Part shown: one piece after another, positions 1-64,000 of the stretch | Layout: every line of letters starts with the position of its first letter | How positions within the stretch are numbered: the first letter of the stretch is position 1 | NCBI GenBank assembly: GCA_963726085.1 | Contig: CAVSAR010000011.1 | Location: 74,298 to 138,297 of the forward strand | Reading direction: 5' to 3' | Length of the DNA: 64,000 nucleotides | Source of the DNA: an uncultured Pseudomonadota bacterium | GTDB taxonomy: Bacteria > Pseudomonadota > Gammaproteobacteria > Steroidobacterales > Steroidobacteraceae | Program-made: the position numbers and the translations under genes | The notes under the pieces: model-generated | Database searches by the model: none | Seen by the model: only the letters and a program-made list of their open reading frames with translations | Told to the model about the DNA's origin: nothing

Positions 1-289
1 TCGGCCTCTCGCATACCTCGATCATCGCCGGCACTAGTGTGCGATTGCGATCAGCCAATGTGGCTTCGGCGCGTACCCAGCGTGAGACTACCGATTTCTT
101 CGACCACAATACGACCACCGCCTTTGCTTCGCGCAGCGCACCCTCTGTGACTTCATCATAGGCTTCACCCGATCGTAAAGCGGCATCCCACCAGACCGTA
201 AGGCCCTCCCGTTCAAAGGCCTCGGCAAACCGGCGCGCCACAGCTTGGTCTTCCCGGTTATAGGAAAGAAAGATTTCGGGCTGCGTCAT
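1..289 (-). CDS. TIR domain protein. Only the N-terminal ~96 codons are in the window; the gene continues beyond position 1.
   Basis: Reverse translation from the ATG at 289 gives MTQPEIFLSYNREDQAVARRFAEAFEREGLTVWWDAALRSGEAYDEVTEGALREAKAVVVLWSKKSVVSRWVRAEATLADRNRTLVPAMIE, a TIR_2-type domain with the same motifs as the three downstream paralogues. There is an ATGA start/stop overlap with the next gene (stop of 286..2076). Confidence 0.7.
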   Translation of the reverse strand, partial: MTQPEIFLSYNREDQAVARRFAEAFEREGLTVWWDAALRSGEAYDEVTEGALREAKAVVVLWSKKSVVSRWVRAEATLADRNRTLVPAMIEVCERP

Positions 290-2076
290 GTACCGCGACT
301 CTCGGCCGATTCAAGTTGGGTGCGCGCGGTCGTCAGCATGGTCACGAACCGCGGATAACTTCGCATGGAATCAAAGTCGTTGTCCTTGTCGACCCATGCC
401 AACCATCCCGAATTTACCTTGCTGAACACGCCTTCCAGCAGGTCGCAGGCGGCTTCGGCGTCGTTCATACGCGCCATACCACAGGAAAGATTATAGAGAA
501 GGCGAACATTGTCGGGATCAAAGAGTACAGCACGACGCGCCCACTCCCTCGCACGATCCACCTCGCCAAGTTGCGCCAAAGCAGGGACCATGAAGCCCAG
601 GGCTCCCCCGTGATCTGGCTCCACCTCTAGCAATTTCTCACAGTGAGACACAAGTATGCGCGCGGCGGCATCGGCTTTCTGTTTGTCCCCGAGCCCGGCA
701 TAAGCCTGGACAATCATCCCAGCGGGCCGATAGGCAACAGGATCCAGGGTCATTGCGATTTCAAAGTGGCGGATGGCGTCCGGGTATTTTTGTCCGGCGA
801 TATCCAGATATCCCGCACACAACTGCGCCTCAAAGGAATTTGGATTCATTCGCAGTGCCGTCTCTATATACGAATGGCCAGCCACCAGATCCATGCCGGC
901 GCCGCGGCCCCGTGCCTCCGCCAGTGCGGCATATCCCTCAGCCAGGTTGGGGTCGAGCGCAATCGCCTTTTCGGCCGCAAGGACCGCCCGATCCAGCGAG
1001 GAACCGCTCACACCCCGCTGGGCCATTTCGCTCTCCGCGAAAGACAGTTGCGCCCACGCCTGGGCGCAGCTGGCATCCAGCTCCACAATGCGATTGCAGA
1101 TTCTCGCGATCAATGGCTGCATGCGTTCGCTGCCGGTACGACTGAACTGCCGCGCCAGCAGGAACAGCTCGTAGGCCTCGGAACTGTTGGTGGTGCGTTG
1201 GGCGATAGCCTTCCGTTCGGCTGGCGCAAGCTTCACCTTCAGCGCGGCGACGATAGCCTGGGAAATCTCCTCCTGGATGGCAAAGATGTCGTCAAGCGTG
1301 CGATCGAACCGGTCGGCCCAGATCTGCGCGTCGGTGGTGACCTCCACCAGCTGCGCGGTAATGCGAACCCGCGACCCGCTCTTGCGAATGCTGCCTTCCA
1401 GGATGTGCGAGACGTGCTGTTCACGCCCGATCTGTGCCGCCGCGATTGTCCTGCCCTTTAACGAAAATGCTGCGTTTCGCGACACGACCGACAGCGCGGA
1501 CACACGCCCCAGGTCTGTAATGATGTCCTCCGTGACGCCGTCGCTGAAATACTCCTGCTCCGGGTCGCCACTCATGTTTACAAACGGCAACACCAATATC
1601 GCGGGACGCACTGATGCACCCTCGTACGGGGCCCTTGATGCCGGATGCGTAATGGCTGCCAGAGGCGACGGTGTAAGCACGGATCGCGCGGCAATGCGCC
1701 GCTTCACATCGGCAACCAGCCCCATCCAGACCCGGTCCTTAGGTGAACCATCCCAATGCATGAGTTCCGCGGATTGCGTCAGCTCGAACATGATGGGCCG
1801 GTCGCAGGTCTCGATCATCACCGGCACCAGTGTCTTGTTGCGATCCGCCAGCGTGGCTTCGGCCCGCACCCAGCGCGAGGCAACAGAGGTCTTTGACCAC
1901 AGCACCACTACGGCCTTGGCTTCACGCAGCGCCTTCTCGGTTACTTCGTCGTAGGCCTCGCCCGAGCGCAGGGTTTCGTCCCACCACACACCAACACCCT
2001 CGCGCTCGAAACCCTCGGCAAATCGTCGCGCGATGACCTGATCCTCACGGCTATATGAAAGAAAGACGTCCGTCAT
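286..2076 (-). CDS. TIR domain protein with a TolB-N/CadC-like sensor module and TPR-like repeats. No TM helix detected.
   Basis: I take the start as the internal Met of ORF 286..2226 (MTDVFLSYSREDQ..., cat at 2074-2076). TIR motifs are VWWDETL, VVVLWSKTSVASRWVRAEAT. They are followed by ILVLPFVNMSGDPEQEYFSDGVTEDII and a TPR-like Ala/Leu-rich C-terminal region. There is no hydrophobic segment between the TIR and sensor modules. Confidence 0.75.
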   Translation of the reverse strand: MTDVFLSYSREDQVIARRFAEGFEREGVGVWWDETLRSGEAYDEVTEKALREAKAVVVLWSKTSVASRWVRAEATLADRNKTLVPVMIETCDRPIMFELTQSAELMHWDGSPKDRVWMGLVADVKRRIAARSVLTPSPLAAITHPASRAPYEGASVRPAILVLPFVNMSGDPEQEYFSDGVTEDIITDLGRVSALSVVSRNAAFSLKGRTIAAAQIGREQHVSHILEGSIRKSGSRVRITAQLVEVTTDAQIWADRFDRTLDDIFAIQEEISQAIVAALKVKLAPAERKAIAQRTTNSSEAYELFLLARQFSRTGSERMQPLIARICNRIVELDASCAQAWAQLSFAESEMAQRGVSGSSLDRAVLAAEKAIALDPNLAEGYAALAEARGRGAGMDLVAGHSYIETALRMNPNSFEAQLCAGYLDIAGQKYPDAIRHFEIAMTLDPVAYRPAGMIVQAYAGLGDKQKADAAARILVSHCEKLLEVEPDHGGALGFMVPALAQLGEVDRAREWARRAVLFDPDNVRLLYNLSCGMARMNDAEAACDLLEGVFSKVNSGWLAWVDKDNDFDSMRSYPRFVTMLTTARTQLESAESRGT

Positions 2077-2095
2077 GACACTGCGCTTGCCCCGA

Positions 2096-4114
2096 TCATT
2101 TGCATTCGAAATCTTCCTTGCCAACTGGTCTGCAGAAGTCACCCCAGTTGCCGGCGGCGCGCCAGTAGGCGGCGACACCAATGTCTTGCAGTAGTTGCTT
2201 GAATCCAGGTTCACCACGTAAATCACGCATTACTGGCCGCCATAGTATGAAGCCCCAGATTTCGAAGCTGTAACCCTTGTGGCTCATGGCCTCGAACGTC
2301 TGCAAAGCAAGCTTGTGATCCCCAAGGTAGGTCGCCCACTGGGCAATACTGGACATGGTGTAGATATTGGCGGTATCCCGCGACTCATATTGCTGGTGCA
2401 GATTGCGCAGGGCCACAGCAGGCTCGTCCAGCAAGGGCTCGCCGGCGACGCTGGATACATCTGGCCCCGCTTCCCTAACTGCGACGAGCGCAGCCTTAAG
2501 CTTCGCTTCATTGCGGCTTGCCATGGCGCGCGTTACGGCAGTACCCAGCAGTGCGGGGGTGCGTCCACCGGGAAGCTGCAATAATTGGCGCATTTCTGCA
2601 TCGGCGCGCTCCACTTCCCCCGTGAGCTCGTATGCCATCAGCAAGTTGGTGCGCGCAAAGATGTCCAGCGGGTCATCCTTCTTCACTTTCTCAAGCACCG
2701 TGACGGCCTCTTTGGCCCGTCCCACGCCCTCCAGGAACTGGCCGTGGCGAAACCGTGCGCGCACCCCCAGCCCCCCGGTCAGTGCCAGGGCCTCATTCAG
2801 CAGCCGCTCCATGCCGATGAGATCGCCCTCGCGAGCCGCGCGATAGGACAAGGCGAAACTGGCCTCGGGGGATTTCGGCGACAGCGCCACAACCCGGTCG
2901 ATCGCCCCGTTGAGCTGGCGCTCGTATGGCGGGAGGGACTGCGGATCGTTGGGTGTAGCGCGGATGTACGCATCCACCAGCCACAGCCATGCCTGGACAT
3001 AGCCCGGATCGAGCGATACAGCGCGCTCCAGGTGCGGCGCCGCGGCGCGCATAGATGCCGTGTCGTTCGAATTGAGCAGCGCCCTGCCGGCAAGAAATTC
3101 GTCGTATGCCGCCACATTTTTCGTGCCGCCACCCCTGGGCGCGCCCATGCGCACCTGCAGTTCCTGGGCCACGGCTTTGGCGATCTCTTCCTGGATGGCA
3201 AAGATATCGTCAAGCGATCGCTCGTAGGTCTCGGACCAAACATGTGACCCGTCCGCAGTATTGATCAGCTGCGCCGTAATCTTGACCCGCTTGCCGGATT
3301 TGCGGACGCTTCCTTCCAGCAGGTGGTTGACGCCGAGCACTTCGCCGATATGCCGTAGGTCCTCGTTCTTTCCCTTGAACGCGAACGATGAAGTACGGCC
3401 AATCACGCGCAGGTCAGGTACCTGTGCCAGCTGGTTGAGCAGCTCCTCCGACAGGCCATCGGAAAAATACTCTTGTTCCGGGTCGGAGGACATGTTGACA
3501 AAGGGCAGGACGGCGATCGACGCCGGCACCGCGGCGGTCGAACTAGCGGGAGTGGACGACGCGACCAATGTACCTTTGGGCGCCAGATGCTGGCGCAGCA
3601 TCCATAGCCCGGCACCCGCAATCAGCAATACGCCGATGCCAATCGCCATCACCGCGCGATTGATCCGGCGCTTGCGATCCGCGGGGATTGCAGGCTGCGT
3701 CGAACGCCCCATTTCGGGATCGCCCTTTTGCACCAGTCGCCGTACGCTTGCCAGGTACGCCTGCCAGTCCTTGTCATTGGCGTCACCAGACCAGTTCGAA
3801 AGGTCCGCGGTCTGCTTTAGTTCGAACATGATCGGCCGTTTGCACGCCTCGATCATCGCTGGCACCAGCGTGCCGCTGCGATCTGCCTGGGTTGCCTCGG
3901 CCCGCACCCAACGCGACGCCACTGACTTCCTTGACCACAGGACGACCACAGCCCGGGCTTCTTCAAGGGCCTTTTCGGTTACTTCGTCATAGTCTTCGCC
4001 AGCATTGAGCGTCTGATCCCACCAGACCGTGAAACCCGCACGTTCAAAGCCCTCGGCAAAGCGTCGTGCAATCGCCTGATCGTCACGGCTATAGGAGAGA
4101 AAGATATCGGGCAT
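2096..4114 (-). CDS. TIR domain single-pass membrane protein: TIR, one TM helix, TolB-N/CadC-like module, TPR-like repeats.
   Basis: Start MPDIFLSYSRDDQ (cat 4112-4114; the annotated ORF begins 70 codons upstream without support). TIR motifs are present. The TM candidate is AVMAIGIGVLLIAGAGLWML. After it come IAVLPFVNMSSDPEQEYFSDGLSEELLNQL and TPR-like repeats. The C-terminus is NWGDFCRPVGKEDFECK. It lies 19 nt downstream of the stop of the previous paralogue. Confidence 0.75.
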   Translation of the reverse strand: MPDIFLSYSRDDQAIARRFAEGFERAGFTVWWDQTLNAGEDYDEVTEKALEEARAVVVLWSRKSVASRWVRAEATQADRSGTLVPAMIEACKRPIMFELKQTADLSNWSGDANDKDWQAYLASVRRLVQKGDPEMGRSTQPAIPADRKRRINRAVMAIGIGVLLIAGAGLWMLRQHLAPKGTLVASSTPASSTAAVPASIAVLPFVNMSSDPEQEYFSDGLSEELLNQLAQVPDLRVIGRTSSFAFKGKNEDLRHIGEVLGVNHLLEGSVRKSGKRVKITAQLINTADGSHVWSETYERSLDDIFAIQEEIAKAVAQELQVRMGAPRGGGTKNVAAYDEFLAGRALLNSNDTASMRAAAPHLERAVSLDPGYVQAWLWLVDAYIRATPNDPQSLPPYERQLNGAIDRVVALSPKSPEASFALSYRAAREGDLIGMERLLNEALALTGGLGVRARFRHGQFLEGVGRAKEAVTVLEKVKKDDPLDIFARTNLLMAYELTGEVERADAEMRQLLQLPGGRTPALLGTAVTRAMASRNEAKLKAALVAVREAGPDVSSVAGEPLLDEPAVALRNLHQQYESRDTANIYTMSSIAQWATYLGDHKLALQTFEAMSHKGYSFEIWGFILWRPVMRDLRGEPGFKQLLQDIGVAAYWRAAGNWGDFCRPVGKEDFECK

Positions 4115-4148
4115 TCTTGAGTCCCTGTTCGGCGGCCGCGCCGAGTGG

Positions 4149-5576
4149 CTAATCCTCGCCGTTTGCGTAGAGTTTGACCACTTCGTACAGGAACCTGCGA
4201 CCGTCCAGCAGCGATTTGACCCGGATGCGTTCATCCAGGCCATGGGCATGCGAACCTTCGGGGTCTGCAAACATGCCCGACAGTCCATAAGTCGGGATTC
4301 CGCCCGCGTCCAGGTACCTGCCATCGGTGGCGCCCACCGACATCGTGGGTATCAGGGGAACGCCTGGCCAGATCTTGGCAGCCACGGCCTGCGCCGGACC
4401 GAGGATGGCGCTTGTCATGCGGGGCGCCTGAGACTGCATGGCAGGTTCTCCGGTCGCGGCCACAGTAATCTTTTCATCGGCGAGCACGTCGCGGATTTCC
4501 CGCTGCACATCCGCGACCGAAACGCCTGGAAGGATGCGACAGTTGACGATAGCGCGTACATGCTGCGGCAGGGCATTGTCCGCATGGCCGCCTTCAATCT
4601 GGGTCACCACGCAGGTTGTGCGCAAGGCGGCGTTCCAGGCGGGGTTGACGGCCCAAAGCCTTTGCACGGCTGGCTCGTCCCGCGGATTGGCCAGCACGGC
4701 GCGCATGTCCTTGGCGATTTGCGGCGCGACCGACTTGCTCATCGCCTCGAAATAGGCGCGCGTGGTCGGATTGAAGGAGACAGTAAAGTCATGCGCGCCC
4801 ATGCGCACCAGCCCGGCACTGAGGCGCACGATCGGATTACTGTGCGTTGGCCGCGCGCTGTGCCCGCCGCCATCGGTTGCCTCCAATGCGAAATCCTGGA
4901 ATCCCTTCTCACCTGCCTGGATCTGCAAGGTAACTGGCCTCCCGTCCTTGTCGAGCTCGCCACCGGCGCCCTCATTGAGTGCGAAGGAGGCGCTGAGCAC
5001 CTGCGGCTGCGCCGCCACCAGCCATTTGACCGTATTGAAGATATCGGGCGTTTCTTCGCCGCAGGTCAGTGCCAACTTGATATCGCGTCGCGGCCTGAAT
5101 CCCTCCTTGCGATACCGAACCAGGTTATCCGTAAACACCGAGGCCATCGCCTTGTCGTCGGCTGCGCCGCGCGCATAGAAGTATCCGCCCTCCTCGACAA
5201 GCTTGAAGGGATCCCGTTGCCAGTCCTTGCGCTTTGCCTCAACCACATCAATATGCGCCAGCAGCAGGATCGGCTTGGCCTTCGGCTCGCGGCCACGCAG
5301 GACGGCAACCAGCGCGCCATCATTTGGGCGGTCTGGCGGTGCGAGGATCTGCATGTCGCCCGCGGGAATCCCCGCTGCCAGCAGGTGTGTGCGCATGGCT
5401 TCGGCCGCCTTCGTGCAGCTACCCACCGAACGCGTCGTGTTGAGTTCCACCAGCTCCTTGTAAAGCGCGCGAAATTCAACCTCCCCTGGGTCGGCCGCCT
5501 GTGACGTGGATGTGCCAGCCACGCTGGCTATCAGAATAGAGACTGCGCCGCGCGCTAGGGCCTTCTTCAGTGACAC
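4149..5576 (-). CDS. M20 family metallopeptidase (dipeptidase/carboxypeptidase-like), secreted.
   Basis: 475 aa with a signal peptide MSLKKALARGAVSILIASVAGTSTSQA and M20 hallmarks (LLLAHIDVV, GAADDK, CGEE). It is embedded between TIR paralogues. Its start overlaps the stop of 5567..7618 by 10 nt. Confidence 0.8.
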   Translation of the reverse strand: MSLKKALARGAVSILIASVAGTSTSQAADPGEVEFRALYKELVELNTTRSVGSCTKAAEAMRTHLLAAGIPAGDMQILAPPDRPNDGALVAVLRGREPKAKPILLLAHIDVVEAKRKDWQRDPFKLVEEGGYFYARGAADDKAMASVFTDNLVRYRKEGFRPRRDIKLALTCGEETPDIFNTVKWLVAAQPQVLSASFALNEGAGGELDKDGRPVTLQIQAGEKGFQDFALEATDGGGHSARPTHSNPIVRLSAGLVRMGAHDFTVSFNPTTRAYFEAMSKSVAPQIAKDMRAVLANPRDEPAVQRLWAVNPAWNAALRTTCVVTQIEGGHADNALPQHVRAIVNCRILPGVSVADVQREIRDVLADEKITVAATGEPAMQSQAPRMTSAILGPAQAVAAKIWPGVPLIPTMSVGATDGRYLDAGGIPTYGLSGMFADPEGSHAHGLDERIRVKSLLDGRRFLYEVVKLYANGED

Positions 5577-7618
5577 TCAAAGTCCTCCGCCCCAACGGGC
5601 TTGCAGTAGTCGCCCCAGTTCGAGGAAGCACGGAAATAGTCAGCCAGTCCGACATCCCGCACGAGATCCTTGAATCGCGCGTCGGAGCGAAGGTCGGACT
5701 TAAGCGGGAGCCAGAGCGCATTTGGCGAATGGAAATCGACCGACACGCGTCTCATGGCGATCAGTGCAAGGTCCTTGTCGTCGAACCTGTCGGCAAACAT
5801 CACGATGACGGACATGCGAACCCGATCCTGGTTCGCTGGATCATCAATGCCTTGCCTGATTGCAGCGCGGGCCTGCTCCCGATTTTCAAACTTCCCGGCC
5901 AGGTCGTGTGCAACCGGCATCGGTATCACCTCCTCGCTAAGCAATCTGTGGAACTGGGCCCTGATGGCCGCCGGCTCCGCATTCTTGCGCGCCAGGATTC
6001 GCATTAACGCGAAAATATTCGATTGCTGATGACTCCCGAGCAGCGTTTGGCTGCGCTCATACTCGGCTTGCGCCTCGCTGCTCCTGCCGACCATGTCCAG
6101 TTGCGCCTGCAGGGCACCGGATACATAGAGTGAGAGCGGATCCGCATCACGCGCCTGCTCCTCGAAGCGCACCAATTCCCTGTTCCTGCCCAGGGTCCCG
6201 AGAATGATGCCGTAGCTTTCACCCGCTTCGTTGCTACTGGATGGCAATGCACCGGCCTTCAAAGCACCGGCCATAGCCTCTTCGGCCTGCGCCCAGTTAT
6301 GCTGACCTACAAACTGGTTGACCCGCAAAATCTGTGCCCACCAGGCATTCGGAGCCAATGTCAAAACGCGCTCCGTCGCAGCGTTCGCCTCGCCGCGCAA
6401 AGCTGCGGACTCACTCTCCGGGACGCCGATCAGCGACTCGCGCAGTGCATAGCTTAGCAATAACCAGGCGCGCGAGAACTGCGGATCAAGCGCAACGCAT
6501 TCACGCAACTCCCGGACGGCATGCATGCCCGCCACCGGCCCGTTTTGGTGATAGATCTGGCGAGCGTGCAGATACTTATCATAGGCCTCCACATCCGTGG
6601 TTCCTCCCTGGACGCGAGGCAGATCCCCTACATCGAGCGTCACGCTCAATGCACGGGCTACATCCTTTGCGACTTCCTCCTGCACCGCGAAGACGCCGCT
6701 GAGTTCGCGATCGTAGGTTTGCGACCATAGGTGCCTGCCGTCCTTGGTACCGATCAGCTGCGTAGTAATTCGCAGATTCTTGCCGTCTTTGCGAACGCTA
6801 CCCTCGAGAATATTGTCCACATCCAGCGTCTTGCCGATCGCCCGAATGTCCTCGCCCTTTCCCTTGAACAGAAAGCTGGAGGTACGCGCGGTGACGCGTA
6901 GCGCCTTGATGTGCGCCAGCTGATTCAGGAGTTCCTCCGTCATACCATCCGAGAAGTAGTCCTGATCGTGCGCTGGTGACATATCGGCAAACGGGAGCAC
7001 CGCAAGCGTGATGTTGGTTTCCGGTTTTACCGCTGGGCTGCCTGCGAGTGCTTGCGTGGCGCCGGCAGCGGAAAATCCGGCAACCCCCTTGGGGCTGTAG
7101 TGGAACCAGATCAGGGCGGCGCCGGCAAGCACCAGCAGTGCCACGGGAATCGCGATCTTGAGCCCCATGCCCGCCCTAGGTCCCGCCATCGCCGTCCCCT
7201 TCGTCGGCGTGGTGGCAACCGGTTCACCTTTGTTCATGTGCCGGCGCAAATCGCCGACGAACGCGAGCCACGACCTGTCGTCCGGATCTCCTTTCCAGTG
7301 CGTCAGCTCCGCCGTGTGTTTGAGCTCGAACATGATCGGCCGGTCGCAGGATTCGATCATTGCCGGCACCAGCGTGCCGCTGCGATCCGCAGTGGTCGCT
7401 TCCGCCCGCACCCAGCGCGATTCAACGGACTTCTTTGACCAGAGCACGACCACTGCCTTGGCTTCGCGCAGGGCGCGCTCTGTCACCTGGTCGTAGTTCT
7501 CGCCCGAGCGCAGTGTTTGGTCCCACCAGACAGTGAATCCTTCGCGCTCGAATCCCTCGGCGAAGCGGCGCGCGGTCACCTGATCGTCCCGGCTATAAGA
7601 AAGGAAAATGTCGGTCAT
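5567..7618 (-). CDS. TIR domain single-pass membrane protein: TIR, one TM helix, TolB-N/CadC-like module, TPR-like repeats.
   Basis: 683 aa: MTDIFLSYSRDDQVTARRFAEGFEREGFTVWWDQTL...VVVLWSKKSVESRWVRAEAT. TM helix IAIPVALLVLAGAALIWF, then LAVLPFADMSPAHDQDYFSDGMTEELLNQL. The C-terminus NWGDYCKPVGAEDFECH parallels that of 2096..4114. Confidence 0.8.
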   Translation of the reverse strand: MTDIFLSYSRDDQVTARRFAEGFEREGFTVWWDQTLRSGENYDQVTERALREAKAVVVLWSKKSVESRWVRAEATTADRSGTLVPAMIESCDRPIMFELKHTAELTHWKGDPDDRSWLAFVGDLRRHMNKGEPVATTPTKGTAMAGPRAGMGLKIAIPVALLVLAGAALIWFHYSPKGVAGFSAAGATQALAGSPAVKPETNITLAVLPFADMSPAHDQDYFSDGMTEELLNQLAHIKALRVTARTSSFLFKGKGEDIRAIGKTLDVDNILEGSVRKDGKNLRITTQLIGTKDGRHLWSQTYDRELSGVFAVQEEVAKDVARALSVTLDVGDLPRVQGGTTDVEAYDKYLHARQIYHQNGPVAGMHAVRELRECVALDPQFSRAWLLLSYALRESLIGVPESESAALRGEANAATERVLTLAPNAWWAQILRVNQFVGQHNWAQAEEAMAGALKAGALPSSSNEAGESYGIILGTLGRNRELVRFEEQARDADPLSLYVSGALQAQLDMVGRSSEAQAEYERSQTLLGSHQQSNIFALMRILARKNAEPAAIRAQFHRLLSEEVIPMPVAHDLAGKFENREQARAAIRQGIDDPANQDRVRMSVIVMFADRFDDKDLALIAMRRVSVDFHSPNALWLPLKSDLRSDARFKDLVRDVGLADYFRASSNWGDYCKPVGAEDFECH

Positions 7619-7806
7619 TCACGGTTCCTGATGTGCTCGCCGGCAATTGGGTCAGGCCTCGCCAAGTGTAAGCGCTCCGCATCTGCACCGCCCGCCTCAA
7701 CTGGCGTATTGCCAAGAACACACGGGAGTTTGTCGGATCTCACCATGTGGGTGAGAAAACCAGGATGCGGAGCGGGTGGTAGCCGGGCTGACCCGACGCC
7801 CGCGGA

Positions 7807-8829
7807 CTAGGGCTTGCGCGCCATGACTAGCGAGTAATAGCCCCCGCCCGTACGCCAAGCCTCAATGTCGGCAAATCCGGCAGCCTCCAGAAACCCGCGC
7901 AGCTCTGGCAGGGTGTACTGCCTGCCCTTGGTACCCAGCAGCATCATCATCGAGAACGCGGCCGGCGCCAGTGGCCCACAGCCGTCATCGTCAATCAGCA
8001 TTTCGTGCAGCAGGATGCGCCCGCCGGCAGGCAGCGCCTCAAAGGACTTGCGCGCCAAAATGCGGCAGGTGGCGTCCGACCAGTCGTGAAAGATATTTGA
8101 GAAGAAGTGCGCGTCATGTCCGCGCGGCCAGTTCTCGGTGAACATGTTGACCGCTTGCGTTGATACCTGCGCCTGGACGCCAGCCGCCGCAATGTACTGG
8201 TCGGCTTCCACGCAGACCTGCGTGATCTCCATCACCGTGGCCCGCAGCTCGGGCCACGCTTTTGCCAGCCGGATCGGGAATATGCCCGATCCACCGCCCA
8301 CGTCCAGCAGCGACCGCACCTCGGAAAACAGCGGTTGCGCGGCAACACCCCGCGCAGCCGCCTGGCTGTGCGCATTCATGAAGGCCGTGATGAAATTGGC
8401 GAACTCCGGCGTCATCGCGCCACGTTCCCATTCATCCACGGAAGACAGTCCTCCCTGCGGGCGGCTGCCGGTGCGAAGTGTCGCAAGCATCTGCTTGTGC
8501 AGGAGCTCACGCTCGCGAAAGATGCCCAGCATGGGACCGTAATAGCCCTCTGCCTGCGGATGCATCCACATGCGGCTGGCGGCGGTCGCTCGCCAGCGGC
8601 CTTCGCGTCGCTCCACGAAACCCAGTGCCGCCAGAAGCCCCAGGTGAATCAGCAGCGCGCGCGCATCCACCTTGAGTTCGGTGGCCAATTCCGCGGTGGT
8701 CAGGGACCGCGATGAGATCGCCGTAAAAGTACCGACCTCATCAGCCACCGTGAGGACCGGCATCCGGTACTGCGACAGCCAGGTATCCCAGATGATCTTG
8801 TCGTCGCTGGTCGCGGGCAGTGCACTCAC
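7807..8829 (-). CDS. Class I SAM-dependent O-methyltransferase (family 2 OMT-like).
   Basis: 340 aa with an N-terminal dimerisation-like region and the SAM motif LLDVGGGSG. It lies 11 nt downstream of the MFS transporter gene. Confidence 0.75.
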   Translation of the reverse strand: MSALPATSDDKIIWDTWLSQYRMPVLTVADEVGTFTAISSRSLTTAELATELKVDARALLIHLGLLAALGFVERREGRWRATAASRMWMHPQAEGYYGPMLGIFRERELLHKQMLATLRTGSRPQGGLSSVDEWERGAMTPEFANFITAFMNAHSQAAARGVAAQPLFSEVRSLLDVGGGSGIFPIRLAKAWPELRATVMEITQVCVEADQYIAAAGVQAQVSTQAVNMFTENWPRGHDAHFFSNIFHDWSDATCRILARKSFEALPAGGRILLHEMLIDDDGCGPLAPAAFSMMMLLGTKGRQYTLPELRGFLEAAGFADIEAWRTGGGYYSLVMARKP

Positions 8830-8840
8830 TGTGATTTCCG

Positions 8841-10088
8841 TCAGGCCGTGCGCAGCTTGCGCGGTGCGGTTTCCTTGAGGAACAGCGCAACGATGAAGCC
8901 GAGCACCAGGCCACAGGCCGCGAAATACAGCGCGCCTTTCAGTCCATATTCGCCACCCGCGATCCTGCCAGCGATGATCGGGCTGATGCCGCCGCCGACG
9001 AATTCACCGGCGAAGATCACGAAGCCGGCCATGGAGGCCAGCATGCCGGGAGGCGCGGCTTCTGCGGCGACCGGACCTGCCAGGATCGCCAGTGCCGCAA
9101 AATTGAACATCGAGGCAAAGAACAGCAGGATCCACAGGACGGTCGTATCGTGTGGACCAGCCTGCGTAAAGAAGTACAGGAACGCCGCGGCCAGGATGTA
9201 GGAAGCCAGCGTGGACAGCTTGCGGCCGATGATGTCGGACAGCGCGGGCATCGCAAACTGGCCGATGCAGCCGCCAATACCCACCGCCGAGAACACGTTG
9301 CCGGCGGTCACCGGATCGAGCCCCAGGCCTGCACCAACTGGCGCGGTCAGGTAGGCCGTGAGCATCGCGGCGATCACGAAGATGCCACCCATGGCGCAGA
9401 TCAGCGTGAGCGGTGCGACCTTGGCGTTGCGATGCGCGAACATGCTGAGGAATGGCGCACCACCACTGCCGTGCCCCGTATCGGCACGCTTCAGCGGTTC
9501 CCGCACGACGAACCACATGATGATGGCCACGATCACGCCGGGCGCGCCGACGATCATGAACACGGAGTGCCAGCTGTGGCTGTTCAGCAGCCGCGTGGCA
9601 ATCAGTGGCGCCAGCGCCAGGCCGAACAGGGAAATCATGCACTGGAAGATGCCGTTGTTCATGCCGCGACGCGATGGCTTGGAGGCCTCCACCGCAACCG
9701 CGACCCCGGTCGAGGCCACCGGACCTTCGGCGACACCCATGATCACTCGGACCAGGACCAGGGCCGTGACGGAGCCGGCCAGGCCGCTGAATGCCGACAT
9801 CAGGGAGAACACCAGGATGGCAGGCACCAGCACCGCGCGGCGGCCGACTCTGTCCGCCAGATAACCCATTACGAACGCCGAGATTCCCCAGGCCATTCCC
9901 AGGTATCCCGCCAGTGTTCCTCCGTCCTGGGGAGTCAGGCCGAGATCCTTGCCCATCGTGGAGTTGGGCGACTGCAGGATGATCGGAAGCACGAACCTGT
10001 CGAGGCCCACCAGACCGAAGGTGATGCTCAGCAGCAGGATGATTTTCCACTCGTAACTGGTATCCCAGTTCTTTTCTTGTTGTGCCAC
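8841..10088 (-). CDS. MFS transporter.
   Basis: 415 aa, about 12 hydrophobic helices. Motifs GLDRFVLPIIL and ADRVGRRAVL are typical of MFS. Confidence 0.85.
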   Translation of the reverse strand: MAQQEKNWDTSYEWKIILLLSITFGLVGLDRFVLPIILQSPNSTMGKDLGLTPQDGGTLAGYLGMAWGISAFVMGYLADRVGRRAVLVPAILVFSLMSAFSGLAGSVTALVLVRVIMGVAEGPVASTGVAVAVEASKPSRRGMNNGIFQCMISLFGLALAPLIATRLLNSHSWHSVFMIVGAPGVIVAIIMWFVVREPLKRADTGHGSGGAPFLSMFAHRNAKVAPLTLICAMGGIFVIAAMLTAYLTAPVGAGLGLDPVTAGNVFSAVGIGGCIGQFAMPALSDIIGRKLSTLASYILAAAFLYFFTQAGPHDTTVLWILLFFASMFNFAALAILAGPVAAEAAPPGMLASMAGFVIFAGEFVGGGISPIIAGRIAGGEYGLKGALYFAACGLVLGFIVALFLKETAPRKLRTA

Positions 10089-10522
10089 GGCGCTCCCCCT
10101 TGATTGGATTTTATGGTGCGATTCGAGCCGGAACTATATCACTCCATTCAGCGCCAGACTTCGCCGGGGGTGTCTGTCATACCAGCCCGAAGTCTCGCGC
10201 AGCAGGTCCTAGCGCGACGCCCCCAGGTGCCCCGACTCGAAGACCACGTACCGCTAGCTATAGGGCGACCATCCAAGCAGTTCGCACAGGCGTTTGGAAC
10301 CTGAGTAGCGAATCGGCAGGTAAGAGCCGGAGCACGTCCCGCGCGCGCTAGCGCGCCCGGAAGATCGCCGGCATCGACAAGCGCAGCACGCTTCGTAACC
10401 TGCCGACGCGGCCCCTCTGCACATGGCCTGCGAATCCGCCCCGTTAGGCGGCGGTGCTCACTCTTCCCAGCCGGTGGGCGAGTTGTACGGTGTCGTGACG
10501 CCGATGCTTCGATCTCGTGGAT

Positions 10523-10882
10523 CTAGCCGCCCCATACCTTGAAGATGTGCTCTGCCGGCATGTCGAAGGCGCGCTGGTTGGTCATATCGGCCTCCTCGCG
10601 GTCAGGATTGCCAGTGATCTTGAACTTCTTCTGCGTCAGGTGCCGGAAATGCGAGAAGCCGATGGCCAGCCCGGTCACCGTGTCGGCAATCTCCACGCGG
10701 CGATCGTCGATGGTGGTGATGTACTGGAAGGCACCGGAGTCGATCTGCGAAGTGCAATCCTGCAATCCCTCCAGACCAGGCGGGCGCGGCGCGCCCCCCG
10801 GGATAGTGCCGCCCAGTGCGGTGGCGGTGGCCGCGGCCAGCAGGGCCGCGGCCATCCACACGCCTGATCTTCTTATTTTCAT
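10523..10882 (-). CDS. Hypothetical secreted protein.
   Basis: Start at the internal Met MKIRRSGVWMAAALLAAATATALG (cat 10880-10882), which gives a signal peptide. I recognise no family. Confidence 0.4.
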   Translation of the reverse strand: MKIRRSGVWMAAALLAAATATALGGTIPGGAPRPPGLEGLQDCTSQIDSGAFQYITTIDDRRVEIADTVTGLAIGFSHFRHLTQKKFKITGNPDREEADMTNQRAFDMPAEHIFKVWGG

Positions 10883-10904
10883 GCTTCCCCCCAAAAACTG
10901 ACTG

Positions 10905-11961
10905 TCAGAAGATCCCGGTCGGCGCTTCCATGGTGACGTCGCGCGCCTGGTCCGACATGCCCTGCTCCCAGGTGCTCCAGCCGGAGTTCATGCCGTAGGG
11001 GGCGCGCTGCAGGACTGCCTGGATCTTGCGGATCTTGCCCTTCTCGATCTTGAACAGCTCGGCGATCTGCCAGGTCCACGGCTGCACCGGGCCGGCAACG
11101 ACCTCGCGCCCATCGGGTGTCTTGAAGTGGCGGGTGTCGCCGCCGTAGTGATCAAAGAAGCCGAACGCGAACACGATGCCGCGCTCCTGGTCTATGGCCA
11201 CGAAGCGCCGGTCGCGGATGCGATTGACGAAGTGCAGCAGGCCGGACTTGAACTGCTCCATGCAACTCCACTGCGCGGAATAGTCGGTGGAAGTCAGCGG
11301 ATCGGGCTGCGTCTGCCCGGCGGGCGTCGGCACGTTGGTGGTCTGGTTGCCGTTCTCAAGGCGATTGCAGTCATCGCGCGAACGGATAATCGCCCTTGCC
11401 GTCGTTCTTCTGCATGCCGGTGAAATACTTGTTGCGCCGTGGCGATCAGCTCGGCGCGCGACATGCGCTCCGCCGGCGGCACCGCCTGCAGGTAGATCGG
11501 ATCGGTACCCAGTTCTTGGCCGTCCATAGGTCCAGCGCCGGCCGCTCGTCGCGCACCACCAGCTGCTCGATTTCGGTGATCTGGCCGTCCGGCACGCGCA
11601 GCCGCAGCGCGATCAGTGAGCCGTTGCCCTTGGCCGGATCACGGTTGTCCTCCTCGATGGTGCCGAAGAAGGCCACCTGGCCGGCCGGCACGTCAGTGAC
11701 GAACAGGCGGTACTTGCCCTTGCCCTGCATGGTGCTCCACAGGCCATCGCCGATGAGCAGGCGCTGACCGTCTTCGGTGAACCTCACGTTGGGCGACAGC
11801 GGCACCATGGACGGCTGGTTCGCAGCAACGGCGTCCAGGTAACGGTCGACGAAGCCTTCCAGGCACGCGCGGTCGCAGGCCGACTGGGCGGCGTGCACGG
11901 AAGACGTGCCCGCGATAGCAATAATTGCCGCGACAACCAAAGTAGTTGGTGCAAAGCGCAT
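10905..11961 (-). pseudogene. Hypothetical secreted protein interrupted by two frameshifts (possible sequencing errors).
   Basis: Three co-linear minus-strand ORFs in different frames (11446..11961 with signal peptide MRFAPTTLVVAAIIAIAGTSSVHA, 11294..11527, 10905..11333) tile one about 350 aa reading frame. Confidence 0.45.
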
Positions 11962-12021
11962 GAATCCCCCCGCTTGTTATGGTCGGGCATTCTGCACCAT
12001 CCCGGGCGACCTGGTCGACGG

Positions 12022-12996
12022 CTACTGCGGTTCTATGACCTGGTAGCCGCGCTGCCGAAGTTCGTAAAGTATGCCGTCCTTGGCCATCAGCTCGCGGATC
12101 CCCACCACGGCCAGCGTACCGCTGTTGCGCTGTAGTGCGCCCTCCATTGCCAGCAACAGCTCCAGGCGGAACTTGCGTCGTGCCTCTTCATACATCGTCG
12201 CCAGGCGCGGCGTGCCCAGGAGCAATTCCAGGCAGCGTTGCTCGGGAGAGTCCGCCGATATGTTGCGCAACGGCTCGAGGTCGCCAGTCGCCCAGGCATT
12301 GGCCTCGACCTGCAGCTGCGGCATGTCGTGCTCCATGCGTGCGACCAGTCCTTCGAAGCAGCCGATCTCGGCCTTGAAGTCCGACTTGGCATAATCATTG
12401 ATTAGGCCCTTTGGATCCTGCACCTGTAACGGGATCGAGGAGCGCCGGATCTCTACGCCATTGTGCTTGGCGGCCTTCTCCACCACCGGCCAGACCACGT
12501 TCTGCTCGCTGAGCTGCGCCGCATCCAGTGCCTGCGAATAGAGAATGAATGCGGCCAGCGCCGGTCGCCAGTGGTCTATCTTTCCCGGCGGCGAGTAGCG
12601 CGCCTTTAGCACCGACCAGCGCGCATAGAGGTCTTTGGGCAATATGTCCGCCAGGGTCTTGTCACCGGGAATCGAACGGGCCCGCAACATGGCCGGTAGC
12701 AGCCGCAGCCCAGTAAAGAAGCCGATTCCGGCACTGACTTCCGGCGGCGCGATCACGCTCTGCGAGCGTGCAATCACGGACTCGACCTGGCGCGCGCGCC
12801 ACTGCATCTTCTTTGGCAGGGGTGCGTGCGAACCCAATATCCACAACGTGTTGGCGCCGTTCTTGACCTGCCAGAGGCCCGGCCCCGGTTGCTCACCGGT
12901 TACGACGACCTCGTCGAGGACATCCTCGGCGTGCACGCCCTTCACCAGCAGCAGCAAGCCGAGCACGGCGCAGCGCAACGCGCGAGCGCGGGTCAT
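12022..12996 (-). CDS. TraB/GumN family protein.
   Basis: Start MTRARALRCAVLGLLLLVKGVHA (cat 12994-12996) gives a signal peptide. The rest resembles GumN/TraB-type proteins. This is a recognition call and was not computed. Confidence 0.6.
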   Translation of the reverse strand: MTRARALRCAVLGLLLLVKGVHAEDVLDEVVVTGEQPGPGLWQVKNGANTLWILGSHAPLPKKMQWRARQVESVIARSQSVIAPPEVSAGIGFFTGLRLLPAMLRARSIPGDKTLADILPKDLYARWSVLKARYSPPGKIDHWRPALAAFILYSQALDAAQLSEQNVVWPVVEKAAKHNGVEIRRSSIPLQVQDPKGLINDYAKSDFKAEIGCFEGLVARMEHDMPQLQVEANAWATGDLEPLRNISADSPEQRCLELLLGTPRLATMYEEARRKFRLELLLAMEGALQRNSGTLAVVGIRELMAKDGILYELRQRGYQVIEPQ

Positions 12997-13088
12997 GTGC
13001 CGCCGGCCAGGCGACCCTGATGCATGAGCGCGCGCAGCGGAACAAGCGGAGCCATGTGCTGCGCCAGAATGGTCCTGCGGCAAATGTT

Positions 13089-13403
13089 TCAGCTGCGTGT
13101 TGCCCATGCCGCCACGCCGATGCTCGCCAGCGCCATCAGCGCGGTGGCCAGCAACGGAAAATGCGAACTGCGCATTGCCACGCCCTGCAAGGCCGTAAAC
13201 GCCTGTGACATAGACGTAGCCACCAAGGGCGCTAGTGCCGCAGTTGCCAACAACACGCCCACGCCGATGGCGACCGAGGCCATGCGGGCATTTCGTCGCT
13301 GCCGCTCAACCCCCGCAATGACGGCCATGACCAGCGCGGGGTCCGCAGCGGGCGGCGCCTCCTGTGCGAACAATCGCTGCAACAGCTCGTTTGATTCGAT
13401 CAT
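13089..13403 (-). CDS. Anti-sigma factor (small membrane protein) paired with the ECF sigma factor.
   Basis: Start MIESNELLQRLFAQEAPP (cat 13401-13403) forms an ATGA overlap with the stop of the sigma factor gene. It has a C-terminal hydrophobic segment. Confidence 0.5.
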   Translation of the reverse strand: MIESNELLQRLFAQEAPPAADPALVMAVIAGVERQRRNARMASVAIGVGVLLATAALAPLVATSMSQAFTALQGVAMRSSHFPLLATALMALASIGVAAWATRS

Positions 13404-13957
13404 GGTGCCTCCAGCACGCCCGGATCCAGCCAAGCGCGCAGCCTGGCCGACCCCCTTGTCACGTGTGACTTTACAGTGCCCAGTGGCCAACCGGTATGCG
13501 TGGCGATCTCGCCATGACTCATTCCCTCAGCATGACAGAGCACCACGCAGATCCGCTCCTCGGCTCGCAGGCGCGCCAGGGCCCGCTCCAGGTCCAGCAC
13601 CAGGCCGGCATCCGGTGCACTGACAGGAACATCCATTCCCGCGTCCGGATCCAGCCACTCCGAGCGGCGTCGCATCTGCTGCAAGGCGCAGTTCAGGGCC
13701 AGCCGCCTCAACCAGGGCCCGAACGCCGCGAATTCGCGCAAGGTGCCCAACTGCATCCATGCCTGTAAGAAAGCCTGCTGCGACAGGTCATCCGCCAGTG
13801 CCGCATTGGCGCACACGCGGCGCAGAAACTGGCGCAGGCGCGGCTCGCGACGCCGCACCAGTTCCTCGAAGGCTTGCACTTCGCCGCCTGCCGCCAGTGC
13901 CACGAGCGTGGCCTCCGCCACGTTCGCAAGCGCCTTGCGGCGCGCCAGCAGATTCAC
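13400..13957 (-). CDS. RNA polymerase ECF-type sigma-70 family sigma factor.
   Basis: 185 aa with region 2 (DLSQQAFLQAW) and region 4 (MSHGEIATHTGWPLGTVKSHVTRG) motifs. Confidence 0.8.
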   Translation of the reverse strand: MNLLARRKALANVAEATLVALAAGGEVQAFEELVRRREPRLRQFLRRVCANAALADDLSQQAFLQAWMQLGTLREFAAFGPWLRRLALNCALQQMRRRSEWLDPDAGMDVPVSAPDAGLVLDLERALARLRAEERICVVLCHAEGMSHGEIATHTGWPLGTVKSHVTRGSARLRAWLDPGVLEAP

Positions 13958-14358
13958 ACGCCTGAGCCGTAGCTGCTACTGCCCATATGCCGCGGGCGCA
14001 GGTAAGCATTAAAGAACAAACCCAGACCTATGGTGGCCACCAGGCAGGCAGCACCCATGATCGGCCAGAAGGAATCTACCGCGATCTGGCGTATGAACAG
14101 GCTGAATACACCCAGACCGACACCCGTGGAGGTGATGCCAACCGGCCACGTAAAGGGATTGGCGGGGGCCCGGGGGCATGGCGGAGCAAGCAACTTTTCC
14201 ACCAGTGCGGCATCGAGGGTCTGGCCGCGTTCGATTGCCAGGCGAATGGTCTGCTGGCGTTCGCGCTCGACCATCAGGCGTCGCCACATGGTCACGGCGA
14301 CGATGCCAAACACTGCCAGGAAGAAGAACATCGGGCCCAAGACGTCTGCACCCATCAC
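13954..14358 (-). CDS. Small integral membrane protein (DUF), first gene of the ECF sigma operon.
   Basis: 134 aa with several hydrophobic helices. Its stop overlaps the sigma factor start (ATGA). Confidence 0.4.
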   Translation of the reverse strand: MMGADVLGPMFFFLAVFGIVAVTMWRRLMVERERQQTIRLAIERGQTLDAALVEKLLAPPCPRAPANPFTWPVGITSTGVGLGVFSLFIRQIAVDSFWPIMGAACLVATIGLGLFFNAYLRPRHMGSSSYGSGV

Positions 14359-14436
14359 ACACCTCCCGAATATATGTACGTTGCCGCAAGGGATGCGGCT
14401 GGCACGGCCACTGGATGCAGTGCCGACGGAAGAATC

Positions 14437-15945
14437 TCAGAAGGCCGGCAATGTCCGCACGGCCGGCGCCTTGAGTGCCGCCGCATCCTCCTTGACCAGC
14501 CTGCCGTCCGCGACCGCCTGGTCCACCGCGGCGTTGAAGCGCTTGATGTATTCGTTTCGGTCCTTGTAGAGCGCTTTGAGCCTGGGACCCTCGAAGCGCC
14601 GCATGGACCCGGTTATCTCGCACAGAGCACGGGAACCGGCATCGTTCTGCGCCGGCGTACTGCGACCTGAGTAAGTGGCCAGCGGCACGTCTATCTGCGG
14701 CAGCCGCCAGCCGCCCTGGACATTTCCCAGGCGGTCAAGCAATGGCTCGCCGCGCGAATCCGTCTCGATGCGCGGCACAGTGTCCATGGCCGCGCCAGTA
14801 ACCAGCAGGCGGTCGAATTGCTGCCAGATCGCGTTGAACGCCAGGCCGAGCGGAAAGTCGCTGCGCGGCTCCCGACAGGCGTCGTCAGCCGGAACCGCAA
14901 GGCCTGCGATCTGCAGGTCGACCGCGGCAGGTTGTCCGGCCGGATACGGGCCGGAGTACGCGGCGCCAGCGATTTCATACTGGTGGTACACGGCGCCGAG
15001 CTCGTCGCTGTCAGTGCGATGCTGTGCGGACGCACGGCGCAACTCCGTCTGCGTCAGCACCACCACCACCGGCGCGGTGCGTGGTGCCAGCGCACGTGGC
15101 TCCTCGGCTGCTGGCGCCGCAGTACAGGGGTTGAGGGGCATAAGCCCGGTTGCGGCGGCGCTGAGATAGCCGTCATAAATCGGCGCGCCATCGCCTAGCC
15201 GCAGGTTTGCGTGCAGTGCGTTGATGAAGGTGCCGATGTACGCACCGGCCTGGCCATATCCGGCCAGTATCACCCGGCGCGGGTTGTAATTGCGCAGTGG
15301 GTTCTCATGACTGGTACTGCGCAGCAGTGCACCGCTTTGCGCAATCAGGTCCCACACCAGGCCGCCATCACCCACGTCGGGGCCGGCCGCGGCCTTGCAA
15401 TCAGCAGGCGGATTGGCCATGTTCAATGGCTCATAGCGCAGCGAATCGAATTTTTCCAGCGTCGCGGCAGCGCGCGCGGATATCGTAATGCCCACCCAGG
15501 CGTCGCCACTGCGCAGGAACTGTTCGCTGGAAAGCCCCCACAGGGGAGCCGCGTCGTAGTTCTCCGGTGCGTCCAGAAGTTCCACGATCACGCGCCCACT
15601 GAAGCGCTTGGTGTCCAGCGGACGTCGCACCAGAAGGCGCGTGACGTAGGGCACTCGCGCCGCCCCTGCGGACGCTGCGGTGCGCACACCCGCGGGCGAC
15701 CACTCGTAGATACCGGCCAGGCCAGTGACCAGCAGCTCGTCCTCGGCATAGCCCTGGGCAGCCAAATCCACGGGCGCCAGGGCGCTGGCGGCAGCCAGGA
15801 ACGGACGGTTGGTTTCGCTGGCCGGGACCAGGGTGGCGCGCGGCGTCGACACCAGTTGCGCACCCATTACCCGCGCTGCCATTGCGGCCAGCAGCAGGCC
15901 GGTCGCAATCAATGGCAAACTCCGGTAATGCATGTGCGCCGTCAT
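14437..15945 (-). CDS. Hypothetical secreted protein, about 500 aa, possibly alpha/beta-hydrolase-like.
   Basis: Signal-like N-terminus LPLIATGLLLAAMAARVMGA. No catalytic motif is confidently recognised. Confidence 0.5.
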   Translation of the reverse strand: MTAHMHYRSLPLIATGLLLAAMAARVMGAQLVSTPRATLVPASETNRPFLAAASALAPVDLAAQGYAEDELLVTGLAGIYEWSPAGVRTAASAGAARVPYVTRLLVRRPLDTKRFSGRVIVELLDAPENYDAAPLWGLSSEQFLRSGDAWVGITISARAAATLEKFDSLRYEPLNMANPPADCKAAAGPDVGDGGLVWDLIAQSGALLRSTSHENPLRNYNPRRVILAGYGQAGAYIGTFINALHANLRLGDGAPIYDGYLSAAATGLMPLNPCTAAPAAEEPRALAPRTAPVVVVLTQTELRRASAQHRTDSDELGAVYHQYEIAGAAYSGPYPAGQPAAVDLQIAGLAVPADDACREPRSDFPLGLAFNAIWQQFDRLLVTGAAMDTVPRIETDSRGEPLLDRLGNVQGGWRLPQIDVPLATYSGRSTPAQNDAGSRALCEITGSMRRFEGPRLKALYKDRNEYIKRFNAAVDQAVADGRLVKEDAAALKAPAVRTLPAF

Positions 15946-15995
15946 TTAGAAACCACGGCGCCATGGCTGTCAACGAAGGATTGAAAAGAGGCCGC

Positions 15996-16886
15996 ATGTC
16001 GGATCCCTATCTCGAGGCATTTGAGCAGTACCTGGAATGGGCTATTGCCCGTCCTGGACTCTCGCGGCATGCCTCGGTCACCGGTAGCCGACTGCATTAC
16101 CTGGAATGGCCCGGGCCGGTCGGCGCGCCGCCCCTGCTGTTGCTGCACGGCTTTCTTGCCCATGCGCACTGGTGGGACTTTGTGGCGCCGGCGCTGGCAG
16201 AGCGCTATCGCGTCATCGCGCCGGACTTCAGTGGCATGGGTGACAGTGAATACCGCAGGGAATACTCGCATGCGAATTTCGACGCGGAAGTGACTGGCCT
16301 GGTCGATACCCTTGGGCTGGCCGGCTGCGCGGCGGTCGGCCACAGCTTCGGCGGGCGGATCCTGCTCTATGCCTGCCTGAGACAGCCGCAGCTGATTGCT
16401 CGCGCGATCGTGGTGGATTCACGCCTCGGCTCACCGGCGGACCCGATTGGCGGCTTCGACGAGGACTGGCGCCCGAAAAAGCGTTATCCCGATGCGCAGT
16501 CCATCCTGCAACGCTTTCTGTTACGCCCAGTGGAACCCGCGCCCGCGATGGCCCTGAAGCACATGGCGCGCGCCTCCATCCGTGAGGAACAAGGTGAATG
16601 GGTATGGAAGTTCGACGAGAACGTCACGCGGCTTTACCAGGGGCGGCAAGGCCTGCCTGGTATCGATGACACGGTCGAACTGCGCGAACTGACCACGCCC
16701 GTGGACTTCATCTACGGCGAGCAAAGCAAGGTAGTCACTGCGCCGCGTGCCCGGCTGCTCAAGGGCTGCCTGCCCAATGTGCGTACGGTGACCGGCCTGC
16801 CAAGTTGTCATCACCATCTGCCGGTCAGCCAGCCCATAGCACTGCTCGGCGCACTGCGGGTCCTGCTGCAACAACCGGTCAATTGA
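15996..16886 (+). CDS. Alpha/beta hydrolase.
   Basis: Start MSDPYLEAF is preceded by AAAGAGG. Motifs LLLLHGF and the nucleophile elbow GHSFGG are present. Confidence 0.75.
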   Translation: MSDPYLEAFEQYLEWAIARPGLSRHASVTGSRLHYLEWPGPVGAPPLLLLHGFLAHAHWWDFVAPALAERYRVIAPDFSGMGDSEYRREYSHANFDAEVTGLVDTLGLAGCAAVGHSFGGRILLYACLRQPQLIARAIVVDSRLGSPADPIGGFDEDWRPKKRYPDAQSILQRFLLRPVEPAPAMALKHMARASIREEQGEWVWKFDENVTRLYQGRQGLPGIDDTVELRELTTPVDFIYGEQSKVVTAPRARLLKGCLPNVRTVTGLPSCHHHLPVSQPIALLGALRVLLQQPVN

Positions 16887-16939
16887 GCGGGAACGTGACG
16901 CTACCGGAGCGCGGCCCGGTTGGAGTAGGCTTTGCTGCA

Positions 16940-19204
16940 ATGAACCAAACACCCCTGGCCTCCCGGCCCTATATTCCTGCGGTCACGCGCCTTCCGGAAA
17001 TGACGGTGCGTGCTGTCGTGGTCGGCACCATCCTCGGAATCATCTTCGGTGCGTCCTCCCTGTACCTGGTACTGAAGGTCGGGCTGACGGTCAGCGCCTC
17101 GATCCCCGTGGCGGTGATCTCCATCACGTTGTTTCGCATGTTGTCGAAGCTAAGGATCCGCGACGCCAGCATCCTGGAACACAACATCGTGCAGACCGCC
17201 GGCTCCGCCGGCGAGTCCATCGCCTTTGGCGTCGGCGTGACCATGCCGGCGATCCTGATCCTGGGCTTCGACCTGGAACTCACGCGCGTGGTGCTGGTGG
17301 CGGTTCTGGGTGGGCTGCTGGGCATCCTGATGATGATTCCGCTGCGCCGCGCGCTGATCGTCAACCAGCATGGCATCCTCAAATACCCGGAAGGCACGGC
17401 CTGCGCCGAGGTGCTCAAGGCAGGCGCCAATGCGGAATCGCGCGCGGCTGCGGATCCGCTGGCCCTTGATGCCCGGTCCGTCGGCATCAGCGCCCGCACC
17501 ATCTTCACCGGCTTTGGTATTGGCCTGGCCTACAAGGCGCTCAATGTCGCCTTCAAGGGCTGGCGAGACATGGCGGACATGGTGTTCGGGGCGCCTCTCA
17601 AGGGTGGTTCCCTCGCCGCGGAGATCTCGCCGGAACTGCTGGGTGTCGGTTACATCATCGGACCGCGCCTCGGGGGCTTGATGTTCGCGGGTGGCTTCCT
17701 GACCTACCTGGTGCTGATCCCGATGGTCCTGTTCTTTGGGTCCAAGGTTCCAGGCGTGCTCGCCCCGGGCACCATGCCCATCGCGGACATGTCGCCCGGC
17801 GACGTCCGCAATGCCTACATTCTCTATATCGGAGCCGGCGCCGTGGCTGCGGGCGGGATCATCAGCCTGGCACGCTCGCTGCCGCTGATCTTGAGCAGCA
17901 TTCGCCGCGGCATCAGCGATGTCTCCGCCTCGCGCAACGGCACGGCCAGCACCGATCGGCGCGACCAGGACCTGTCACTGAAGTTTGTCGGCATCGGCAC
18001 GCTGGTGCTACTGGCCGCCATCACGCTGTCCCCGTCACTGCACATGAATGTGCTCGGCGCCCTCCTGATCCTGATATTCGGCGCGCTGTTCGTGACTGTC
18101 TCCTCGCGGCTTACTGGCGAGATTGGCTCTACCTCTAACCCGATTTCCGGCATGACCATCGCCACGCTGATGCTCACCTGCCTGGTGTTTCTCATCGTCG
18201 GCTGGACCGGCGGCGCCTGGTATGTAACCGCGTTATCGGTGGGCGGCATCGTTTGCATCGCCTGTTCGAATGGCGGCACCACCTCGCAGGACCTCAAGAC
18301 CGGGTTCCTGATCGGCAACACGCCGCGCCTGCAACAGATATCCATCCTCATCGGCGCACTGGCCTCAGCGCTGCTGCTGGGGCCGATACTGCTGAAGCTC
18401 AACGACACGGCAAGCGTGTACATCCCGGTGGCCCAGGTCGCCCCGCAGGGGCTGAGCACGGACGTGTCGACGCTCGGCACCAAGCAGGAATCCATAAAGG
18501 GCGTGCAGGCCCATGAAGATTCGAAGGTCTACCACGTATGGCACAAGACCGGCATTGAAGGCGGGCCAGCGGGCAAGTACCTGGTGGATGACGCGGGGCA
18601 CGCGGTGTGGCTGGTGGATCCGGGCATCAACGGCGTGCATGACACGCGGCCGGACGGGACCCATGTGCGCAAGTTCGATGCGCCCAAGGCCACCCTGGTG
18701 TCCTACATCATCAAGGGCATTCTCGACCGCAAGCTGCCGTGGGACCTGATCCTGTTCGGCGCGATGATCGCGATTCTGATGGAAATATCCGGCGTGCCCT
18801 CGCTGGCATTCTCGGTGGGCGTGTACTTGCCGATCTCATCCACGACGCCAATCTTCATCGGCGGGCTGATTCGCTACCTCGTCGACCGGCACGCGCGACG
18901 CTCTCCGGAGGCTGCGGCCCTTTCCGAGGCCGAATTCACCGCGCAGTCGGATCGTGGACCGGGTGTGCTGTTCGCATCCGGGTACATCGCCGGCGGGGCG
19001 ATTGCCGGGATTGTGATCGCGTTCCTGGCAGGCGTGCTGGGAAACCAGGATGCAGCGCTGCAGCGCTGGTCCACCGAGCACAACCCCTTCTTCGAAGGAC
19101 CGCACTCGGACCTGCTGGCATCGCTGCCGTTTCTGCTGCTGGTAGTGCTGCTGTGGCTGGTCGCCAGGGGCAAGTGGCTGTCGGGCACCGGCAGTCGCGG
19201 CTAA
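16940..19204 (+). CDS. OPT family oligopeptide transporter.
   Basis: 754 aa from MNQTPLASRPYIP. It is polytopic, with OPT-like segments (GTILGIIFGASSLYLVLKVGL, NIVQTAGSAGE). Confidence 0.8.
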   Translation: MNQTPLASRPYIPAVTRLPEMTVRAVVVGTILGIIFGASSLYLVLKVGLTVSASIPVAVISITLFRMLSKLRIRDASILEHNIVQTAGSAGESIAFGVGVTMPAILILGFDLELTRVVLVAVLGGLLGILMMIPLRRALIVNQHGILKYPEGTACAEVLKAGANAESRAAADPLALDARSVGISARTIFTGFGIGLAYKALNVAFKGWRDMADMVFGAPLKGGSLAAEISPELLGVGYIIGPRLGGLMFAGGFLTYLVLIPMVLFFGSKVPGVLAPGTMPIADMSPGDVRNAYILYIGAGAVAAGGIISLARSLPLILSSIRRGISDVSASRNGTASTDRRDQDLSLKFVGIGTLVLLAAITLSPSLHMNVLGALLILIFGALFVTVSSRLTGEIGSTSNPISGMTIATLMLTCLVFLIVGWTGGAWYVTALSVGGIVCIACSNGGTTSQDLKTGFLIGNTPRLQQISILIGALASALLLGPILLKLNDTASVYIPVAQVAPQGLSTDVSTLGTKQESIKGVQAHEDSKVYHVWHKTGIEGGPAGKYLVDDAGHAVWLVDPGINGVHDTRPDGTHVRKFDAPKATLVSYIIKGILDRKLPWDLILFGAMIAILMEISGVPSLAFSVGVYLPISSTTPIFIGGLIRYLVDRHARRSPEAAALSEAEFTAQSDRGPGVLFASGYIAGGAIAGIVIAFLAGVLGNQDAALQRWSTEHNPFFEGPHSDLLASLPFLLLVVLLWLVARGKWLSGTGSRG

Positions 19205-19229
19205 AACCGGCCTGGTCGATCGCCGACGA

Positions 19230-19751
19230 TCAGTGGCTGCCGCCAGGCTTGGGGCGGTGGACCGTTGCAGTAATCCGGTCCAGCACGCCCATGAACACTG
19301 CTGATACGACGAACGTGAGATGGATGATCACGTACCACAGCAGCTTGTCGTTAGCGATCTTGTCCGCGTCCATGAATGCGCGCAGCAGGTGGATCGCCGA
19401 AATCGCGACGATGGAAGTGGCGACCTTGAGCTTCAGTGAGCCGGCGTCGAGCTTGCCCAGCCACTCAAGCTTGTCCTCCTTGCCTTCCATGTCCATCTTT
19501 GACACGAAGTTCTCATAACCCGAAAGCATCACCATCAGGACCAGGCTGGCCACCAGCGCCAGGTCGACCAGCGACAGCACCGACAACACCACGTCCGCTT
19601 CCGACAGCTCCATGATGTGCTGCAACGAGTGCAGCAGTTCGAGGAAGAACTTGATGCCCAGCATCAACAGGGCCAACGAGAGGCCCAGGCAGATGGGAGC
19701 CAGCAACCAGCGGCTGGCGAACAAGGTCCGTTCGATCTGCCTTTCGACCAT
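19230..19751 (-). CDS. YqhA family (UPF0114) membrane protein.
   Basis: 173 aa. [36 protein letters not shown] resembles YqhA. Confidence 0.65.
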
Positions 19752-19755
19752 GTGG

Positions 19756-20565
19756 CTATTCTAGGGACACGGGCTGTCCGCGCGACAGGTTTGTGCCCTC
19801 GCCCTGCAGCGCGTAGGCATTGCGCCCAAACACCACCCCGCGCAGCGCCGCGTCGAATCGATAGCGCTTGAGCGTGGCAATGGGCTCCAGGTCCTGGCTC
19901 GTGCCCACAGCCTGGTCGATCGTTGTGATCACGCAACGGGTGCAGGCCTTGGTCAGGGCCAGCATTACGGTGCCAGCCTTAAGCCGGGTGGCATGGTCTT
20001 CCGCGTACGCAGCGACCCCTTCGAGCAGCACGTTGGGGCGAAAGCGGTTGACCGGCAGATCGCGACCAACGCGCGCGGCAAGGTCATTGATCGACGCCCG
20101 CGACAGCACCAGCAGCGGATAACCGTCGGAGAAGAAATTTGGCACGTCGCGGCCCGCGGTCCAGTCGTTGTTGCTCAGGCGGCGCGTGACCGGATCGAAG
20201 CGCACCAGGCGCAGCGGGCGACCCAGCCAGTCGGACAGGAATGCGGCTACTTCGGCGCCTGCGTCGAAGGCGGCGCAGATCGATTCCCACACCCGCACCG
20301 ACACGCGCTGGCCTTGGTGGCCCAGCGCAATTACCGGTCCTGCTCCGTGTGGATTGCTCAAGCGCAGCGATTGCGCGTCAAGCGCGGTGTGCAGCAAAGC
20401 CAGGCGACTCTCGTCACGCTGGGTGAGGAAGCGGCCGGCCGGGTCGACGATCATCCACTCGCGATCATGCTGCAGGCCACAGGCATCAAGCCGCACGTGG
20501 TCGCAGGCGATTCCGGCCGCGGACTTTACCGGGTAGACAAACAGGCCACCGATCACGGCGCTCAT
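19756..20565 (-). CDS. MOSC domain-containing protein.
   Basis: 269 aa. It has an N-terminal beta-barrel ([10 protein letters not shown]) and a MOSC region with a conserved Cys (ALTKACTRC). Confidence 0.75.
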
Positions 20566-21050
20566 GCGCCGTGCTTGCCTCCTGCATCGCGACGGCCTTC
20601 CCGTTCGAGCCCTTCGACACAGCGCTCGAGGTAGTTGCGCAGTTCCGCCACTTCCTTGACCGACAGCAGCGACAGCATCTGCGTCATGACCGGCGAACCG
20701 GAAGAGCGTGCGGCATTGAGTCGTTCCTGTCCGGCAGGCATCAGGTACCAGCGATCCGCACGGCGGTTTTGTGGATCGGGTCGACGCTCGACGCAGCCTT
20801 CCTTCTCCAGGCGACGCAATAGCCCGGTCATCGTCTGCGCAGTCACCAGTAGGCGCCGCGCCAATTGGGCGCCCGCGATACCGGGCTCCTGCTGCAACTG
20901 GTCCAGGGTGACGAGGTGGGCGAAAGACACGTCCGAACTGCGGCGCAGCCGCTCGTCCACCAGGTGACGAAACTGGTGCATGAGCCGCTTGAGCAGATAC
21001 CCTATCTGCTCCTCGGGAGTTCGTTGGCCGGTCTTTTGTGAGGTCGCCAT
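20562..21050 (-). CDS. MarR family transcriptional regulator.
   Basis: 162 aa with a winged-helix core (DVSFAHLVTLDQL...LARRLLVTAQTMTGLLRRLEKEG). There is an ATGA overlap with the MOSC gene. It is divergent from the RND adaptor gene. Confidence 0.8.
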   Translation of the reverse strand: MATSQKTGQRTPEEQIGYLLKRLMHQFRHLVDERLRRSSDVSFAHLVTLDQLQQEPGIAGAQLARRLLVTAQTMTGLLRRLEKEGCVERRPDPQNRRADRWYLMPAGQERLNAARSSGSPVMTQMLSLLSVKEVAELRNYLERCVEGLEREGRRDAGGKHGA

Positions 21051-21086
21051 CAGCCGAAATTTTCAGACTTGCTTAATGTAAGGTCA

Positions 21087-21115
21087 CTGATAATATATCA
21101 GGGACCTGATATCAG
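21087..21115. promoter_or_regulatory. Candidate MarR operator: two adjacent palindromes in the AT-rich divergent promoter region.
   Basis: CTGATAataTATCAG (21087-21101) and CTGATATCAG (21106-21115) share CTGATA/TATCAG half-sites. They sit in a locally AT-rich island between the marR-like gene and the efflux adaptor gene. Confidence 0.35.
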
Positions 21116-21167
21116 ACAAGCCGAGTATTTCATGCGGACGGGAAGCGCTCCATCTTTGCGACAGCGG

Positions 21168-22271
21168 ATGTCGGTTAAAGTTCTTTTAATGTGCGCCGGC
21201 GTGGCCGTCGTGCTCGCCAGTGGCTGCAGCCGCGGGTCCCAGGGCGGCGGCAACAAGGACGGCGCCAAGCCGGCCGCCGCGCCCGTCGCGGCAATGACCA
21301 TCACCACAACCAAGGTGCGCAGCGAGGTCGTGGTGCGCACCGTGCCGGCCACCGGCACCATCTACCCGTGGCAGGAAGTGATCGTGGGCGCCGAGGTCGG
21401 CGGCTATCGCGTGTCCGAGGTCCTCGTGGATGTCGGGACCAAGGTCAAGCAGGGCCAGGTGCTGGTGCGCCTGTCGGGCGACATGTTGCAGGCGGACCTG
21501 GATTCCAAGCGCGCCGCCATGCGCAGTGCTGAGGCTGCCGAGGCGAATTCCTCCGCCGCCCTGCGCCGCGGCGCATCGGTGTCCAGCTCCGGCGCGCTGT
21601 CTGCGGCGGATCTTGATAAATTGAAGGCCGACGAGATTGCCGCACAGGCGCGAGTCGATACCTCCAGCGCCGACCTGCGCACCGCCGAACTTCGCGCGCG
21701 GTACGCGGCGGTGACTGCGCCGGACAGCGGCACCATCACCTCGCGCACCGTCAGCGTTGGCCAGATCGCCCAGGCCGGCGCCGAGATGCTGCGCATGCTG
21801 CGGCAGAACCGGGTCGAGTGGCGCGCGGAGATTCCCGAGTCGCTGTTGTCGCGCATTCAGATTGGTCAGCTCGCCACTGTGACCGCGGTGGATGGCACCA
21901 CGGTGAACGGCAAGGTGCGCGCCGTCGCGCCGACCGTGCAGGCATCCAACCGCACCGGCCTGGTCTACGTCGATATCGTTGGTGGCGACGCGCGGCCCGG
22001 AATGTTCGCGCGCGGCGAGATTGCCGCGGGCAAGGGCCCGGCGCTGCTGGTTCCCGTGACCAGCGTGGTGATGCAGGACGGATACAGCTACGTGTTTGTG
22101 CTCAAGGACAGGAACGTCGTCGAACGCCGCCGCGTGCAGCAGGTCGGCGTGCGCGGCGACAACATGGAGGTCGCCGAAGGCGTTGCCGCCGGTGATGTCG
22201 TCGCCGTGAAGGGCGCCGGCTTCCTCAAGGACGGCGATACAGTGCGCCTGGGCGACGCGGCGGCGCCATGA
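21168..22271 (+). CDS. Efflux RND transporter periplasmic adaptor subunit (lipoprotein).
   Basis: Start MSVKVLLMCAGVAVVLASGCS includes a lipobox. The coiled-coil and barrel regions are typical of HlyD/AcrA-like adaptors. The stop overlaps the RND permease start. Confidence 0.8.
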   Translation: MSVKVLLMCAGVAVVLASGCSRGSQGGGNKDGAKPAAAPVAAMTITTTKVRSEVVVRTVPATGTIYPWQEVIVGAEVGGYRVSEVLVDVGTKVKQGQVLVRLSGDMLQADLDSKRAAMRSAEAAEANSSAALRRGASVSSSGALSAADLDKLKADEIAAQARVDTSSADLRTAELRARYAAVTAPDSGTITSRTVSVGQIAQAGAEMLRMLRQNRVEWRAEIPESLLSRIQIGQLATVTAVDGTTVNGKVRAVAPTVQASNRTGLVYVDIVGGDARPGMFARGEIAAGKGPALLVPVTSVVMQDGYSYVFVLKDRNVVERRRVQQVGVRGDNMEVAEGVAAGDVVAVKGAGFLKDGDTVRLGDAAAP

Positions 22272-25200
22272 ATTTCGTCACATGGTCAATCCGGAACCCG
22301 GTCCCGGTGATCATGATGTTCGTTGCGCTGATCGTCGGCGGCATCTGGGGCTTCAAGAAGCTCCCAGTGCAGGACCTGCCGGACATCAGCGCCCCGTTTG
22401 TCTCCGTCAGCATCAGCTACGCGGGTACGCCACCGACGCAGATGGAGACCGAAGTAACGCGCAAGGTCGAGGATGCGATCTCCACTCTGATCGGCATCAA
22501 GCGCATCACCTCCAACATCAGCACCGGCAACTCGCAGACCTTCATCGAGTTCGATTTCAAGACCGACATGTCGCAGGCCATGGACGATGTGCGTGACGCG
22601 GTCACGCGCATCCGCCCGGACCTGCCGCTGGACGCCACCGAGCCGTACATCTCGCGGGTCACGATCGCCGGGGATCCGGTGCTGTCCTTTGCCGTCAGTT
22701 CTGACCGCTTCACGGACACGGAGCTGTCCTGGTTCGTCGACCTCAACGTGATGCGCTTCATCAGCGGCGTCAACGGTGTTGGCCAGGTAAACCGCATCGG
22801 CGGCGTGACGCGCGAGGTTCGCGTCGACCTGGACCCGGATCGGATGGCCGCGCTGGGCGTAACCGCGGGGGAAGTCTCCTCGCAGCTGGTGCGCACGCAG
22901 GTGGAGCTGCCAGGCGGGGAAATGCGCATTGGCTCGCAGGAACAAAGCGTGCGCACGCTGGGCACCATTGGCTCCATCCAGGAACTGGCTGCATTGCCCA
23001 TCCCGCTGGTTGATGGACGCACCACGCGACTGGATGCCATAGCCGACGTTAAGGACCAGGCGGCCGAAGTCCGCCAGGTGGCCATGCTCGATGGCAAGCC
23101 GGTAATCGGCTTTCGCGTGATGCGCGCGTGGGGCGAAGGCGCGGTCGAGGTGGCCGACGGCACGCGCAAGGCCATCGAGCAACTGCGCCTGCGCTATCCG
23201 CAGATCAAGATCACCGAGATCAACAATATCCAGGACAAGGAGGTGCGCCAGAGCTTCCGCAACTCCATGACCATGCTGCTGGAAGGCGCCATTCTCGCGA
23301 TCATCGTGGTGTGGTTCTTCCTGCGTGACATCCGCGCCACGCTGATTTCCGCAGCGGCGCTGCCGCTGGCCGTGCTGCCGACATTCTGGGCGCTGCACAC
23401 CTTCGGCTTCACCATGAACACGCTGACAATGCTCGCACTGACGCTGGTGGTGGGCATGCTGGTCGACGATGCCATCGTCGAGGTCGAGAACATCGTGCGC
23501 CACCTGCGCATGGGCAAGCCGCCGCTGCAGGCCGCCACCGACGCGGCCATCGAGATCGGCCTGGCCGTCGTGGCGACGTCGCTGACGTTGTGCGCCGTGT
23601 TCGTCCCCGTGTCCTTCATGAGTGGCATACCCGGTGAATTGTTCAAGCCCTTTGGCTTTACCGCCGCCATTGCCGTGCTGTTCTCGCTGCTGGTGGCGCG
23701 CACGCTGACGCCGATGATGGCCTCGAAGTTCATGCGGGCCGCCGAGCACGGTGACGAGGCGGGCCGCTTCAAGCTCTGGTACCTAGATAAGGTCCGTTGG
23801 GTGTTGCAGCACCGCTGGAAGACACTGGCGGTGTCCACCGCAGTGATGCTCGCGACCTTTTGGCTGGCCACCACCCTGCCGACCGGCTTCTCGCCGAGCC
23901 AGGATTTCGGGTTCGTGAACCTCAACGTCGACCTGCCGCCCGGCTCCAGGATGCAGGACACGCAGGACACCGCCGAGGCGGTCCGGCAGCGACTGGGCAA
24001 GTACAGTGAAGTCGTACACGTGTTCGCGTTGATCAACCCGCAGAGCGCCAGCATGTTCATCACGCTGCGCGATCGCAAGGAGCGCCATCGCACGCAGCAA
24101 CAGCTGCAGAATCTCATCGTGAAGGACATGAGCGGGATTCCCGGAGCGCGCATCCGCAGCGGCCAGGGCGGCAGCCCCGGCAGCGGTCCGGTACAGATCG
24201 AGCTGACCGGCGACGACTCCGCGGTCGTGGCCACGACGGCCGCTCAGGTGGAGCGCGAGATCCGCGCCCTTCCCGGCTTCTCCAACGTCTCCACCAGCGC
24301 CAGCCTGTTGCAGCCGGAACTGGTCATCCGGCCGCGTCCCGACCGGGCTGCCGAGCTGGGCGTGACCACCGCGGCCATAAGCCTGGCCACGCGCATTGCC
24401 ACCAGTGGCGACATCACCAACAACCTGGCCAAGCTGAACCTGCCGGACCGCCAGATCCCGATACGCGTGCGGCTCAACGACTCGGCGCGCTCGAACATCG
24501 ACCAGATCAAGCTGCTAAACGTGCCATCGCGCTTCGGCCCGGTGCCGCTGATGAACGTGGCGGACGTCTCGTTTGGCGCAGGACCCTCGCAGATCACCCG
24601 TTACAACCGCAGCCGCAACATCACCGTCACTGCTGACCGCGGCACCCAGGCACTGGGTGATGCCAATGCCGCGATCAGCAACCTGCCCACGATGAAAAAC
24701 CTGCCGCCTGGCATTCGTACCGTGGACACCGGCGATTCGGAAATCATGCGCGACATCTTTACCGGCTTTGGCGTGGCAATGGTAATCGGCATCTTCTGTA
24801 TCTACGCACTGCTGGTGCTGCTGTTCCATGACGTGCTGCAACCCATCACCATCCTGTCGGCACTGCCGCCGTCGGTGGGTGGCGCGATCGTGGCGCTGTT
24901 CGTCTTTCGGATGGAGCTGTCGCTGCCGGCGCTGCTGGGCGTGCTGACCCTGATGGGCATAGTGACCAAGAATTCCATCCTGCTGGTGGAGTACGCCGTC
25001 ATGGCGCGCCGCGAACATGGCCTGAATCGCTTCGACGCGTTGCTGGATGCCTGCTCCAAGCGCGCCCGCCCCATCGTGATGACCACCATCGCAATGGCGG
25101 CCGGCATGATGCCCATGACCCTGGGCCTGTCGGGCGACTCGGCGTTCAGTGGGCCCATGGGTGCCTCGGTGATCGGCGGGCTCATAGCCTCGACAGCGCT

Positions 25201-25312
25201 TTCGCTGTTCGTCGTGCCCGTGATCTACACGATGTTTGATGACCTTGAACACTGGTTCAAGAAGAAGTTCTCGCGCTCACCACGGCTAGCAGCAGCCGTG
25301 GATGCTTCGTAA
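22268..25312 (+). CDS. Efflux RND transporter permease subunit (AcrB/HAE-like).
   Basis: 1014 aa. MNFVTWSIRNPVPVIMMF with 12 TM helices and two large periplasmic loops. No outer-membrane factor gene is adjacent. Confidence 0.9.
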   Translation: MNFVTWSIRNPVPVIMMFVALIVGGIWGFKKLPVQDLPDISAPFVSVSISYAGTPPTQMETEVTRKVEDAISTLIGIKRITSNISTGNSQTFIEFDFKTDMSQAMDDVRDAVTRIRPDLPLDATEPYISRVTIAGDPVLSFAVSSDRFTDTELSWFVDLNVMRFISGVNGVGQVNRIGGVTREVRVDLDPDRMAALGVTAGEVSSQLVRTQVELPGGEMRIGSQEQSVRTLGTIGSIQELAALPIPLVDGRTTRLDAIADVKDQAAEVRQVAMLDGKPVIGFRVMRAWGEGAVEVADGTRKAIEQLRLRYPQIKITEINNIQDKEVRQSFRNSMTMLLEGAILAIIVVWFFLRDIRATLISAAALPLAVLPTFWALHTFGFTMNTLTMLALTLVVGMLVDDAIVEVENIVRHLRMGKPPLQAATDAAIEIGLAVVATSLTLCAVFVPVSFMSGIPGELFKPFGFTAAIAVLFSLLVARTLTPMMASKFMRAAEHGDEAGRFKLWYLDKVRWVLQHRWKTLAVSTAVMLATFWLATTLPTGFSPSQDFGFVNLNVDLPPGSRMQDTQDTAEAVRQRLGKYSEVVHVFALINPQSASMFITLRDRKERHRTQQQLQNLIVKDMSGIPGARIRSGQGGSPGSGPVQIELTGDDSAVVATTAAQVEREIRALPGFSNVSTSASLLQPELVIRPRPDRAAELGVTTAAISLATRIATSGDITNNLAKLNLPDRQIPIRVRLNDSARSNIDQIKLLNVPSRFGPVPLMNVADVSFGAGPSQITRYNRSRNITVTADRGTQALGDANAAISNLPTMKNLPPGIRTVDTGDSEIMRDIFTGFGVAMVIGIFCIYALLVLLFHDVLQPITILSALPPSVGGAIVALFVFRMELSLPALLGVLTLMGIVTKNSILLVEYAVMARREHGLNRFDALLDACSKRARPIVMTTIAMAAGMMPMTLGLSGDSAFSGPMGASVIGGLIASTALSLFVVPVIYTMFDDLEHWFKKKFSRSPRLAAAVDAS

Positions 25313-25400
25313 TTCCGGCGCCGGCGCCGCGCCTCGGGCCCGGGACTGCGCACCCCGACCGGCCTCGTCCAATGTCCGCCACGATGAATGAAGCGACCAG

Positions 25401-27398
25401 CTACTTGGTACTGCCGGCAGACAGGCGCACCCCGATGTAGGCCGTCGTGCCGGGGGTCTGGTTGCCAAGAACTTCCTGGTAGTTGGCGTCGAACAGGTTT
25501 TCCACCCGCCCCAGCACTTCAAACCGGGGCGTGACTTTGTAGCTGGCAACCAGACGAACCAGGGTGTAAGCCGGCATATTGGTCTTCAACACCACGTAGT
25601 TGGGCAGGCCATACTGTCGGTAGTCGTTGTCGTAGTGTTCACCGTTGTACGTTACCCCCATGGTCAGTCGCACCTTCGCCCCCGGGTGCCAGGTGCCATC
25701 AAGGGCCGCCTGATTCTTGGGGCGACTGACTTCCACAGTCGGGGGGTTGCCTTCCATGGCGCGCAGGTAAGTGTACGAACCCACGACGTCGAAGTCGGCT
25801 GTCGGGGATAGGCGCGCGTACAACTCCATCCCTTCACGCGCGCTCTCGCCGGTGTCGTTGCAGCTCGACGGGTAGCAGGAAACTATCTCATCGTGCAGCG
25901 CCGAATTGAAGTACGTGAGATCAACCAGCGCACGACCATCGGCAAACTTCTGCTCGACACCCAGATCCCATCCCTTGGCGCTTTCGGGCTTGAGGTCCGG
26001 ATTGCCGACGAAGGTTCCAGGGTCGAATCCGAACTGTTCATAGAAGCTTGGGTTGGTCACGCCTTTGCCATAGCTGGCGTGCAGCCGGGTACCGGTGGCC
26101 TTGACTACCCAGGACGCTGCCAGCGAATACGTATCGGCATTGTCGAATTTGTCATTGTCATCGTAGCGATAGGACCCGGAGAGATACAGCTGCCCGGCAA
26201 TCTGCAGCTGGTCCTCCACGCCCACACCGACCAGCTCCCTGGTCTGGGCCTCCCGCTGCGTTGGCGAGAACGGATGCGTGTTCTGGAACGACTCCTTCTT
26301 GCTTTCGGCAAACCCGGTCAATGTGTTGCCGAGGCTCGCGGAGCCGGATTTAACCGACGACTGCAGCCCGTATTTCACGCGATAGGCCTGGTCGCCGAAC
26401 TCGTCCCCGGGAATGCCGTCCCTGCCTTCAGCGTGATTGTGGGTGTAATTCGCGTATGCCGTGGTCAACCACTTGTCATCCAGAAGGGACAAGGTGCCCG
26501 ATCCGGCCAGGTTGTATGATTGTGTCGAGGTCTGGCTGGCATCGTCGTAGGTCTCGCCCTGTCGCCCCGCAATGAATGAGAAGTCGAAGCCATCGGTCTG
26601 TGCCCTGGAATCCACGTAACGCGCAAAGCCATCGAATCTCAGATTGGGCGTGACCTTCACCCCTGAACTCACATAGCCGGTGACGTTCCTGTACCCCTCT
26701 TTGTCGCCGGTGACGCCGGGCGGGCCGTTGATGGCACCCAATGCGGAAATGTCAAAGCCATCGGTGTCGATAAACCCAGCCCCGCCGCCGAAGTAGTAGT
26801 CCCCATTGCCGAACCCGCCGCCGCCCAGCAGCGTGGTCGTGTTGAACGAACCGTATTCACCCGAGGCGTCGTAATACCCGCCGTTGGTGTCCTTCGGCGT
26901 CAGGATATTGATGACTCCCGCCAGTGCATTGGAGCCGTAGAGACCACTTTGCGGACCGCGCAGCACCTCGATGCGATCTATGTTCACCGCCAGCAGTGTT
27001 GAAAGATCTGTCTCGCCCTGACCAGCGTCCGACACATCCACACCATTGAACAGCACCAGCGTGTGATTGCCCTCGGCGCCACGCGTGCGGACCTGTGTCA
27101 GGCCGCCGTAGGAGCCGGTGCGGGTGACGGCCAGTCCCGGCACCTGCCGCAGTACATCAGATACGTAGTTATAGCCGCCGTCGTCGATCTGCTGGCCTGG
27201 CACCACCGTCAGGGAATTGCCAATCTTCTCGTACTCCGTGGGAATCGTCGTCGCCGTGACCACTATCTGGCCCAATGCGGATTGCGCTTCGACGATTGGC
27301 GCCTGCGCGAAGGCGGCACCTGCACAGCCCAGGATCAGGCACCCCAGGACCAGCCGGAATGCCGACAAAGCACCGGCGCTTGAACGGCGGACGGACAT
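25401..27398 (-). CDS. btuB: TonB-dependent receptor, probably the cobalamin receptor BtuB.
   Basis: Start MSVRRSSAGALSAFRLVLGCLILGCAGAAFAQA (cat 27396-27398) gives a signal peptide. A TonB box-like QIVVTATT is present, and the protein ends in a C-terminal Phe-containing barrel. It lies directly downstream of a cobalamin riboswitch. Confidence 0.8.
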   Translation of the reverse strand: MSVRRSSAGALSAFRLVLGCLILGCAGAAFAQAPIVEAQSALGQIVVTATTIPTEYEKIGNSLTVVPGQQIDDGGYNYVSDVLRQVPGLAVTRTGSYGGLTQVRTRGAEGNHTLVLFNGVDVSDAGQGETDLSTLLAVNIDRIEVLRGPQSGLYGSNALAGVINILTPKDTNGGYYDASGEYGSFNTTTLLGGGGFGNGDYYFGGGAGFIDTDGFDISALGAINGPPGVTGDKEGYRNVTGYVSSGVKVTPNLRFDGFARYVDSRAQTDGFDFSFIAGRQGETYDDASQTSTQSYNLAGSGTLSLLDDKWLTTAYANYTHNHAEGRDGIPGDEFGDQAYRVKYGLQSSVKSGSASLGNTLTGFAESKKESFQNTHPFSPTQREAQTRELVGVGVEDQLQIAGQLYLSGSYRYDDNDKFDNADTYSLAASWVVKATGTRLHASYGKGVTNPSFYEQFGFDPGTFVGNPDLKPESAKGWDLGVEQKFADGRALVDLTYFNSALHDEIVSCYPSSCNDTGESAREGMELYARLSPTADFDVVGSYTYLRAMEGNPPTVEVSRPKNQAALDGTWHPGAKVRLTMGVTYNGEHYDNDYRQYGLPNYVVLKTNMPAYTLVRLVASYKVTPRFEVLGRVENLFDANYQEVLGNQTPGTTAYIGVRLSAGSTK

Positions 27399-27727
27399 GG
27401 CATCGGACTTGACTATTTTGTTGCGCTCGACAGGTCCAGCTTCGCCATCGCGCCTTGTCATGGCCACCGCGCCCTGCTCGGCCGGTGACTTGAGCCGAAA
27501 TTCTGATGTCCTGTGACCACCCTGATTTGGCGCGGCGGCGCTCTCGATTTGCATTTTTTTTACTACCAGCTCCGAACAGGGGCTGACGTAGGCTGGATGC
27601 AAGGACAGCAGACGCGGAGGGCAAGCCCACCACGTGCCGGCCGCTCCTCCCACGAGAGCCCGACAAACTTCTCGCCCCAGGGACAGGAGCCCCTGAAGTG
27701 GCCGCGGCAGGTCTTCGGACTCTCGGG

Positions 27728-27910
27728 TGGGCCGGCTGACGCCGGTTTGCCTACTGGGCGCACTTCCCAGGAGCTTCACTAGCTCCCAGTGTTTTCTCGC
27801 TGTTCGTTCCCGATTACCGCTGCGGGACAGTTCCGGATTACTTCGCAAGAAGTCACCGGATTCCCTATTAAGCTGGCCATGCACGTTCTGCATGGCCCGG
27901 CACCGCTAAC
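27728..27910 (-). ncRNA. Cobalamin (AdoCbl) riboswitch.
   Basis: The minus-strand sequence GGTGCCGGGCCATGCAGAACGTGCATGGCCAGCTTAATAGGGAATCCGGTGA...AATCCGGAACTGTCCCGCAGCGGTAATCGGGAAC...CACTGGGAGC...CTCCTGGGAAGTG...AAACCGGCGTCAGCCGGCC matches the conserved core of the E. coli btuB leader (AAUAGGGAAUCCAGUG...GCGCAGCGGUAAGG...GAAGACCUGCCGGCC) and the B12 box. It is 5' of the TonB-dependent receptor gene. Confidence 0.8.
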
Positions 27911-28001
27911 GCCCTCAAGATATTGTGGTCGTTCGTTCGAGTCAACGGGAATCTGGCGACCAGCTTGGCGCGCGCCCGCGAGTAACCGTTCAGCGGTCCG
28001 G

Positions 28002-29213
28002 TCAGCTCCAGATGCGGACAAACAAAAAGAATGCGCCCACGCCTGCAAGACCGGCAGCTGCCACATCAGCCGCAAGCGTACGCAACGCTGCCAATTTTCT
28101 TCGCTGCAGCAGCGCTATCGCGACAAGGGCTGCGCCGAAAATCAGTGCCTGGGCCAACACAGCGCCGATGTCGAATCCAGCCTGCATTCGCACGGCCGCG
28201 GGAAGCGAGAAGTGCGCTCCCGGCAGCATTGAAGAGAGCAGGAAGCCGTCGAGGAACCCGAACGCGACTGCGAGCGCCACCCAGACGACATCCCGACGAT
28301 CGTACCAGTGCGATAGCACCAGGAAGCCGCCCGAGAATGCCGCCGCTCCCATCAGGAACAGCGCCGTCAGCACGGCTCCCTGTAACGTCGCTCCCAGCGC
28401 AACCAGCAGTAAAAGGCCGCTCCAAGACATTACCAGGGCCCTGTTGTGCTGGAGCGCCTGACGCCGTGCCATCGTCAGGCCGAGAATCGCCACCAGCAGG
28501 CCCAGGAACGCCTCGACGAAGTTGATGCGTGGCAGCACCAATCCACCGGAGGACAGGGCCAATGACGACAGGTAGCCCAATAGCAGCGCCGCGATCACTA
28601 TGCCGGCATCGCGCCTCCGGCGAACGAGCATTGCCGCACCCACGAGGAAGCCAATTTGCACCGCACTGCGCAGCACATGCATGCCGCCGAGACCTACATA
28701 TTTCGACAACCGGGCCGGCGGTGGCAGTCCAAGTGCTGCTACCGGGATTTGCCGGTCCGAGGAGGTAAATATCTGGTCGACCGTTTGCCCCTGCCGCTGG
28801 ATGTGCGCGAAATTGACATGGCCGGGAACGCGATCGAACAACACCTCATCGCGCAATACCATGGCGCCGGCTACCGGGCACTGAAAAAAGATCTCGAATC
28901 CGTATTGGTCCGATCCCACTTCCAGCGGATCAACCTTGCCCAGATCGTATCCCTGATCAATGGCGGGGCAATCCATGGCACCAGAATTCACCGCCGCGTG
29001 CTGAAGCACATAGTCGCCCAGTTCTCGTACGGACAAGGTCGGCAGGTCGGTGCCGACCAGGCGTTCGGCCTCGCTGGCTGGAAGCAGGAACTGCAAGGTC
29101 ACCAGGCGCCCGGACAGCGTCCAGGTCGAATAGCTGGTGCTAGTGCCGGTGGCGTGGACACTGGGCGACAGCAACATGAACAGGCACAGTCCTGGCAACG
29201 CCAGCGGTTTCAT
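28002..29213 (-). CDS. HupE/UreJ family protein (putative Ni/Co transporter with an N-terminal periplasmic domain).
   Basis: 403 aa. Signal peptide MKPLALPGLCLFMLLSPSVHA, then an ~170 aa soluble domain, then about 6 TM helices rich in Gly/Ala/Leu. This resembles the HupE_UreJ_2 architecture. It is a recognition call. Confidence 0.45.
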   Translation of the reverse strand: MKPLALPGLCLFMLLSPSVHATGTSTSYSTWTLSGRLVTLQFLLPASEAERLVGTDLPTLSVRELGDYVLQHAAVNSGAMDCPAIDQGYDLGKVDPLEVGSDQYGFEIFFQCPVAGAMVLRDEVLFDRVPGHVNFAHIQRQGQTVDQIFTSSDRQIPVAALGLPPPARLSKYVGLGGMHVLRSAVQIGFLVGAAMLVRRRRDAGIVIAALLLGYLSSLALSSGGLVLPRINFVEAFLGLLVAILGLTMARRQALQHNRALVMSWSGLLLLVALGATLQGAVLTALFLMGAAAFSGGFLVLSHWYDRRDVVWVALAVAFGFLDGFLLSSMLPGAHFSLPAAVRMQAGFDIGAVLAQALIFGAALVAIALLQRRKLAALRTLAADVAAAGLAGVGAFFLFVRIWS

Positions 29214-30130
29214 TTGAGAAATCCTGGGGCAATCAGGATCCGCGCCTGACTGCGCAATTGAGCCAAATTCTCCTTCTTGGCCCGCTCGGACTGCTGCGCG
29301 CGATAGGATTCGAATACCTGGTTGCGCACGGCCGTAAAGTCTGCAACCACAGCCACGTTGTGCCGCTCCACGACGATGATGTGCACGCCATCGCTGTCGG
29401 ACACCGGGTCCGAAACGTCGCCGTCGCCGAGCGCCGCGGCGACTGCGTAGAGTTTTTCACCAAGCTGCCGTTTCGCTTCGGCGCTCGACTGCTCACCGAC
29501 GCCCACTCGCCCGGAATCCACCAGCCCGAAATGCTGCATGACGTGATCAAGCGAGGCCCCGGCGCGCAACTGATACACCGCTTCCGCGGCATCGGCCTGC
29601 GCCTGTGCATTGCTCTGATCGGCGTTCTCGTAGCCCCCGACGTGAAGCACCAAATCATGCAGCGTGATGGGGCCGCTCACCGTGTAGTTGGCACGGTTGG
29701 CCTCATAGAAGGCGCGCAATTCGTCCTCCGTAGGAGGCTGCGCCGCCAGTGCGGCATCGGTCTGCGCCGAGACGCCCATGGCCATCGCATCTCGAACCTC
29801 AGTGGTGGTCTCTGGAAGGTCGAGCACCAGCGCGCGCTGCACCAGCACCTCTTCATCGATCATCTGATACAGCACCTGGGTGCGCTCTTCCGGGGTGGCC
29901 TCCTCGAACGGCTTGTCCACTACCGTCTTCACCTCGGAGATGAAATCGCTCAACAGAATGCCTTTCTGGTTAACCATGGCGATGTATCCCGGGGGCACGC
30001 CGGTTAGCACGCGCGGGGTCTGACGAAACATGCCAAATCCGGCCGCACCCACGCCCAGGGCGATCGCCAGCAGCGGCAGCACCAGGCTGCGGCGCGGGCG
30101 ATACAGCAGGTCGGCCAGGAATCGGGCCAT
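29210..30130 (-). CDS. SurA N-terminal domain-like periplasmic chaperone/peptidylprolyl isomerase-family protein.
   Basis: Start MARFLADLLYRPRRSLVLPLLAIALGVGAAGFG (cat 30128-30130) is membrane-anchored. The MVNQKGILLSDFISEV segment resembles the PpiD/SurA N-domain. No clear parvulin motif is seen. Confidence 0.45.
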   Translation of the reverse strand: MARFLADLLYRPRRSLVLPLLAIALGVGAAGFGMFRQTPRVLTGVPPGYIAMVNQKGILLSDFISEVKTVVDKPFEEATPEERTQVLYQMIDEEVLVQRALVLDLPETTTEVRDAMAMGVSAQTDAALAAQPPTEDELRAFYEANRANYTVSGPITLHDLVLHVGGYENADQSNAQAQADAAEAVYQLRAGASLDHVMQHFGLVDSGRVGVGEQSSAEAKRQLGEKLYAVAAALGDGDVSDPVSDSDGVHIIVVERHNVAVVADFTAVRNQVFESYRAQQSERAKKENLAQLRSQARILIAPGFLK

Positions 30131-30162
30131 GGCGGCGCGCAAGCGCGAGGCATTCAATTGAG

Positions 30163-30987
30163 TCACTGGAGTGTTCCGGCGGGCAAATCGGTTCCTGGCC
30201 CCGGGCGCGAGTGCGGTGGGTGCGAGGCCGCGTACACATACACTGCCAACGCGCGTATCTGCCCCAGACTCAGCGTCCGGCGCCATCCGGGCATGATGTG
30301 CCGCTGCCCGAAATAAATGGTGTTGTACAACGACTGCGATTCATCGGCGGACTTCCAGATCAAGCGGGTCAAGTCCGGCACGCCGTAAGCCGCGTTGCCA
30401 CGGGCATCAGGTCCGTGGCAGTCGCCACAATTCGCGGCTCCTTCAAACAGAACACGGCCATCATTGGCTGCCTCCGGCCGGTAATGCCAGTCATTTAATT
30501 TCAGGAGATATTGCACCACGTCCCGGACCTGGGCGTCATTGAGCATGCCCCGCAGGCCATATGCCGGCATTTCGTCCAGACCCCGTGACTTGCCAGCGCC
30601 GTTGCGGATTCCATAGAGCAGCGTGCGCTCGATCTCATACACACTGCCATCCCCGAACAGCCAACGGTCGTCGGTAAGATCCGGCGTGCCAATCCTGGGG
30701 TCGCCATGCAGATCCGACGCATGGCATTGAACACAATGCTTCAAGTACAGCGGCCGCGCCCATTGGTTGGCAAAGCGCACCAACTGGGGATCAGCCAACA
30801 TCGCATCGGGAAGGGCAGTCAGCAGCCGGCGCTCCATCCGTTCGCGCCGCATATGGAGCAACTGCGCAGCGGCGCCGACCAGAACCAGCACGGCCAGCAA
30901 CAGCATCCAGCGCCAATTGCGTGTGGCGACCGATCCGGCGCTGCGCAGCGGCTTCCTGATCTTATTTGCGTTGCTCGAGAGGCTCAT
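30163..30987 (-). CDS. Dihaem c-type cytochrome, membrane-anchored.
   Basis: 274 aa with an N-terminal TM helix and two CXXCH motifs (CVQCH, CGDCH). Confidence 0.75.
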   Translation of the reverse strand: MSLSSNANKIRKPLRSAGSVATRNWRWMLLLAVLVLVGAAAQLLHMRRERMERRLLTALPDAMLADPQLVRFANQWARPLYLKHCVQCHASDLHGDPRIGTPDLTDDRWLFGDGSVYEIERTLLYGIRNGAGKSRGLDEMPAYGLRGMLNDAQVRDVVQYLLKLNDWHYRPEAANDGRVLFEGAANCGDCHGPDARGNAAYGVPDLTRLIWKSADESQSLYNTIYFGQRHIMPGWRRTLSLGQIRALAVYVYAASHPPHSRPGPGTDLPAGTLQ

Positions 30988-30998
30988 TGCGCTAGTAT

Positions 30999-32969
30999 TT
31001 GCAGCCTACTACGGTTGGGTCACGGGTATTCATGATCGGCACTGGGACAGTAGCGAAGCCTGGAGAAGCGGTCTACCCGCGCTCCCATCGCCTTGTCCGG
31101 CGACTGGCGCTGTTTTACGCGATAGCCGCGATTGCCACTGGCACCCTGCTGCTGGCCGGGCTGTTGCCCGATGGCACCGCGACGCAGCTTCGATCACTGG
31201 CCGGTGAGGCCATCGCGGGTGGACTTGCCGGCCTTGTTCTTTCGGCACTCCTGCTGTCCCTTACTGGCCTGCTGGCCACGCTCGCGCTGACCACCGCCCG
31301 CTTTCGACACGCCACTGCGGACCAAGCCGCAGCTGCAGCCCGATGGCGCGATGCGTTGCGGCACCCAGGAGTGGCCGCACGCGTTGGGCAAGCCGTCATT
31401 GTCACGGCTGGCGCCCTGCTGGTCTTTCTGGTCACGCGCCTGTTCTGGCCCACTGCCGTTAATCCCGCCAATGCCACTATTGCCAACATTGCCGGCGCGT
31501 TCGTGCTGGCGCTGGCATTTGCATCCCTCGTGTCCGAGCGCGTGCTCAACTCTTTCCCCGCCCCGCAGCTGCCGGAAGCCCCAAGCTTGCGGCGCCTGCT
31601 GTTGCTGACCACTGTACTGCTGGCGGCCGCTGCCGCGATCGAATTCGCGCGGGGCGCCATGGTCGCCTGGTTGCACTGGCCGCAAATGGTGATTGCCTGC
31701 GTGCCGGGGCTTATCGCGCTGGAGCTGGCGTTGCGCGCATTGGCTCGGCTGTTCCTGCCTGCGCCGCCAGCCGCCACCGCCACTGCGGTCACCGACAGCC
31801 TGCTCGCGGGCCTGCTTACCGGTGGGCCGCGCTCGCCTGGCACGCTGTTGCGCACCCATCTGGGACTGGATTTCGCGCGCAGCTGGGCGTTGTCGTTCCT
31901 GAGCGCCGCCATCTTGCCCGCGCTGTTCGGCACGGCGCTGCTGTGCTGGGCATTGACCGGGCTGAAGCTCATCGATCTGGGGCAGCGCGGCATCTACGAG
32001 CGCTTCGGCGCTCCGGTTGCCGTGCTGGGTCCGGGACTGCATTTGCTGATGCCCTGGCCACTGGGCCGATTGCGCCCGGTGGAGTTCGGGACCATCCACT
32101 CGGTGGCCATTGGCGTCGACGACGCAACGCCCCAGTCCGAAGAGCACATAGCCGCCGAGGCCACGCCGCCCGTCAGTCTGAACCGGCTCTGGGAAAGCGC
32201 ACATCCCGGGCAGGCCGAATATCTGGTTCCCAGCCCGGGCACCGGGCAGCAGGGCTTTCAGAGCGTGAGCACCGAGATCAGGGTCCTGTACCGCGTCGGG
32301 CTGACTGATGCAGCGGCCCTGCAGTCGGTGTACACGGTTGCGGATCCACAGGCCCTGATCCGGTATGCGGGAAGCCGCCTGGTGCTGCGCTACTTCAACT
32401 CGCGCACGCTGGATGCCGTGCTTGGTGCGCAGCGCGATAACGTTGCAACAGCCCTGCAGGAGGCACTGACTGCCGACCTCAACTCGCACCATGCCGGGAT
32501 CGAGATCGTTTCGGTGCTGATAGAGGAGATCCATCCTCCCGCGGGGGCTGCTGCCGCCTACCACGCGGTCCAGGCCGCTGAGATCAATGCCAGCGCCAGT
32601 ATTTCCGATGAGCGCGGACGCGCCACGCGCGTTGCTGGCGTCGCGCAGCAGGAAGCACATCAGCTGCTGGTCGGGGCGACCGCGCGTGCCGCCGAGGACA
32701 TCGACGCCGCCAATGCCGAGGCCTATCGATTCAACGCGGAACGTCGTGCCTATGCCGACGGCGGCCAGGCATTTCTGCTCGAACGCTCCTTTTCGAGACT
32801 GCAGGCTGCCCTTGCCGACAGGTCCCTATTGCTCATCGATCATCGCCTGAGTTCCGCCGAGGTTCCGGTTCTCGACCTGCGCCAGCGCGAGAAGGCGGCC
32901 GCAGGGGCCAGGATCGATGGTACCGATGCCGTCCTGGAGCTGGGTAGCCCGCCTAACAGCACCCGCTGA
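30999..32969 (+). CDS. SPFH/band-7 domain protein with a large N-terminal polytopic membrane domain.
   Basis: 656 aa from a TTG start (alternative ATG at 31032). The first ~300 aa hold several TM helices. The SPFH core follows (GIYERFGAPVAVLGPGLHLLMPWPLGRLRPVEF) with an Ala/Glu-rich coiled coil. Confidence 0.65.
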   Translation: MQPTTVGSRVFMIGTGTVAKPGEAVYPRSHRLVRRLALFYAIAAIATGTLLLAGLLPDGTATQLRSLAGEAIAGGLAGLVLSALLLSLTGLLATLALTTARFRHATADQAAAAARWRDALRHPGVAARVGQAVIVTAGALLVFLVTRLFWPTAVNPANATIANIAGAFVLALAFASLVSERVLNSFPAPQLPEAPSLRRLLLLTTVLLAAAAAIEFARGAMVAWLHWPQMVIACVPGLIALELALRALARLFLPAPPAATATAVTDSLLAGLLTGGPRSPGTLLRTHLGLDFARSWALSFLSAAILPALFGTALLCWALTGLKLIDLGQRGIYERFGAPVAVLGPGLHLLMPWPLGRLRPVEFGTIHSVAIGVDDATPQSEEHIAAEATPPVSLNRLWESAHPGQAEYLVPSPGTGQQGFQSVSTEIRVLYRVGLTDAAALQSVYTVADPQALIRYAGSRLVLRYFNSRTLDAVLGAQRDNVATALQEALTADLNSHHAGIEIVSVLIEEIHPPAGAAAAYHAVQAAEINASASISDERGRATRVAGVAQQEAHQLLVGATARAAEDIDAANAEAYRFNAERRAYADGGQAFLLERSFSRLQAALADRSLLLIDHRLSSAEVPVLDLRQREKAAAGARIDGTDAVLELGSPPNSTR

Positions 32970-32996
32970 TCACCATAGTCAGGTAAAAGAAAATGT

Positions 32997-33984
32997 TTGC
33001 CACATCACGACAACCCCGATCACGACCATGATCATGACCATGACCACGACTTCAGGTTCGGTCTGCGCATCGGGGTTGCCGCACTGATCCTGCTGGCCGC
33101 GATTGCGGCGGCCTGCATCGTCATGGTCCCCGCCGGCGAAGCCGGTGTGATCACCCGCTTCGGCAACCCGGTGCGCGTGGTGACCGAGCCGGGACTGGCG
33201 TGGAAGCTGCCCGCGCCGTTCGAGAGCACGATTCCGTCGATCTGCGCCTGCGCACGACCTCCACTGGACTGCAGGACGTCGGCACGCGCGATGGGCTGCG
33301 CGTCCTGGTGCAGGCCTACGTTGCCTGGCAGGTGCCGGACGATCCGCAACGGGTGCGCCAGTTCCTGCGCTCGGTGCGCAATCAACCCGATGAGGCGGCC
33401 GTGCAGCTGCGCAGCTTCGTGAGCGCTGCGCTGCACATCATCTCGAGCAATTTCGATCTCACGGATCTCGTAAATATCGACTCGAACAAGGTGCGGCTCG
33501 ACGCCTTTGAGCAGGCTCTCAGCGAGCAGGTCGCCCCGCGCATGCTGCAGATCTATGGCATCGATATCCGCCAGGTCGGCGTCGAGCGCATGACGCTGCC
33601 GGATGAAACGCTGGCGGCGACGGTTGCCAGAATGCGCGCGGAGCGCGAGACCGTGGCGGCGGAACGCACCGCGGAGGGCCTGCGGCAGGCAGCGGCGATC
33701 CGCGCCGATGCCGATCGTGATGCGCGCGAAGTCGTCGCGCAGGCGCGCGAACAGGCCGCGCATACGGAAGCCGATGCGCAGCAGGCGGCGGCCCGCATCT
33801 ATGCCAAGGCCTACCAGGGCGATCCAGGCCTCTACAGCACCCTGCGCTCGCTGGATGCGATCAGCCAGATCATCGGGCGCAACACGAGCCTCGTGCTGCG
33901 CACGGATGCGGCACCGTTTCGGGTACTGGTAGACGGACCCTCCGGCGCCGCACCGCCCCCGGCAAGGCTGGCACGCAGAAGTGA
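32997..33984 (+). pseudogene. SPFH/band-7 (HflC-like) protein. The reading frame is broken by 1-2 single-base indels (probable sequencing errors).
   Basis: N-terminus MPHHDNPDHDHDHDHDHDFRFGLRIGVAALILLAAIAAA...GEAGVITRFGNPVRVVTEPGLAWKLPAPFESTIP continues in another frame as VDLRLRTTSTGLQDVG... (frame switch near 33235). A one-base change in the C5 run near 33955 would give ...PPPGKAGTQK-stop, forming a GTGA overlap with the next gene's GTG start. Confidence 0.6.
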
Positions 33985-35071
33985 CCAACGAGCTCGACAT
34001 CGCCGGCGAGCACGCGCACCCGCATCCGGAGGGACCGCCGCCGCCGCCGCCGCCAGGACCGATCGCCCAGTCGGTGGCGATCGGATTCCACGTCGTGTAC
34101 ATCGTCGGCCTGCTGTTGCTGTTCTTCTGGCTGACCAGCAATGTGCGGGAGATTGCCTCCGACAGCCAGGCCGTGGTGCTGCGCTTCGGCCGCATCGTCC
34201 GGTCGCAGGAAGCCGGGCTGCTGCTGGCCTGGCCGCGCCCGATCGAGCAGGTGCAACTGCTGCCCGGCCCAGAGCGACAATTGAGCCAACCCGTCGCACC
34301 GCTGCCGCCAGCAAGCGAGGCGTCACAGCAGCTGGTCGGGCCGTTCAAGGGCAATCAGGCCATACCGCAGAACGTCTCGTCCTATCTGACCGGTGACGGC
34401 AACGTCGTGCTCCTTGATGCCACGCTGATCTATCGCATCAGCGATCCCGTCGGCTATGCCCTGGCCCAGAGCCACGTTGCCGCGGCGCTTGACCGGCTGT
34501 TCCGCGCCACGACAGTACGGGTCGTGGCCGGCCGCACTCTGAATGACTTCCTCGTCGTCCCCAGCAATGCAGAGGCTGGTGCAGAGGGCCAGGCGCAACT
34601 GGCGCTGCGCGGCGAAGTACGCAGCTCCCTGCTGCAGTCCATGAACGAGCGCCTGCGCGCGCTGGCCGCGCGCGGCGCTTCGCGGGCGTCGAGATCGAGC
34701 GCATCGACATGACCGCATGGCTGCCGCCGCAGGCGAAATCGGCCTTCGACGCGGTGCTGATTGCCAGCCAGGCCGCGGATCGCGGCGTGGCGGTGGCGCG
34801 AACCGATGCCGAGCGGCGGCGCCAGGAATCGGCCCGCCAGCGCGATCAACTGCTCAGCGCGGCCCAGGCCACGGCGCAGGAACTGGTAAGTGGCGCCAAC
34901 GTCAATACCGCGGGGATACTCGCGCTGGAGCACGAGGAGACGCCGCAGACCCGCAGCAGCCTGCTGCTGCGCGAATATCGTGCGCGCACGGCCGACATCA
35001 TGAACCGCGTCGGCTCTGCGACCCTGGTCGACTCGCACGGCGCAACGCGCCTGTTGCTCCCGGGGAAATGA
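33981..35071 (+). pseudogene. SPFH/band-7 (HflK-like) protein with one frameshift (probable sequencing error).
   Basis: GTG start MTNELDIAGEHAHPHPEGPPPPPPPGP, then a TM helix and SPFH core (AVVLRFGRIVRSQEAGLLLAWPRPIEQV). The frame switches near 34690 within gcgcgcgcggcgc and continues FAGVEIERIDMTAWLPPQAKSAFD... to the stop at 35071. Confidence 0.6.
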
Positions 35072-35085
35072 AACTATGAACACGA

Positions 35086-37028
35086 TGTCAGGCTCGGTAC
35101 ATGAGAATTCCCTGCGGATTCCGGCGGCCGCCCCCTGGCCCTGCTGGATCGCGCCGAGCGCATGGTGCTGGGCCTGCGCCTGACGCTGGCGCTGGCGGCG
35201 CTGTGCCTGCTGCTGGTCGCGGGCGCAATGCGGCTGTTCCTGCCTGCGCAGCAGGGCATCGCCGAACTGGTGGCCGGTGTCGCCGCAGCACTGGTGGCCG
35301 TACCGGTGTTTGTGGAAGCCTGGGCCAGCCTCGGCATCCGAGCCTGCACGGCATCACCGACCGCCTGGTGGCGCTGGCACTGATCGCCGCCTGGGCGACC
35401 GGGGATCTGATGACCGCGGCGTTCCTGCCCATCATCATGACCATCGGGCACGTGCTGGAAGAGCGCAGCATGCTGGGCTCGCACGAGGCCGTGCGCGCAC
35501 TGACCAGACTGACCGAGGTTGATTGCAATCGCCTGCTGCCGGATGGCAGCTGGGAACTGGTGCCCAGCGCGCAGCTGCGCGTGGGCGACGTGATCGAGCT
35601 GCGCGCAGGTGATCGGGTGCCGGCCGACGGGATCGTCCGCCGCGGGCGCTCCAGTCTCGACATGGCTTCGCTGACGGGGGAGTCGGTGCCCGTGGAGGTT
35701 CACGAGGGCGACCAGGCACTGGCCGGCGCGATGAATGTCGACGGCCTGCTGCAAGTCGAGCTGACGCGCGTGGGCGAGGAAAGCACGGTCGGCCGAATCA
35801 TCACCCTGATGCGCGAGGCCGAGAACGCCAAGCCGCCGGTCACGCGGCTGCTGGATCGCTACGCCGGCCAGTACATGGCGCTGGTGCTGCTGGTCGCGGC
35901 TGGCACCTGGCTGATCACCGGCAATGTGCCGGCGATGCTGGCGGTGCTGGTGGCTTCCTGTCCCTGCGCGCTGGTGCTGGCCGCGCCTGCCACCGCCGTG
36001 GCGGCCATCGCCGTGGCCGCGCGCCACGGCATCCTGATCAAGGGCTCGGCATTCCTCGAGCATCTGGCCGATGTTTCCTCGGTGATTTTCGACAAGACCG
36101 GCACGATGACGACCGGTGATCTGCATCTGGCGCAGACCCAGCCGGTGGCCGGCGTCGATGCCGAGGAACTGCGGCAACTGGCCGCCAGCCTGGGCGCCGC
36201 CAGCAACCATCCGCTGAGTCGGGCAGCCGCCGCCGCGGTGCCCCAGGACAGGCGCGTGCCGCTGGAGGATACCCGCGAGCTGGGCGGATTCGGCGTCACG
36301 GGCAACTACCGGGGCGAGCGGTTGCACTGGGGCGCGCGGATCTGTTCGAGCGCCTTGGGATTGCAGCGCCGCTGCCACCGGCGCACAACGGCCCGATTGC
36401 AGGCGTCAGCCGCGGCGACACGTTCCTGGGCTGGTTGCTGTTCCTCGATCAGCTGCGCAGCAGCGCCACCCCTGCGGTACAGGACCTGAGGGGACTGGGC
36501 ATCGAGCATATGGTGCTGCTGACCGGCGATCGCACTGCCGTCGCGCGCCAGGTCGCCGGCGAAGTGGGCATCGACGACGTCTTCGCCGAGATGCTTCCCG
36601 AGCAGAAGATGGACCAGGTGATGCAGGAGATCAAGCGCGGCCATCGCCCCATGGTGGTCGGCGACGGCATCAACGATTCACTGGCCCTGCGCGCCGGCGC
36701 GGTCGGCGTCGCCATGGGCAGCCAGGGCGCGGACGTCGCGTTCGCCTCTGCCGATCTGGCGCTGATGACCAACGACCTGCGTCGCCTGGGCACCTGCATT
36801 CGCCTCAGCCGGCGTTGCCGCCGAACGATTTATGTCAACGTGGCGATCGGGCTGGGATTCACCTTTGGACTGACCGTGCTGGCGGGTGCGGGTGTGCTGG
36901 GAATCGAGGCGCCCATCATCGCGGCGCTGCTGCACAACGTCAGCACCTTCCTCGGCATCGGCAATGCCGGACGGCTGCTGCTGTTCGACGAGACACAGGC
37001 CAGCGCCGTGTCGGCCGCCACCGCCTGA
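35086..37028 (+). pseudogene. Heavy-metal translocating P1B-type ATPase, reading frame broken by at least two single-base indels.
   Basis: Pieces in three frames: N-terminal TM region (LVAGVAAALVAVPVFVEAWASL... / HPSLHGITDRLVALALIAAW), a core with CPC (VASCPCALVLAAP), DKTGT and HP, and a C-terminal piece (36435..37028) with GDGINDSLAL. The frame switches near 35335 and near 36340, the latter a single G in cggatc. The exact start is uncertain. Confidence 0.6.
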
Positions 37029-37043
37029 TCTCGTCCGGGAAGG

Positions 37044-37811
37044 CTAGCGAGCCTGCATGGCCTGGCGCGCGGGCGTAGCTCGATGCTGCGTCCACTCCCC
37101 CAGGCAACCAAACAGCACGCCGATTGATCCCCACAGGACTGTCTGGATGCCCAGCGATGCCATCCGGAAATCCCAAAGCGTGACCGCCGGAAAGTTCTTC
37201 GGCACCTCGTTGATCGCCGGCAGCAACAGGAAAGCCGCGCCAATCACGACGAGGTACAGCACCATCGCCGCCAGGGTCGAATTCCAGGGACCTTTCCTGC
37301 CGATCAGGCGGCGCTGCATCATTGCCGCGCCCACGGTCGCCGCAACCGAGATCGCCACCATGAGGAAATACATCGCGGTGCGGTACTTGATGGTATCGGG
37401 TTCACCCACCGAGGGCGGATTGGCCGGGTACTTGAGGGCCGGAACCACATAGACAGACATCAGTCCCAGCAACGCCAGCAATGCCGACGTGGGGCCAGGT
37501 CCCAGCAGACCCAGGCGTCCATTGGCTATGGCGAACAGCACGGCGAACAAGCATCCCAGGCCAGCGCCCACCACCACCAGGCCCGTCAGCAATCCGATGC
37601 CACTTTGCACCGTGCGGCTGAAGATTTCCGGTTCCTCTTCTTCGGCCTTTTGGCCAGCTGCGACTGCCGCAGCCGCCTTGGCTTCGTTTTGCGCAGATTC
37701 GAAGCCGATGGCACTCTCGACCGGGGCTTCACCGAATGCCCTTGCCCAGCCAAATGCCAGCAAGCCGGCCGCTATGCCGATGATCAGCCCGTAAAGTATG
37801 AGTCGTCCCAC
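37044..37811 (-). CDS. cbtA: CbtA family cobalt transporter subunit.
   Basis: 255 aa. The multi-helix membrane protein MGRLILYGLIIGIAAGLLAFGWARAFGEAP resembles CbtA. It lies immediately downstream of a CbtB-like small ORF. Confidence 0.7.
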   Translation of the reverse strand: MGRLILYGLIIGIAAGLLAFGWARAFGEAPVESAIGFESAQNEAKAAAAVAAGQKAEEEEPEIFSRTVQSGIGLLTGLVVVGAGLGCLFAVLFAIANGRLGLLGPGPTSALLALLGLMSVYVVPALKYPANPPSVGEPDTIKYRTAMYFLMVAISVAATVGAAMMQRRLIGRKGPWNSTLAAMVLYLVVIGAAFLLLPAINEVPKNFPAVTLWDFRMASLGIQTVLWGSIGVLFGCLGEWTQHRATPARQAMQAR

Positions 37812-37851
37812 GGGACCCCCCTCAACATCGCATTGTCTGGATGAGACTTAA

Positions 37852-38073
37852 TCAGTGGCAAGGAAACCCGAGCAGGTGCCGTGCATCGTGGACGAACTCG
37901 TGTATGCCCATGCCGCTGACCATCGAAGTGGCACCCTGCTCCGCGCCCACGAAGTAATACGCCATTACCATGACCAAGCCACCCAGGACGGCCCAAGGCA
38001 CGATCTTCCTGAGCGGAATGGCGGGTGTAGCGCTAGCGGATACACCCACTTGTTGATCGGCAGCAGCGGCCAT
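37852..38073 (-). CDS. cbtB: CbtB cobalt transporter subunit.
   Basis: 73 aa from MAAADQQVGVSA (cat 38071-38073, RBS GGAGA). It has a single TM helix and the C-terminal His-rich tail HEFVHDARHLLGFPCH that is characteristic of CbtB. Confidence 0.7.
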   Translation of the reverse strand: MAAAADQQVGVSASATPAIPLRKIVPWAVLGGLVMVMAYYFVGAEQGATSMVSGMGIHEFVHDARHLLGFPCH

Positions 38074-38190
38074 CGTTCGTCTCCAGGGACCCCTATGTTC
38101 CCAGTCTATCCAACAGCAGGGAAAAATCCCAACTCCGGGAGATAATGGGGGTTTCTTGCGACCTGAAGCTGCCAAGTCCTACAGACGCAT

Positions 38191-38778
38191 ATGGCCACTC
38201 GAATCACCCTGATCTGCCAGGCGACGACCAAAGCGCTGCGTTCGGCCACCTTCGGTGGCGACGATTCGCTGGACGACATAGGCAGGGTGCAGGCCCAGCG
38301 CCTTGCCGGCAGCATCGGCCAGGTCAATCACTGCTGGACCAGTCCGGCGCTGAGCGCCCGCGAAACCGCCACGGCACTGGGCCTGGTCGCAACACCCGAC
38401 GCGCGGTTGCGTGACTGCGACTTCGGCAGATGGACCGGCCTGCGGTTCCAGCAGCTGCTGTTGCGAGAGCCCAGGAAACTCGTGCGCTGGATGAAGGATC
38501 CAGGCTCCGCGCCCCATGGCGGGGAATCGATCCCGCAGGTCATTGATCGGGTGGCAGGCTGGATTGACGAGCGCGGCCGCGATCCCGGGCACACCGTGGC
38601 CATTACCCATGCGTCGGTGATCCGCGCGGCGATCGTCCACGTGATCCTGGCGCAGACCCCGACGTTCTGGCGGATCGACGTGCTACCGTTGTCGCGGACG
38701 CAGCTGCGCACCAATGGCCGGCGTTGGGTATTGCGCTCGCTGGACACCGGCTGGGGCACCGAGGCAGAAAGAGAATAA
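38191..38778 (+). CDS. Histidine phosphatase superfamily (CobC/phosphoglycerate mutase-like) homologue with a degenerate catalytic motif.
   Basis: 195 aa. The N-terminus [10 protein letters not shown] aligns to the canonical RxxLxRHGET motif, but the Arg, His and Gly are replaced by Cys, Gln and Ala. The C-terminal [10 protein letters not shown] matches the conserved (S/T)HGGxIRA region. Confidence 0.5.
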
Positions 38779-38782
38779 TCCG

Positions 38783-40624
<1,842 letters not shown>

Positions 40625-40714
40625 GAGTGCACACGGCCGCAGCTGCGGCCGATTGGCCGGTCCACGCGCGTGGATCTGGCTTGCCAAGTTGCCCGGCCGT
40701 GCCATGCTGCAGAC

Positions 40715-41621
40715 ATGGTGCGCCACGGGCTCGTCCTTGCTCATCGAATGCTTGGCGTCGCACTGGCGATCTTGCTGGTACCCGCGGCCCTTACCGGGAG
40801 CGTGCTGGTCTGGAAGGACTCGCTCGATGCGCGACTGAACCCCCAGCTGTACTTCGCCGGCGACCACCGCGCAACCCTGAGTGAACGCCAGTTAGGTACC
40901 CTGCTGCGGGACCGGTTTCCCGCGGTGCGGATCGGCTGGATCGAAATGCCCGCCGCGCCTGGACGCAGCGCAAGGATCAGCGTGGGCAATTGGCCACGCA
41001 CCGACATGCAGCGGCAAATCAACGAGGTGTTTGTCGACCCGGCCACCGCGGATATCCTGGGGGTCAGCAGCACGGTCGCACCGGGGCTCAACCGCCAGGA
41101 GATCATTCCGTGGCTGTACCGTTTCCACTACACCCTGATGCTGCGTCGCACCGGCATGCTGATCATGGGTGCGGTAGCGATGGCCTGGTTGCTGGACTGC
41201 GTTGGGCATGTTGCTGACGTTTCCCAGGTCCCTGTTTCGCTGGAACAAGTGGCAGCTGGCCTGGCGCGTCCGAACCTCGCGCCTGGATTTTGACTTGCAC
41301 CGCGCATCCGGGCTCTGGTTCTGGCCGGTCCTGGTGATCCTGGCTGCATCGAGCGTTTACCTGAACCTTACCCACGAGGTGTTCGTTCCGGTCACGCAAT
41401 GGCTGGCGCGGGCACTGTTGCCCGAGCACCTGAGATTGCCGGTGACAGACGCGGTGCTGGACTGGCAATTCCCGCTGCACAACGGCGAGGCCTTCGGCCT
41501 CTCAGGACGAATCATCGTCTGTACCTGCGGTCTGGTCATTACCGTCCTCGCGGTCAGCGGGATCGTGACCACGATGCGCAAGTTATCAACCGGTCGCCGC
41601 CATCCGCACATCCCTGGCTAA
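40715..41621 (+). pseudogene. PepSY-associated TM helix domain protein, interrupted by one frameshift (probable sequencing error).
   Basis: Start MVRHGLVLAHRMLGVALAILLVPAALTGSVLVW. The frame switches near 41205 (LLDCVG / MLLTFPRSLFRWNKWQLAWRV) and continues with DLHRASGLWFWPVLVILAAS. Confidence 0.55.
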
Positions 41622-41687
41622 GTGAGGGTTTTGCGATCACTCGCCCTCACCATGGATAGCGGCTCACGGTGACACGCGGCATCTGCC

Positions 41688-42365
41688 TTACGCTGCGCCC
41701 CGGACGATAAGCCGTTCGTCATTGCTGCGCGGCGAGTTCACGCGCTTGGACACCGGCCACGCTGAACGCAAGTCATCCGGATACGGCACCAGGCAGGCAA
41801 AGGCCTCCTCTGGCGATGCGGACAGCCACGCCTGCTGGTCCTTGCGCTGCAGGATGGCGGGCTCGCGCAGCTTCGTGTTGTGGATCTGCGCCATGAACGG
41901 CGAGGCCGGCAACGTGATGATGGTGCACGAGAGGATGGGCTCGCCGCCCTCCGGGGTCGACTGGTCCCAGAGGCCCGCGAAGCCGAACACGGGCTGGTCG
42001 GCGCAGCTCACATACCAGGGCTGCTTGCCGTCGGCGATCACCTGCCACTCGTAGAAGCCGCTGGCGATGACCAGGCAGCGCTGGCCGCGCTTCCAGGCCG
42101 TGCGATAGGCCGGCGAGGTGCGCACGGTTTCGACCCGTGCATTGATGGTGGAATATTGGCCGGGCTCACCCTTGGCAAAGAACGGGATCAGCCCGAAGCG
42201 CATGCGCACCAGTTGACGCTGCCCGTCCTGCATGCGGATGACTGGCACCTGCTGAGTGGGCGCGACATTGAAGCTGGCCGCGAACAGCGGCATCGGGTGC
42301 GGGCCAGTGAGCGTGAACTCACGCTCAATGGCCGACTCGTCGGGACTCACATAGCGGCCGCACAT
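41688..42365 (-). CDS. SOS response-associated peptidase (SRAP/YedK family).
   Basis: 225 aa starting MCGRY with the catalytic Cys2. Confidence 0.85.
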   Translation of the reverse strand: MCGRYVSPDESAIEREFTLTGPHPMPLFAASFNVAPTQQVPVIRMQDGQRQLVRMRFGLIPFFAKGEPGQYSTINARVETVRTSPAYRTAWKRGQRCLVIASGFYEWQVIADGKQPWYVSCADQPVFGFAGLWDQSTPEGGEPILSCTIITLPASPFMAQIHNTKLREPAILQRKDQQAWLSASPEEAFACLVPYPDDLRSAWPVSKRVNSPRSNDERLIVRGAA

Positions 42366-42388
42366 CGCCGCGACTCAATGGGCCCGGG

Positions 42389-43267
42389 CTAGAACGACCC
42401 GGTCACGAATACCTGTGCACCGGAATAATGCCATCGCAAATCACCATTGAACGCCGGCTTGGTCACGCCAACGGTAGTGATGAACTGGTTGTATCCCGCG
42501 CCCAGCCCCCAGTGCTTGGCAAACATCCAGGTCAGGCCACCGCGCACATCAGTGACCCGGCCGTCGATATTGTCGATCTTGAGGGCGAAGTATTGGGCCT
42601 GGGCATCTATGTACCAGTTGGGGGAAAGCGCCCACAGCCCACGCAGCCCGAACACCGGCAAAGGCGCGGTAACGCTGGCCGTTTCGGTATGCACCTGGCC
42701 CCCTACGCCGTTGATGGTGCCGACACCAGTGAGCGAAAATCCGAAATCGATGGCATGCAGGCCAGCCGAACCGGTGATTTCGTAGTTGTCGCGGCGCAGG
42801 AATGCATACTCGTACGCCAGCTCGTACACCTTCGTCGAGTTACTTGCTGTAACGTCCGCGTTGGCGTGATAGACCACGCCATCCACCGTAATGTCGCGAG
42901 TCAGGGTCTTGGTGTTGGATTGACTGACACTGAAATACATGACCCTGAGTTTGTGCTTGGGGGCCATCCGCCACGTGGCGTCCAGGCGGAACCGGTCAGC
43001 ATCCCTGAATCCCAGGTCCTTCTTGGTGTCGATTTCAGTGCCGCTTTGTCCACCCGTACCATTCAAAGTAACATTGGTTTTCGTGGTGAGCAGGAAGGTG
43101 CCCGCCGACACCATGAACCGGTCATCGAGCAGCCCATACTCGCGCGACCCCACCACCGTGGTGTCCGCAGCAGGTGTCACCGCTGCCAGTGCCAGACCCG
43201 GCGCAGCCAGCACCAGGATCACCACGGCCATGGACAGCGGGCTGAAATTATTGATCGGCTTTTTCAT
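42389..43267 (-). CDS. Outer-membrane beta-barrel protein.
   Basis: Start MKKPINNFSPLSMAVVILVLAAPGLALA (cat 43265-43267) gives a signal peptide. The body has alternating beta-strand patterning and a C-terminal Phe. Confidence 0.5.
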   Translation of the reverse strand: MKKPINNFSPLSMAVVILVLAAPGLALAAVTPAADTTVVGSREYGLLDDRFMVSAGTFLLTTKTNVTLNGTGGQSGTEIDTKKDLGFRDADRFRLDATWRMAPKHKLRVMYFSVSQSNTKTLTRDITVDGVVYHANADVTASNSTKVYELAYEYAFLRRDNYEITGSAGLHAIDFGFSLTGVGTINGVGGQVHTETASVTAPLPVFGLRGLWALSPNWYIDAQAQYFALKIDNIDGRVTDVRGGLTWMFAKHWGLGAGYNQFITTVGVTKPAFNGDLRWHYSGAQVFVTGSF

Positions 43268-43381
43268 GTATTCCCTATGTTTTTGCCAATGTCGTGGATT
43301 CCGGTCCCATCGGGTCGAAGTCTGCGCCAACTTCGGGCATGCGCACAACTGCCGGGTGCGCCCTGTAATGATGCGCAGTAC

Positions 43382-44347
43382 CTAGCCCCTGGTGCGTGGA
43401 CGGATCTGCATTTCCCGGCGGTGATAGTCGATTATTACGGTGTCCATGAGCCCGATAAGATCCATTCCGATCAGCAGTGCCGGCTGCTGGCCCATGTCCC
43501 AATATTCGAAAATGTGGATGTCCCCGAAGGTCAGGTGTGCGTCCCGGATCGTCAGGTTGCCAATCGAAATCGGCGAAACGGTCACCCCGACTCCAGTCTG
43601 CATGTCCCCGGTCGCGCCGGTGATCTCGTCTACCGAATGCGGTCTGCGTGTGTACCGGCTGGCCAGGGCCTCGCGCAGGGCCGAATTGCCAACGCTGGCC
43701 TGGGCCCCGGTATCGATAATCGCGCGCACCGGAATGCTGCCGACTTGCGCATCCACCATGAGCAGCTTGAGGTTGGTCTTCAGGAACGGCACCGCCTCGA
43801 ATCCATAGGCCGCGCGCAGGTTCTTGGAATAGGAAACATTGATGAAATCATTGCGGAAGTCGATGTAGATGCGCTTGTCGTGCATGCCATCCATGCCCAG
43901 CAGGCCCTGGGCGCCGCCGAAGGCGTCGTTGACGATGGGCAGTGTCGAGGGTGCGATCAGCAGGTCACCCACGCTGAGACTGTCGACCTTGATGGTTTGC
44001 ACCACTGCCGAGCCGGTGACCCCGCGCAGCAGCACCTTGGGCGAGCGGTCCAGCGATATACCCAGCTCCTGGGCAACGGCGGGAATCACTGCGGACCGGG
44101 TGGCGCCGGAATCCAGTACCAGCCGGAAGGGCCCCTGCTGGTTGATGTAAACCGGTACCCACACGCGGCCTATCTTGTCGCGCTGGGTCGGTGCCACATA
44201 ACGCGGCTCCCGCGCCTGTACCACGACCTCCTCAAGCTGGTCGTCATCGACCACCGGGGCCGGGGCCGGGGCTGGCGGTTCCGCCATTGCGGCAGGCCAC
44301 TGGGTGACGACCAGCAGCACTGCGAGCAGGCGGATCCGAATGGTCAC
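43382..44347 (-). CDS. Secreted retropepsin-like (clan AA) aspartic protease with two catalytic half-domains.
   Basis: Signal peptide MTIRIRLLAVLLVVTQWPAAMA. There are two D(S/T)GA motifs (LVLDSGATRS and IIDTGAQAS). Confidence 0.7.
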   Translation of the reverse strand: MTIRIRLLAVLLVVTQWPAAMAEPPAPAPAPVVDDDQLEEVVVQAREPRYVAPTQRDKIGRVWVPVYINQQGPFRLVLDSGATRSAVIPAVAQELGISLDRSPKVLLRGVTGSAVVQTIKVDSLSVGDLLIAPSTLPIVNDAFGGAQGLLGMDGMHDKRIYIDFRNDFINVSYSKNLRAAYGFEAVPFLKTNLKLLMVDAQVGSIPVRAIIDTGAQASVGNSALREALASRYTRRPHSVDEITGATGDMQTGVGVTVSPISIGNLTIRDAHLTFGDIHIFEYWDMGQQPALLIGMDLIGLMDTVIIDYHRREMQIRPRTRG

Positions 44348-44889
44348 CAGATCAGGTCATCCGGGATGACGTGATGCTGGTATGGGTCATCGGGGTCCGG
44401 GGCTGCGCCGGGCCGGTTGAGGTGAATCAGCGCGCGCTCCACCCGCGCCTTGATCTGCTCGCCAACGGCAGCAGGCACAAATGCGTAGCGACCGTCATTG
44501 CGGACAATGGCCAGATCGCCGCGAATCAGCCGCTCGCGCAGGGGCGGGGTGACCGCGACGCGCCGGATCCTGGTGCCGTCCTGGAAATTGTAGTGGTCAT
44601 CGGTTTCGACCCGCGGCACCTGGTGCTGCTCGACCAGTTGCCGGATTTCGGCGAACTTGGCCCGGCGCTCGATCTTTTCCTGCTTGCGGCGGTTGAGCTC
44701 GGCGTCGCGCGCCGCCTTCTCGGCCGCTGCCTTGCGGGCGGCCAGCTCTTGCGGCGAGGGGGTGGCCTGGGCCTTGCGGCCACGCGGCGCAACATATTTC
44801 TCGCGCTTCTGATCCCGCTCGACGCGCTGCGCCTGCTGTTCCGTGACCAGCCCCGCCTTCAGCAGTTGTTCGCGCAGTGACAGACTCAT
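44344..44889 (-). CDS. DUF2058 family protein.
   Basis: MSLSLREQLLKAGLV then a Lys/Arg/Glu-rich coiled-coil region. There is an ATGA overlap with the protease gene. Confidence 0.65.
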   Translation of the reverse strand: MSLSLREQLLKAGLVTEQQAQRVERDQKREKYVAPRGRKAQATPSPQELAARKAAAEKAARDAELNRRKQEKIERRAKFAEIRQLVEQHQVPRVETDDHYNFQDGTRIRRVAVTPPLRERLIRGDLAIVRNDGRYAFVPAAVGEQIKARVERALIHLNRPGAAPDPDDPYQHHVIPDDLIW

Positions 44890-45177
44890 GGGCAGATTGT
44901 ACGCGGATCCATTGACCCAGACTTTGGTGGCGCCTGCACCCGGACATGAGCAATCGCACGGCGACGCGCTGGCTCATTGTCGTAATCTGACCCGGCCGCG
45001 GCCGGCCGGACGATGGCTGTCACGCCAGTATTTTCCGCCCGCGCGCCGGCAGATCGGAACTGTCGCGCAGGGGTGCGGTCTGGGTCGGTACCGGCACCTC
45101 ACACTACCGCCATTGAGGCCGGGTTGCAGATTTCTCAACGATAGTGCAGGCCGTGCCCACCGCAATCCTTTGATAGA

Positions 45178-45843
45178 GTGCCAACCGTGAACACCAGAAT
45201 TTCGCTCTCCGTACTGCTGCTGGCCGCGGCTACGCCGGTTTTCGCAGTGCCCGACGCCAGTGGGCAGCTGACCACCACCCCTGCGCCGGATCTGTCCGCA
45301 GATTCCGCCATGACGGCGCGGCTCAACTACAATATTGGCTTCGAACGCTTCGAGAAGGCGCAGGCCGCTGACAAGCTGGCGCCAGGCTCAAAGGGCGCGC
45401 TGGACGGTTTCCGCGAGGCACGCGACCTGTTCGAGAAGGCAGCCAAGGCTGATCCCAAGGCGCGCGAGGCATGGAACCTGATCGGCTACACCAGCCGCCG
45501 CCTCGGCGAATACGATCGCTCGCTTGCGGCCTATGAGAAAGCGCTGGCCATCGAGCCCAATTATCCGGAAGCCATCGAGTACCGCGCTGAAGCCTACCTT
45601 GCGCTGCGGCGTCTGGAAGACGTGAAAAAGTCCTATACGGAGCTCGACGTGATGTCGCCGCCCCATGCCGATATCTTGATGGAGTCGATGCGCAGCTGGG
45701 TTGCCGCGCATCGCAATAAACCCGACGGCGTCAGCGCTGCCGACCTGGATAGCTTTGCATCCTGGGTCAACGAGCGGGCCTCGGTCCCGCGCAAGACCGC
45801 AGCGTTGCGGCAGGATGCGGCTGCCGCACGCTACTGGAACTGA
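45178..45843 (+). CDS. Secreted tetratricopeptide-repeat protein.
   Basis: GTG start with a signal peptide. TPR-like AWNLIGYTSRRLGEYDRSLAAYEKALAIEPNYPEA. Confidence 0.55.
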   Translation: MPTVNTRISLSVLLLAAATPVFAVPDASGQLTTTPAPDLSADSAMTARLNYNIGFERFEKAQAADKLAPGSKGALDGFREARDLFEKAAKADPKAREAWNLIGYTSRRLGEYDRSLAAYEKALAIEPNYPEAIEYRAEAYLALRRLEDVKKSYTELDVMSPPHADILMESMRSWVAAHRNKPDGVSAADLDSFASWVNERASVPRKTAALRQDAAAARYWN

Positions 45844-45852
45844 CCTCCCGGG

Positions 45853-46431
45853 TCAGTCGGCCTTGATCGCTTCAATGGTGATCAGCAGCTTGACGTCCAT
45901 CTTGAAGCCGAACGAATCGCCATAGGACACGCCGTAGTCTTTGCGATTGATCATCGCCGAGGCGTCCGCACCGCAGGTTTCCTTCTTCGACATCGGGTTG
46001 GGCTTGCACATGAAGCTGTTGATCTTCAGTGTCACCGGCTTGGTCACGCCGTGCATGGTCAGGTTGCCCTGTACCTCAGTGGGATTCTCGCCATTGAATC
46101 CCGCCAGCTTGCCGCTGAACGTAGCGGTCGGAAACTTCGCCACGTCGAACATGTCCGGCGACCGGGCATGCTCGTCCATCTTGTCCATGCCGAAGTTGAT
46201 AGTCTTCATGTCCATGGTGACGTCAACAGTGCCGGTCTTGGCGGCGCGATCGAGCACCACCTTGCCGCTGGTCGAGTTGATCTTGCCACGCCACACCGAC
46301 AGCCCACCCATGTGGTCGGCCTCGAAAGCCGGGTAGGTGTGCTGCGGATCAACGTTGTAGGTAACCGGAGCGGCCTGGGCGGCCACGGCCAGGAGCATGG
46401 AACTGGCAGCGCCAGCAAGTACGCGTTTCAT
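45853..46431 (-). CDS. YceI family protein.
   Basis: 192 aa, signal peptide. Resembles the polyisoprenoid-binding YceI family. Confidence 0.75.
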
Positions 46432-47711
46432 GAAGTTGTCCTTTGTCGTGCGGAGCGCGAAACATACCCCAGTTTCCCGAAGTGGGCCAACAGTCGCGAA
46501 GCAGCCTCGCGTCCCGAACGCCAGGCTCCATGCAGGGTGCCGTAGTATTCCCGGGAACAGGCCTCGCCGGCGAATATAAGGTTGGGCGCCACCGGTTGCG
46601 CCAGCACCTCACGTTGATCGGCCATTCCAGGGCGGGCTGCGGAATAGGAACCCCGCGCCCAGGGGTCGCTTCCCCAGCCGGTCGCCAGCGACGCGGTGAT
46701 GGCACGCACCAGGTCAGCCCCAAAGACGCTCTTGAGTTCCTCGCAGGCGAAGGCCACTAGTTCGCCGCGCTGTTCCAGCTCCCACGACAGGTCCCCACCA
46801 AAGAATCCCGCAATCACCGGCTGCCCGGCAGGGCGAACGGTGTAGCTGCCCGTGCGGCGCGTGGTATCCGAACCGATCAGTTGCGTGGTGTCCGCGAACG
46901 GCAGCAGTGCCTCGTCCACCCGCAGGAATACCTTGTTGACGACCCCCAGTGGCAGCGCACCGCAGGCTGCAAGCGTGTGCGCAGGCAATGGCGGATCAAA
47001 GGCTATGCTGCCGGCGGCCAGCACGCTGGCAGGCACCGTGACCACCACGGCGCGCGCCCTGACCGATCCCTGAGTGCTGACAATGCGCACCGACTCGTCA
47101 TTCCAGCCGATGGCCGTGACCGGCGCGCCCAGCGCGATCGGCAGGCCGGCAGCCGCCCGGGCCACGACGCTGCCCAACCCCTCGGCCACTGCCCAGTTGT
47201 GCGTCGAGTCGGCGTAGCGCGCCAGGTCCATCGTCGACACGCACGTGGTTTCCACCCCTACCGCCCAGGTCATGACCGCGTCGAACCGGCAGCGGAACTC
47301 ATCCTGCGGCACCACTTCACTGACCGCGACGTCACGGCCAGCGGCCACGGCGGCATCGATCAGCCCCTGGTAGCGAATCCATCCCTGCGCCACAAGTTCG
47401 CGCTCCGGGGGCGTGGGCAAGCGGTTGCCAATGAGGGCGGCGGCACCCCAATTGGGTTCACGCGTTATCACGCGGAAGCCGGACTCCTGCGCGATGCCGG
47501 TCAACGCGTTGTCCGGCGCGAAATGCAGCCACGCGGCACCCAGGTCGGCGGCAATCCCCAGGGAGTGATCGGTATGCGCGCGCCCACCGGTACGGCTGCG
47601 CGCCTCCAGCACCTGCACGCTCAGGTCCGCTTCCTGCAATGCCCGGCACGCGGCAATCCCGGCGGCCCCTGCTCCGATGATCGCGACGTCCACAAATCCG
47701 GTCTTGGTCAT
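46428..47711 (-). CDS. FAD-dependent amine oxidase family oxidoreductase.
   Basis: [14 protein letters not shown] dinucleotide-binding motif at the N-terminus. 427 aa. Confidence 0.75.
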
Positions 47712-47755
47712 GGTTGAACGCGATTCTACTCGTGCCTGCTGCTAGGATTGAGCGC

Positions 47756-48412
47756 ATGAAGCGACTGGATCATCTGCTGCAGAAGAATCAGGACTGGGCC
47801 GACGCGGTGACACGCCGCGACCCGCAATTCTTTTCGCGGCTGACTTCCCAGCAGTCGCCGCGCTATCTGTGGATTGGCTGTGCCGACAGTCGTGTGCCGG
47901 CAAACGAGATCGTCGACCTGGCCCCTGGCGAGCTGTTCGTGCATCGCAATGTCGCCAACCTGGTGGTCCACACCGACCTCAATTGCCTGTCAGTGATCCA
48001 GTACGCCGTGGACGTGCTCAAGGTGCAGGACATCATCGTCACCGGGCATTACGGCTGTGGCGGCATCGCCGCAGCCATGGGTTCCGCATCGCTGGGCCTG
48101 ATCGACAACTGGCTGCGTCATGTGCAGGACATCCGCGAACGCCACCCCGCCTTGCTGGCTGCCGGTGGCCCAAATGCACTTGATCGACTGTGCGAACTGA
48201 ACGTGCTGGAGCAGGCGCTCAACGTCTGCCGGACCACGGTGGTCAAGGATGCCTGGAACCGTGGCCAGCCACTGGCCGTGCACGGCTGGATCTATGCAGT
48301 GAAGGACGGCCTGATCAGGGACCTCGAGTTCTGCGCCACCGCCGACTCGGACAGCACCAAGGTGTTCGAAAAGGCCGTCGCCAGGCTACCCGGGGCCGGG
48401 GGTGGACGCTGA
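47756..48412 (+). CDS. can: Beta-class carbonic anhydrase.
   Basis: Motifs CADSRV and HYGCGG. Start MKRLDHLLQKNQDWA. Confidence 0.85.
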   Translation: MKRLDHLLQKNQDWADAVTRRDPQFFSRLTSQQSPRYLWIGCADSRVPANEIVDLAPGELFVHRNVANLVVHTDLNCLSVIQYAVDVLKVQDIIVTGHYGCGGIAAAMGSASLGLIDNWLRHVQDIRERHPALLAAGGPNALDRLCELNVLEQALNVCRTTVVKDAWNRGQPLAVHGWIYAVKDGLIRDLEFCATADSDSTKVFEKAVARLPGAGGGR

Positions 48413-51400
48413 CGGGGCCTTCACGGCGGTGATCGGCGCCTCTTCGGGCTTGCGGCCCCGAAGCCGGCCATACAGGCGCTTGATCTTGTGTTCCAGGTCG
48501 TCGGCCAGCGTGTAGATCACGGGCACGACAAACAACGACAGCGCCGTCGAGGCAAACAGTCCGCCGATTACCGCCGCGCCCATGGGCGCGCGAAAACTCG
48601 AGTCCCCCGACAATCCCAGCGTGATCGGCGTCATGCCTGCCGCCATGGCGATCGTGGTCATGATGATGGGCCTGGCGCGCTTGGAACAGGCATCCATCAG
48701 CGCGTCATAGCGGTTCAGGCCGTGTTCGCGCCGCGCCATCACCGCGTACTCGACCAGCAGGATGGAGTTCTTGGTCACGATGCCCATCAACATCAGCAGG
48801 CCGATCAGTGAGGGTATCGACAGGTCCATCTTCAGCAACCACAGCATTATGAACGCGCCGCCGGCGGAAGGCGGCAAGGCCGACAGGATGGTGATCGGCT
48901 GCAGCACGTCGTGGAACAGCAGCACCAGCAACGCGTAGATGCAGAAGATGCCGGTAACCATTGCCAGGATAAAGCCGCCGAAGATGCGGCCTTGCAGCTC
49001 CGCTTCACCGGCATCGATCGGGCGCACGCCGGAGGGCAGGTTGCGCATTGATGGCAGGTCACGCGCCAGCGCGGAAGCCTCGCCCAACGGAATCAAGCCG
49101 CGATCGGCCGTAATGGTGATGTTGCGGTTGCGATCGTAGCGCGTGATCTGCGATGGCCCGGCGCCCAGGGTGACGTCGGCGACATTCATCAGCGGCACCG
49201 GCCCGAAGCGCGAAGGCACGTTGAGCAGCCTGATCTGGTCGATGTCCCTGCGCGCCGCGTCGTTAAGGCGCACAAGTATCGGAATCTGCCGGTCCGGCAA
49301 GTTCATCTTGGCCAGGTTGTTGTTGACATCACCGCTGGTGGCGATGCGCGTGGCCTGGCTGATGGCCGCAGTGGTGACGCCGAGTTCCGCCGCGCGGTCG
49401 GGCCGCGGGCGGATGACCAGCTCCGGTTGCAGCAGGCTGGCACTGGTGCTGACGTTCGAGAATCCAGGCACGGCGCGCATCTCGCGCTCGATCTGCGCGG
49501 CCGCGACGGTCAACAGGTTCGAATCATCTCCGGTAAGCTCGATCTGCAGGCCGCCATTGCCAAAATTGCCACCGCCTGCCGATATGCGTGCGCCGGGAAT
49601 GGTGCGCGTCTCGGCCAGGAACTGGCGCTGCAGCACCTGCTCGGATGCCTTGCGCTCCTTGCGGTCCACCAGTACCAGGCCAATATTGGCGCTGGCGACA
49701 TTCACCACTGCCCAGACCCGTGCGACCTCCTTGTGGCGGGACATCCGCTGGCGAATGGCTTCCACGACCTGGCGCGTATCTTCCAGGCGCGAGCCCGGTG
49801 GCAAGCTGACGCTCAGGTTGACGAAGCCATTGTCCCCCGCAGGGCGCAGGCCCGTGGGCAACAAATGGGCAAGGTAGAAAGTAGCCGCCATCACCAGCGT
49901 CACCGCCAAAAGGGTCTGCCAGCGATGTCCCAGTGCCCAGGTCACCCTGCCCAGATACCAGGTCTTGAAGCGCCCCTGCTCTTCGGGCTCGTGATAGGGC
50001 CGCATGTACTTCGACGCCATCATGGGCGTCAGCATTCGCGCCACCAGTAGCGAGAACAGCACGGCGATGGTCGCCGTGAAGGCAAAGGGCTTGAAGAATT
50101 GACCGGGCACGCCGTCCATGAACGCCACCGGGACGAATACGGCGCACAGCGTGAACGTGGTGGCGACCACCGCCAGACCGATCTCGATGGCGGCGTCGGT
50201 GGCCGCCTGCAAGGGCGGCTTGCCCATGCGCAAGTGGCGCACGATGTTCTCGACCTCGACGATGGCGTCGTCCACCAGCATGCCGACCACCAGCGACAGG
50301 GCCAGCATGGTCAGCGTGTTCATGGAGAACCCAAAGATATGCAGTGCCCAGAAGGTCGGGATGATGGCCAGTGGCAGGGCCGCGGCGGAGATCAACGTCG
50401 CGCGCACGTCGCGCAGGAACAGCCACACCACGATGATGGCCAGAATGGCGCCCTCGACCAGCATCAGCATCGAGCTCTTGTAGCTGGCGCGGATCGACTC
50501 CACTTCCGAGTAGATCTCGGTGATCTTGATTTGCGGGTACTTGACCTGCAGCGCCTTGACTGCGTCGCGCGTGCGATCGGCGACCTGCAATGCACCCTCG
50601 CCCCAGGCACGCATCACCTGGAACCCGATCACCGGCTTGCCGTCGAGCAGCGCCAGCTGGCGCACTTCGGCGGCCTGGTCGCGCACCTCGGCTATCGAAT
50701 CCAGGCGCACGCTGCGCCCGTCGCTCAGCGAGATGGGCAGTGCCCCGAGCTGCTGCACCGAACTGATCGTGCCCAGCGTGCGCACGCTTTGCTCCTGTGA
50801 GCCGATGCGCGTCTCCCCGCCGGGCAGCTCAACCTGGGTACGTACCAGCTGGCTCGAGACATCCCCGGCGGTGACCCCCAGCGCTCCCATGCGATCCGGA
50901 TCCAGGTCCACGCGCACTTCACGCGATACACCGCCGATGCGGTTGACCTGTCCGACGCCGGGGACCGCGCTGATATCGCGCATCACGTTGAGGTCGACGA
51001 ACCAAGACAGCTCGGTGTCGCTGAGGTTGTCGGAGCTGACGCCGAACGCAATGATGGCGTTGCCGGCCGTGGTGGCGCGCCCGATGTACGGCTCGGTGGC
51101 GTCGATGGGTAAATCGGGCCGGATGCGCGACACGGCGTCACGCACATCGTCCATGGCCTGCTGCAGGTCGGTCCCGAACTGGAACTGGATCACCGTCTGC
51201 GACGATCCGGTGCTGATGTTGGAGTTGATGTGCTCGATGCCGACGATGGTCGACACGGCGTCCTCGACCTTGCGCGTGATCTCCGTTTCCATCTGCGAGG
51301 GCGGCACGCCGGCATAGCCCACCTGCACAAACACATTCGGGAAGCTGATGTCCGGCTGGTCCTGGATCTGCAGCTTGGGGAATGCCCAGACCCCGCCGAT

Positions 51401-51466
51401 CACCAGCGCGATGAACATCATGATGACGGGGACGGGGTTGCGGATGGACCAGGTGACGAAATTCAT
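48386..51466 (-). CDS. Efflux RND transporter permease subunit (orphan paralogue of 22268..25312).
   Basis: Start MNFVTWSIRNPVPVIMMF (cat 51464-51466), identical in its first 18 residues to the other permease. About 1026 aa with a Lys/Arg/Pro-rich C-terminal tail. No adaptor or outer-membrane gene is adjacent. Confidence 0.85.
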   Translation of the reverse strand: MNFVTWSIRNPVPVIMMFIALVIGGVWAFPKLQIQDQPDISFPNVFVQVGYAGVPPSQMETEITRKVEDAVSTIVGIEHINSNISTGSSQTVIQFQFGTDLQQAMDDVRDAVSRIRPDLPIDATEPYIGRATTAGNAIIAFGVSSDNLSDTELSWFVDLNVMRDISAVPGVGQVNRIGGVSREVRVDLDPDRMGALGVTAGDVSSQLVRTQVELPGGETRIGSQEQSVRTLGTISSVQQLGALPISLSDGRSVRLDSIAEVRDQAAEVRQLALLDGKPVIGFQVMRAWGEGALQVADRTRDAVKALQVKYPQIKITEIYSEVESIRASYKSSMLMLVEGAILAIIVVWLFLRDVRATLISAAALPLAIIPTFWALHIFGFSMNTLTMLALSLVVGMLVDDAIVEVENIVRHLRMGKPPLQAATDAAIEIGLAVVATTFTLCAVFVPVAFMDGVPGQFFKPFAFTATIAVLFSLLVARMLTPMMASKYMRPYHEPEEQGRFKTWYLGRVTWALGHRWQTLLAVTLVMAATFYLAHLLPTGLRPAGDNGFVNLSVSLPPGSRLEDTRQVVEAIRQRMSRHKEVARVWAVVNVASANIGLVLVDRKERKASEQVLQRQFLAETRTIPGARISAGGGNFGNGGLQIELTGDDSNLLTVAAAQIEREMRAVPGFSNVSTSASLLQPELVIRPRPDRAAELGVTTAAISQATRIATSGDVNNNLAKMNLPDRQIPILVRLNDAARRDIDQIRLLNVPSRFGPVPLMNVADVTLGAGPSQITRYDRNRNITITADRGLIPLGEASALARDLPSMRNLPSGVRPIDAGEAELQGRIFGGFILAMVTGIFCIYALLVLLFHDVLQPITILSALPPSAGGAFIMLWLLKMDLSIPSLIGLLMLMGIVTKNSILLVEYAVMARREHGLNRYDALMDACSKRARPIIMTTIAMAAGMTPITLGLSGDSSFRAPMGAAVIGGLFASTALSLFVVPVIYTLADDLEHKIKRLYGRLRGRKPEEAPITAVKAPSASTPGPG

Positions 51467-51646
51467 GGGTGAACTATAGGGAAAAACCAGCGCAAATCCA
51501 GCCGGGATGGTGTACCGTGGTCGGCCTCGCGACCCTTCTTGCTTGCCTCCCGTGGCTCCAGCGCGTTCCGCGCCCCTTCCCAGGGCCACCTGCCGGTCAC
51601 TCTCTGAAGCGCCAGCGATTCGCCCTTAACTTCATGTGAGTATTAA

Positions 51647-51928
51647 ATGACCAAGTTGTTTGTCGGAAACCTGCCCTTCTCGGCCACCGAAGACGCCGTG
51701 CGCCAACTGTTCACCCAGCACGGCACCGTCGAAAAGATCGCCCTGATCATGGATCGCGAGACAGGTCGCCCGCGCGGCTTTGGCTTTGTGGAAATGTCGC
51801 AGGCCGATGCCTCGCGCGCCATCCAGAGTCTCAACGGCACCAACATGGACGGCCGCTCGATCAAGGTCAGCGAAGCCCAGGAACGCGCAGCCGGTGCTGG
51901 CGGCGGCGGCGGATCGCGCCGTTATTAA
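51647..51928 (+). CDS. RRM-type RNA-binding protein.
   Basis: MTKLFVGNLPFSATED (RNP-2), RGFGFVEM (RNP-1), and a Gly-rich tail. Confidence 0.85.
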   Translation: MTKLFVGNLPFSATEDAVRQLFTQHGTVEKIALIMDRETGRPRGFGFVEMSQADASRAIQSLNGTNMDGRSIKVSEAQERAAGAGGGGGSRRY

Positions 51929-52339
51929 ATGGAAAACCTGAGTCTCGAAGTCGCTTACGGGCGCTACGGGGCGCAGATCTCCAACAAGCAGCGCAGCCTG
52001 TCGGCCATGGCTGCCGACGGCAGCTTGGTCCTGACCTGCCTCTCCGAGCGATTCAGTCGCCCGGGTGCAGGCATCCTGCGCTACAGCGGACAGCTTTCGC
52101 AGGAAGGCACCTCCACGCGGGTAGCGGAACTGGGTGCCCACGTATTGTCCGCCCGCGATTCCGGGGCCAGTGTTCGCGCGGTGGTCATCACGCCTCCTCG
52201 CGGCATCGTCCGGCGCGTCATCCATGTGCGCACGGACCTGGTCGGCAAGGTCATCGACTTCGACGGTGACTCTTTCGTTGTCGACTTCACCCGGCCCGCG
52301 CCACCACTGGTCGAACCCAGAGCGCGACGCAAGCGCTGA
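51929..52339 (+). CDS. Hypothetical protein.
   Basis: 136 aa ORF. Its ATG starts directly after the TAA of the RRM gene. GC3-rich codon usage is consistent with coding. No family recognised. Confidence 0.4.
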   Translation: MENLSLEVAYGRYGAQISNKQRSLSAMAADGSLVLTCLSERFSRPGAGILRYSGQLSQEGTSTRVAELGAHVLSARDSGASVRAVVITPPRGIVRRVIHVRTDLVGKVIDFDGDSFVVDFTRPAPPLVEPRARRKR

Positions 52340-52669
52340 GCCGGGCGTTGGCTGCCCGCAGTGCAGCACGCAACCTTTACCGCAGCGTGAACTGCCCGAT
52401 TGCCTGGCGTTTGGCGCGCTGCGCCTTGGCCTGTCACTCAGCCCCCCGCCGCCACGCCGGCCGGCAACCTGAGCTTTTCGAGTGACCAGATCGGCGCTCC
52501 TGTCCGACGCCTGATTTGGGTGTCCGAATTGAATTGAAATTCCTGGCATTTTCCGGCGCACCGACGCGACGTCCATGCGCACTGCCCAGCACGTCCTTTG
52601 AATCTTTTTGCCCCCGTCAGCGCCGGTTCAGGTTGTGGGGTGATAATTACGCTGGCAGTGGAGGGTGTT

Positions 52670-53059
52670 ATGAATGCGCGTTGCATGACGCTGGTGGTCG
52701 CGCTTGCGGCAGGGCTGGCAGGGGCCGCGTTGGCAAAGGAAGTAGAGCCGCTTCCCTCCCCGCAGGCAGCCATCCCGTTTGTGGACCACGGATCAATCAA
52801 CGACTGGCAGGCGGATGCGAAACAGGGCCTGTGGATACAGGACGGTCACTACCGCTGGTATTACGCCAAGCTCATCGAGCCGTGCTGGGGGCTCGACTAT
52901 GCCGTGACCATTGCGTTCGACACTCGCCCGGGCGGCCAGTTTGACCGATTCAGTTCGATCATCGTGCCGCATGAGTATCGCTGCCACCTGATGAGCCTCG
53001 TGCGCAGCGACCCGCCCCCAAAGAAAGTGAAGCACGCGCCAGCCAAGGCCAAGTCCTAG
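52670..53059 (+). CDS. Hypothetical secreted protein.
   Basis: Start MNARCMTLVVALAAGLAGAALA is preceded by GGAGGG. Confidence 0.5.
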   Translation: MNARCMTLVVALAAGLAGAALAKEVEPLPSPQAAIPFVDHGSINDWQADAKQGLWIQDGHYRWYYAKLIEPCWGLDYAVTIAFDTRPGGQFDRFSSIIVPHEYRCHLMSLVRSDPPPKKVKHAPAKAKS

Positions 53060-56000
53060 ATCGGCATCCGTTCCGCAGGCAGGCGCAAGCAGAACGCAAA
53101 TCTGGATGTGGCAATCCAGTGCACCATCGCCGGCAATACGACCAGGCATAGCACGGTGGAACTGGCCAGTCCCCCGAGGACGGCGATGGCCAACGGCGCC
53201 TCGATCTCGTTGCCAGCCCTGCCAACACCCAGCGCCAGCGGCACCAGGCCCAGGGCGGTTACCAGCGCCGTCATCAGTACCGGCAGCAGGCGCTCCGCGG
53301 CGCCGCGGCTTATCAGCTCGAGGCTCCAGGCCGAACCCTCCTCTTGATCCAGCAGATGCTCATAGTGGGCCAACAGCAAGATTGCATTGCGGGCGCTGAT
53401 GCCAAACACGGTCACCAGCCCGACCAGTGCACCCAGGGAGAGGGTTTGCCCGGTAATCGCCAGCGCCACGATGCCGCCAATCAGGCTGAACGGCAGATTG
53501 AGCATAACCAGTGCCGCCAGGCCACGGCGTGCAAATGCCGCCGCCAGCAACATGAGGATCAGCGCCAAAGCCAGCAACGAATACAACATCAGGTCGCGCT
53601 GCGCGGCCTTTTGCGCCTGCGCCTCCCCGGCCATTTCCAGCCACACGGCCGGATAGCGCTTGCCCACATCGTCGACGATCGAATGCACGTCCGCCGCGAC
53701 GGGCTGGATGTCGCGCGTTCCGGCATTGAATGTCACGACACCGATGCGCTGCCCCGCCTCGTGGCGGATGGCGGCGCGACCGGATGCAAGGTAGATCTGT
53801 GCGACGTCCCCCAACCTGATGTACTGCCCGTTGGCCGTGCGCAGCGGCAGCTCGCGCACCGAGGCCATGTCGGCCAGTGCGGTATCGGGCAGGCGCGCCA
53901 CCACGTCGATCGAACGGTCGCCCTTGTAAACCTGGTTGACCACGGTACCGGCAAAGGCGGTCTGCAAGACGTCCAGTACATCCCCCGCCCGCAGTCCGTA
54001 CTGTTCCAGGCGCACCGGCAGCAGGTTTACCGACAGCTGTGAGGCCACGCCGGTGTGCCCTCTTTGCACGTCCGCAATGCCCGGGACCGTGCCGATGCGG
54101 CTCGTCAATTCGGAAACCACGCGGTCGATGACATCGAGGTCGGCCCCGCGCACCTGCACGACACCCTGTGCGGTTTCGCCGGACAAAGACTCGCTGATCC
54201 GGTCGCCGAGGAATGTCAAAACGTCTGATTGCACCGCCGGATAGCGCTTGAACACCGCACGCACGGCCTCCTGGGCCATATCCTGGTCCAGGCGCTTGTC
54301 CGGCTTGAGCTCGATATGAAACTCGCTGCGCTCGGAACCCCAGGTGTCCTCGCCTTGCTCCGCGCGACCAATCTGCTGCTCCACGGTGGCAACGAATGGC
54401 AACGCTAGCAAGTCGGCGCTGATGCGTTCGCCAAGCAATGCCATCTCCCGCAGCGACGTGCCCGGAATGCGCGAGCTGATCTGCCCCACGAAGTGTCCCT
54501 CGCGAAAGCTCGGCATGAACTGCCCGGCCAGGAAAGGCAACAGCGCAAGCACCGCGACGATGGCCGCCGCCAGCAGTCCCATGGTCAGTCGCGGCCAGGC
54601 CATGCACTTTGCCAGCGCCCGCTGGTGCACCAGGCGCAGGCGCACGAGCCATTTGGGTTCCTGGCGCGCGCCCTCAGGATGCAGCAATAGCGCCGCCAGT
54701 GCCGGCGTCACGGTCAGAGCGACTACCAGTGACGCCACCACTGACAGGGAAAACGCCAGCGCCAATGGCATCATGAATCGGCCCTGCACCCCGGCCAGCA
54801 GGAATACGGGCAGGAACACCAGCAGGATCACACCGGTGGCAAAGACCACCGCACTGGAGATTTCCGACGAGGCATCGCAGATGACCACCAGGCGCGGCAC
54901 TGGGGCCGGTGACCGTGCATTTTCGCGCAGCCGCCGCATGATGTTCTCCAGATAGATGATTGCATCATCCACCAGCACGCCAAGCGCCACTGCGAAGCCT
55001 CCCAGCGTGAGGGTGTTGAGGGCCAGTCCAAAGCGCTCCAGCACTACCACCGCCGCCAGCAGGGACAGCGGAATCGCCAGAAACGAGATCAGTGCTGAGC
55101 GCCAGTCGCGCAGGAAGGCCAGCAACACGAACACGATGAGTACCGCCCCGATGGCCAGCGCATTGCGCAGGTTGCCAAGGGCGGTCTCGATAAAGGACGC
55201 TGGCCGATGCAGTGCGGGGAACACTTCAATGCCGCGCGCGCGCAGGCGCGGCACCGCCTCGCTCAATACCGCCTCCACGGCTCGGGTGGCCTCCAGCGTA
55301 TTGGCCCCGTATTGCCCGGAAAGCGACAGCAAGACGCCGCGCTGGCCCTGGATCACGGCCTCGCCAAAGGGAGTGGCCGGACCTTCCTGCACGCGCGCAA
55401 CATCGCGGATGCGCAGGATGGACTCGCCGCGGGTGGTGATGACCGTGCTCTCAAGGGCCTGGATGGTCTCGCCGGCCACGGAAGTCGTGATCGCGATGCG
55501 CTGGGCGGGAAAATCGATCTGCCCGGCGCCACGCACGCCCACGGCGCCACGAGCCGCCGCCAGCACGTCGAACACCGACAGGTCGGCAGCTGCCATGCGG
55601 GCGGTGTCCAGCAAGATCTGCAGCTGGCGTTGCTGGCCGCCGTAGACAGTGATGCGTGCAACGCCCGGAACGGCCAGCAGTCGCGGACGCAACTCCCAAT
55701 CGGCGACGTCACGCAACTGCATCGGGGACAGGGTGGTGGAGCGCAAACCGATCTTGAGCAGGTCCATGGTCGAAGATGTCAGGGGTGACATGCGCGGCGC
55801 GGCGACCCCGACTGGCAAATGGCCCGAGAGCTCGGCCAGCCGCTCGGCTACCCCCTGGCGGGTCAGGTAGATGTCCGCCGAATCCTCAAACACGATGTTC
55901 ACCACCGACAGCCCGGAGATAGATTCGGAGCTGATGCGCTGGGTCGCGGGAATGCCGCTGAGCGCGTTCTCCAGCGGCCGAGTGACCAGTGCCTCGATCT

Positions 56001-56181
56001 GCTCTGGCGCCAGTCCCGGAGCTTCGGTCTGCACCGTCACCTGAGGTGGTACGAATTCCGGCAGCACGTCAAGGCGGCCATGCAGGGCAAGGTAGCCCCC
56101 ATACAGCATCAGCACCACTGACAGCGCAGCAACAATGCCGCGGTGCTGAACTGCCAGCGCGATCAGTGAGCGCAGCTTCAT
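53056..56181 (-). CDS. CusA/CzcA family heavy-metal efflux RND transporter.
   Basis: 1041 aa. HME-RND-like N-terminus MKLRSLIALAVQHRGIVAALSVVLMLYGG...VLPEFVPPQVTVQTEAPGLAPEQIEALVTRPLE. Confidence 0.85.
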   Translation of the reverse strand: MKLRSLIALAVQHRGIVAALSVVLMLYGGYLALHGRLDVLPEFVPPQVTVQTEAPGLAPEQIEALVTRPLENALSGIPATQRISSESISGLSVVNIVFEDSADIYLTRQGVAERLAELSGHLPVGVAAPRMSPLTSSTMDLLKIGLRSTTLSPMQLRDVADWELRPRLLAVPGVARITVYGGQQRQLQILLDTARMAAADLSVFDVLAAARGAVGVRGAGQIDFPAQRIAITTSVAGETIQALESTVITTRGESILRIRDVARVQEGPATPFGEAVIQGQRGVLLSLSGQYGANTLEATRAVEAVLSEAVPRLRARGIEVFPALHRPASFIETALGNLRNALAIGAVLIVFVLLAFLRDWRSALISFLAIPLSLLAAVVVLERFGLALNTLTLGGFAVALGVLVDDAIIYLENIMRRLRENARSPAPVPRLVVICDASSEISSAVVFATGVILLVFLPVFLLAGVQGRFMMPLALAFSLSVVASLVVALTVTPALAALLLHPEGARQEPKWLVRLRLVHQRALAKCMAWPRLTMGLLAAAIVAVLALLPFLAGQFMPSFREGHFVGQISSRIPGTSLREMALLGERISADLLALPFVATVEQQIGRAEQGEDTWGSERSEFHIELKPDKRLDQDMAQEAVRAVFKRYPAVQSDVLTFLGDRISESLSGETAQGVVQVRGADLDVIDRVVSELTSRIGTVPGIADVQRGHTGVASQLSVNLLPVRLEQYGLRAGDVLDVLQTAFAGTVVNQVYKGDRSIDVVARLPDTALADMASVRELPLRTANGQYIRLGDVAQIYLASGRAAIRHEAGQRIGVVTFNAGTRDIQPVAADVHSIVDDVGKRYPAVWLEMAGEAQAQKAAQRDLMLYSLLALALILMLLAAAFARRGLAALVMLNLPFSLIGGIVALAITGQTLSLGALVGLVTVFGISARNAILLLAHYEHLLDQEEGSAWSLELISRGAAERLLPVLMTALVTALGLVPLALGVGRAGNEIEAPLAIAVLGGLASSTVLCLVVLPAMVHWIATSRFAFCLRLPAERMPI

Positions 56182-57188
56182 TCCGCGTCCGCGACTGACC
56201 CGGCTCCGCGCTCCAGCGACAGCAGCAGGGGCGCGCCGCGCACGACGACCTGATCACCCTCCTTCACCCCGCTCGCAACCGGATAGCCGCCAGCCACACG
56301 CTCGGTGGAGTCCAGCGGCACACGCTCGTATCGACCGCCGGCGCGCGCCACGTAGCACCAGAACTGTCCGCCGTCGGCAAACGCTGCGGCCGCCGGCACC
56401 AGCGGCCGGGTCGGTCCCGTGGATCGCGTCGCAATGACGGGCAACCTCGAACCCGGTCGCAACCCCAGGTTCTCGTCAGCACTGTCCTTGACGCGAAGCA
56501 GTACGCTGGCGCCGCCCGCGGCAACGGCCGGCGCATGTGAACGCGCAAGATAGACCAGCGGATGCGCCATCGATTCGCCGGCATTGGATCCCAGCAGCGC
56601 GTATTCCAGCTGCTCTGCGGCCGCGGGCAAGGTGTCGGCGAATTCGGCGCGCAACATGGTCACGCGGCCGGATTCAAGGTCACGACGCAGCGCCGAATGC
56701 CCGTTATCTGGATCAATCAACTGTGAACCCCAATCGCTGCGTGCCCGGGCCTCGGCCGTGGCCACGCGCGCGCGCGCCGTGGACCACTGCGCGCTGGCCG
56801 CCTCCACTGCCTGGCGCGAGGCATTGCCGTCATCCGCATACAGCTGCTGCAGGCGGTTGTAGTTATCATGCGCGGAGGCAGCGTCCGCGCGCGCCGCCTC
56901 AATTTCGGCCAAAACAGCCGTGAAGGCCGCGCTGTCGAGGACAGTCGCCGTGCCCTGCGTCGCCGCAGCACTGCGGGAACTGGCAACCGTTGCCAGCTCC
57001 AGGCCCAGTCGCCGCGCCATCTGCGCATCTGCCGTGACCGCCGCAAACTCACTGCCTGCGGCATCCCCCGGCGCTTGTTGCTTGGGCGTCGCTGGCACCT
57101 CTGCTGGCTGCGGCCCTCGATGGCATCCGCTGATTGCGGCGAGCACGCTTGCGACAACGGCCGGGCGCAGCCCGCTGAATTTGTTCAT
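56178..57188 (-). CDS. Efflux RND transporter periplasmic adaptor subunit (CusB/CzcB-like).
   Basis: Lipobox AISGC. There is a start/stop overlap with the permease gene. Confidence 0.7.
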   Translation of the reverse strand: MNKFSGLRPAVVASVLAAISGCHRGPQPAEVPATPKQQAPGDAAGSEFAAVTADAQMARRLGLELATVASSRSAAATQGTATVLDSAAFTAVLAEIEAARADAASAHDNYNRLQQLYADDGNASRQAVEAASAQWSTARARVATAEARARSDWGSQLIDPDNGHSALRRDLESGRVTMLRAEFADTLPAAAEQLEYALLGSNAGESMAHPLVYLARSHAPAVAAGGASVLLRVKDSADENLGLRPGSRLPVIATRSTGPTRPLVPAAAAFADGGQFWCYVARAGGRYERVPLDSTERVAGGYPVASGVKEGDQVVVRGAPLLLSLERGAGSVADAE

Positions 57189-58621
57189 TTTCCGCTTTCC
57201 CCGTTTTCGGCGCCTTGGCCCGTCAGCAGTGATTGGGCCGCATTGCCATCGAACAGTGGCGCCACCAGCGGCACCTGTGTGGCCGCCTCAAAGGCAGCTA
57301 CCGCGTCGCTCTGCACCCGTTGCGCGGCCACGATGTCCGAGCGTGCCACGACCAATGCCAGCCGGCTCAGCACCACTGCAGACTTGTCCAGTTCGCCAGC
57401 TGTCTGTCTGGCGGCATCGCGGTCCAGCAATTCCTGTGTCCGTGACACCGCCTCATTCGCCTGCGCAACCTGTGCCTCGGCGGCGACTAGTTGATCCCGG
57501 GAACGGGCCACCCCTTCGAGCACCGCTAGCTGGAGAATCTCGACTTCTGCCAACGCCCGATTGCGATCGGCGGCTGCATGGGCAATGGCGGCATCGTTCT
57601 GCGAATAGATCGGCAATTCCCCGGCAATGGTAAACGTGATCTTGCGCAGGCCCTGGTCATAGGTATACCCAGGCCCGAGGTTCAAGTCCGGTGTGCGCTT
57701 GGCGATTTCCTTGCGCCACGCGGCATCGGCAACCCGGAACTCCGCCAGTTTTGCGCGCAGGTCCAGGCGTGAGACTACCGCCACGTTGGCGGCATCCGCC
57801 GCGCGCGCGCTGGCCTCCGCGGGCAACGCACTCAGGCACGAATCGCCCAACTTGCGGCGCTCGATCTCCGCCAGCGGCAATCCGGTAATGGCTGCAAGGT
57901 CGTGACGCGACGCCATGGCATCGGCTTCACTCTGGCGCAGCAACTGCGCAGCGTGATCGCTATCCAGCCTGGCACGCGTCGCCTCGTAATTGGACACCAC
58001 ACCTGCGGCCGCCTGCTTGGCCAGTCGTCCCGCCAGATCCTCGCGCAGTGACAACTCGTCCTGTGCCAGCTGGCGCCTTGCAGTCGCCAGTTCGACGTTG
58101 CACAACGCACCACGGACCGAAGCACGCAGTGTCCAGACTGCGTTGGCGGCGTTCAGGAGGCTTGCGTCACTGGATGCAAGCGCCTGTTCAATTGCCAGTG
58201 AACGCTTGCCGGCGGTCTGCACCGGCCAGACCAGCGAGATGGCGGCAACCCAGGGAGAGGCTCCCAGCAGCGTGTTGATTACACGCTCCGGAGACAGGGT
58301 CAGCACGGGATTGGCTCGCTGGCGCGCGACCAGCACTCCGGCGCGCCCCATCTCGATCTGGGCTCGTGCCAGTGCCAGTTGCGGATTGAATGCAAGGGCC
58401 GCCGCGAATGCTTCGGTGATCGACAACGCTGCGGGGGGTTGCTCGCCCAGGCCGCCCAACGACTGCCAGTTGGCCAGCACCAGCGGATCGCCCCAGGTGT
58501 GGTCGGTTTGCACCGCGACCGGCAATTGCAGGTTCGCCGGCGTCGGTACGGCAGTGCAGGCGAACAGCGCTGCCGAGATAGCCGCGCCCACCACCAGGCG
58601 CACCGTTGCGAGGGTCTTCAA
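57185..58621 (-). CDS. TolC/NodT family outer-membrane efflux lipoprotein.
   Basis: The TolC-like repeat body ends at 57185. The annotated ORF extends to 58966, but its first ~115 codons are Arg-rich with no signal peptide. A TTG at 58619-58621 would give MKTLATVRLVVGAAISAALFACT (a lipoprotein-like signal). The start is uncertain. Confidence 0.65.
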   Translation of the reverse strand: MKTLATVRLVVGAAISAALFACTAVPTPANLQLPVAVQTDHTWGDPLVLANWQSLGGLGEQPPAALSITEAFAAALAFNPQLALARAQIEMGRAGVLVARQRANPVLTLSPERVINTLLGASPWVAAISLVWPVQTAGKRSLAIEQALASSDASLLNAANAVWTLRASVRGALCNVELATARRQLAQDELSLREDLAGRLAKQAAAGVVSNYEATRARLDSDHAAQLLRQSEADAMASRHDLAAITGLPLAEIERRKLGDSCLSALPAEASARAADAANVAVVSRLDLRAKLAEFRVADAAWRKEIAKRTPDLNLGPGYTYDQGLRKITFTIAGELPIYSQNDAAIAHAAADRNRALAEVEILQLAVLEGVARSRDQLVAAEAQVAQANEAVSRTQELLDRDAARQTAGELDKSAVVLSRLALVVARSDIVAAQRVQSDAVAAFEAATQVPLVAPLFDGNAAQSLLTGQGAENGESGK

Positions 58622-59056
58622 TGTCGCACCACAGATAAGCCCACACCCCGCAGCAATGGCCGAAACGCGGATCAGTCCCCGACTCCGATATTGAACCGGG
58701 CTCGATACACGTTGCCATGTTCCTCGTTGAGCGTCCCAACTGCAAAGGCGTTGATACCGTCTGGTGAACGGGTATTGGGTCGCGACGGAAACGGTCGGCA
58801 CGCCAGGCTCTGCCCTGAATACTTCAAAGAACATGGTCAACTTTGGCATGACTTGGCTGCCTCCAGGTCCCATACGACGTTCTTGCAATAGCTGTCGCCG
58901 TCGTCGGGTCTGACGAAATTTACACCAAGGTTGCCGTTGAATATCCAGTTTCCGCAGTGCCGGCACACTGATCCGTGGCCGGCCATGGCGGCCGCCTACT
59001 GGGTTCCGATGCGCGGCCTCTTGAGCATCAGGGTAGTGATTTCTTCCTCATTCAGA

Positions 59057-59695
59057 TCAATCCTCCAGCACCGAATCGAACAGCGACTCGGACCACCTGA
59101 GCCACGAGACACGGCAGCGGACCCAGTTGGACGTCTGTTGCACATTGCGCCCGCAAAGGGCGTATCCCAGCATCGATTGGTCCGTGAGTCGGCGCAGGTG
59201 CACCGGCACGCATGCCCGGGTCCACAACTCATCAGTCGCATCGTCGGCGTGCTTGACGATCAGGATGTCGCAATGTTGCTGCCGAGAGTAGGCATCGGCG
59301 CAGCGGACCAGCGCGTTGAGCAAGTCGCGCTGCTGCGCGGCACTTGTACCCACGGCGAGGCCCAGCGGGCAGGCCTCAGCAAGCGGCGATCCCAGCACCA
59401 GCATCCGTGGCTGATAAAGGCGCCTGAGCCATTGCCACGAGTCCTGCTGGCAGTCCTTTTCCAGGACAAACGCCGGCGCCAGCGCGCGCAGCTCCCCTCC
59501 CGCGCGAACCGTGAAACACAGGGATTTGCACGCTCCAACCGGCGTCGCGTGGGTTTGCTGGAACTGCGCCCAATCCTGGCGGGGACCCCAACGCAGCCGG
59601 CTCCACTCGTGCTTGGGCACGTCCGGCGGGGATGTGGCCCTTGCAATCAACGGTAGTACAGCCAGGCCTGGCGGCTGCTGCAGCGGTGAATTCAC
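59057..59695 (-). CDS. Hypothetical protein (possibly acyltransferase-like) at the 3' end of the arn operon.
   Basis: 212 aa. No confident family. It occupies the position where arnT normally follows arnD. Confidence 0.35.
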   Translation of the reverse strand: MNSPLQQPPGLAVLPLIARATSPPDVPKHEWSRLRWGPRQDWAQFQQTHATPVGACKSLCFTVRAGGELRALAPAFVLEKDCQQDSWQWLRRLYQPRMLVLGSPLAEACPLGLAVGTSAAQQRDLLNALVRCADAYSRQQHCDILIVKHADDATDELWTRACVPVHLRRLTDQSMLGYALCGRNVQQTSNWVRCRVSWLRWSESLFDSVLED

Positions 59696-59765
59696 AGGTC
59701 CTCTCTATCGACGACGGGACTTTGCGTTAGACGATGGCGGGGCGGAAACTGGTCGCGACCAGGAC

Positions 59766-60668
59766 TCAAGCAGTCCCAGTATCCTGGTCACCGATGCACG
59801 CCAGCGTTCCCGATCGCCCCGCGACCGTCCCGTCGACAATGTGGCGCCGTGGCAGCTTGCCGACTTCCAGTCCGGCAAACATTTCGCCCATGGTCGCCAG
59901 CGCGTACCCCTGCTCGCGCCAGCCGCGCAGCAGTCGCTTGAATTCCTCCAGCCAGGCGCCTCCCTCCATCTCCGCGTGCAGCGTATACACGTGGCCATGC
60001 ACGGGATCAGCCCGGGTCATCTCCAGCAGCGCGTCCACTGGGGTGGCCTGCAGGTCATCGCGCCCTATCAGCTCATCCAGGGTTGGCAGTGTGGTCGGCA
60101 GCTGCGGCACGCCCCCGTCGGCGGGCAGGAAGGGCCGGTCACCACGCGTGTCAGAAGCGAACTGGAATCCAAGTGCCTGCTCAAGCAAGGGCACGTGCGC
60201 GTTGACCTGCCACCCGGCCGAGCCGTGGATAACCGGCGCCCGCTCAAACACCTGGGTGAAAACTTCGCAGGCCTTGCCCATCTGTTGCTGGGTCCACGCC
60301 TGGCCGGCCTTGGCCACGCGATCCTGCCATTCCACGTGGTCATAGCAATGCACGCCGACCTCGAATCCCCCGCGTTGCACATCCCGCATCTGCTCGCGGG
60401 CGCGCACGCCAATCTGTGGACCTGGCAAAAGCGTGCCGTATAGCAATGTGCGCAATCCGTAGTTGGAAACCACGGACGTCCGGCCGACCTTGCCCAGAAA
60501 ACCCGGCCGGAAAACGCGCCTGATGGCGCGCCCAGTGTGATCCGGACCGAGGCTGAACAGGAATGTTGCCGGGCATCCAAGGCTGGTGAACAGCTGCGCC
60601 AGCCGCGGCACACCATCACGGGTTCCCATCCAGGTGTCCACATCGACCTTCAGCGCCAGCACCCGCAC
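59766..60668 (-). CDS. arnD: 4-deoxy-4-formamido-L-arabinose-phosphoundecaprenol deformylase ArnD.
   Basis: MRVLALKVDVDTWMGTRDGVPRL...FLFSLGPD...HCYDH...HAEMEGG is co-linear with E. coli ArnD. Confidence 0.85.
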   Translation of the reverse strand: MRVLALKVDVDTWMGTRDGVPRLAQLFTSLGCPATFLFSLGPDHTGRAIRRVFRPGFLGKVGRTSVVSNYGLRTLLYGTLLPGPQIGVRAREQMRDVQRGGFEVGVHCYDHVEWQDRVAKAGQAWTQQQMGKACEVFTQVFERAPVIHGSAGWQVNAHVPLLEQALGFQFASDTRGDRPFLPADGGVPQLPTTLPTLDELIGRDDLQATPVDALLEMTRADPVHGHVYTLHAEMEGGAWLEEFKRLLRGWREQGYALATMGEMFAGLEVGKLPRRHIVDGTVAGRSGTLACIGDQDTGTA

Positions 60669-60670
60669 GA

Positions 60671-61606
60671 TTACGACCCAACCGGCAGCGGCTCGGGCTG
60701 CAGCGCCAGTCGACGCGCCACCACAACGAGGTCGATGTTTCCTGATTCATTGCGGGCCTCGAGAATTCGCAGGCGCTGGCCGTCGGTGCAGGTTGCCACT
60801 ACCGAATCGCCTTCCGCGCCCAGCTGCGCGCGCAGCGGCGGGTCCCCTGCCGCGGCCCGGTCCAGGAGCCTGGTGGCGACAATGACCCAGCGCTCACCGA
60901 ACAGTGAAGTGAACGCACCGGGAAATGGCGGCGCCACGGCCCGCACCAGGTTGTGGATTTCACGCCCCGGCCTGGTCCAGTCGATGCGCCCATCTTCCGG
61001 GCGACGGCGGCCACAGTATTCGCCGTCTGCAAGCCGCTGTGGCTTGCGCGGCGCCGTGCCATCGATCAAGCCAGGCAGGGACCTGGCCAACACGATTTCC
61101 GCAGCCACCAGTACCTTGCGAAACACGTCCAGCGCATTGTCTTCCTGCAGGACCGGCACCGCGCACTGGTCCACGATGTCGCCCGCGTCGGCGACTGCGG
61201 TCATGTAGTGCAGGGTGGCACCGGTCTGGGTTGCCCCGCGCAATACCGCCCAATTGACTGGTGCGCGGCCACGAAATCTTGGCAACAACGACCCGTGCAT
61301 GTTCAAGGCACCGCGGCGGGCAAGCCCCAGCAAGGCGGAACCGAGCATGCGGCGGTAGTAGAACGAGAAGATGAAATCCGGCGCCAGGCCCGCGACCCGG
61401 CCGATCAGCGCGTCCGTGGCAGCTTCAGGCGCAACGCAGGGCAATCCATGGTTGCGTGCCGTCGCCGCGACGCTGCCGTACCACAGCTGCTCCGCCGGGT
61501 CATCCTCGTGCGTGACGACCAGGACTACTTCGACTTTCGCGGACAGCAGCACCTTGAGGCACCGGACTCCCACGTCGCCGTACGCGAACACCACCGCAGT
61601 GGTCAT
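60671..61606 (-). CDS. arnA: UDP-4-amino-4-deoxy-L-arabinose formyltransferase (ArnA formyltransferase domain only).
   Basis: Start MTTAVVFAYGDVGVRCL (cat 61604-61606). Formyltransferase motif NMHGSLLPRFRGRAPVNWAV. There is no C-terminal decarboxylase domain. It is ATGA-coupled to arnC. Confidence 0.8.
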   Translation of the reverse strand: MTTAVVFAYGDVGVRCLKVLLSAKVEVVLVVTHEDDPAEQLWYGSVAATARNHGLPCVAPEAATDALIGRVAGLAPDFIFSFYYRRMLGSALLGLARRGALNMHGSLLPRFRGRAPVNWAVLRGATQTGATLHYMTAVADAGDIVDQCAVPVLQEDNALDVFRKVLVAAEIVLARSLPGLIDGTAPRKPQRLADGEYCGRRRPEDGRIDWTRPGREIHNLVRAVAPPFPGAFTSLFGERWVIVATRLLDRAAAGDPPLRAQLGAEGDSVVATCTDGQRLRILEARNESGNIDLVVVARRLALQPEPLPVGS

Positions 61607-62595
61607 CAGGCACTTGCCCGGCGCACCGTGGCCGATTCCATTGCCTGCTTGTCCTGGGTGGGCGGTGCGCCCTCGACGACCTCGGCAACCATGTAGCGTG
61701 GCCGACTGCGCACCTGGTCGAATATCCGGCCGACGTATTCGCCGACAATCCCGAGCCCGAACAGTACGCACCCCAACAGGAAGAACGCGATGCCAAACAG
61801 CGTGAACACGCCATCCACTTCCGGTCCCACGACGATGCGGCGCACGGCAAGGAACGCCACGAATGCCAGGGACAGCAAGGCGATCGTGATGCCGCTGAGC
61901 GAGAAAATCTGCAGCGGCAGCAGCGAGTATCCGGTCATGAGGTCGAAATTCAGGCGAATCAGGCTCAGCAGGGAATACTTGGATTCACCCGCGACGCGTT
62001 CCTCATGGTCGACATCAATCTCGACCGGGTGCCGTGACAGCACGAATGCCAGGGCCGGCACGTAGGGCGTAACTTCATGGCACTGCGCGATGGCATCGAC
62101 CACCCGTCGATCATAGCCACGCAGCATGCACCCCTGATCCGTAATGTGGATGCGCGTCGTGCGCTCGCGAATCCGGTTGAGCCAGCTTGAGGCCCGTTTG
62201 CGCCACCATGAATCGATCCGGTTGCGGCGAATCGTTCCGACATAGTCGGCGCCCTTGTCCAGCGCCTCGAGCACTCGACGAATTTCTTCCGGCGGATTCT
62301 GCAGATCCGCGTCGAGGGTGATGATGGACTTGCCACGGCAATACTCGAAACCGGCCAGTATCGCCAGATGCTGCCCGGCGTTGATTGCCAGCAGCAATGC
62401 ACGCACGGTGTCCGGGTGCTCCCGCGCGGTCGCGCGCAGCAGCTCGGCGGTGCGATCCTTGCTGCCGTCGTCGACGAAGACGACCTCGTACGGCCGGCCA
62501 AGGGCATCCAGCGCCGGATACAGGCGCGCAAACAGCTGCGGCAGGCCATCGGCCTCGTTGTACACGGGAATGACAATGGAGACTTCTGGCGTCAT
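61606..62595 (-). CDS. arnC: Undecaprenyl-phosphate 4-deoxy-4-formamido-L-arabinose transferase ArnC.
   Basis: GT2 motif MTPEVSIVIPVYNEADGL...VFVDDGSKD...LDADLQNPPEE, plus C-terminal TM helices. Confidence 0.85.
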   Translation of the reverse strand: MTPEVSIVIPVYNEADGLPQLFARLYPALDALGRPYEVVFVDDGSKDRTAELLRATAREHPDTVRALLLAINAGQHLAILAGFEYCRGKSIITLDADLQNPPEEIRRVLEALDKGADYVGTIRRNRIDSWWRKRASSWLNRIRERTTRIHITDQGCMLRGYDRRVVDAIAQCHEVTPYVPALAFVLSRHPVEIDVDHEERVAGESKYSLLSLIRLNFDLMTGYSLLPLQIFSLSGITIALLSLAFVAFLAVRRIVVGPEVDGVFTLFGIAFFLLGCVLFGLGIVGEYVGRIFDQVRSRPRYMVAEVVEGAPPTQDKQAMESATVRRASA

Positions 62596-63722
62596 CGGTA
62601 GGCATCCCCCAGGATCTCATTCACTGCGTCGACCACCCGGTCGACGTCTTCCATGCGCATGGCAGGAAACAGGGGCAAGGTGATCGTCTCGCGACCCACA
62701 CGCTCGGCATTGGGGAACTGCCCCTCACGCCAGCCCAGGTCGCGGTAGGCACTCAGCAGGTGGATTGCCGGGTAGTGAATGCCCACGGCAATGCCCTTCG
62801 CGTCCATGCGCTTGATGAATTCGGCACGCGAGATCGTCAGCTGGTCCAGCGGCAGCAGCGGCGCAAACATGTGCCAGCTATGGCCGGAGTCGCCGCGCGC
62901 CGGCAGCTGCAGCGGGCAGCGGTCGCGCCACAGCTGGAAGTAGCGCGCCACCAGCGCATGGCGGCGCTCGTTGAACGCTTCAAGATGCGGCAATTGCCCC
63001 AGCCCGATCTGGGCGGCGATATCCGAGAGGTTGGCCTTCATGCCGGGGAATAAAACATCGACTTCCCCGGAAGCCGTTTTCTGCACACCACAGAACCGGT
63101 ACTGCTCCGTAAATCGAACCTCGTCCTCACGGTCGAGAACCAGCGCACCACCCTCACCGGTAGTGATGTTCTTGTTGGGATGGAAACTGAAGCACACGAG
63201 GTCCCCGAAGCTGCCGATACGCCGGCCCTGCCACGAGGTGCCGATGGCATGTGCCGCATCTTCTATGACCCGCAGTTTGCGGTCCCGCGCCAGCGCGTAC
63301 AGCGCATCCATGTCCACCGGGTGCCCAGCGAAATGCACCGGCAGCAGCGCTCGTGTGGCCGGGCCGACCCGGTCGCCGGCCTGATCCAATGCCATGTTGC
63401 GCGTATTAATGTCGATATCCACGAATACCGGCTTGCCACCTAGGCGCAGGACAACATTGGAAGTCGCGCACCAGCTCATCGGCGTGGTAATTACCTCGTC
63501 CCCTGGACCCACGCGAGCAATGGCCAGTGCTATTTCCAATGCCGCGGTGGCGGAGGTCATGCTCCGGACCGTGCGTCCGCCCAAATACGCGGACAGCGCC
63601 GCCTCGAATTGCGCCACTTTCGGCCCGCTGGCCAGCCAACCCGATTTCAATACCTCGACAACCCCGTCGATGGTTGCCTGGTCGATAGTTGGCCGCGTGA
63701 ATGGCAGTCGCTCCAGGCTCAT
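62592..63722 (-). CDS. arnB: UDP-4-amino-4-deoxy-L-arabinose--oxoglutarate aminotransferase ArnB.
   Basis: DegT/DnrJ/EryC1 fold. The PLP Lys is in SFHPNKNITTGEGG. Confidence 0.85.
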   Translation of the reverse strand: MSLERLPFTRPTIDQATIDGVVEVLKSGWLASGPKVAQFEAALSAYLGGRTVRSMTSATAALEIALAIARVGPGDEVITTPMSWCATSNVVLRLGGKPVFVDIDINTRNMALDQAGDRVGPATRALLPVHFAGHPVDMDALYALARDRKLRVIEDAAHAIGTSWQGRRIGSFGDLVCFSFHPNKNITTGEGGALVLDREDEVRFTEQYRFCGVQKTASGEVDVLFPGMKANLSDIAAQIGLGQLPHLEAFNERRHALVARYFQLWRDRCPLQLPARGDSGHSWHMFAPLLPLDQLTISRAEFIKRMDAKGIAVGIHYPAIHLLSAYRDLGWREGQFPNAERVGRETITLPLFPAMRMEDVDRVVDAVNEILGDAYR

Positions 63723-63732
63723 CCAGCAGTCC

Positions 63733-64000
63733 TCATGACCTTACCACCAGCCAAACACCAACCATGATCACTCCGATTCCCACCCATCGCGTCGGGGAAA
63801 TTATCTCACCAAGCATGATCCAAGCAGCCAGCGCCGTGACGATGTATCCCAGGGAAAGCACGGGGTAGGCCTGGCTGACCGGCACGCGGCTCAAGCCGAT
63901 TGTCCATACCAGCACTGAAACTCCGTAGGCACACAGCGCCAGCCAGAATGGCGTATTGGCGGCCAGTTCCATGCCCGATCGCCACAGCCCGGCGCCGTCA
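63733..64000 (-). CDS. ArnE/ArnF-like 4-amino-4-deoxy-L-arabinose-phosphoundecaprenol flippase subunit (SMR/EamA-like), 5' partial at window edge.
   Basis: ...LSRVPVSQAYPVLSLGYIVTALAAWIMLGEIISPTRWVGIGVIMVGVWLV aligns to the C-terminal half of E. coli ArnE. There is no in-frame stop between 63973 and 64000, so the gene continues past the window. Confidence 0.5.
   Translation of the reverse strand, partial: DGAGLWRSGMELAANTPFWLALCAYGVSVLVWTIGLSRVPVSQAYPVLSLGYIVTALAAWIMLGEIISPTRWVGIGVIMVGVWLVVRS

Follow-up and report, generated by a model that had tools for sequence, protein, structure and literature searches.

A tandem TIR array that appears to represent a new, receptor-based form of Thoeris-like nucleotide signalling

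The window analyzed here, a 64,000-nt stretch of bacterial DNA, opens with four TIR-domain genes, and the question that this locus raises is what such an array of sensor proteins would signal for, and to which effector. In relatives, comparable arrays are immediately followed by the gene for a conserved SLOG–4TM (SLATT-like) membrane protein, and array and partner together therefore resemble Thoeris-type nucleotide signalling, apparently in a new variant built on receptors.

Layout of the array

The four TIR genes were found as co-directional ORFs on the minus strand, as the original prediction had described them, and its ATGA overlap of genes A and B and 19-nt spacer between B and C were likewise correct. 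The features are as follows.

Gene A, 1..289, minus strand: partial gene for a TIR_2 protein, truncated by the window edge after 96 codons; catalytic-type Glu codon 65..67
Gene B, 286..2076, minus strand: soluble paralogue of 596 aa; TIR 1681..2076, Glu 1858..1860; short linker without TM helix; CadC-like alpha/beta module 1186..1602; TPRs; TPR_END domain
Gene C, 2096..4114, minus strand: membrane receptor form of 672 aa; TIR 3710..4114, Glu 3896..3898; TM helix 3596..3652; CadC-like alpha/beta module 3110..3529; variable TPR solenoid 2150..3109; terminal Cys pair C661/C671 at 2102..2134
M20/M28-family metallopeptidase gene, 4149..5576, minus strand: 475 aa, signal-peptide-like N-terminus, between D and C
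Gene D, 5567..7618, minus strand: second membrane receptor form, 683 aa; TIR 7214..7618, Glu 7400..7402; TM helix 7109..7165; CadC-like module 6587..7015; TPRs; terminal Cys pair 5573..5605

The 34-nt spacer that had been cited for an operon does exist, but it separates the peptidase gene from C, and the array is interrupted by this gene, which shares its first 10 nt with the end of D. Its product matches Pfam Peptidase_M20 (E 7.6e-26) and NCBIfam PRK09133 (E 5e-190), it is not among the recurrent neighbor clusters of 79 related loci, and it probably has no functional part in the TIR system.

Tandem arrays of TIR genes occur repeatedly in many genomes, with membrane and soluble forms found together in the arrays of relatives. 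The TIR domains of the paralogues share 76-83% amino-acid identity, and outside the TIR the four are about 30-40% identical. Diversification by tandem duplication, as originally proposed, is acceptable, yet the duplication is ancient and the paralogues are old, since third codon positions are only 38-60% identical. The N-terminus of A matches the third TIR protein of locus L083 (T3, 556 aa) at 92% identity and the 131-aa, TIR-only protein P0391 at 89%.

Domains and topology of the sensor proteins

Pfam TIR_2 recognizes all four products with scores of 76-81 bits (cutoff 28 bits) and E about 1e-21 (2.9e-21 for A and 1.8e-21 for B), which upholds the TIR assignment. Among the motifs reported as common to all, VWWD, VVVLWS and SRWVRAEAT are present in the four of them, but FLSYSR[ED]DQ is not found in A, which reads FLSYNREDQ. 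The Glu of SRWVRAE, present in every copy, aligns with that of the SRWCLDE/DWTNYE motif in RUN1 and AbTir, their catalytic residue; it is invariant in an alignment of 37 sequences (A1) and kept in 110 of 110 related TIR domains. From this residue, the TIR domains of A to D are predicted to be of the enzymatic type. The best PADLOC TIR match is the SAVED-TIR effector model (E 1e-10 to 4e-9), with no system called by PADLOC.

In C and D, an AVLPF...EGSVRK module is found together with a CxPVGxxDFEC Cys pair at the C-terminus, both also conserved in relatives. The likeness of this module to CadC and TolB-N was borne out: NCBIfam CadC (PRK10153) matches it at E 2.5e-8 through the periplasmic part of CadC (residues about 218-417), and a Foldseek search with an AF2 model of the gene C product (mean pLDDT 84) placed the CadC periplasmic-domain structures 3ly9/3ly7 at the top (E 9e-8), with TPR proteins and TolB N-domains next in rank. 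Gene B matches NCBIfam TPR_END_plus (E 4.9e-13), CadC (E 4.7e-6) and several Pfam TPR families. Conservation is 0.79 in the TIR domain, 0.75 in the alpha/beta module and 0.44 in the TPR region, and the fast-diverging TPR solenoid is likely the ligand-binding part.

The view that TIR stands in the place of a winged-helix output also found support, as homologues bearing Trans_reg_C (PF00486) share 51-62% identity with C through the TM helix, alpha/beta module and TPRs. These wHTH-TM-CadC-like-TPR proteins, P0040, P0085, P0091 and P0109 among them, occur in the same bacteria, clearly share the chassis, and differ in having an N-terminal Trans_reg_C where TIR_2 is found here. At one locus (L005), TIR-less sensor genes adjoin TIR-bearing ones.

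A single strong hydrophobic helix is present in C (residues 155-173, KD 2.31) and D (residues 152-170, KD 2.29), both of which obey the positive-inside rule, whereas B reaches a maximum 19-residue KD of 0.95. The tail of TM forms reads NWGDFCKPVGxDDFEC, against ...FARPVGxDDFEII in soluble homologues with the same tail, and sensor Cys amount to 0.52 per 100 aa in TM vs 1.03 in soluble forms, with mostly even counts in TM forms only (p 1.4e-5). Taken from sequence, these features agree with the N-in/C-out orientation first proposed and indicate that C and D are type-II membrane proteins, with a cytoplasmic TIR and a periplasmic sensor closed by a C-terminal disulfide. Gene B has six Cys outside the TIR domain, and in B and most relatives the same sensor is predicted to lie in the cytoplasm. 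Since B possesses neither TM helix nor terminal Cys pair and A is cut after 96 codons, only two of the four have ToxR/CadC-type membrane architecture; with 68 soluble vs 28 TM forms among relatives, the description as four ToxR/CadC-like receptors overgeneralizes, being right for C and D.

Compared with CadC of E. coli and ToxR-like one-component membrane regulators, the membrane forms share the N-in arrangement, single TM helix, cytoplasmic output and periplasmic sensor, the last with CadC as its best match in structure and a match in sequence. They differ in having TIR instead of the winged helix, a helical part expanded to a long TPR solenoid and a stabilizing Cys pair at the C-terminus, and many members of the TIR family are soluble.

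The SLOG-SLATT partner in relatives

The partner is a protein of about 675 aa, composed of an N-terminal YpsA/DprA-like SLOG domain and two SLATT-like 2TM hairpins that together make four TM helices. In NCBIfam it matches SLATT_3 at E 1.8e-4 and SLATT_1 at E 1.4e-6, the SLATT and SLOG calls being below curated cutoffs or structural only, and Pfam DUF4231, a SLATT-related family, matches 36 of the 38 members of the partner family. PADLOC returned no match for the protein, nor did type III Thoeris models at E<=0.1.

Among 59 related loci with enough downstream DNA, the partner lies directly 3′ of the last TIR gene in 12, and 47 have no adjacent partner. It directly follows 7 of 15 arrays, or 8 if L071 is counted, where a stop-to-stop ORF spans the TIR gene into the partner. 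Junctions between TIR gene and partner overlap by 1-4 nt in L083, L086, L087 and L088. The order in L083 is T1-T2-T3-partner, comprising orthologues of D (74%, T1), C (63%) and A (92% over 92 aa); both the T3 gene and that of P0391, which sits immediately 5′ of a partner, overlap the partner gene start. The partner and a 556-559-aa TIR-TPR gene make up a minimal pair that is seen repeatedly (L087, L086, L083), and in L084 and L085 the partner occurs without an adjacent TIR gene.

A tblastn search found no SLOG-SLATT partner in the window. P0125, 87% identical to the partner of the closest relative (L003), is placed by NCBI/ENA on a 302,158-bp contig, and every window protein is placed by the same sources on a contig of equal size; this genome's SLOG-SLATT gene probably lies just left of nt 1, where we infer its adjacency to the array. 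The earlier view that this context does not resemble Thoeris and has no SLOG gene close by holds only within the window, as the arrays of relatives run straight into the gene for SLOG plus double SLATT. The array neighborhood itself consists of housekeeping genes in synteny with a relative, and contains neither mobile nor phage genes nor a defense island.

Candidate functions and known systems

Our best explanation, to which we give about an even chance, is that the array provides the sensors of an operon for TIR-based nucleotide signalling in the manner of Thoeris, in which several sensors serve one effector. Enzymatic activity, messenger and effector gating are the steps that we infer: ligand binding would cluster the receptors, the clustered TIR domains would form active sites and convert NAD+ to an ADP-ribose-derived messenger, and this would bind the SLOG domain of the SLOG-SLATT protein, which would alter membrane permeability and lead to growth arrest or death. 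The favored trigger would be a phage or an envelope insult. If so, sensors differing in specificity and compartment would share one effector. Against this reading stand the related loci without an adjacent partner, the partners without an adjacent TIR gene, the SLATT and SLOG matches below their cutoffs, the negative PADLOC results and the housekeeping surroundings of the array.

It is known that the SLOG domain of ThsA binds 3′cADPR made by TIR (bioRxiv 10.64898/2025.12.03.692087; PMC13276650). Thoeris type III consists of several TIR genes and a SLOG effector of the DprA/SMF type (van den Berg et al. 2024, via bioRxiv 10.64898/2025.12.03.692087; PMC13276650). The present family resembles it in having multiple different TIR genes per operon beside one SLOG-containing protein, a SLOG of the DprA/YpsA and not the ThsA (STALD) branch, and ThcB4 as the best NCBIfam TIR match of B, C and D, though this match scores only about 30 bits where the cutoff is 220. 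It differs in the large CadC-like/TPR sensors of its TIR proteins, some of them periplasmic, and in the four TM helices of the relatives' SLOG protein. Type VII pairs the TIR protein ThsB with the SLATT effector ThsH, gated by canonical cADPR (bioRxiv 10.64898/2025.12.03.692087; PMC13276650). Here too a TIR gene adjoins a SLATT-type membrane effector and messenger-gated membrane disruption is proposed; however, ThsH is described as a SLATT protein binding cADPR between SLATT protomers, whereas the partner has a separate N-terminal SLOG and two SLATT-like hairpins, and the TIR proteins are 550-690-aa receptor fusions. In the same preprint, “SLOG and 4TM” is a putative Thoeris configuration (Table S2: Streptomyces sp. 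GKU 895 and Ca. Nitrospira nitrosa), and the two operons of this kind that were assayed gave no phage defense in E. coli (bioRxiv 10.64898/2025.12.03.692087). The likeness, judged by effector architecture, lies in a SLOG plus four TM helices next to a TIR gene, but the TIR sequences listed are unrelated in motif, SRWVRAE does not occur in the part of Table S2 examined, and no sensor fusion is mentioned for that configuration.

It is possible, though we hold it doubtful, that the system serves physiological, non-immune transmembrane signalling, in which the sensors, like their wHTH paralogues, would report environmental or envelope cues, the TIR output would be a second messenger or NAD+ modulation for regulation, and the SLOG-SLATT protein would be a regulated channel and not a suicide pore. 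The chassis shared with wHTH proteins, the TIR-less neighbors in L005 and the housekeeping, syntenic context fit this reading, as do the copy number (at least 6 loci of the family in the MAG JBDTPN), a ModE-like HTH gene located after the partner and the cytochrome bd genes that adjoin it in L084. Moreover, TIR domain and partner are very highly conserved in both Alpha- and Gammaproteobacteria, and a mean column identity of 67% in the partner is unusually high for a defense gene, which counts against a role in defense. Against it, the characterized bacterial TIR-plus-SLOG and TIR-plus-SLATT operons in the cited literature are anti-phage, sensor arrays that are variable, present in multiple copies and equipped with fast-evolving repeats are typical of immune receptors, and the window and L003 do not have the same content between the MFS gene and C, as expected of a variable locus.

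We consider it unlikely that each TIR-sensor protein is a self-contained, ligand-gated NADase, sensor and effector in one, whose activation would deplete NAD+ and cause growth arrest or abortive infection by the logic of TIR-STING, TIR-SAVED or SARM1, with the SLOG-SLATT gene an occasional add-on and no downstream partner needed. The 47 loci without adjacent partner speak for it, as do the common solitary genes (for example L001, beside AbiE and ResIII genes), the invariant Glu and the SAVED-TIR match in PADLOC. Yet where the partner exists it is tightly coupled by overlaps and recurs in the minimal pair, the TIR-only gene before it resembles the signal-generating ThsB and not a sensor-effector fusion, and several diverged sensors per operon are better explained by a shared downstream effector.

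That the membrane paralogues C and D and the soluble ones A and B hetero-oligomerize through their TIRs as non-enzymatic modules recruiting another protein, like the receptor and adaptor TIRs of animal TLR/MyD88, is highly improbable despite the greater identity within the TIR than elsewhere and the mixing of both forms in arrays, as a pure scaffold would not need the catalysis-required Glu, and the sole recurrent candidate for recruitment, the SLOG-SLATT partner, bears a SLOG, established for ThsA as a nucleotide-binding sensor and not a TIR-binding module. The resemblance to animal Toll-like receptors is an analogy only, without evidence for common descent of the architecture: the orientation here is reversed, the type-II protein having its TIR at the N-terminus, TPRs stand where Toll-like receptors have LRRs, and the TIR has the enzymatic Glu.

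TIR genes of the array

The array of four TIR genes at the left edge of the window is a real feature, well above what chance would give, and the original prediction read its structure largely correctly. The four genes (A to D) lie on the minus strand together with a peptidase gene between D and C, as listed below.

Genes of the TIR array and the intervening peptidase gene
2..289, minus strand, gene A, first 96 codons, the gene being cut by the window edge
286..2076, minus strand, gene B, 596 aa
2096..4114, minus strand, gene C, 672 aa
4149..5576, minus strand, M20-family peptidase with a signal-peptide-like N-terminus
5567..7618, minus strand, gene D, 683 aa

All four products score far above the Pfam gathering cutoff for TIR_2 (PF13676; 76.4-81.3 bits against 28) and share the motifs VWWD, VVVLWS and SRWVRAEAT, which confirms their assignment as TIR_2 genes. 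The motif FLSYSR[ED]DQ had also been ascribed to all four, but this does not hold for A, which has FLSYNREDQ. The conserved Glu predicted within WVRAE is borne out, since it pairs in phmmer alignments with the motif Glu (SRWCLDE/DWTNYE) of RUN1 (6o0w) and AbTir (7uwg/8g83), and it is invariant both in A1, an alignment of 37 family sequences, and in 110 of 110 TIR domains from related loci. When TIR domains with such a Glu come together, they cleave or cyclise NAD+ (bioRxiv 10.64898/2025.12.03.692087; PMC7159879; PMC9503650), and by motif those of A to D would fall in this enzymatic class, with catalysis predicted. Identity among the four domains is 76-83% at the protein level and 38-60% at third codon positions; where residues are identical, the codons differ in about half of the cases. 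These codon differences and the low third-position identity rule out recent duplication or gene conversion as the origin of the near-identical TIR domains, whose similarity thus reflects purifying selection on old paralogues.

The gene order proposed originally had left out the M20 peptidase gene, which shares the 10 nt at its start with the end of D; the reported 34-nt spacer is a real gap, but it separates the M20 gene from C. As the M20 gene is absent from the recurrent neighbours of related loci, the peptidase was rejected as a conserved functional partner, and the gene is probably an insertion into the operon. A scan for promoters and terminators gave counts at chance level.

Sensor architecture and output-domain exchange

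A single strong hydrophobic helix (KD ~2.3) is found at residues 155-173 of C and 152-170 of D. Four membrane receptors had been predicted, a claim that stands for C and D, each with one N-in TM helix, but fails for B, in which no TM helix was found (maximum KD 0.95); among 103 proteins with TIR and sensor in related loci, the TM form is likewise the minority (28 with a helix, 68 without and 7 ambiguous). In C and D the helix is followed by the AVLPF...YFSDG...EGSVRK module, and its proposed CadC/TolB-N-like nature is upheld: the module of C matches the periplasmic part of CadC (NCBIfam PRK10153) with an E-value of 2.5e-8 and 33 bits, the equivalog cutoff being 400 bits, and in a Foldseek search with the AlphaFold model of C (mean pLDDT 84) the top four PDB matches are CadC periplasmic-domain entries including 3ly9/3ly7 (E 9e-8 to 9e-7). 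Further structural matches comprise TPR proteins, the lipoprotein GNA1162, TolB N-terminal domains, FlgT and LpoB, as well as SARM1, which presumably stems from the TIR domain. The TIR domain (0.79), the alpha/beta module (0.75) and the final 30 residues (0.79) are highly conserved and the TPR solenoid (0.44) poorly so, a pattern that fits a constant output combined with a diversifying ligand-binding surface.

That the sensor of C and D lies in the periplasm is indicated in three ways. Lys and Arg residues are more frequent on the N-flank than on the C-flank of the TM helix (5 vs 2 in C and 2 vs 1 in D), obeying the positive-inside rule. The TM forms end in a NWGDFCKPVGxDDFEC tail, both Cys of which are invariant in A1, whereas soluble homologues sharing this tail end in FARPVGxDDFEII and have lost both. 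Finally, the sensor region in related loci contains 0.52 Cys per 100 aa in TM forms vs 1.03 in soluble forms (Mann-Whitney p 1.4e-5), and most TM forms have an even count (2 in 12 proteins, 4 in 6, 0 in 2, and 3 in 3). From sequence features of these kinds, a periplasmic sensor is predicted for both proteins.

Trans_reg_C (PF00486) has no Pfam match in A to D, where TIR_2 occupies its place, so that the array is related to CadC in its sensor half but is without CadC's defining winged-helix (wHTH) domain. Conversely, 8 of the best 120 homologues of C have PF00486 instead of TIR_2 and share 51-62% identity with C across TM helix, sensor and TPRs, winged-helix homologues with a C-like chassis being P0040, P0085, P0091, P0093, P0098, P0100 and P0109. 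The proposed substitution of TIR for a wHTH output is therefore well founded, and these proteins provide direct evidence, at the level of sequence, for what appears to be a clean exchange of output domains, made by nature on a single receptor chassis. At the related locus L005, two genes that lack TIR but carry this sensor with its TPR modules (5221..7350 and 7803..10043) adjoin a TIR gene.

The SLOG-SLATT partner and its place in the operon

When the neighbour ORFs of 79 related loci were clustered, the recurrent neighbour that stood out was a protein of ~675 aa whose gene comes right behind the last TIR gene. Among the 59 loci with 1.5 kb or more of DNA downstream, 12 have it in this adjacent position, as do 7 of 15 arrays, or 8 with L071, whose stop-to-stop ORF joins the TIR gene and the partner; where genes were called (L083, L086, L087, L088), the junction overlaps by 1-4 nt. 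The partner family is annotated "hypothetical" and is highly conserved, with a mean column identity of 67%. Its N-terminus is a Rossmann-like domain of ~250 residues with the motifs GVTGHR and GGTGHT, and its four TM helices form two hairpins, of which one matches SLATT_1 (E 1.4e-6; 28.3 bits, below the NCBIfam cutoff of 41) and the other SLATT_3 (E 1.8e-4; 21.6 bits, below the cutoff of 45). Pfam DUF4231 matches 36 of 38 members, every one under the gathering score, and the three sets of matches are mutually consistent though all fall under curated cutoffs. The partner is thus predicted to consist of a SLOG domain and a double SLATT-like 4TM domain, the family matches lying under curated cutoffs. 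The original prediction had seen no Thoeris-like partner in the context; this does not hold for the related loci, 12 of 59 of which have the SLOG-SLATT gene directly downstream; the gene also follows the closest homologues of A.

The partner is usually followed by a ModE-N-like HTH protein of 128-135 aa. Small ORFs behind the SLOG-SLATT gene lie at L083 8143..8550, L082 2152..2550, L003 14043..14441 and L084 12082..12468; the L083 ORF has a match to the ModE N-terminal domain (TIGR00637, E 7e-22) and shares 71% identity with that of L082, and that of L003 has only a weak HTH_1 match. In a genome of 4.4 Mb (L084 10001..12013 and L085 4536..6548), cytochrome bd oxidase genes are followed by the SLOG-SLATT gene and the small gene, and no TIR gene is close by, which indicates that the partner also exists uncoupled from TIR arrays.

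The partner gene is not encoded within the 64-kb window, where the TIR array runs off the left edge. P0125, which shares 87% identity with the partner found in the syntenic relative L003, is encoded on an NCBI/ENA contig of 302,158 bp, and the same pair of size and source is recorded for C, B, D, M20 and the methyltransferase. At L083 (a JGI contig) the order is an orthologue of D (74%), C (63%), A (92% over 92 comparable residues), the partner and a ModE-like gene, and the second-best homologue of A, at 89% identity, is a TIR-only protein of 131 aa whose gene overlaps the start of a partner gene. Given this contig record, the L083 gene order and the A homologues preceding a partner, we infer from sequence an operon D-(M20)-C-B-A-(SLOG-SLATT)-(ModE-like), the last two genes of which would lie just outside the window. 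The search with the 96-residue A fragment returned only short proteins, and by sequence gene A could be either of the 131-aa TIR-only type or of the ~556-aa TIR-TPR type. TIR-only proteins of the same TIR subfamily are encoded at L088 3606..4001 (131 aa; 89% identical to A) and L017 11902..12249, in both cases directly before the SLOG-SLATT gene and after longer TIR-TPR genes.

The right flank (7807..30286) encodes an O-methyltransferase, an MFS transporter, TraB/GumN, Abhydrolase_10, an OPT transporter, MOSC, an RND efflux pair, a TonB-dependent receptor and other housekeeping-type genes. It is partly syntenic with L003, which also has the MFS, TraB/GumN, Abhydrolase_10 and OPT genes; the stretch from MFS to C differs, being methyltransferase, D and M20 in the window and GGDEF, HTH and DUF2975 in L003. 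As housekeeping genes syntenic with L003, the methyltransferase, MFS and other right-flank genes were rejected as partners. No tRNA genes were found in the window, and no mobile-element or phage genes among the scanned flank genes.

Likeness to Thoeris, a possible mechanism and distribution

Against known defence models the TIR genes gave domain-level matches to PADLOC ThsB models (E 2e-6 to 1e-2) and a match of ~30 bits to NCBIfam ThcB4, which has a cutoff of 220. Neither PADLOC nor the type III Thoeris models matched the SLOG-SLATT partner. As a test for ThsA of Thoeris types I and II, SIR2 and Macro domains were sought and none was found in the scanned window genes or the partner; the array thus differs from these types, whose ThsA effector (SIR2-SLOG or TM-Macro) was found with neither the array nor the partner. 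Type III Thoeris is described in citing papers as several TIR genes with a DprA-type SLOG effector (bioRxiv 10.64898/2025.12.03.692087; PMC13276650), a similar logic, although the ThcB4 match of the array is far under cutoff. Type VII Thoeris, which combines TIR with SLATT, is also similar in logic, as is a putative "SLOG and 4TM" configuration that is listed in Table S2 of a 2025 preprint and gave no defence in two tests in E. coli (bioRxiv 10.64898/2025.12.03.692087); SRWVRAE was not found in the examined portion of that preprint's TIR table. By analogy, array and partner appear closest to these three systems, a likeness in logic rather than an established membership.

TIR-made 3'cADPR is bound by the SLOG domain of ThsA (bioRxiv 10.64898/2025.12.03.692087), and SLATT proteins are predicted messenger-activated membrane effectors, which has been shown for type VII Thoeris (bioRxiv 10.64898/2025.12.03.692087; PMC7159879; PMC9503650). 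From computational evidence throughout, we infer that array and partner may form a Thoeris-like TIR signalling system in which the sensors are of receptor type, some of them periplasmic, and the effector is a SLOG-4TM protein. In the best-supported reading, which builds on domain identities, topology indicators and gene linkage, A to D would both sense the cue and generate the signal, with the SLOG-SLATT protein as effector. Its biochemical steps would be the binding of a ligand to the TPR/CadC-like part, in the periplasm for C and D and in the cytoplasm for B, clustering of the receptors, production of an ADPR-derived messenger by the clustered TIR domains, and binding of this messenger to the SLOG domain, upon which the 4TM part would alter membrane permeability. 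It is conceivable, though on balance doubtful, that bacteria possess in this form transmembrane TIR receptors in which a periplasmic ligand clusters cytoplasmic TIR enzymes and an NAD+-derived messenger gates a SLOG-SLATT channel, soluble paralogues sensing cytoplasmic cues for the same effector.

The receptors may instead be self-contained NAD+-depleting proteins, an explanation favoured by the many solitary TIR genes among related loci, to be weighed with the recurrent linkage of arrays to the partner. Their role may also be physiological instead of immune, as suggested by the housekeeping, syntenic context of the window and by the wHTH paralogues with the same chassis, to be weighed with the Thoeris-like logic. 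A role of TIR as pure scaffold is disfavoured by the invariant Glu.

To our knowledge, outside-in signalling by ligand-clustered transmembrane TIR receptors is undescribed for prokaryotic TIR proteins. In open-access text we found no published description of TIR fused to a CadC-like/TPR sensor or of a periplasm-facing TIR receptor, nor anything on the combination of TIR, TolB-like and TPR parts; the papers examined describe bacterial TIR signalling systems as phage-responsive, none with a periplasmic sensor. The present family places a catalytic-type TIR domain on a periplasmic CadC-like/TPR sensor, has paralogues with the same sensor in the cytoplasm, and ties the sensor arrays to one conserved SLOG-4TM protein. 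If the mechanism were true, TIR second-messenger signalling would reach extracytoplasmic cues, one receptor chassis would offer a natural swap between wHTH and TIR outputs, the receptors would be convergent with Toll-like receptors, and a widespread family of soil Proteobacteria would gain a testable function.

This family comprises at least 403 clusters (50% identity) at E<=1e-30 in a TIR-domain search and at least 556 matches in species-representative genomes, and a full-length search with C gave at least hundreds of matches covering 100% of the query, which carry no annotation beyond "TIR domain-containing protein" or "TolB-like protein". Among the listed matches the TIR domain is at or near the N-terminus in all, and most full-length proteins have ~545-565 aa or ~635-700 aa. 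The hosts among the species-representative genomes are Steroidobacteraceae, Sphingomonadales, Caulobacterales and Hyphomonadaceae, with a few Acidobacteria and Gemmatimonadaceae, and isolates such as Croceibacterium salegens and Qipengyuania zhejiangensis are represented. At least 6 loci occur in a single MAG, and tandem arrays of 2-7 genes with TM and soluble forms mixed occur at L007, L015, L016, L017, L025, L027, L053, L073, L074 and L083. At L001 (5596..9602) AbiEi/AbiEii, AEP-TOTE and ResIII helicase genes stand beside a solitary membrane TIR gene that resembles C (61% identity), a context that is defence-island-like, unlike that of the window. At L086 (3956..10004, in a 3.86-Mb genome) one gene string holds a 1077-aa TIR_2+AAA_16 protein, two beta-lactamase-family genes, a 558-aa TIR-TPR gene and the SLOG-SLATT partner.

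What the first reader, a model, noticed from the sequence alone, without database searches (positions are those of the whole stretch)
286..2076. One TIR paralogue lacks the TM helix and the Cys-pair C-terminus, so it may be a soluble variant
The 286..2076 product has the TIR domain and the AVLPF...YFSDG module. There is no hydrophobic segment between them; the linker is RRIAARSVLTPSPLAAITHPASRAPYEGASVRPAI. It ends ...TARTQLESAESRGT rather than with the NWGD[FY]C...DFEC motif of the two membrane copies. This suggests functional divergence into a cytoplasmic partner, decoy or regulator, or a degenerating copy.
Basis: seen in the sequence. Interest (0 to 1): 0.55.

Follow-up and report, generated by a model that had tools for sequence, protein, structure and literature searches.

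The report
Soluble TIR sensor in a multi-TIR operon
The membrane-anchor-less TIR gene is real and intact, but it is an ordinary member of a large, strongly conserved family of cytoplasmic TIR-plus-sensor proteins. In related genomes this gene sits in an operon with a predicted nucleotide-gated membrane protein, so it is not a decaying or decoy copy of its membrane-bound neighbours.

Summary
The product of 286..2076(-) (P1, 596 aa) has a TIR domain, a 25-35 aa disordered linker, an LPF...YFSDG alpha/beta module and a TPR solenoid. It has no TM helix (best 19-aa Kyte-Doolittle score 0.95, against 2.3 in P2 and P3) and no C-terminal Cys pair. No frameshift hides either feature.

- P1 is not a derivative of P2/P3, to which it is 40-41% identical. 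It belongs to a separate, large soluble family. The 120 best database clusters are 58-100% identical, and all lack a TM helix and the Cys pair.
- It is under strong purifying selection (dN/dS about 0.12).
- It keeps the catalytic Glu (E73), which is invariant in 116 sequences.

P1 orthologues of 78-89% identity show the same TM-less state. Each lies in an operon that ends with a ~677-aa protein made of a SLOG-fold domain and SLATT-like TM hairpins. In three of these loci the P1 orthologue is the only TIR gene seen before that protein.

The likely role is a cytoplasmic TIR sensor and signal generator in a Thoeris-like system, alongside periplasm-facing TM paralogues. The signalling step is inferred. 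The window does not contain the partner gene.

The parts
286..2076 (-). P1: soluble TIR / LPF-module / TPR protein, 596 aa (stop codon at 286..288)
   Evidence: ORF and translation. An identical 596-aa protein is in the database as P0001. Pfam TIR_2 plus TPRs. AlphaFold2 mean pLDDT 83.
1678..2076 (-). P1 TIR domain (aa 1-133). The putative catalytic Glu73 codon is at 1858..1860.
1606..1677 (-). P1 linker (aa 134-157): disordered, not hydrophobic. It occupies the place of the ~80-aa TM-containing linker of P2/P3.
   Evidence: Kyte-Doolittle scan. pLDDT <50 for aa 134-155. Highest dN/dS of the protein, 0.23.
1207..1605 (-). P1 alpha/beta 'LPF...YFSDG' module (aa 158-290), resembling the CadC periplasmic domain and the TolB N-terminal domain
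   Evidence: Sub-threshold NCBIfam matches to CadC (aa 171-317) and to the TolB N-terminus (aa 152-287). Foldseek match to the CadC periplasmic domain 3LY9/3LYA, E about 5e-6. dN/dS 0.055.
289..1206 (-). P1 TPR solenoid (aa 291-596) with an end-of-group cap in place of the Cys-pair tail
2096..4114 (-). P2: membrane-anchored paralogue, 672 aa, TM helix at aa 155-173 (3596..3652), Cys-pair C-terminus. A 19-nt gap separates it from the P1 start.
   Evidence: The gene with this start is on record as P0121. In the P2 family, 112 of 122 listed members score at least 1.8 on the KD scan. The TM flanks follow the positive-inside rule: N-flank K+R exceeds C-flank in 83 of 108.
5567..7618 (-). P3: membrane-anchored paralogue, 683 aa, TM helix at aa 152-170 (7109..7165), Cys-pair C-terminus
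1..289 (-). P4: fourth TIR gene. Only the first 96 aa are in the window. Its ATG overlaps the P1 stop (ATGA).
   Evidence: Translation and junction sequence. It is 85-88% identical to the N-termini of the soluble 555/557-aa TIR-TPR class (L081:6922-8589, L084:3651-5324).
4149..5576 (-). M20 peptidase gene between P3 and P2 (syntenic context, probably not part of the system)
   Evidence: Pfam Peptidase_M20 and M20_dimer. The same gene precedes the TIR array in L080, L081 and L085.

Best explanation
P1 is a functional cytoplasmic sensor-enzyme. It consists of an N-terminal TIR domain with its catalytic Glu intact, a short flexible linker, and a ligand-sensing unit made of a CadC/TolB-N-like alpha/beta module plus a TPR solenoid.

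It belongs to an old, widespread, always-soluble family. It is co-transcribed with paralogues whose sensor unit is placed in the periplasm by a single N-in TM helix (P2, P3).

Proposed mechanism:
1. The sensor unit binds a cytoplasmic cue.
2. TIR domains associate.
3. NAD+ is cleaved or cyclised to an ADPR-type signal.
4. The signal binds the SLOG domain of the ~677-aa SLOG-SLATT membrane protein that closes the operon in orthologous loci.
5. Membrane permeability changes.

In this reading the soluble and membrane TIR paralogues are parallel inputs, cytoplasm and periplasm, to one effector, as in multi-ThsB Thoeris systems.

Shown: architecture, solubility, conservation, selection, catalytic residue, synteny, and the SLOG fold and SLATT-like hairpins of the partner. 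Inferred: NADase or cyclase activity, the ligand, signalling to the partner, any anti-phage role, and the presence of the partner just left of this window.
For: Solubility and architecture.

Family:
- 7903 hits at E<=1e-10. The top 120 clusters are 58-100% identical. All 120 lack a TM helix and end ...DPIRxHPRFxALM... with no Cys pair.
- E73 and about 110 other positions are invariant.

Selection: dN/dS 0.12 overall, 0.07 in the TIR domain and 0.055 in the module.

Catalytic Glu: aligned to AbTir and RUN1.

Synteny:
- L081, L082 and L083: TM copy (P2 orthologue), then soluble P1 orthologue (78%). In L081 and L082 a further TM copy follows, and in L081 the array runs on through a soluble 555-aa copy to the SLOG-SLATT gene.
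- L084: P2 orthologue, P1 orthologue (80%), 557-aa soluble copy, SLOG-SLATT gene.
- L080, L085 and L090: P1 orthologue (86-89%) directly followed by the SLOG-SLATT gene.

Partner protein:
- AlphaFold2 mean pLDDT 90.
- SLATT_1, SLATT_3 and DUF4231 match below threshold.
- In loci found with the partner as query, 24 of 50 loci with enough flank carry a TIR gene within 8 kb. Full-length ones are almost all TIR-sensor proteins of about 580-720 aa that align with P2/P1 through the sensor region. A few carry a different C-terminal part.
- A partner homologue (P0245, 78% identical to the L080 copy) is recorded on a 302,158-nt contig, the same length and sources as the contig of P1, P2 and P3.

Topology of P2/P3: the positive-inside rule holds. 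The P2 sensor is shared at 51-62% identity with wHTH-TM-sensor regulators, whose DNA-binding domain must be cytoplasmic. TM presence and the Cys pair co-occur: 33 of 34 TM proteins have the pair and 89 of 91 soluble ones lack it.

Literature: YpsA-clade SLOG domains are implicated in sensing cADPR, SLATT is a predicted ADPR-derivative-gated membrane effector, and TIR-SLATT neighbourhoods are known (PMC9503650). Thoeris type III is described as several TIR proteins plus a SLOG effector, and type VII as TIR plus a SLATT effector with cADPR as signal (bioRxiv 10.64898/2025.12.03.692087).
Against: - The partner gene is not in the window. Its position next to P4 could not be verified, because contig look-ups failed.
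- Most P1-family members at 58-63% identity sit alone. None has a SLOG-SLATT gene within 10 kb, and no other neighbour is conserved.
- Partner homologues at about 62% identity also occur without any TIR gene, beside cydABX or metabolic genes. The link is frequent but not obligatory.
- The neighbourhood is metabolic (M20 peptidase, O-methyltransferase, MFS transporter, TraB/GumN) and not a recognisable defence island.
- No PADLOC or NCBIfam Thoeris model is matched above threshold.
- No enzymatic or phage data exist.
- The TM call rests on hydropathy and AlphaFold2, not on a dedicated topology predictor.
Confidence: 0.6

Rival explanations
1. P1 is a self-contained sensor-effector. On activation its TIR domain simply depletes NAD+ (SARM1- or AbTir-like NADase) and needs no SLOG-SLATT partner. 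The operon link would then be a lineage-specific add-on.
Against: All seven loci holding P1 orthologues of at least 78% identity are consistent with placement in the array upstream of the SLOG-SLATT gene. Five of them reach that gene (L080, L081, L084, L085, L090), with 4-nt overlaps or gaps of a few tens of nt. Loci found with the partner as query are strongly enriched for TIR-sensor genes (24 of 50).
Confidence: 0.2
2. The array is not an immune system. It is a physiological signal-transduction system in which periplasmic (P2/P3) and cytoplasmic (P1/P4) sensors report environmental or metabolic cues through an NAD-derived second messenger.
For: The same sensor cassette is fused to wHTH DNA-binding outputs, as in ToxR/CadC-type one-component regulators, at 51-62% identity. 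The context is metabolic with no defence genes. Sequence conservation is high across Alpha- and Gammaproteobacteria. The SLOG-SLATT protein also occurs alone next to housekeeping operons.
Against: TIR gene content varies between close relatives (one to four TIR genes, plus a TIR-FGE fusion in L080), which is typical of conflict loci. TIR with SLOG or SLATT is the signature of Thoeris-type defence.
Confidence: 0.15
3. P1 is a non-catalytic decoy or regulator that hetero-oligomerises with the membrane TIR proteins and tunes their activity.
For: It is co-transcribed with P2 (19-nt gap) and P4 (ATGA overlap). The TIR domains of the paralogues are 69-75% identical to that of P1, so mixed assemblies are conceivable.
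Against: The catalytic Glu and the whole TIR core are invariant. TIR dN/dS is 0.07. In L080, L085 and L090 the P1 orthologue is the only TIR gene seen before the effector gene. The family is mostly found without TM paralogues nearby.
Confidence: 0.04
4. P1 is a degenerating copy of a P2/P3-type gene, or its TM-less state is an assembly indel artefact.
For: None found, apart from the shorter length and the missing motifs.
Against: The ORF is an intact 596 aa and an identical protein is on record. No hidden TM helix or motif exists in the other frames. The linker length equals that of the orthologues. dN/dS is 0.12. 120 of 120 homologue clusters share the architecture. The P1 family is separated from all TM proteins in 100/100 bootstraps.
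Confidence: 0.01

Closest known systems
Thoeris ThsB-type TIR sensors with SLOG or SLATT effectors (type I: ThsA SIR2-SLOG; type III: several TIR proteins plus a SLOG effector; type VII: TIR plus the SLATT effector ThsH, signal cADPR)
   Same: A TIR protein with a catalytic Glu is encoded in an operon, often as several paralogues, next to a protein that combines a SLOG-fold domain with SLATT-like membrane hairpins. The literature assigns SLOG to signal binding and SLATT to membrane disruption.
   Different: - The TIR proteins carry a large CadC/TolB-N-like plus TPR sensor unit, and some copies are single-pass membrane proteins with that unit in the periplasm.
- The effector fuses SLOG with two SLATT-like hairpins in one 677-aa chain.
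- No Thoeris HMM is matched above threshold.
- There is no defence-island context and no phage data.
- The effector gene lies outside the window.
ToxR/CadC-type membrane one-component regulators (wHTH, TM helix, periplasmic sensor)
   Same: P2/P3 share the TM helix, the sensor module, the TPR region and the Cys-pair tail at 51-62% identity with Trans_reg_C proteins (P0162, P0207, P0213 and others). The P1 sensor matches the CadC periplasmic domain by Foldseek (E about 5e-6) and by a sub-threshold NCBIfam CadC hit.
   Different: The output domain is TIR, not a DNA-binding wHTH. P1 lacks the TM helix, so its sensor unit is cytoplasmic.
Characterised TIR NADases with solved structures (AbTir, plant RUN1 TIR, SARM1 TIR)
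   Different: Sequence similarity is low (E 2e-5 to 1e-3 over about 70 aa). The partner domains are different. The activity of P1 is untested.
Rhizobial-type 'adenylate cyclase' proteins that carry the same sensor and TPR region (the source of the JGI name)
   Same: JGI labels most P1-family members 'adenylate cyclase'. I recall, but did not test, that this is because some class III cyclases carry the same LPF-module plus TPR region.
   Different: P1 has no cyclase domain in Pfam or NCBIfam. The name is an annotation transfer from the shared C-terminal part.

Membership tests
TIR domain (Pfam PF13676 TIR_2) | HMM match above the gathering score | tested here: met
   77.3 bits against a cutoff of 28, aa 4-104.
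TIR domain (catalytically competent NADase type) | Conserved Glu in the alphaC W..E motif, aligned to the catalytic Glu of known TIR NADases | tested here: met
   E73 in SRWVRAE aligns with the Glu of AbTir (DWTNYE) and RUN1 (SRWCLDE). It is invariant in 116 sequences. That these Glu residues are catalytic comes from established knowledge of AbTir and RUN1.
TIR domain (catalytically competent NADase type) | NAD+ cleavage or cyclisation activity | not testable with these tools
   Needs an enzyme assay.
Single-pass membrane TIR-sensor proteins (the P2/P3 type) | Hydrophobic TM helix between the TIR domain and the LPF module | tested here: not met
   In P1 no 19-aa window reaches 1.0 (maximum 0.95, inside the module); P2 scores 2.31 and P3 2.29. 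The linker is disordered in the AlphaFold2 model.
Single-pass membrane TIR-sensor proteins (the P2/P3 type) | C-terminal WGD[FY]C..P.G..DFEC Cys pair | tested here: not met
   Absent from P1 and from all 120 P1-family clusters. P1 instead carries a TPR_END_plus cap.
Soluble ~595-aa TIR/LPF-module/TPR family (the family P1 belongs to; unnamed) | Full-length collinear similarity, same length, no TM helix, ...DPIRxHPRF... tail | tested here: met
   58-100% identity over 97-100% of the query in the 116 full-length clusters among the 120 best, most of them 583-615 aa. No TM helix in any. Separated from all TM proteins in 100/100 bootstraps.
Thoeris-like TIR signalling system | TIR gene operonic with an effector that carries a signal-binding domain (SLOG, Macro or similar) | tested here: inconclusive
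   Met in orthologous loci L080, L081, L084, L085 and L090. The effector has a SLOG fold. Not seen in the window itself. Presence on the source contig is inferred only from the equal contig length of 302,158 nt.
Thoeris-like TIR signalling system | Match to curated ThsB or Thoeris models | tested here: not met
   NCBIfam Thoeris_type3_ThcB4 gives 23-32 bits against a cutoff of 220. The PADLOC ThsB models match only over the TIR core, with E between 2.6e-6 and 6e-4.
Thoeris-like TIR signalling system | Protection against phage through a TIR-made signal | not testable with these tools
   Needs phage challenge experiments and metabolite LC-MS.
CadC periplasmic sensor domain | Sequence or fold match to the CadC periplasmic domain | tested here: inconclusive
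   NCBIfam CadC gives 25.7 bits against a cutoff of 400. Foldseek against 3LY9/3LYA gives E about 5e-6 with TM-score 0.43-0.44 normalised to the target. This is a resemblance, not membership.
Adenylate cyclase (the JGI name for the family) | Class III cyclase catalytic domain | tested here: not met
   No cyclase domain in the Pfam or NCBIfam scans.

The most novel reading that the evidence does not exclude
The array is a compartment-partitioned TIR surveillance system. Paralogous TIR enzymes carry one type of sensor unit, which the membrane copies (P2/P3) display in the periplasm and the soluble copies (P1/P4) keep in the cytoplasm. This gives the membrane copies a Toll-like-receptor-like layout in a bacterium. 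All copies would converge, through an NAD-derived nucleotide, on a single SLOG-SLATT membrane effector. The system could serve phage defence or a non-immune second-messenger pathway.
Probability: 0.3. Interest if true: 0.7.

Novelty: new variant of a known kind. Interest (0 to 1): 0.4.

Why it matters
Taken alone, the finding is ordinary: a soluble member of a populous but uncharacterised TIR-TPR family.

It matters more in context:
- The same sensor cassette appears with TIR or wHTH outputs, and with or without a membrane anchor.
- In this lineage, TIR versions facing both compartments are chained in one operon with a SLOG-SLATT protein.
- If the TIR domains signal to that protein, this would be a Thoeris-like system whose inputs include periplasmic sensing, which the Thoeris papers read here do not describe.
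- It would also assign a function to thousands of proteins now labelled 'TIR domain-containing protein', 'TolB-like protein' or, wrongly, 'adenylate cyclase'.

Tried and rejected
- Hidden TM helix or Cys motif through a frameshift. I translated all frames of 1500..1760 and 1..420. Neither was found, but this revealed the fourth TIR gene.
- Fetching the source contig. The look-up of encoding contigs failed for P1, P0001 and P0245, so the left flank of the window remains unseen.
- Source organism. It is not among the GTDB representatives. The best P1 match is 63% identical, and the closest P2 orthologue is in the 'Pseudomonadota bacterium cluster3_bin.2' MAG (L077).
- Conserved neighbours of solitary P1-family genes. 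Clustering of ORFs within 5 kb found nothing shared by more than four loci, apart from antisense ORFs of tandem TIR genes.
- Profile search of the partner protein against PDB sequences. Nothing significant; the best non-antibody hit was a nucleoside 2-deoxyribosyltransferase at E 0.45. The SLOG assignment came only from the fold comparison.
- Promoter and terminator scan of 1..8200. Counts were at chance level and uninformative.
- Exact bipartition of the 'TM clade plus nested soluble subclade' against the 'all-soluble clade'. Bootstrap support was only 61/100, and the split was absent under one distance model. Whether the second soluble group (...DDFE[VI].. tails) is nested in or sister to the TM clade, and the direction of TM gain or loss, are therefore unresolved.
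- Literature search for 'TolB-like', 'TPR' and 'adenylate cyclase' together returned no paper. The searches run found no paper on this TIR/CadC-like/TPR family.
Full report
**1. The observation**

The minus-strand ORF 286..2076 encodes 596 aa. It starts MTDVFLSYSRED, contains the quoted linker and the LVLPFVNMSGDPEQEYFSDG motif, and ends ...TARTQLESAESRGT. Pfam finds TIR_2 at aa 4-104 (E 1.8e-21) and several TPR families.

The two neighbours are P2 (2096..4114, 672 aa) and P3 (5567..7618, 683 aa). They align with P1 at 41% and 40% identity. Relative to P1 they carry a ~45-residue insertion holding a hydrophobic helix, and a tail NWGD[FY]C.PVG.EDFEC.

A 19-residue Kyte-Doolittle scan gives 2.31 for P2 (aa 155) and 2.29 for P3 (aa 152). 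No P1 window reaches 1.0; the maximum, 0.95, lies inside the alpha/beta module. AlphaFold2 with a 116-sequence alignment (mean pLDDT 83) gives this layout:
- a TIR domain at aa 1-133;
- a disordered stretch at aa 134-155;
- an alpha/beta module at about aa 159-283;
- an all-helical solenoid at aa 299-595.

The other reading frames hide neither a TM helix nor the Cys motif. The TIR-to-LPF spacing equals that of the orthologues.

One correction is needed. A fourth TIR gene (P4) starts at 289, overlaps the P1 stop as ATGA, and runs off the window.

**2. What P1 is**

A database search returned 7903 proteins at E<=1e-10. The 120 best clusters are 58-100% identical. All but four fragments are 565-652 aa, and most are 583-615 aa. 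They come from Caulobacteraceae, Hyphomonadaceae, Sphingomonadales, Steroidobacteraceae and other Pseudomonadota MAGs.

None of the 120 has a hydrophobic window of 1.6 or more. Nearly all end with a ...DPIRxHPRFxALM... tail, and none has a Cys pair. The alignment has about 110 invariant columns. NCBIfam recognises the P1 tail as a TPR end-of-group cap (48.8 bits, cutoff 32).

The TIR domain aligns with AbTir and RUN1 so that E73 falls on their conserved W..E Glu, which is the catalytic residue in those enzymes by established knowledge. E73 is invariant in the family.

JGI calls the family 'adenylate cyclase', yet no cyclase domain is present. That name is a transferred annotation.

**3. Is it degenerating, or derived from P2/P3?**

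Against the 78%-identical orthologue in L081, dN/dS is 0.12 overall. By region it is 0.07 for the TIR domain, 0.055 for the module, 0.14 for the TPR region and 0.23 for the linker. This is lower than for P2 against its orthologue (0.18). dS is near saturation, so the values are approximate.

The P2 family is a separate large group. 112 of 122 listed members pass the hydropathy cutoff of 1.8, mostly at about aa 150-165, and nearly all full-length members carry the Cys-pair tail.

In NJ trees of 126 TIR-sensor proteins, P1 lies deep inside an all-soluble group. A split separates the P1 family from every TM-bearing protein in 100/100 bootstraps.

A second soluble group keeps the ...DDFE.. tail but has mostly replaced both Cys residues with Ala, Val or Ile. 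Its exact position relative to the TM clade is unresolved.

Across the set, 33 of 34 TM proteins have the Cys pair and 89 of 91 soluble proteins lack it. The counts are not phylogenetically independent. They fit a periplasmic disulfide in the TM forms.

The P2-family TM flanks obey the positive-inside rule: 3.1 K+R on the N-side against 1.7 on the C-side, with N greater than C in 83 of 108. The P2 sensor part is shared at 51-62% identity with wHTH-TM-sensor proteins. Both points place the TIR domain in the cytoplasm and the sensor in the periplasm for P2/P3. In P1 the whole protein is cytoplasmic.

**4. Orthologous arrays**

- L081 (P1 orthologue 78%): M20 peptidase, TM copy (P2 orthologue, 63%), soluble P1 orthologue, TM copy (681 aa), soluble 555-aa copy, 677-aa multi-TM protein. 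L082 and L083 are shorter contigs holding parts of the same array.
- L084 (80%): P2 orthologue, P1 orthologue, 557-aa soluble copy, the same 677-aa protein.
- L080 (89%, a frameshifted long-read contig), L085 (86%) and L090 (87%, a fragment): the P1 orthologue is directly followed by that protein. No other TIR gene lies between M20 and the P1 orthologue in L080 and L085.

The TM-less state is thus conserved in every orthologue seen, and the P1 orthologue is the most constant TIR partner of the 677-aa protein in these loci. The visible part of P4 is 85-88% identical to the 555/557-aa soluble class. The window therefore most likely mirrors L084.

**5. The partner protein**

It immediately follows the last TIR gene in 10 of the first 83 loci and in L084, L085 and L090. 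It is absent from the window.

A homologue, P0245, is recorded on a 302,158-nt NCBI/ENA contig, the same length and sources as the contig of P1, P2 and P3. It probably lies just beyond the window's left edge. This is an inference, because the look-up failed.

A metagenome scan with the partner as query gave 50 loci with at least 2.2 kb of upstream sequence. 24 of them carry a TIR gene within 8 kb: upstream on the same strand, divergent, or just downstream. The full-length neighbours are almost all TIR-sensor proteins of about 580-720 aa that align with P2/P1 through the sensor region. A few carry a different C-terminal part.

The link is not obligatory. Partner genes at about 62% identity sit next to cydABX or metabolic genes with no TIR gene nearby. 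Most P1-family genes at about 60% identity sit alone, with no SLOG-SLATT gene or other conserved neighbour nearby.

**6. Mechanism and comparison with known systems**

Published work proposes that YpsA-clade SLOG domains sense cADPR-type ligands and that SLATT is an ADPR-derivative-gated membrane effector. TIR-SLATT neighbourhoods are known (PMC9503650). Thoeris type III is described as several TIR proteins plus a SLOG effector. Type VII is TIR plus a SLATT effector that responds to canonical cADPR (bioRxiv 10.64898/2025.12.03.692087).

The present operon works like these on paper. It fails the membership tests that could be run: no curated Thoeris model is matched above threshold, and the neighbourhood is metabolic.

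It also differs in three ways:
- the large CadC-like plus TPR sensor unit on the TIR proteins;
- membrane-anchored copies that face the periplasm;
- the single-chain SLOG plus two-SLATT effector.

My best reading (confidence about 0.6) is that P1 is the cytoplasmic input of a multi-sensor TIR signalling operon. The rivals are:
- a stand-alone NADase (0.2);
- a non-immune second-messenger role (0.15);
- a decoy or regulator (0.04);
- decay or an assembly artefact (0.01).

**7. Verdict**

The idea of a soluble variant is right. The ideas of a decoy or a degenerating copy are not supported, and 'a paralogue that lost its TM helix' misdescribes a member of an independent, ancient soluble family.

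On its own the finding is ordinary. The surrounding system, soluble and periplasm-facing TIR sensors chained to a SLOG-SLATT protein, is an undescribed variant of a known kind and is moderately interesting.

Noticed in passing
window 1..289 (-): A fourth TIR gene (MTQPEIFLSYNREDQAVARRF...) starts with an ATG that overlaps the P1 stop (ATGA) and runs off the window start. Its 96 visible residues are 85-88% identical to a soluble 555/557-aa TIR-TPR class, so the array probably holds two soluble and two membrane copies.
   Followed up: partly
[not shown]
   Followed up: yes
P0162, P0207, P0213, P0215, P0220, P0222, P0231 (homologues of window 2096..4114): Proteins with a winged-helix Trans_reg_C domain in place of TIR share the TM helix, sensor, TPR region and Cys-pair tail with P2 at 51-62% identity. 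This indicates an output-domain swap (TIR for wHTH) on one sensor cassette.
   Followed up: partly
window 2096..4114 and 5567..7618; L038, L041, L045-L049, P0236, P0239: The C-terminal Cys pair tracks the TM helix (33 of 34 TM proteins have it, 89 of 91 soluble ones lack it). A second TM-less group keeps the ...PVG.DDFE.. tail but has replaced the Cys residues by Ala, Val or Ile, with two exceptions (L041:1568-3496 and L046:13522-15474).
   Followed up: partly
L080:3343-5052: In the closest syntenic relative, a TIR_2 domain is fused to an FGE-sulfatase (formylglycine-generating-enzyme-like) domain. This gene sits roughly where P3 sits in the window, next to the MFS transporter and M20 genes.
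   Followed up: no
L080:7186-8622 and L080:9507-11287: This ENA long-read contig splits the M20 peptidase gene and the P1 orthologue into two ORFs each. These are most likely frameshift errors of that assembly. The window's copies are intact.
   Followed up: no
window 2096..4324 (-) and 4149..5576 (-): The P2 ORF extends 70 codons upstream of the MPDIFLSY start and overlaps the end of the M20 gene. The database record uses the 4114 start (672 aa). The GTG start listed for the M20 ORF (5576) overlaps the P3 stop by 10 nt, so the true M20 start may lie further downstream.
   Followed up: partly
P1-family homologues and P2/P3-family homologues: JGI annotates the soluble family as 'adenylate cyclase' and the membrane family as 'TolB-like protein'. 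Neither name reflects the N-terminal TIR domain, and no cyclase domain is present.
   Followed up: yes
L080:8631-9343 and L085:464-1179: A small divergent pair, an HTH_26/HTH_31 regulator and a DUF2975 membrane protein, lies between M20 and the P1 orthologue where P2 sits in the window. It may be a local regulator of the operon in those genomes.
   Followed up: no

Follow-up and report, generated by a model that had tools for sequence, protein, structure and literature searches.

Four blocks of DNA that encode TIR domains lie in one orientation near the start of the window, the 64,000-nucleotide stretch analyzed here, and the question they raise is whether they form a repeat array that is recombining now or a set of old genes that are alike for another reason. 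The first-pass annotation favored the former, describing near-identical repeats, 80–85% identical in DNA, that expose the locus to unequal crossover, copy-number change and gene conversion, in keeping with a rapidly diversifying receptor family. Its description of the layout was sound. A repeat search and a blastn self-comparison recover four co-oriented copies of a block of ~270–325 nt (Table 1), with E-values among them of 3e-37 to 7e-77, and each copy is the TIR_2-coding 5′ end of one of four minus-strand genes, here called A, B, C and D. All four pass the 28-bit threshold of Pfam TIR_2 (PF13676), at 76–81 bits, and a tandem family of receptor-like genes with TIR domains had thus been correctly seen.

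The degree of likeness had been set too high. By blastn the pairs of blocks range from 71.7% (A-D), 73.1% (A-C) and 74.2% (A-B) to 79.0% (B-D), copy A having only its first 96 codons inside the window; the pair that the annotation compared by eye, taken here as 1760–2076 against 7302–7618, aligns without gaps at 78.9%. A megablast search of the region against itself, with a 28-nt word, returned only the self-match and nothing between TIR blocks, and the longest exact runs common to the pairs are 11–23 nt. The 29-mer gagctcgaacatgatcggccggtcgcagg, quoted as present in two copies, has one site only, at 7322; just the 10-mer ccggcaccag is common to both, at 1821 and 7363. Identity of ~90% or more, together with exact runs well above ~25–30 nt, is found in none of the window pairs.

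Table 1. Genes, spacing and TIR-coding blocks at the start of the window
Feature	Position	Strand	Basis and remarks
Gene A, 5′ part	1..289	-	TIR_2 76.7 bits; continues off left window edge
Gene B, 596 aa	286..2076	-	TIR_2 77.3 bits and TPR families (Pfam); called protein P0121
Gene C, 672 aa	2096..4114	-	TIR_2 81.3 bits, weak FlgO (Pfam)
M20-family peptidase, 475 aa	4149..5576	-	Pfam Peptidase_M20 91.7 bits, M20_dimer 51.7 bits
Gene D, 683 aa	5567..7618	-	TIR_2 76.4 bits (Pfam); AlphaFold2 mean pLDDT 84.5
Intergenic region upstream of D, 188 nt	7619..7806	-	Gene spacing; only sizeable gap in cluster
TIR block copy 1	1..289	-	5′ part of gene A
TIR block copy 2	1753..2076	-	Codons 1–108 of B; blastn 79.0% to copy 4, 75.7% to copy 3, 74.2% to copy 1
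TIR block copy 3	3791..4116	-	5′ end of C; blastn 75.8% to copy 4, 75.7% to copy 2
TIR block copy 4	7295..7620	-	5′ end of D; blastn

Back-translation of the same TIR proteins with local codon usage provides a null for the contribution of the protein itself. This null expects 68–71% DNA identity, and 71–80% is observed among the pairs. Only B-D is clearly above it (79.9% vs 71.2%, p < 0.001); B-C (p = 0.0004) and C-D (p = 0.008) are slightly above in whole-block identity and not clearly so for codon choice at identical residues. The null puts the share of identical residues that use the same codon at 0.39; five pairs have 0.39–0.50, and B-D has 0.62 (p about 2e-4). Synonymous divergence (dS) between the copies is 0.81 for B-D and 1.37 for B-C; in the remaining four pairs it exceeds 2 or is undefined. 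The dN/dS is 0.05–0.15. Between genomes, TIR DNA identity has a mean of 72% and a 95th percentile of 80%, and in a regression of nucleotide on amino acid identity no window pair departs from the line by more than 1.1 sd (residual z 0.2, 1.1 and −0.7); the value of 1.1 is that of B-D, which is inside the between-genome range. The TIR DNA identity of the window paralogues is that found between unrelated genomes. The blocks are probably alike through very strong purifying selection on the TIR protein, and not through recent duplication or homogenization. Since 72–79% identity is about the level that protein conservation gives, the locus is most likely an old gene family rather than a currently recombining repeat array. 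The self-comparison proposed by the first-pass annotation as a check bears it out in part: the repeats are far beyond chance, but most of their identity is at the level of protein constraint. Diverging by 21–28% and sharing no exact run longer than 23 nt, the blocks are poor substrates for homologous recombination today. The excess of B-D, and weakly of B-C, over the codon-usage null may reflect some shared history or old conversion in the TIR module.

Comparison with other genomes places the paralogues far back in time. Their gene bodies share 34–41% amino acid identity with one another and 62–96% with matches in other genomes, which are thus closer than the array neighbors; the best matches are 62% in a Caulobacterales MAG and 86–89% in metagenomes for B, 74% for C (locus L016) and 96% for D (protein P0001). 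In the TIR block, dS to the orthologues in the related metagenome contig L080 is 0.07 for D and 0.17 for C, against 0.8 to more than 2 among paralogues in the window, the reverse of the excess of paralogue over orthologue likeness by which concerted evolution is recognized. The order D-M20-C-(B 5′ end) is kept in L080. Measured against a strain of ~95% nucleotide identity, D has a dN/dS of 0.20, C has 0.13, and neighboring housekeeping-type genes have 0.04–0.14; the C and D orthologues are under ordinary purifying selection. We read the four TIR genes as anciently separated members of a single, very large and uncharacterized family. Because dS is mostly saturated, closer relatives of the gene bodies lie elsewhere and orthologue dN/dS (0.13–0.20) is like that of neighboring genes, neither ongoing conversion nor rapid diversification is supported here, and with exact runs no longer than 23 nt the supposed proneness to unequal crossover and conversion finds no support either.

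The genes follow the order D - M20 peptidase - C - B - A in a tightly packed, co-oriented cluster that runs beyond the window edge. The ATG of gene A, at 289–287, overlaps the TGA stop of B (ATGA), and the codon for its catalytic-type Glu lies at about 67–65. The full A protein is P0271, which has 556 residues, of which the first 96 are identical, and no TM segment; it shares one 302,158-bp contig with B. The start codon of B is confirmed by the called protein, which is identical. After its TIR domain B has no TM helix (maximum Kyte-Doolittle over 19 residues, 0.95), an alpha/beta CadC/TolB-N-like module with weak CadC and TolB matches, and TPR repeats with a TPR_END_plus domain (NCBIfam, 48.8 bits vs a cut-off of 32); it is predicted to be soluble and cytoplasmic. 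In C the TIR domain is followed by one TM helix (residues 155–173, about window 3596–3652; Kyte-Doolittle 2.31), a CadC/TolB-N-like module (NCBIfam CadC model positions 218–417, E 2.5e-8), TPR-like repeats and a pair of cysteines near the C-terminus (661/671); the protein is predicted to sit in the membrane, its TIR on the inner side and its sensor on the outer. The model of D comprises a TIR domain (1–130), a TM helix (about 152–173, about window 7100–7165), an alpha/beta module (203–323), helical repeats (343–665) and a C-terminal hairpin with Cys672/682; Foldseek matches it to the CadC periplasmic domain (3ly7–3lya, E about 1e-4, probability 1.0), to the TolB N-terminal domain and to TPR proteins. 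The sensor parts of C and D should face the periplasm, and A and B should be soluble. The peptidase gene sits between D and C, its start overlapping the D stop by 10 nt; it has the same position in L080 and also adjoins the B orthologue in L082 and L083. Its N-terminus, read by eye, resembles a signal peptide. The gap upstream of D is a possible promoter region; a scan for consensus promoters and terminators gave nothing above expectation.

The TIR domains retain the residues expected of an enzyme. W69 and E73 do not vary among A-D or across 58 homologues, and in alignment W69...E73 falls on the W...E of AbTIR (chains 7uwg and 8g83), so that all four proteins have the Glu in a W-x3-E context of helix alphaC by which TIR NADases are recognized. 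We take the AbTir glutamate equivalent to E73 to be its catalytic E208. The chemistry of A-D would be cleavage of NAD+ to a signal nucleotide. The bacterial TIR NADases AbTir, TirS and TcpB share with them the TIR_2 fold and the W69...E73 motif, but identity is ~20–25% and the architecture differs.

A candidate reader of such a signal is found in relatives. Of 62 evaluable loci, 18 have an ORF of ~676 aa directly behind the TIR genes: 10 of the 15 with several copies vs 8 of the 47 with one. All 18 homologues examined match NCBIfam SLATT_1 (best E 8.7e-9) and SLATT_3 as well as Pfam DUF4231, the SLATT matches being below curated cut-offs (35 bits vs 41), and the protein has four TM segments, two SLATT-like hairpins and a large N-terminal domain. 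Most solitary family members are without a SLATT partner in cis. In the window no SLATT partner or other effector-like gene was found, and the adjacency of TIR and effector genes that marks Thoeris is absent there. Type VII Thoeris combines a TIR protein with the SLATT effector ThsH, with cADPR as signal, and type III combines several TIR proteins with a SLOG effector (preprint 10.64898/2025.12.03.692087). By analogy, arrays that often end with a SLATT membrane protein suggest a Thoeris-like multi-sensor system. The likeness extends to the retained catalytic-type Glu, to several TIR genes side by side, to the one SLATT-domain membrane protein after the array in relatives, and to weak ThsB and ThcB4 matches, which are confined to the TIR domain both in PADLOC (ThsB, E 2.6e-6 to 1e-2) and in NCBIfam. 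Unlike Thoeris proteins, those of the window bear CadC/TolB-like and TPR sensor parts of 450–550 residues, and half of them span the membrane, which would place their sensors beyond the cytoplasm. In relatives the partner is a ~676-aa protein, the window has no effector, and matches to Thoeris models all fall far short of the cut-off, the curated NCBIfam ThcB4 model giving the window proteins 23–32 bits where 220 is required.

In overall plan the membrane-bound members recall CadC/ToxR-like receptors, with a cytoplasmic N-terminal output domain, one TM helix and a periplasmic alpha/beta plus helical sensor. C and D would carry a periplasmic CadC-type fold behind one TM helix, and positions of about 218–450 of the NCBIfam CadC model are matched. 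The output domain, however, is a TIR and not a winged-helix DNA-binding domain (Pfam Trans_reg_C has no match), the CadC scores reach 25.7–33 bits where the cut-off is 400, the helical part extends much further, and A and B have no TM helix. In L082, a Trans_reg_C-FlgO/TolB_N-TPR protein adjoins a TIR array. Plant TNL/NLR clusters are likewise tandem arrays of TIR receptors, which evolve by duplication, unequal crossover and conversion; by contrast, the window genes have no NB-ARC/STAND module, sensor dN/dS is not raised between strains, and the paralogues are far older.

Elsewhere in the family the TIR module does appear to be overwritten. In five of 40 within-array pairs from other genomes the TIR blocks are 90–95% identical, while outside them the genes are no more alike than background; in the TIR, 76–87% of identical residues use the same codon, and the high-identity tracts stop around codons 100–130. 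Such TIR-confined identity is the signature of gene conversion limited to the TIR module, and homogenization of the kind that makes paralogues more alike than orthologues is found in L010, L021, L040, L059 and L070. Over all 40 pairs the same-codon fraction is 0.66 in the TIR vs 0.47 in the remaining gene, the TIR being higher in 36 (Wilcoxon p = 8e-10), and TIRs within arrays exceed those between genomes in both nucleotide identity (82% vs 72%) and same-codon fraction (0.645 vs 0.51). Array content also varies among related genomes (L016, L081, L082 and L083). The idea of repeats that exchange sequence thus survives for other genomes of the family, though not as current activity at the window locus. 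Mammalian TLR1/TLR6(/TLR10) are similar in being tandem paralogous receptors with divergent sensors, and gene conversion keeps the TIR-containing region of TLR1 and TLR6 alike (PMC2077338), as TIR DNA is kept alike in these other genomes. In the window, unlike TLR1/TLR6, TIRs are closer between orthologues than between paralogues, so concerted evolution is not current there; the TIR is N-terminal, reversing the order, and the genes form a bacterial operon rather than separate eukaryotic genes.

That the window blocks recombine now, with unequal crossover, copy-number change and gene conversion in a rapidly diversifying receptor family, seems to us improbable. Direct repeats in one orientation, the same-codon excess of B-D, the TIR-limited homogenization in other genomes and the differing array contents all speak for it, as does L080, whose flanks are ~95% identical and which matches B through nt 186 of the TIR block but from nt ~187 continues into another gene body. 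If real, this switch would mean that recombination inside a TIR block happened recently in this population. The junction, however, is within 1.05–1.2 kb of where the contig ends and on the downstream side of a frameshift in C at which amino acid identity drops from 98% to 91%, so that at such a conserved block a strain mix or an assembly chimera is plausible. Identity of 72–79% without a common 28-nt word also counts against current recombination. Shen and Huang are said to have described, in 1986, a minimal efficient processing segment for RecA-dependent recombination, and the 23-nt run is at or below it; in 1997 Vulic et al. reportedly found that divergence above 20% cuts recombination by orders of magnitude. 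Saturated dS in four of six pairs, window pairs no more alike than between-genome pairs, the conserved gene order in L080 and the ordinary dN/dS of the orthologues point the same way.

Episodic concerted evolution, in which occasional TIR overwriting keeps the TIRs compatible with one partner or signal and the B-D event is old and mostly decayed, is possible, although we doubt it. It is favored by the elevated TIR identity within arrays and over the rest of the gene, by the B-D dS of 0.81 against saturation in other pairs, and by the TLR1/TLR6 precedent, but a TIR-specific codon preference could explain B-D, since that pair falls within the between-genome range; the same-codon fraction of D with L009_2275 is 0.70. 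Moreover, B and D are not adjacent, and a 10-codon profile has no discrete conversion tract. We give very little credence to the array being a mis-assembled, collapsed or expanded repeat. Metagenome contigs of relatives are anomalous at or near TIR blocks (L080), but assemblers would not confuse copies with 21–28% divergence in the TIR and more than 50% outside it. The exact D, B and A proteins occur on a 302-kb contig. Two of the adjacencies, D-M20-(next gene) and (B 3′ end)-A-(next gene), recur on different short Logan contigs from run ERR12037367, possibly the same data, and D-M20-C is seen independently in L080.

We therefore think it likely that these are ancient paralogues whose TIR domains are alike by purifying selection, in a family with episodic conversion and possibly Thoeris-like sensing. 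Across the family, gene conversion would episodically homogenize the TIR modules of adjacent paralogues, and arrays would gain and lose members; the window lineage would retain at most an old trace of such homogenization, in B-D. The divergent C-terminal parts would let each paralogue sense its own cue, all of them answering with the same TIR chemistry, and the signal nucleotide may in many relatives be read by one SLATT membrane protein at the array end, as in Thoeris.

The left end of the window (1-7618) carries five co-oriented minus-strand genes with hardly any spacing: four genes, A to D, each opening with a Pfam TIR_2 domain (scores of 76-81 bits, cut-off 28), and an M20/M28-type peptidase gene wedged between D and C, whose product has a signal-peptide-like N-terminus. 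There is no further TIR copy in the rest of the 64-kb window. The overlaps between genes (ATGA at B/A, 10 nt at D/M20) and the other gaps of 19-34 nt point to a single translationally coupled operon; in a search of 1-9000 for consensus promoters and terminators, counts matched those expected from shuffling, a result that says nothing on operon structure. The full A protein is the catalogued P0271 (556 aa), whose first 96 residues are identical to those of A in the window and which shares a 302-kb contig with B (P0121) and D. Since another gene follows A on a short Logan contig, overlapping A's stop by 4 nt, the operon extends past the window. The M20 gene also adjoins genes of the TIR family in three other loci (L080, L082, and L083), and we speculate that the peptidase might act on a periplasmic ligand.

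Positions of the genes in the window and of related features at loci of other genomes and metagenomes (L-numbers)
Feature	Location	Strand	Remarks
Gene D	window 5567-7618	-	683 aa
M20 peptidase gene	window 4149-5576	-	start overlaps D stop by 10 nt
Gene C	window 2096-4114	-	672 aa; 34-nt gap to M20
Gene B	window 286-2076	-	596 aa; 19-nt gap to C
Gene A	window from 289	-	ATG overlaps TGA of B as ATGA (286-289); leaves window at left edge after 96 codons
Gene after C in L080	L080:8777-10009		junction near 8963
TIR pair	L021:8295-8600 vs 10001-10306		90-95% DNA identity
TIR pair	L010:10001 vs 11968		90-95% DNA identity
TIR pair	L059:11965 vs 13629		90-95% DNA identity
TIR pair	L040:450 vs 2135		90-95% DNA identity
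TIR pair	L070:10001 vs 11659		90-95% DNA identity
TIR pair	L048:10001-10375 vs 14726-15100	+ / -	4.4 kb apart
Partner ORF	L082:11284-13314
Partner ORF	L016:12010-14043
Partner ORF, among about 17 other loci	L003:12111-14210; L009:6059-8065; L010:19266-21404; L021:12246-14315
TIR genes followed by distant partner relatives	L108:651-3473; L111:10013-11611; L117:10001-12823; L118:4448-7270
TIR_2-FGE-sulfatase fusion and Trans_reg_C protein	L082:3343-5052; 17335-19104

The first-pass annotation had described the TIR-coding 5′ ends of these genes as near-identical direct repeats, 80-85% alike by eye. That observation is confirmed in part, in that the repeats are real and their similarity was overstated. 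Four same-orientation copies are in register in a repeat search, and a sensitive blastn self-comparison agrees (six pairwise matches of 271-326 nt, E 3e-37 to 7e-77); the measured DNA identities are 79.0% (B-D), 75.8% (C-D), 75.7% (B-C), 74.2% (A-B), 73.1% (A-C), and 71.7% (A-D). The likeness extends from codon 1 to about codon 108, the TIR core, and identity is at background beyond. A megablast search of the region against itself with a 28-nt word returned only the self-match, the longest exact runs common to copies are 11-23 nt, and a 29-mer quoted as present in two copies occurs once, at 7322.

To what extent this likeness exceeds the demands of the protein can be judged from 5,000 back-translations per protein pair of the codon-aligned copies, with codon usage drawn from the non-TIR parts of the TIR genes and three neighbours. 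Observed DNA identities of 71-80% compare with 68-71% under this null, and outside the TIR domain the paralogues, 31-40% identical in protein, have DNA identities exactly at the null. Identical codons at identical residues make up 0.39-0.50 in five pairs (null 0.39), B-C being marginal at 0.50 (p about 0.05); B-D is the only pair clearly above (0.62, p about 2e-4). Nei-Gojobori dS is 0.81 for B-D and 1.37 for B-C; in the remaining four pairs it is >2 or undefined. The dN values are 0.11-0.16 and dN/dS is 0.05-0.15. An element acting at the level of DNA or RNA was considered and rejected, as third-position identity (0.40-0.60 between copies) is at the codon-usage null for most pairs. An empirical control drew on the TIR blocks of 116 genes of the family, found at 79 loci in other genomes: pairs from different genomes average 72% DNA identity (95th percentile 80%) and a same-codon fraction of 0.51, and window pairs on the regression of DNA on protein identity have z values of 0.2, 1.1, and -0.7. 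The TIR block of D shares more codons with that of a gene from an unrelated MAG (L009_2275, 0.70) than with that of B. With no clear excess over protein constraint and with short identical runs, the comparison essentially gives the outcome that the first-pass annotation had named as refuting its reading. What keeps the TIR-coding blocks alike is purifying selection on the protein; they show no current homogenisation, and long identical runs are absent.

Genes A to D are four old paralogues. Their bodies share 34-41% amino acid identity with one another, and each is much closer to genes elsewhere: that of B is 62% identical to a Caulobacterales MAG gene and 86-89% to metagenome proteins, that of C 74% to its counterpart in L016, and that of D 96% to the catalogued protein P0001 and 71% to P0002. 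A scan of genome contigs found none closer to D than 56% at the amino acid level, and a metagenome scan with full-length A found nothing above 69%, the genes recovered being mostly solitary. One metagenome contig, L080, keeps the gene order of the window (MFS, O-methyltransferase, D, M20, C, and onward) at 94.7% DNA identity. Between the two, dS in the TIR block is 0.07 for D and 0.17 for C, so that orthologues are far more alike than paralogues. The suggestion that the receptors are rapidly diversifying finds no support at this locus: dN/dS between the window and L080 (D 0.20, C 0.13, with 0.0-0.2 in the sensor modules) is comparable with that of the neighbours (M20 0.14, methyltransferase 0.12, MFS 0.04), as expected of ordinary purifying selection. 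Along the syntenic block (window 4152-10088, L080:800-6733) dS covers a roughly ninefold range, from 0.45 in the O-methyltransferase gene through 0.23 in C, 0.19 in MFS, and 0.08 in D to 0.05 in M20, and this unevenness suggests that strains have exchanged homologous stretches and so acquired a mosaic past, with no connection to the TIR repeats.

The same contig holds the one case near this locus in which recombination within a TIR block may have been caught. The gene that follows C in L080 is 94% identical to B over its first 186 nt (window 2076-1890), and just past the VVVLWSK-coding stretch identity falls to 78% against B and 81% against A; the body beyond the junction is of the short type, 69% identical in amino acids to A and 68% to genes from other MAGs. 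If genuine, the switch would represent a recent exchange whose breakpoint falls within the TIR block. It is explained equally well as an assembly chimera, joined at the conserved block between co-existing strains or paralogues, because the contig ends 1.05-1.2 kb from the junction and C has a frameshift upstream of it, near 8000, past which the identity of C to the window drops from 98% to 91% at the amino acid level. A simple product of unequal crossover between B and A was considered and rejected, since the body is only 69% identical to full-length A and the DNA past the junction, at 81% to A, is below the level of an orthologue.

Gene conversion, which the first-pass annotation had proposed for this locus, is better placed in other genomes. 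Head-to-tail arrays of two to five family genes occur in 25 of 79 loci, in Steroidobacteraceae, Sphingomonadales, Hyphomonadaceae, and Caulobacter, and their TIR blocks are 82% identical within arrays versus 72% between genomes. The same-codon fraction is higher in the TIR domain than in the rest of the genes for 36 of the 40 within-array pairs (0.66 vs 0.47, Wilcoxon p = 8e-10). Five pairs of adjacent paralogues (L010, L021, L040, L059, and L070) carry the 90-95% identical TIR DNA listed in the table, with same-codon fractions of 0.76-0.87, exact runs reaching 81 nt in the 95% identical L021 pair, and bodies at 43-52% DNA and 25-35% protein identity; the similar tracts end around codons 100-130. 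On these sequence comparisons, such TIR-limited likeness is read as the mark of gene conversion that is restricted to the TIR module. A parallel is the mammalian TLR1/TLR6 pair, in which gene conversion covers the TIR-containing region (PMC2077338). An opposite-strand pair in L048, with TIR blocks 90% identical in DNA and 96% in protein and unrelated bodies, indicates that homogenisation reaches beyond head-to-tail neighbours. Array content also varies among relatives: the window has the order D-M20-C-B-A, a D-like gene in L081 is followed directly by another TIR gene, L082 and L083 read M20-HTH-DUF2975-B and then a non-TIR gene, and L016, with an MFS gene 92% identical, has the C orthologue only. 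The recombination proposal is unsupported at this locus and is supported as a family property in other genomes, with L080 as one ambiguous strain-level case, and the interpretation as a whole is partly supported.

The proteins themselves have the look of receptors. D, modelled with AlphaFold2 from a 58-sequence alignment (mean pLDDT 84.5), comprises the TIR domain (1-130), a disordered linker, a single TM helix (156-173), an alpha/beta module (203-323), helical repeats (343-665), and a C-terminal hairpin with Cys672/682. Foldseek against the PDB matched the model to the CadC periplasmic domain (3ly7-3lya, E about 1e-4) and further to the TolB N-terminal domain, GNA1162, FlgT, and TPR superhelices; NCBIfam CadC and TolB models match the same region below threshold. 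Hydropathy profiles give C and D a single TM segment each (155-173 and 152-170, respectively), and A and B lack one. C and D also have basic residues before the helix and a conserved C-terminal Cys pair, and these features fit a predicted topology in which the TIR domain is cytoplasmic and the sensor lies outside. No variation is seen at W69 and E73 across A to D and 58 homologues; the two residues align with the W...E of the NADase AbTIR, in which this Glu is the catalytic residue. Between Alpha- and Gammaproteobacteria, TIR protein identity is 70-80% and that of the sensors 25-60%. The family exceeds 7,800 proteins at E <= 1e-20, labelled 'TolB-like protein', 'adenylate cyclase', or 'TIR domain-containing protein'. 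The neighbourhood of L082 also includes a TIR_2-FGE-sulfatase fusion and a protein composed of Trans_reg_C (winged-helix), FlgO/TolB_N, and TPR parts; the latter joins the sensor scaffold of the TIR family to a DNA-binding output where the family has its TIR domain.

In many arrays an ORF of about 676 aa lies directly after the last TIR gene, often overlapping its stop. This partner ORF, 51-77% identical among loci, is present at 18 of the 62 loci that could be evaluated (10 of 15 multi-copy, 8 of 47 single-copy), and the window has no SLATT-like partner. Its four hydrophobic segments form two 2-TM hairpins. All 18 homologues match NCBIfam SLATT_1 at about 518-665 (best E 8.7e-9, with 35 bits where the cut-off is 41), SLATT_3 at about 376-460, and Pfam DUF4231 (best E 5e-5), consistent, sub-threshold matches that make the ORF a putative SLATT protein. 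At default thresholds it had no Pfam or PADLOC match, and a profile search against PDB sequences gave only noise (antibody light chains; nucleoside 2-deoxyribosyltransferase, E 0.53). The unassigned N-terminal domain of about 370 residues may be SLOG/LOG-like, but gave only stray single sub-threshold matches in that direction (Nuc_deoxyrib_tr, E 0.057; DprA, E 0.094). It is possible that the partner is a shared effector of the TIR arrays. According to experiments in a recent preprint, a TIR protein with a SLATT effector, ThsH, constitutes type VII Thoeris, with canonical cADPR as the signal; the preprint also mentions a type III Thoeris that has several TIR proteins (10.64898/2025.12.03.692087). 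In four further loci (L108, L111, L117, and L118), more distantly related TIR genes, whose TIR blocks are 61-62% identical to those of the window, precede remote homologues (25-29% aa) of the partner, and these may be classical TIR and SLATT pairs like those of type VII Thoeris.

We suggest a mechanism in which A to D would be modular sensors. Each would recognise a cue through its divergent CadC/TolB-like and TPR part, C and D on the periplasmic side and A and B in the cytoplasm; binding would lead the near-invariant TIR domains to assemble and cleave NAD+ to a signal nucleotide, to be read by the array-end SLATT membrane protein where there is one. A need for the same signal, or for co-assembly, across paralogues would account for the extreme conservation of the TIR domain and for module-limited conversion elsewhere. 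Tentatively, and with more doubt than confidence, we picture a very large, unstudied receptor-like TIR family whose divergent sensors, some of them periplasmic behind one TM helix, would couple different cues to one nearly invariant NAD+-cleaving TIR domain and a shared array-end SLATT effector: a Thoeris-like multi-sensor system that senses outside the cytoplasm too. Strong purifying selection would keep its TIR domains interchangeable, helped in some lineages by gene conversion of the kind known from animal TLR1/TLR6.

The repeats are mostly ordinary, conserved-domain blocks of old tandem paralogues that seem repetitive by eye, and they give no reason to mark this locus as unstable or as a risk for assembly. 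The genes are of more interest than the repeats, for their joining of TIR to a CadC-like sensor, their receptor topology, their arrays across Alpha- and Gammaproteobacteria, and, in relatives, their linkage to a putative SLATT-domain protein, a type of effector that recent work showed to be active in type VII Thoeris. It is plausible that the family, and the possible Thoeris-like logic with periplasm-facing sensors, extend the known TIR signalling systems. If the mechanism is true, TIR-based immune or stress signalling in bacteria would be extended to periplasm-facing sensors, and bacteria would offer a parallel to the module-specific gene conversion of animal Toll-like receptor clusters.

What the first reader, a model, noticed from the sequence alone, without database searches (positions are those of the whole stretch)
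4149..5576. A secreted M20 metallopeptidase gene is embedded inside the TIR receptor array
The only non-TIR gene in the array encodes a signal-peptide-bearing M20 dipeptidase/carboxypeptidase. It is translationally coupled to the upstream TIR gene by a 10-nt overlap. A periplasmic peptidase co-transcribed with receptors whose sensor domains are predicted periplasmic could generate or destroy the ligand, for example a peptide or peptidoglycan fragment. This is speculative. It gives a testable functional link.
Basis: inference. Interest (0 to 1): 0.55.

Follow-up and report, generated by a model that had tools for sequence, protein, structure and literature searches.

The report
Exported M20 peptidase inside TIR array
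A normal-looking exported M20 metallopeptidase gene does sit inside a tightly packed row of TIR sensor genes, but the pairing occurs in only one narrow bacterial lineage, so a working partnership between them is possible and unproven.

Summary
Window 4149-5576 (minus strand) encodes a 475-aa M20 peptidase of the uncharacterised NCBIfam subfamily NF006596/PRK09133. It has a Sec-type signal peptide and an intact metal and catalytic site. Its GTG start follows a GGAGGA ribosome-binding site by 6 nt and overlaps the stop of the upstream TIR gene by 10 nt. It is the only non-TIR gene among TIR_A, TIR_B, TIR_C and the cut TIR_D.

The TIR-to-M20 junction recurs in all six related metagenome contigs whose M20 is 74-98% identical, even though the TIR paralogs and flanking genes around it differ. 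These M20s form one clade under purifying selection (dN/dS about 0.13).

Outside that clade the link is absent. None of 45 loci with M20 homologs at 42-74% identity has a TIR gene within up to 10 kb. None of 80 metagenome loci carrying the same TIR family, several of them tandem arrays, has an M20 gene.

Neither partner therefore needs the other in general. The most likely reading is a vertically inherited periplasmic exopeptidase that became enclosed in, and co-expressed with, a recombining TIR-sensor array in one lineage. Ligand processing remains an untested minority possibility. One paralog, TIR_C, has no membrane helix, so not all the "receptors" are periplasmic sensors.

The parts
4149..5576 (-). 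M20 metallopeptidase gene (475 aa, GTG start, TAG stop), subfamily NF006596/PRK09133
   Evidence: ORF. Pfam PF01546 and PF07687. NCBIfam NF006596 at 632 bits against a cut-off of 349. H108, D140, E174, E175, E202 and H445 are conserved in 104-110 of 110 homologs. Foldseek probability 1.0 to solved M20 structures.
5496..5576 (-). Signal-peptide coding part (residues 1-27, predicted cleavage SQA|AD)
   Evidence: Sequence inspection, hydrophobicity, equivalent N-termini in homologs and pLDDT below 50 for residues 1-27. No signal-peptide predictor was run.
5567..5576 (-). 10-nt overlap GTGTCACTGA between the TIR_A stop (TGA 5569-5567) and the M20 start (GTG 5576-5574)
   Evidence: The same geometry occurs with ATG or GTG in L126, L002, L045 and L127/L128.
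5583..5588 (-). Shine-Dalgarno-like GGAGGA, 6 nt upstream of the M20 start, inside the TIR_A coding sequence
   Evidence: GGAGGA or AAGGA occupies the same place in L126, L045, L127 and L002.
5567..7618 (-). TIR_A (683 aa): N-terminal TIR_2 domain, one membrane helix, CadC/TolB-like plus helical-repeat region, C-terminal WGDYCKPVGAEDFECH
   Evidence: Pfam TIR_2 at E 3.4e-21. Weak NF007540 CadC match over residues 217-454. Membrane helix near residue 152.
4115..4148 (-). 34-nt spacer between the M20 stop and the TIR_B start, with no terminator-like site
2096..4114 (-). TIR_B (672 aa), same architecture as TIR_A, ends in DFECK
286..2076 (-). TIR_C (596 aa): TIR_2 plus TPR repeats, with no membrane helix and no C-terminal cysteine motif, so predicted cytoplasmic
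   Evidence: TPR_END_plus domain; Kyte-Doolittle maximum 0.86; alignment.
1..289 (-). TIR_D: the start of a fourth TIR gene (ATG 289-287, forming an ATGA overlap with the TIR_C stop), cut by the window edge

Best explanation
The gene encodes a catalytically competent, Sec-exported M20 exopeptidase or amidohydrolase of the widespread, uncharacterised PRK09133 subfamily. Soil Gammaproteobacteria related to Steroidobacteraceae and Rhodanobacteraceae normally carry this gene on its own, in variable contexts.

In one lineage this resident gene came to lie inside a tandem, recombining array of TIR-membrane-sensor paralogs. Its start codon now sits inside the conserved Glu-Cys codons of the upstream TIR gene's C-terminal DFEC[HKR] tail. 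It is therefore most likely translated from the array's polycistronic mRNA by coupling to that TIR gene.

Its biochemical job is probably the general one of its orthologs, trimming peptides or N-acyl amino acids in the periplasm. The link to the TIR genes is then one of shared expression and shared descent, not an obligatory mechanistic partnership.

What is shown: gene identity, active-site conservation, the overlap and ribosome-binding site, single-clade distribution and purifying selection. What is inferred: export, co-transcription, substrate class and the absence of a dedicated functional tie.
For: - Family and intact site.
- Signal peptides are present across both TIR-linked and TIR-free homologs.
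- TIR-free homologs are abundant. 7,998 proteins reach E <= 1e-20, and none of 45 loci at 42-74% identity has a TIR gene in the flanks fetched, up to 10 kb each side.
- Those loci share no recurrent neighbour. The largest neighbour cluster occurs in 6 loci.
- None of 80 loci of the same TIR family contains an M20 gene, tandem arrays included. What follows TIR genes there is heterogeneous: PEP mutase, AsmA, a DUF4231 protein.
- In a neighbour-joining tree the TIR-linked M20s form one clade, sister to the TIR-free ones. This fits a single origin followed by vertical descent.
- dN/dS is 0.12-0.14.
- The array is tightly packed: overlap of 10 nt, then gaps of 34 and 19 nt, then an overlap of 4 nt. 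No promoter-like or terminator-like site lies at the junctions around M20. The only promoter-like hit in 11 kb is at 2124-2095, just upstream of TIR_C.
Against: - The TIR-to-M20 junction has survived synonymous divergence up to saturation (dS 0.9-1.3).
- It has also survived several rearrangements. Different TIR paralogs lie upstream: A-type in the window, L126, L127 and L044; another type in L045; B-like in L002.
- Flanking genes differ as well: MFS and O-methyltransferase, MFS alone, or an HTH gene downstream.
- L044 shows a deletion footprint at the junction.
- Such persistence is what selection for linkage would produce.
- All of these contigs were found through the M20 gene, so loss events would have gone unseen.
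Confidence: 0.55

Rival explanations
1. Dedicated functional module. The exported M20 enzyme produces, trims or destroys a periplasmic peptide-like ligand that the CadC/TolB-like sensor domains of TIR_A and TIR_B detect. The peptidase and the receptors would then form one signalling unit.
For: - The 10-nt start/stop overlap and ribosome-binding site are conserved in 5 of 6 related contigs.
- Linkage is retained across array rearrangements and saturated synonymous divergence.
- Both proteins are predicted to face the periplasm.
- The M20 is under purifying selection with an intact active site.
Against: - The link is confined to one clade.
- None of 80 other loci of this TIR family carries an M20 gene.
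- None of 45 M20 homolog loci outside the clade carries a TIR gene.
- Most of the roughly 7,600 TIR homologs in the database evidently work without an adjacent M20.
- The upstream TIR paralog is not constant.
- TIR_C in the same array is cytoplasmic.
- The substrate is unknown.
Confidence: 0.25
2. The M20 acts on the receptors themselves. As a periplasmic carboxypeptidase it would trim the conserved C-terminal tail (...CxPVGxxDFEC[HKR]) of the membrane-anchored TIR proteins, maturing or tuning them.
For: - The tail is conserved in 110 of 120 family members and ends in a variable basic, His or other residue after the last Cys.
- The M20 start codon lies within this very tail's codons.
- Many M20 enzymes are carboxypeptidases. 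This point comes from general knowledge of the family, not from a test made here.
Against: - The same tail is present in thousands of TIR proteins with no M20 nearby.
- There is no direct evidence for this reading.
- The position of the start codon is explained simply by the GA(G/A)-TG(T/C) codons offering an ATG or GTG.
Confidence: 0.05
3. Adjacency without shared expression. The M20 would be transcribed from an internal promoter within the 3' end of TIR_A, and the overlap would be an incidental result of compact gene packing.
For: - The promoter scan covers only sigma-70 consensus sites and is insensitive in 62% G+C DNA.
- ECF sigma factor genes lie nearby, for example 13400-13957.
Against: - No promoter-like site was found in TIR_A's 3' end.
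- The overlap and ribosome-binding-site geometry are conserved.
- Only 34 nt, with no terminator, separate M20 from TIR_B.
Confidence: 0.1

Closest known systems
NCBIfam NF006596 (PRK09133) M20 subfamily, listed there as 'hypothetical protein', within Pfam Peptidase_M20 (PF01546) plus M20_dimer (PF07687)
   Same: Full-length match at 632 bits against a cut-off of 349. The protein has both M20 domains, invariant metal and catalytic residues, and a signal peptide like its homologs.
   Different: Nothing structural or catalytic differs. Only the genomic setting inside a TIR array is unusual, and it is restricted to one clade.
Characterised M20 enzymes: DapE, ArgE, carboxypeptidase G2, carnosinase CN2, PepV, Sso-CP2
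   Same: Two-domain M20 fold (Foldseek probability 1.0, TM-score 0.55-0.65). The HxD, D, EE, E and H motifs are shared.
   Different: Identity is only 12-20%. Scores fall far below the DapE and ArgE equivalog cut-offs, for example 72 against 284 and 71.5 against 297.7. DapE, ArgE, PepV and the carnosinase CN2 are cytosolic by general knowledge, not tested here, whereas this protein carries an export signal. Substrate specificity cannot be transferred.
CadC/ToxR-type single-pass receptors (the neighbouring TIR proteins, not the M20)
   Same: The topology matches: a cytoplasmic output domain, one membrane helix and a periplasmic sensor. The sensor region gives weak matches to the periplasmic part of CadC (NF007540, E 1e-6 to 2.5e-8, model positions about 218-451). 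Conserved periplasmic cysteines are present.
   Different: The output domain is TIR_2 and not a winged-helix DNA-binding domain. Scores (27-33 bits) are far below the 400-bit cut-off. No peptidase partner is known for CadC; this point comes from general knowledge.
Thoeris and other TIR-based anti-phage systems
   Same: The TIR domain keeps the W-x-x-x-E glutamate motif typical of NAD+-cleaving TIR domains. Weak ThsB and ThcB4 matches appear.
   Different: All matches fall below their cut-offs. The window has no ThsA-type effector, and the architecture is a membrane sensor. The papers checked on bacterial TIR systems describe no M20 partner.

Membership tests
Peptidase family M20 (Pfam PF01546 / PF07687) | Catalytic-domain and dimerisation/lid-domain profile matches above the gathering score | tested here: met
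   PF01546 at 91.7 bits (cut-off 24.6) and PF07687 at 51.7 bits (cut-off 21).
Peptidase family M20 (Pfam PF01546 / PF07687) | Co-catalytic metal ligands and general base (His, bridging Asp, Glu-Glu, Glu, His; counterparts of carboxypeptidase G2 H112, D141, E175, E176, E200, H385, numbering recalled from memory) | tested here: met
   H108, D140, E174, E175 and H445 are invariant in 110 of 110 aligned homologs. E202 is present in 104 of 110. All are present in all 14 TIR-linked clade members. The assignment to roles rests on motif position, not on a structure with bound metal.
Peptidase family M20 (Pfam PF01546 / PF07687) | Two-domain M20 fold | tested here: met
   AlphaFold2 model with mean pLDDT 76.4. 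Foldseek probability 1.0 to 2pok, DapE, CN2, Sso-CP2 and CPG2.
NCBIfam NF006596 (PRK09133) subfamily | Whole-protein score above the curated cut-off | tested here: met
   632.2 bits against 349, covering residues 17-472.
DapE / ArgE (succinyl-diaminopimelate desuccinylase / acetylornithine deacetylase) | Score above the equivalog cut-offs | tested here: not met
   72 against 284 bits (NF009557), 71.5 against 297.7 (TIGR01892) and 58 against 361.8 (TIGR01246). The JGI name 'acetylornithine deacetylase/...-like' is only a COG-level label.
Sec-exported (periplasmic or secreted) protein | N-terminal signal peptide with n-, h- and c-regions and a small-x-small cleavage site | tested here: inconclusive
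   The pattern is present by inspection and hydrophobicity, and it is conserved in homologs. No SignalP-type predictor and no experiment were available.
Operon member translationally coupled to the upstream gene | Start codon overlapping or abutting the upstream stop, with a ribosome-binding site inside the upstream gene | tested here: met
   10-nt overlap, with GGAGGA 6 nt upstream. Conserved in L126, L002, L045 and L127/L128.
Operon member translationally coupled to the upstream gene | A single transcript spanning the genes | not testable with these tools
   Only a consensus scan was possible. It found no promoter-like or terminator-like site at the junctions.
Conserved TIR-M20 gene module | Co-occurrence of the two genes across independent lineages | tested here: not met
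   One monophyletic clade only. None of 45 outside M20 loci has a TIR gene. None of 80 TIR-family loci has an M20 gene.
Conserved TIR-M20 gene module | Retention of the pair within the lineage that has it | tested here: met
   6 of 6 related contigs, representing five distinct M20 sequences, keep the pair, with M20 at 74-98% identity. This sample was ascertained through the M20. Three A-type TIR orthologs found independently were uninformative. Two are followed by another TIR gene before the contig ends, and for the third no DNA could be read.
Thoeris-type TIR defence system (for the neighbours) | ThsB-class TIR scoring above the model cut-off, plus a ThsA-type effector gene | tested here: not met
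   ThsB_TIR at 17.7-19.4 bits against 21.2. ThcB4 at 23-32 bits against 220. PADLOC gives only weak partial TIR hits. No effector gene lies in the array.

The most novel reading that the evidence does not exclude
In this lineage the exported M20 enzyme has been recruited as a dedicated accessory of bacterial Toll-like-receptor-style sensors (periplasmic sensor, membrane helix, cytoplasmic TIR domain with the NADase glutamate). It would generate or clear the peptide-like cue they detect, or trim their conserved cysteine-bearing C-terminal tails. That would be the first case of an extracytoplasmic ligand-processing enzyme wired to bacterial TIR signalling.
Probability: 0.2. Interest if true: 0.7.

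Novelty: new member of a known kind. Interest (0 to 1): 0.3.

Why it matters
The peptidase alone is an ordinary member of a large, uncharacterised M20 subfamily.

What could matter is the company it keeps. The neighbouring genes belong to a very large and apparently unstudied family of membrane-anchored bacterial TIR proteins, with more than 7,600 homologs at E <= 1e-30. Their topology mirrors animal Toll-like receptors.

If the enclosed peptidase were shown to shape their input, it would give a first experimental handle on what these sensors detect. The comparative evidence here says the handle is weak. The pairing is a peculiarity of one lineage, so experiments on the TIR sensors should not assume the peptidase belongs to the system.

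Tried and rejected
- **Profile scan with partial sequences.** An alignment-based metagenome scan using full-length plus partial TIR sequences failed because no conserved stretch was found. It was repeated with TIR-domain-only sequences.
- **Synteny between the window and TIR-free M20 loci.** None was found. Only L002 shares the TraB-DUF8021-MFS flank, so the ancestral context could not be reconstructed.
- **Conserved partner of TIR-free M20 orthologs.** No recurrent neighbour exists; the largest cluster covers 6 loci. Many of the 'ORFs' in that census, and, are spurious frames in high-G+C DNA and were ignored.
- **DapE/ArgE identity.** Rejected, because scores lie far below the cut-offs.
- **Anti-phage defence assignment.** PADLOC gives no hit for the M20 and only weak partial TIR hits for its neighbours.
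- **Substrate inference from sequence or fold.** PDB relatives are generic M20 enzymes at 20% identity or less, so no specificity can be inferred.
- **Literature.** No paper describes TIR plus TolB-like/TPR membrane proteins together with an M20 partner.
- **Unbiased test through A-type TIR orthologs.** The contigs were too short or had no DNA available.
- **Genome of origin.** The window's own genome was not among the genome-contig hits. The organism is inferred only from the names on best hits, which point to Steroidobacteraceae-like Gammaproteobacteria.

Full report
**What is in the sequence.** The first 10 kb of the window reads as one tightly packed row of genes on the minus strand:
- an MFS transporter at 8841-10088;
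- an O-methyltransferase at 7807-8829;
- a 188-nt gap;
- TIR_A at 5567-7618;
- the gene in question at 4149-5576;
- TIR_B at 2096-4114;
- TIR_C at 286-2076;
- the start of a fourth TIR gene, TIR_D, at 289, which runs off the window.

The spacing is compact. TIR_A and M20 overlap by 10 nt. M20 and TIR_B are 34 nt apart. TIR_B and TIR_C are 19 nt apart. TIR_C and TIR_D share an ATGA overlap. A consensus scan of 1-11000 found no promoter-like or terminator-like site at the junctions around the M20 gene. The only promoter-like match, at 2124-2095, lies just ahead of TIR_C. That scan is weak evidence in 62% G+C DNA.

**The gene itself.** The 475-aa product matches Pfam Peptidase_M20 and M20_dimer. 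It matches NCBIfam NF006596/PRK09133 over its full length at 632 bits against a cut-off of 349. NCBI labels that subfamily only 'hypothetical protein'. Scores for the DapE and ArgE equivalogs fall far below their cut-offs, so it is neither enzyme.

The M20 metal and catalytic positions H108, D140, E174, E175, E202 and H445 are conserved in 104-110 of 110 aligned homologs, and in all members of the TIR-linked clade. An AlphaFold2 model (mean pLDDT 76) matches solved M20 structures with Foldseek probability 1.0, but at only 12-20% identity. A sequence search of the PDB gives only partial, weak matches. The family assignment is therefore firm and the substrate is unknown.

The N-terminus MSLKKALARGAVSILIASVAGTSTSQA|AD looks like a Sec signal peptide. 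Equivalent peptides are present throughout the family, whether or not a TIR gene is adjacent.

**The start codon and overlap.** The GTG at 5576-5574 follows GGAGGA (5588-5583) by 6 nt and lies 10 nt before the end of TIR_A. The next in-frame start would remove the signal peptide. Relatives settle the question: L002, L045 and L127/L128 have ATG at exactly this position, L126 has GTG, and all have the same 10-nt overlap.

The start codon is formed by the Glu-Cys codons (GA[G/A]-TG[T/C]) of the TIR protein's conserved C-terminal motif ...DFEC[HKR]. One correction applies: TIR_C has no membrane helix and no C-terminal cysteine motif, so not every TIR protein in the array can have a periplasmic sensor.

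**Is the pairing conserved? Starting from the M20 gene.**
- The M20 has thousands of homologs: 7,998 at E <= 1e-20, with more than 100 at 69-83% identity.
- Every homolog of 74% identity or more whose context could be read has a TIR gene immediately upstream:
  - L126 (98%): MFS, O-methyltransferase, TIR, M20, TIR, TIR.
  - L044 (82%): TIR, M20, TIR.
  - L002 (79%): TraB, DUF8021, MFS, TIR, M20, TIR.
  - L045 (76%): TIR, TIR, M20, then an HTH gene on the other strand.
  - L127/L128 (74%): TIR, M20, TIR, then an HTH gene.
- L001, L129 and L130 (73%) lack TIR genes. Their context is GST, then M20, MFS, rubrerythrin.
- None of 41 loci from reference genomes and MAGs, at 42-74% identity, has a TIR domain in the flanks fetched, up to 10 kb on each side. 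These come from Steroidobacteraceae, Rudaea, Lysobacter, Caulobacter, Acidobacteriota and others.
- Those TIR-free loci share no recurrent neighbour.
- In a neighbour-joining tree the TIR-linked M20s form a single clade, sister to the large TIR-free clade. No bootstrap support was computed.

**Is the pairing conserved? Starting from the TIR genes.**
- A profile of the TIR domain retrieved more than 444 metagenome matches. The best 80 loci (60-78% identity) were examined.
- About a dozen of them hold two TIR genes in tandem. None contains an M20 homolog.
- The genes that do follow TIR genes there are varied: a PEP mutase, an AsmA protein, two related proteins of which one (L099) gives a weak DUF4231 match, and others.
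- A search with full-length TIR_A found 7,638 homologs at E <= 1e-30, mostly of the same architecture.
- Three A-type orthologs found in this M20-independent way could not settle the matter. In L131 and L132 the A-type gene is followed by another TIR gene and the contig then ends. For the third, no DNA could be read.

**What the clade-internal comparison adds.** The array is unstable around a stable junction.
- The TIR gene directly upstream of M20 is A-type in the window, L126, L127 and L044. It is a different paralog in L045 and a B-like one in L002.
- L044 carries a 20-codon remnant of a TIR gene start (MADVFLSYSRDDQPAARRFA) fused in frame to the M20 signal peptide. This is the footprint of a deletion that removed a TIR gene like the one present in L045.
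- Synonymous divergence of the M20 among these contigs reaches 0.9-1.3, with dN/dS of 0.12-0.14. The gene is functional and the adjacency is old.
- Divergence is mosaic. Against L126, TIR_A-M20 has dS of about 0.05 while the O-methyltransferase has 0.45. Against L002, the MFS gene has 0.49 while M20 has 1.14. This points to recombination across the region.

**Interpretation.** Two facts pull in opposite directions.
- The junction's persistence through rearrangement and long divergence is what one expects if linkage is useful.
- The strict restriction to one clade, with abundant TIR-free orthologs and abundant M20-free TIR arrays, shows that neither protein needs the other.

I therefore favour, at about 0.55, the reading that a vertically inherited periplasmic M20 exopeptidase became enclosed in an expanding TIR-sensor array in one lineage and is co-expressed with it. 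The shared expression would be the main consequence.

A variant in which the enzyme trims the receptors' conserved C-terminal tails is at about 0.05. Independent transcription despite the overlap is at about 0.1.

All six supporting contigs were found through the M20 gene, so losses within the clade would not have been seen. This ascertainment bias limits the weight of the 6 of 6 count.

**Comparison with known systems.**
- The gene is a member of Peptidase_M20 and of NF006596. Every defining feature that could be tested was met.
- It is not DapE or ArgE.
- The neighbouring TIR proteins resemble CadC/ToxR-type single-pass receptors in topology. Their sensor region matches CadC's periplasmic part weakly, well below the cut-off.
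- Their TIR domains keep the W-x-x-x-E glutamate motif. They do not meet Thoeris or PADLOC model thresholds, and no effector gene accompanies them in the window.
- No paper found links such proteins with an M20 enzyme.

**Verdict.** The functional interpretation is partly supported: coupling and conservation within the clade hold, while the mechanism is untested and the pairing is not general. The peptidase is a new member of a known kind. Overall interest is modest at 0.3. The more remarkable object is the surrounding family of membrane-anchored TIR sensors, not the peptidase.

Noticed in passing
L044:1802-1870: In this relative the M20 ORF begins with a 20-codon remnant of a TIR gene start (MADVFLSYSRDDQPAARRFA) fused in frame to the M20 signal peptide. 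The TGATG junction typical of TIR-to-TIR boundaries is kept. This is the footprint of a deletion that removed a whole TIR gene, such as the one still present between the A-type TIR and M20 in L045.
   Followed up: partly
window 286-2076 (-): TIR_C has no membrane helix (Kyte-Doolittle maximum 0.86, against 2.3 in TIR_A and TIR_B) and lacks the C-terminal CxPVGxxDFEC motif. It ends instead in a 'TPR end-of-group' domain (NF047558). It is a predicted cytoplasmic paralog inside an array of membrane sensors.
   Followed up: partly
window 5567-7618 and 2096-4114 (-); homologs P0128-P0246: The TIR-membrane-sensor family is very large, with 7,638 proteins at E <= 1e-30. Of the top 120 hits, 105 have a membrane helix, 115 keep the W-x-x-x-E glutamate motif of NAD+-cleaving TIR domains, and 110 end in a two-cysteine tail WGDxCxPVGxxDFEC[HKR]. 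The sensor region weakly matches the periplasmic part of CadC. No literature on the family was found.
   Followed up: partly
L080:3186-3971 and L099:2553-4559: In two metagenome loci the TIR-sensor gene is followed directly by related proteins with an N-terminal GVTGHR motif. The longer one (L099, 668 aa) gives a weak DUF4231 match (E 8e-4, below cut-off) with membrane-like segments. From memory, DUF4231 belongs to the SLATT effector group. It could be a TIR-signal effector in those loci. The window has no counterpart.
   Followed up: no
window 4149-10088 compared with L126 and L002: Synonymous divergence is mosaic. Against L126, TIR_A and M20 have dS 0.05-0.10, while MFS has 0.19 and the O-methyltransferase 0.45. 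Against L002, MFS has dS 0.49 while M20 has 1.14. In the M20 tree L002 groups with L045 and not with the window. This suggests recombination or allelic replacement of the array between related strains.
   Followed up: partly
L126:6771-8757: The ortholog of TIR_B (91-94% identical) is split into two overlapping ORFs of 463 and 209 aa. This is either a frameshift pseudogene or an assembly error.
   Followed up: no
window 7807-8829 (-): An O-methyltransferase gene (PF00891; JGI calls a relative 'acetylserotonin N-methyltransferase') lies between the MFS gene and TIR_A in the window and in L126. It is absent from the otherwise syntenic L002, where MFS is followed directly by a TIR gene.
   Followed up: no
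L131:840-1378: A MazE-like / PemK toxin-antitoxin pair lies immediately upstream of an A-type TIR ortholog (74% identical in the sensor region). It occupies the place where the window has MFS and the O-methyltransferase.
   Followed up: no
L072:10022-10855: A PEP-mutase family gene follows a TIR-sensor gene, and the mechanical ORF call again gives a 10-nt GTG overlap inside the E-C codons of the TIR tail. Here an ATG three codons later is the more likely start. The conserved TIR tail thus tends to create apparent overlapping starts, so each such overlap needs support from homologs, as was obtained for the M20.
   Followed up: partly
window 13400-14358 (-): An ECF-type sigma-70 family gene (regions 2 and 4) and a DUF6249 gene lie about 6 kb upstream of the TIR array, on the same strand. 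They could be relevant to regulation of the region.
   Followed up: no
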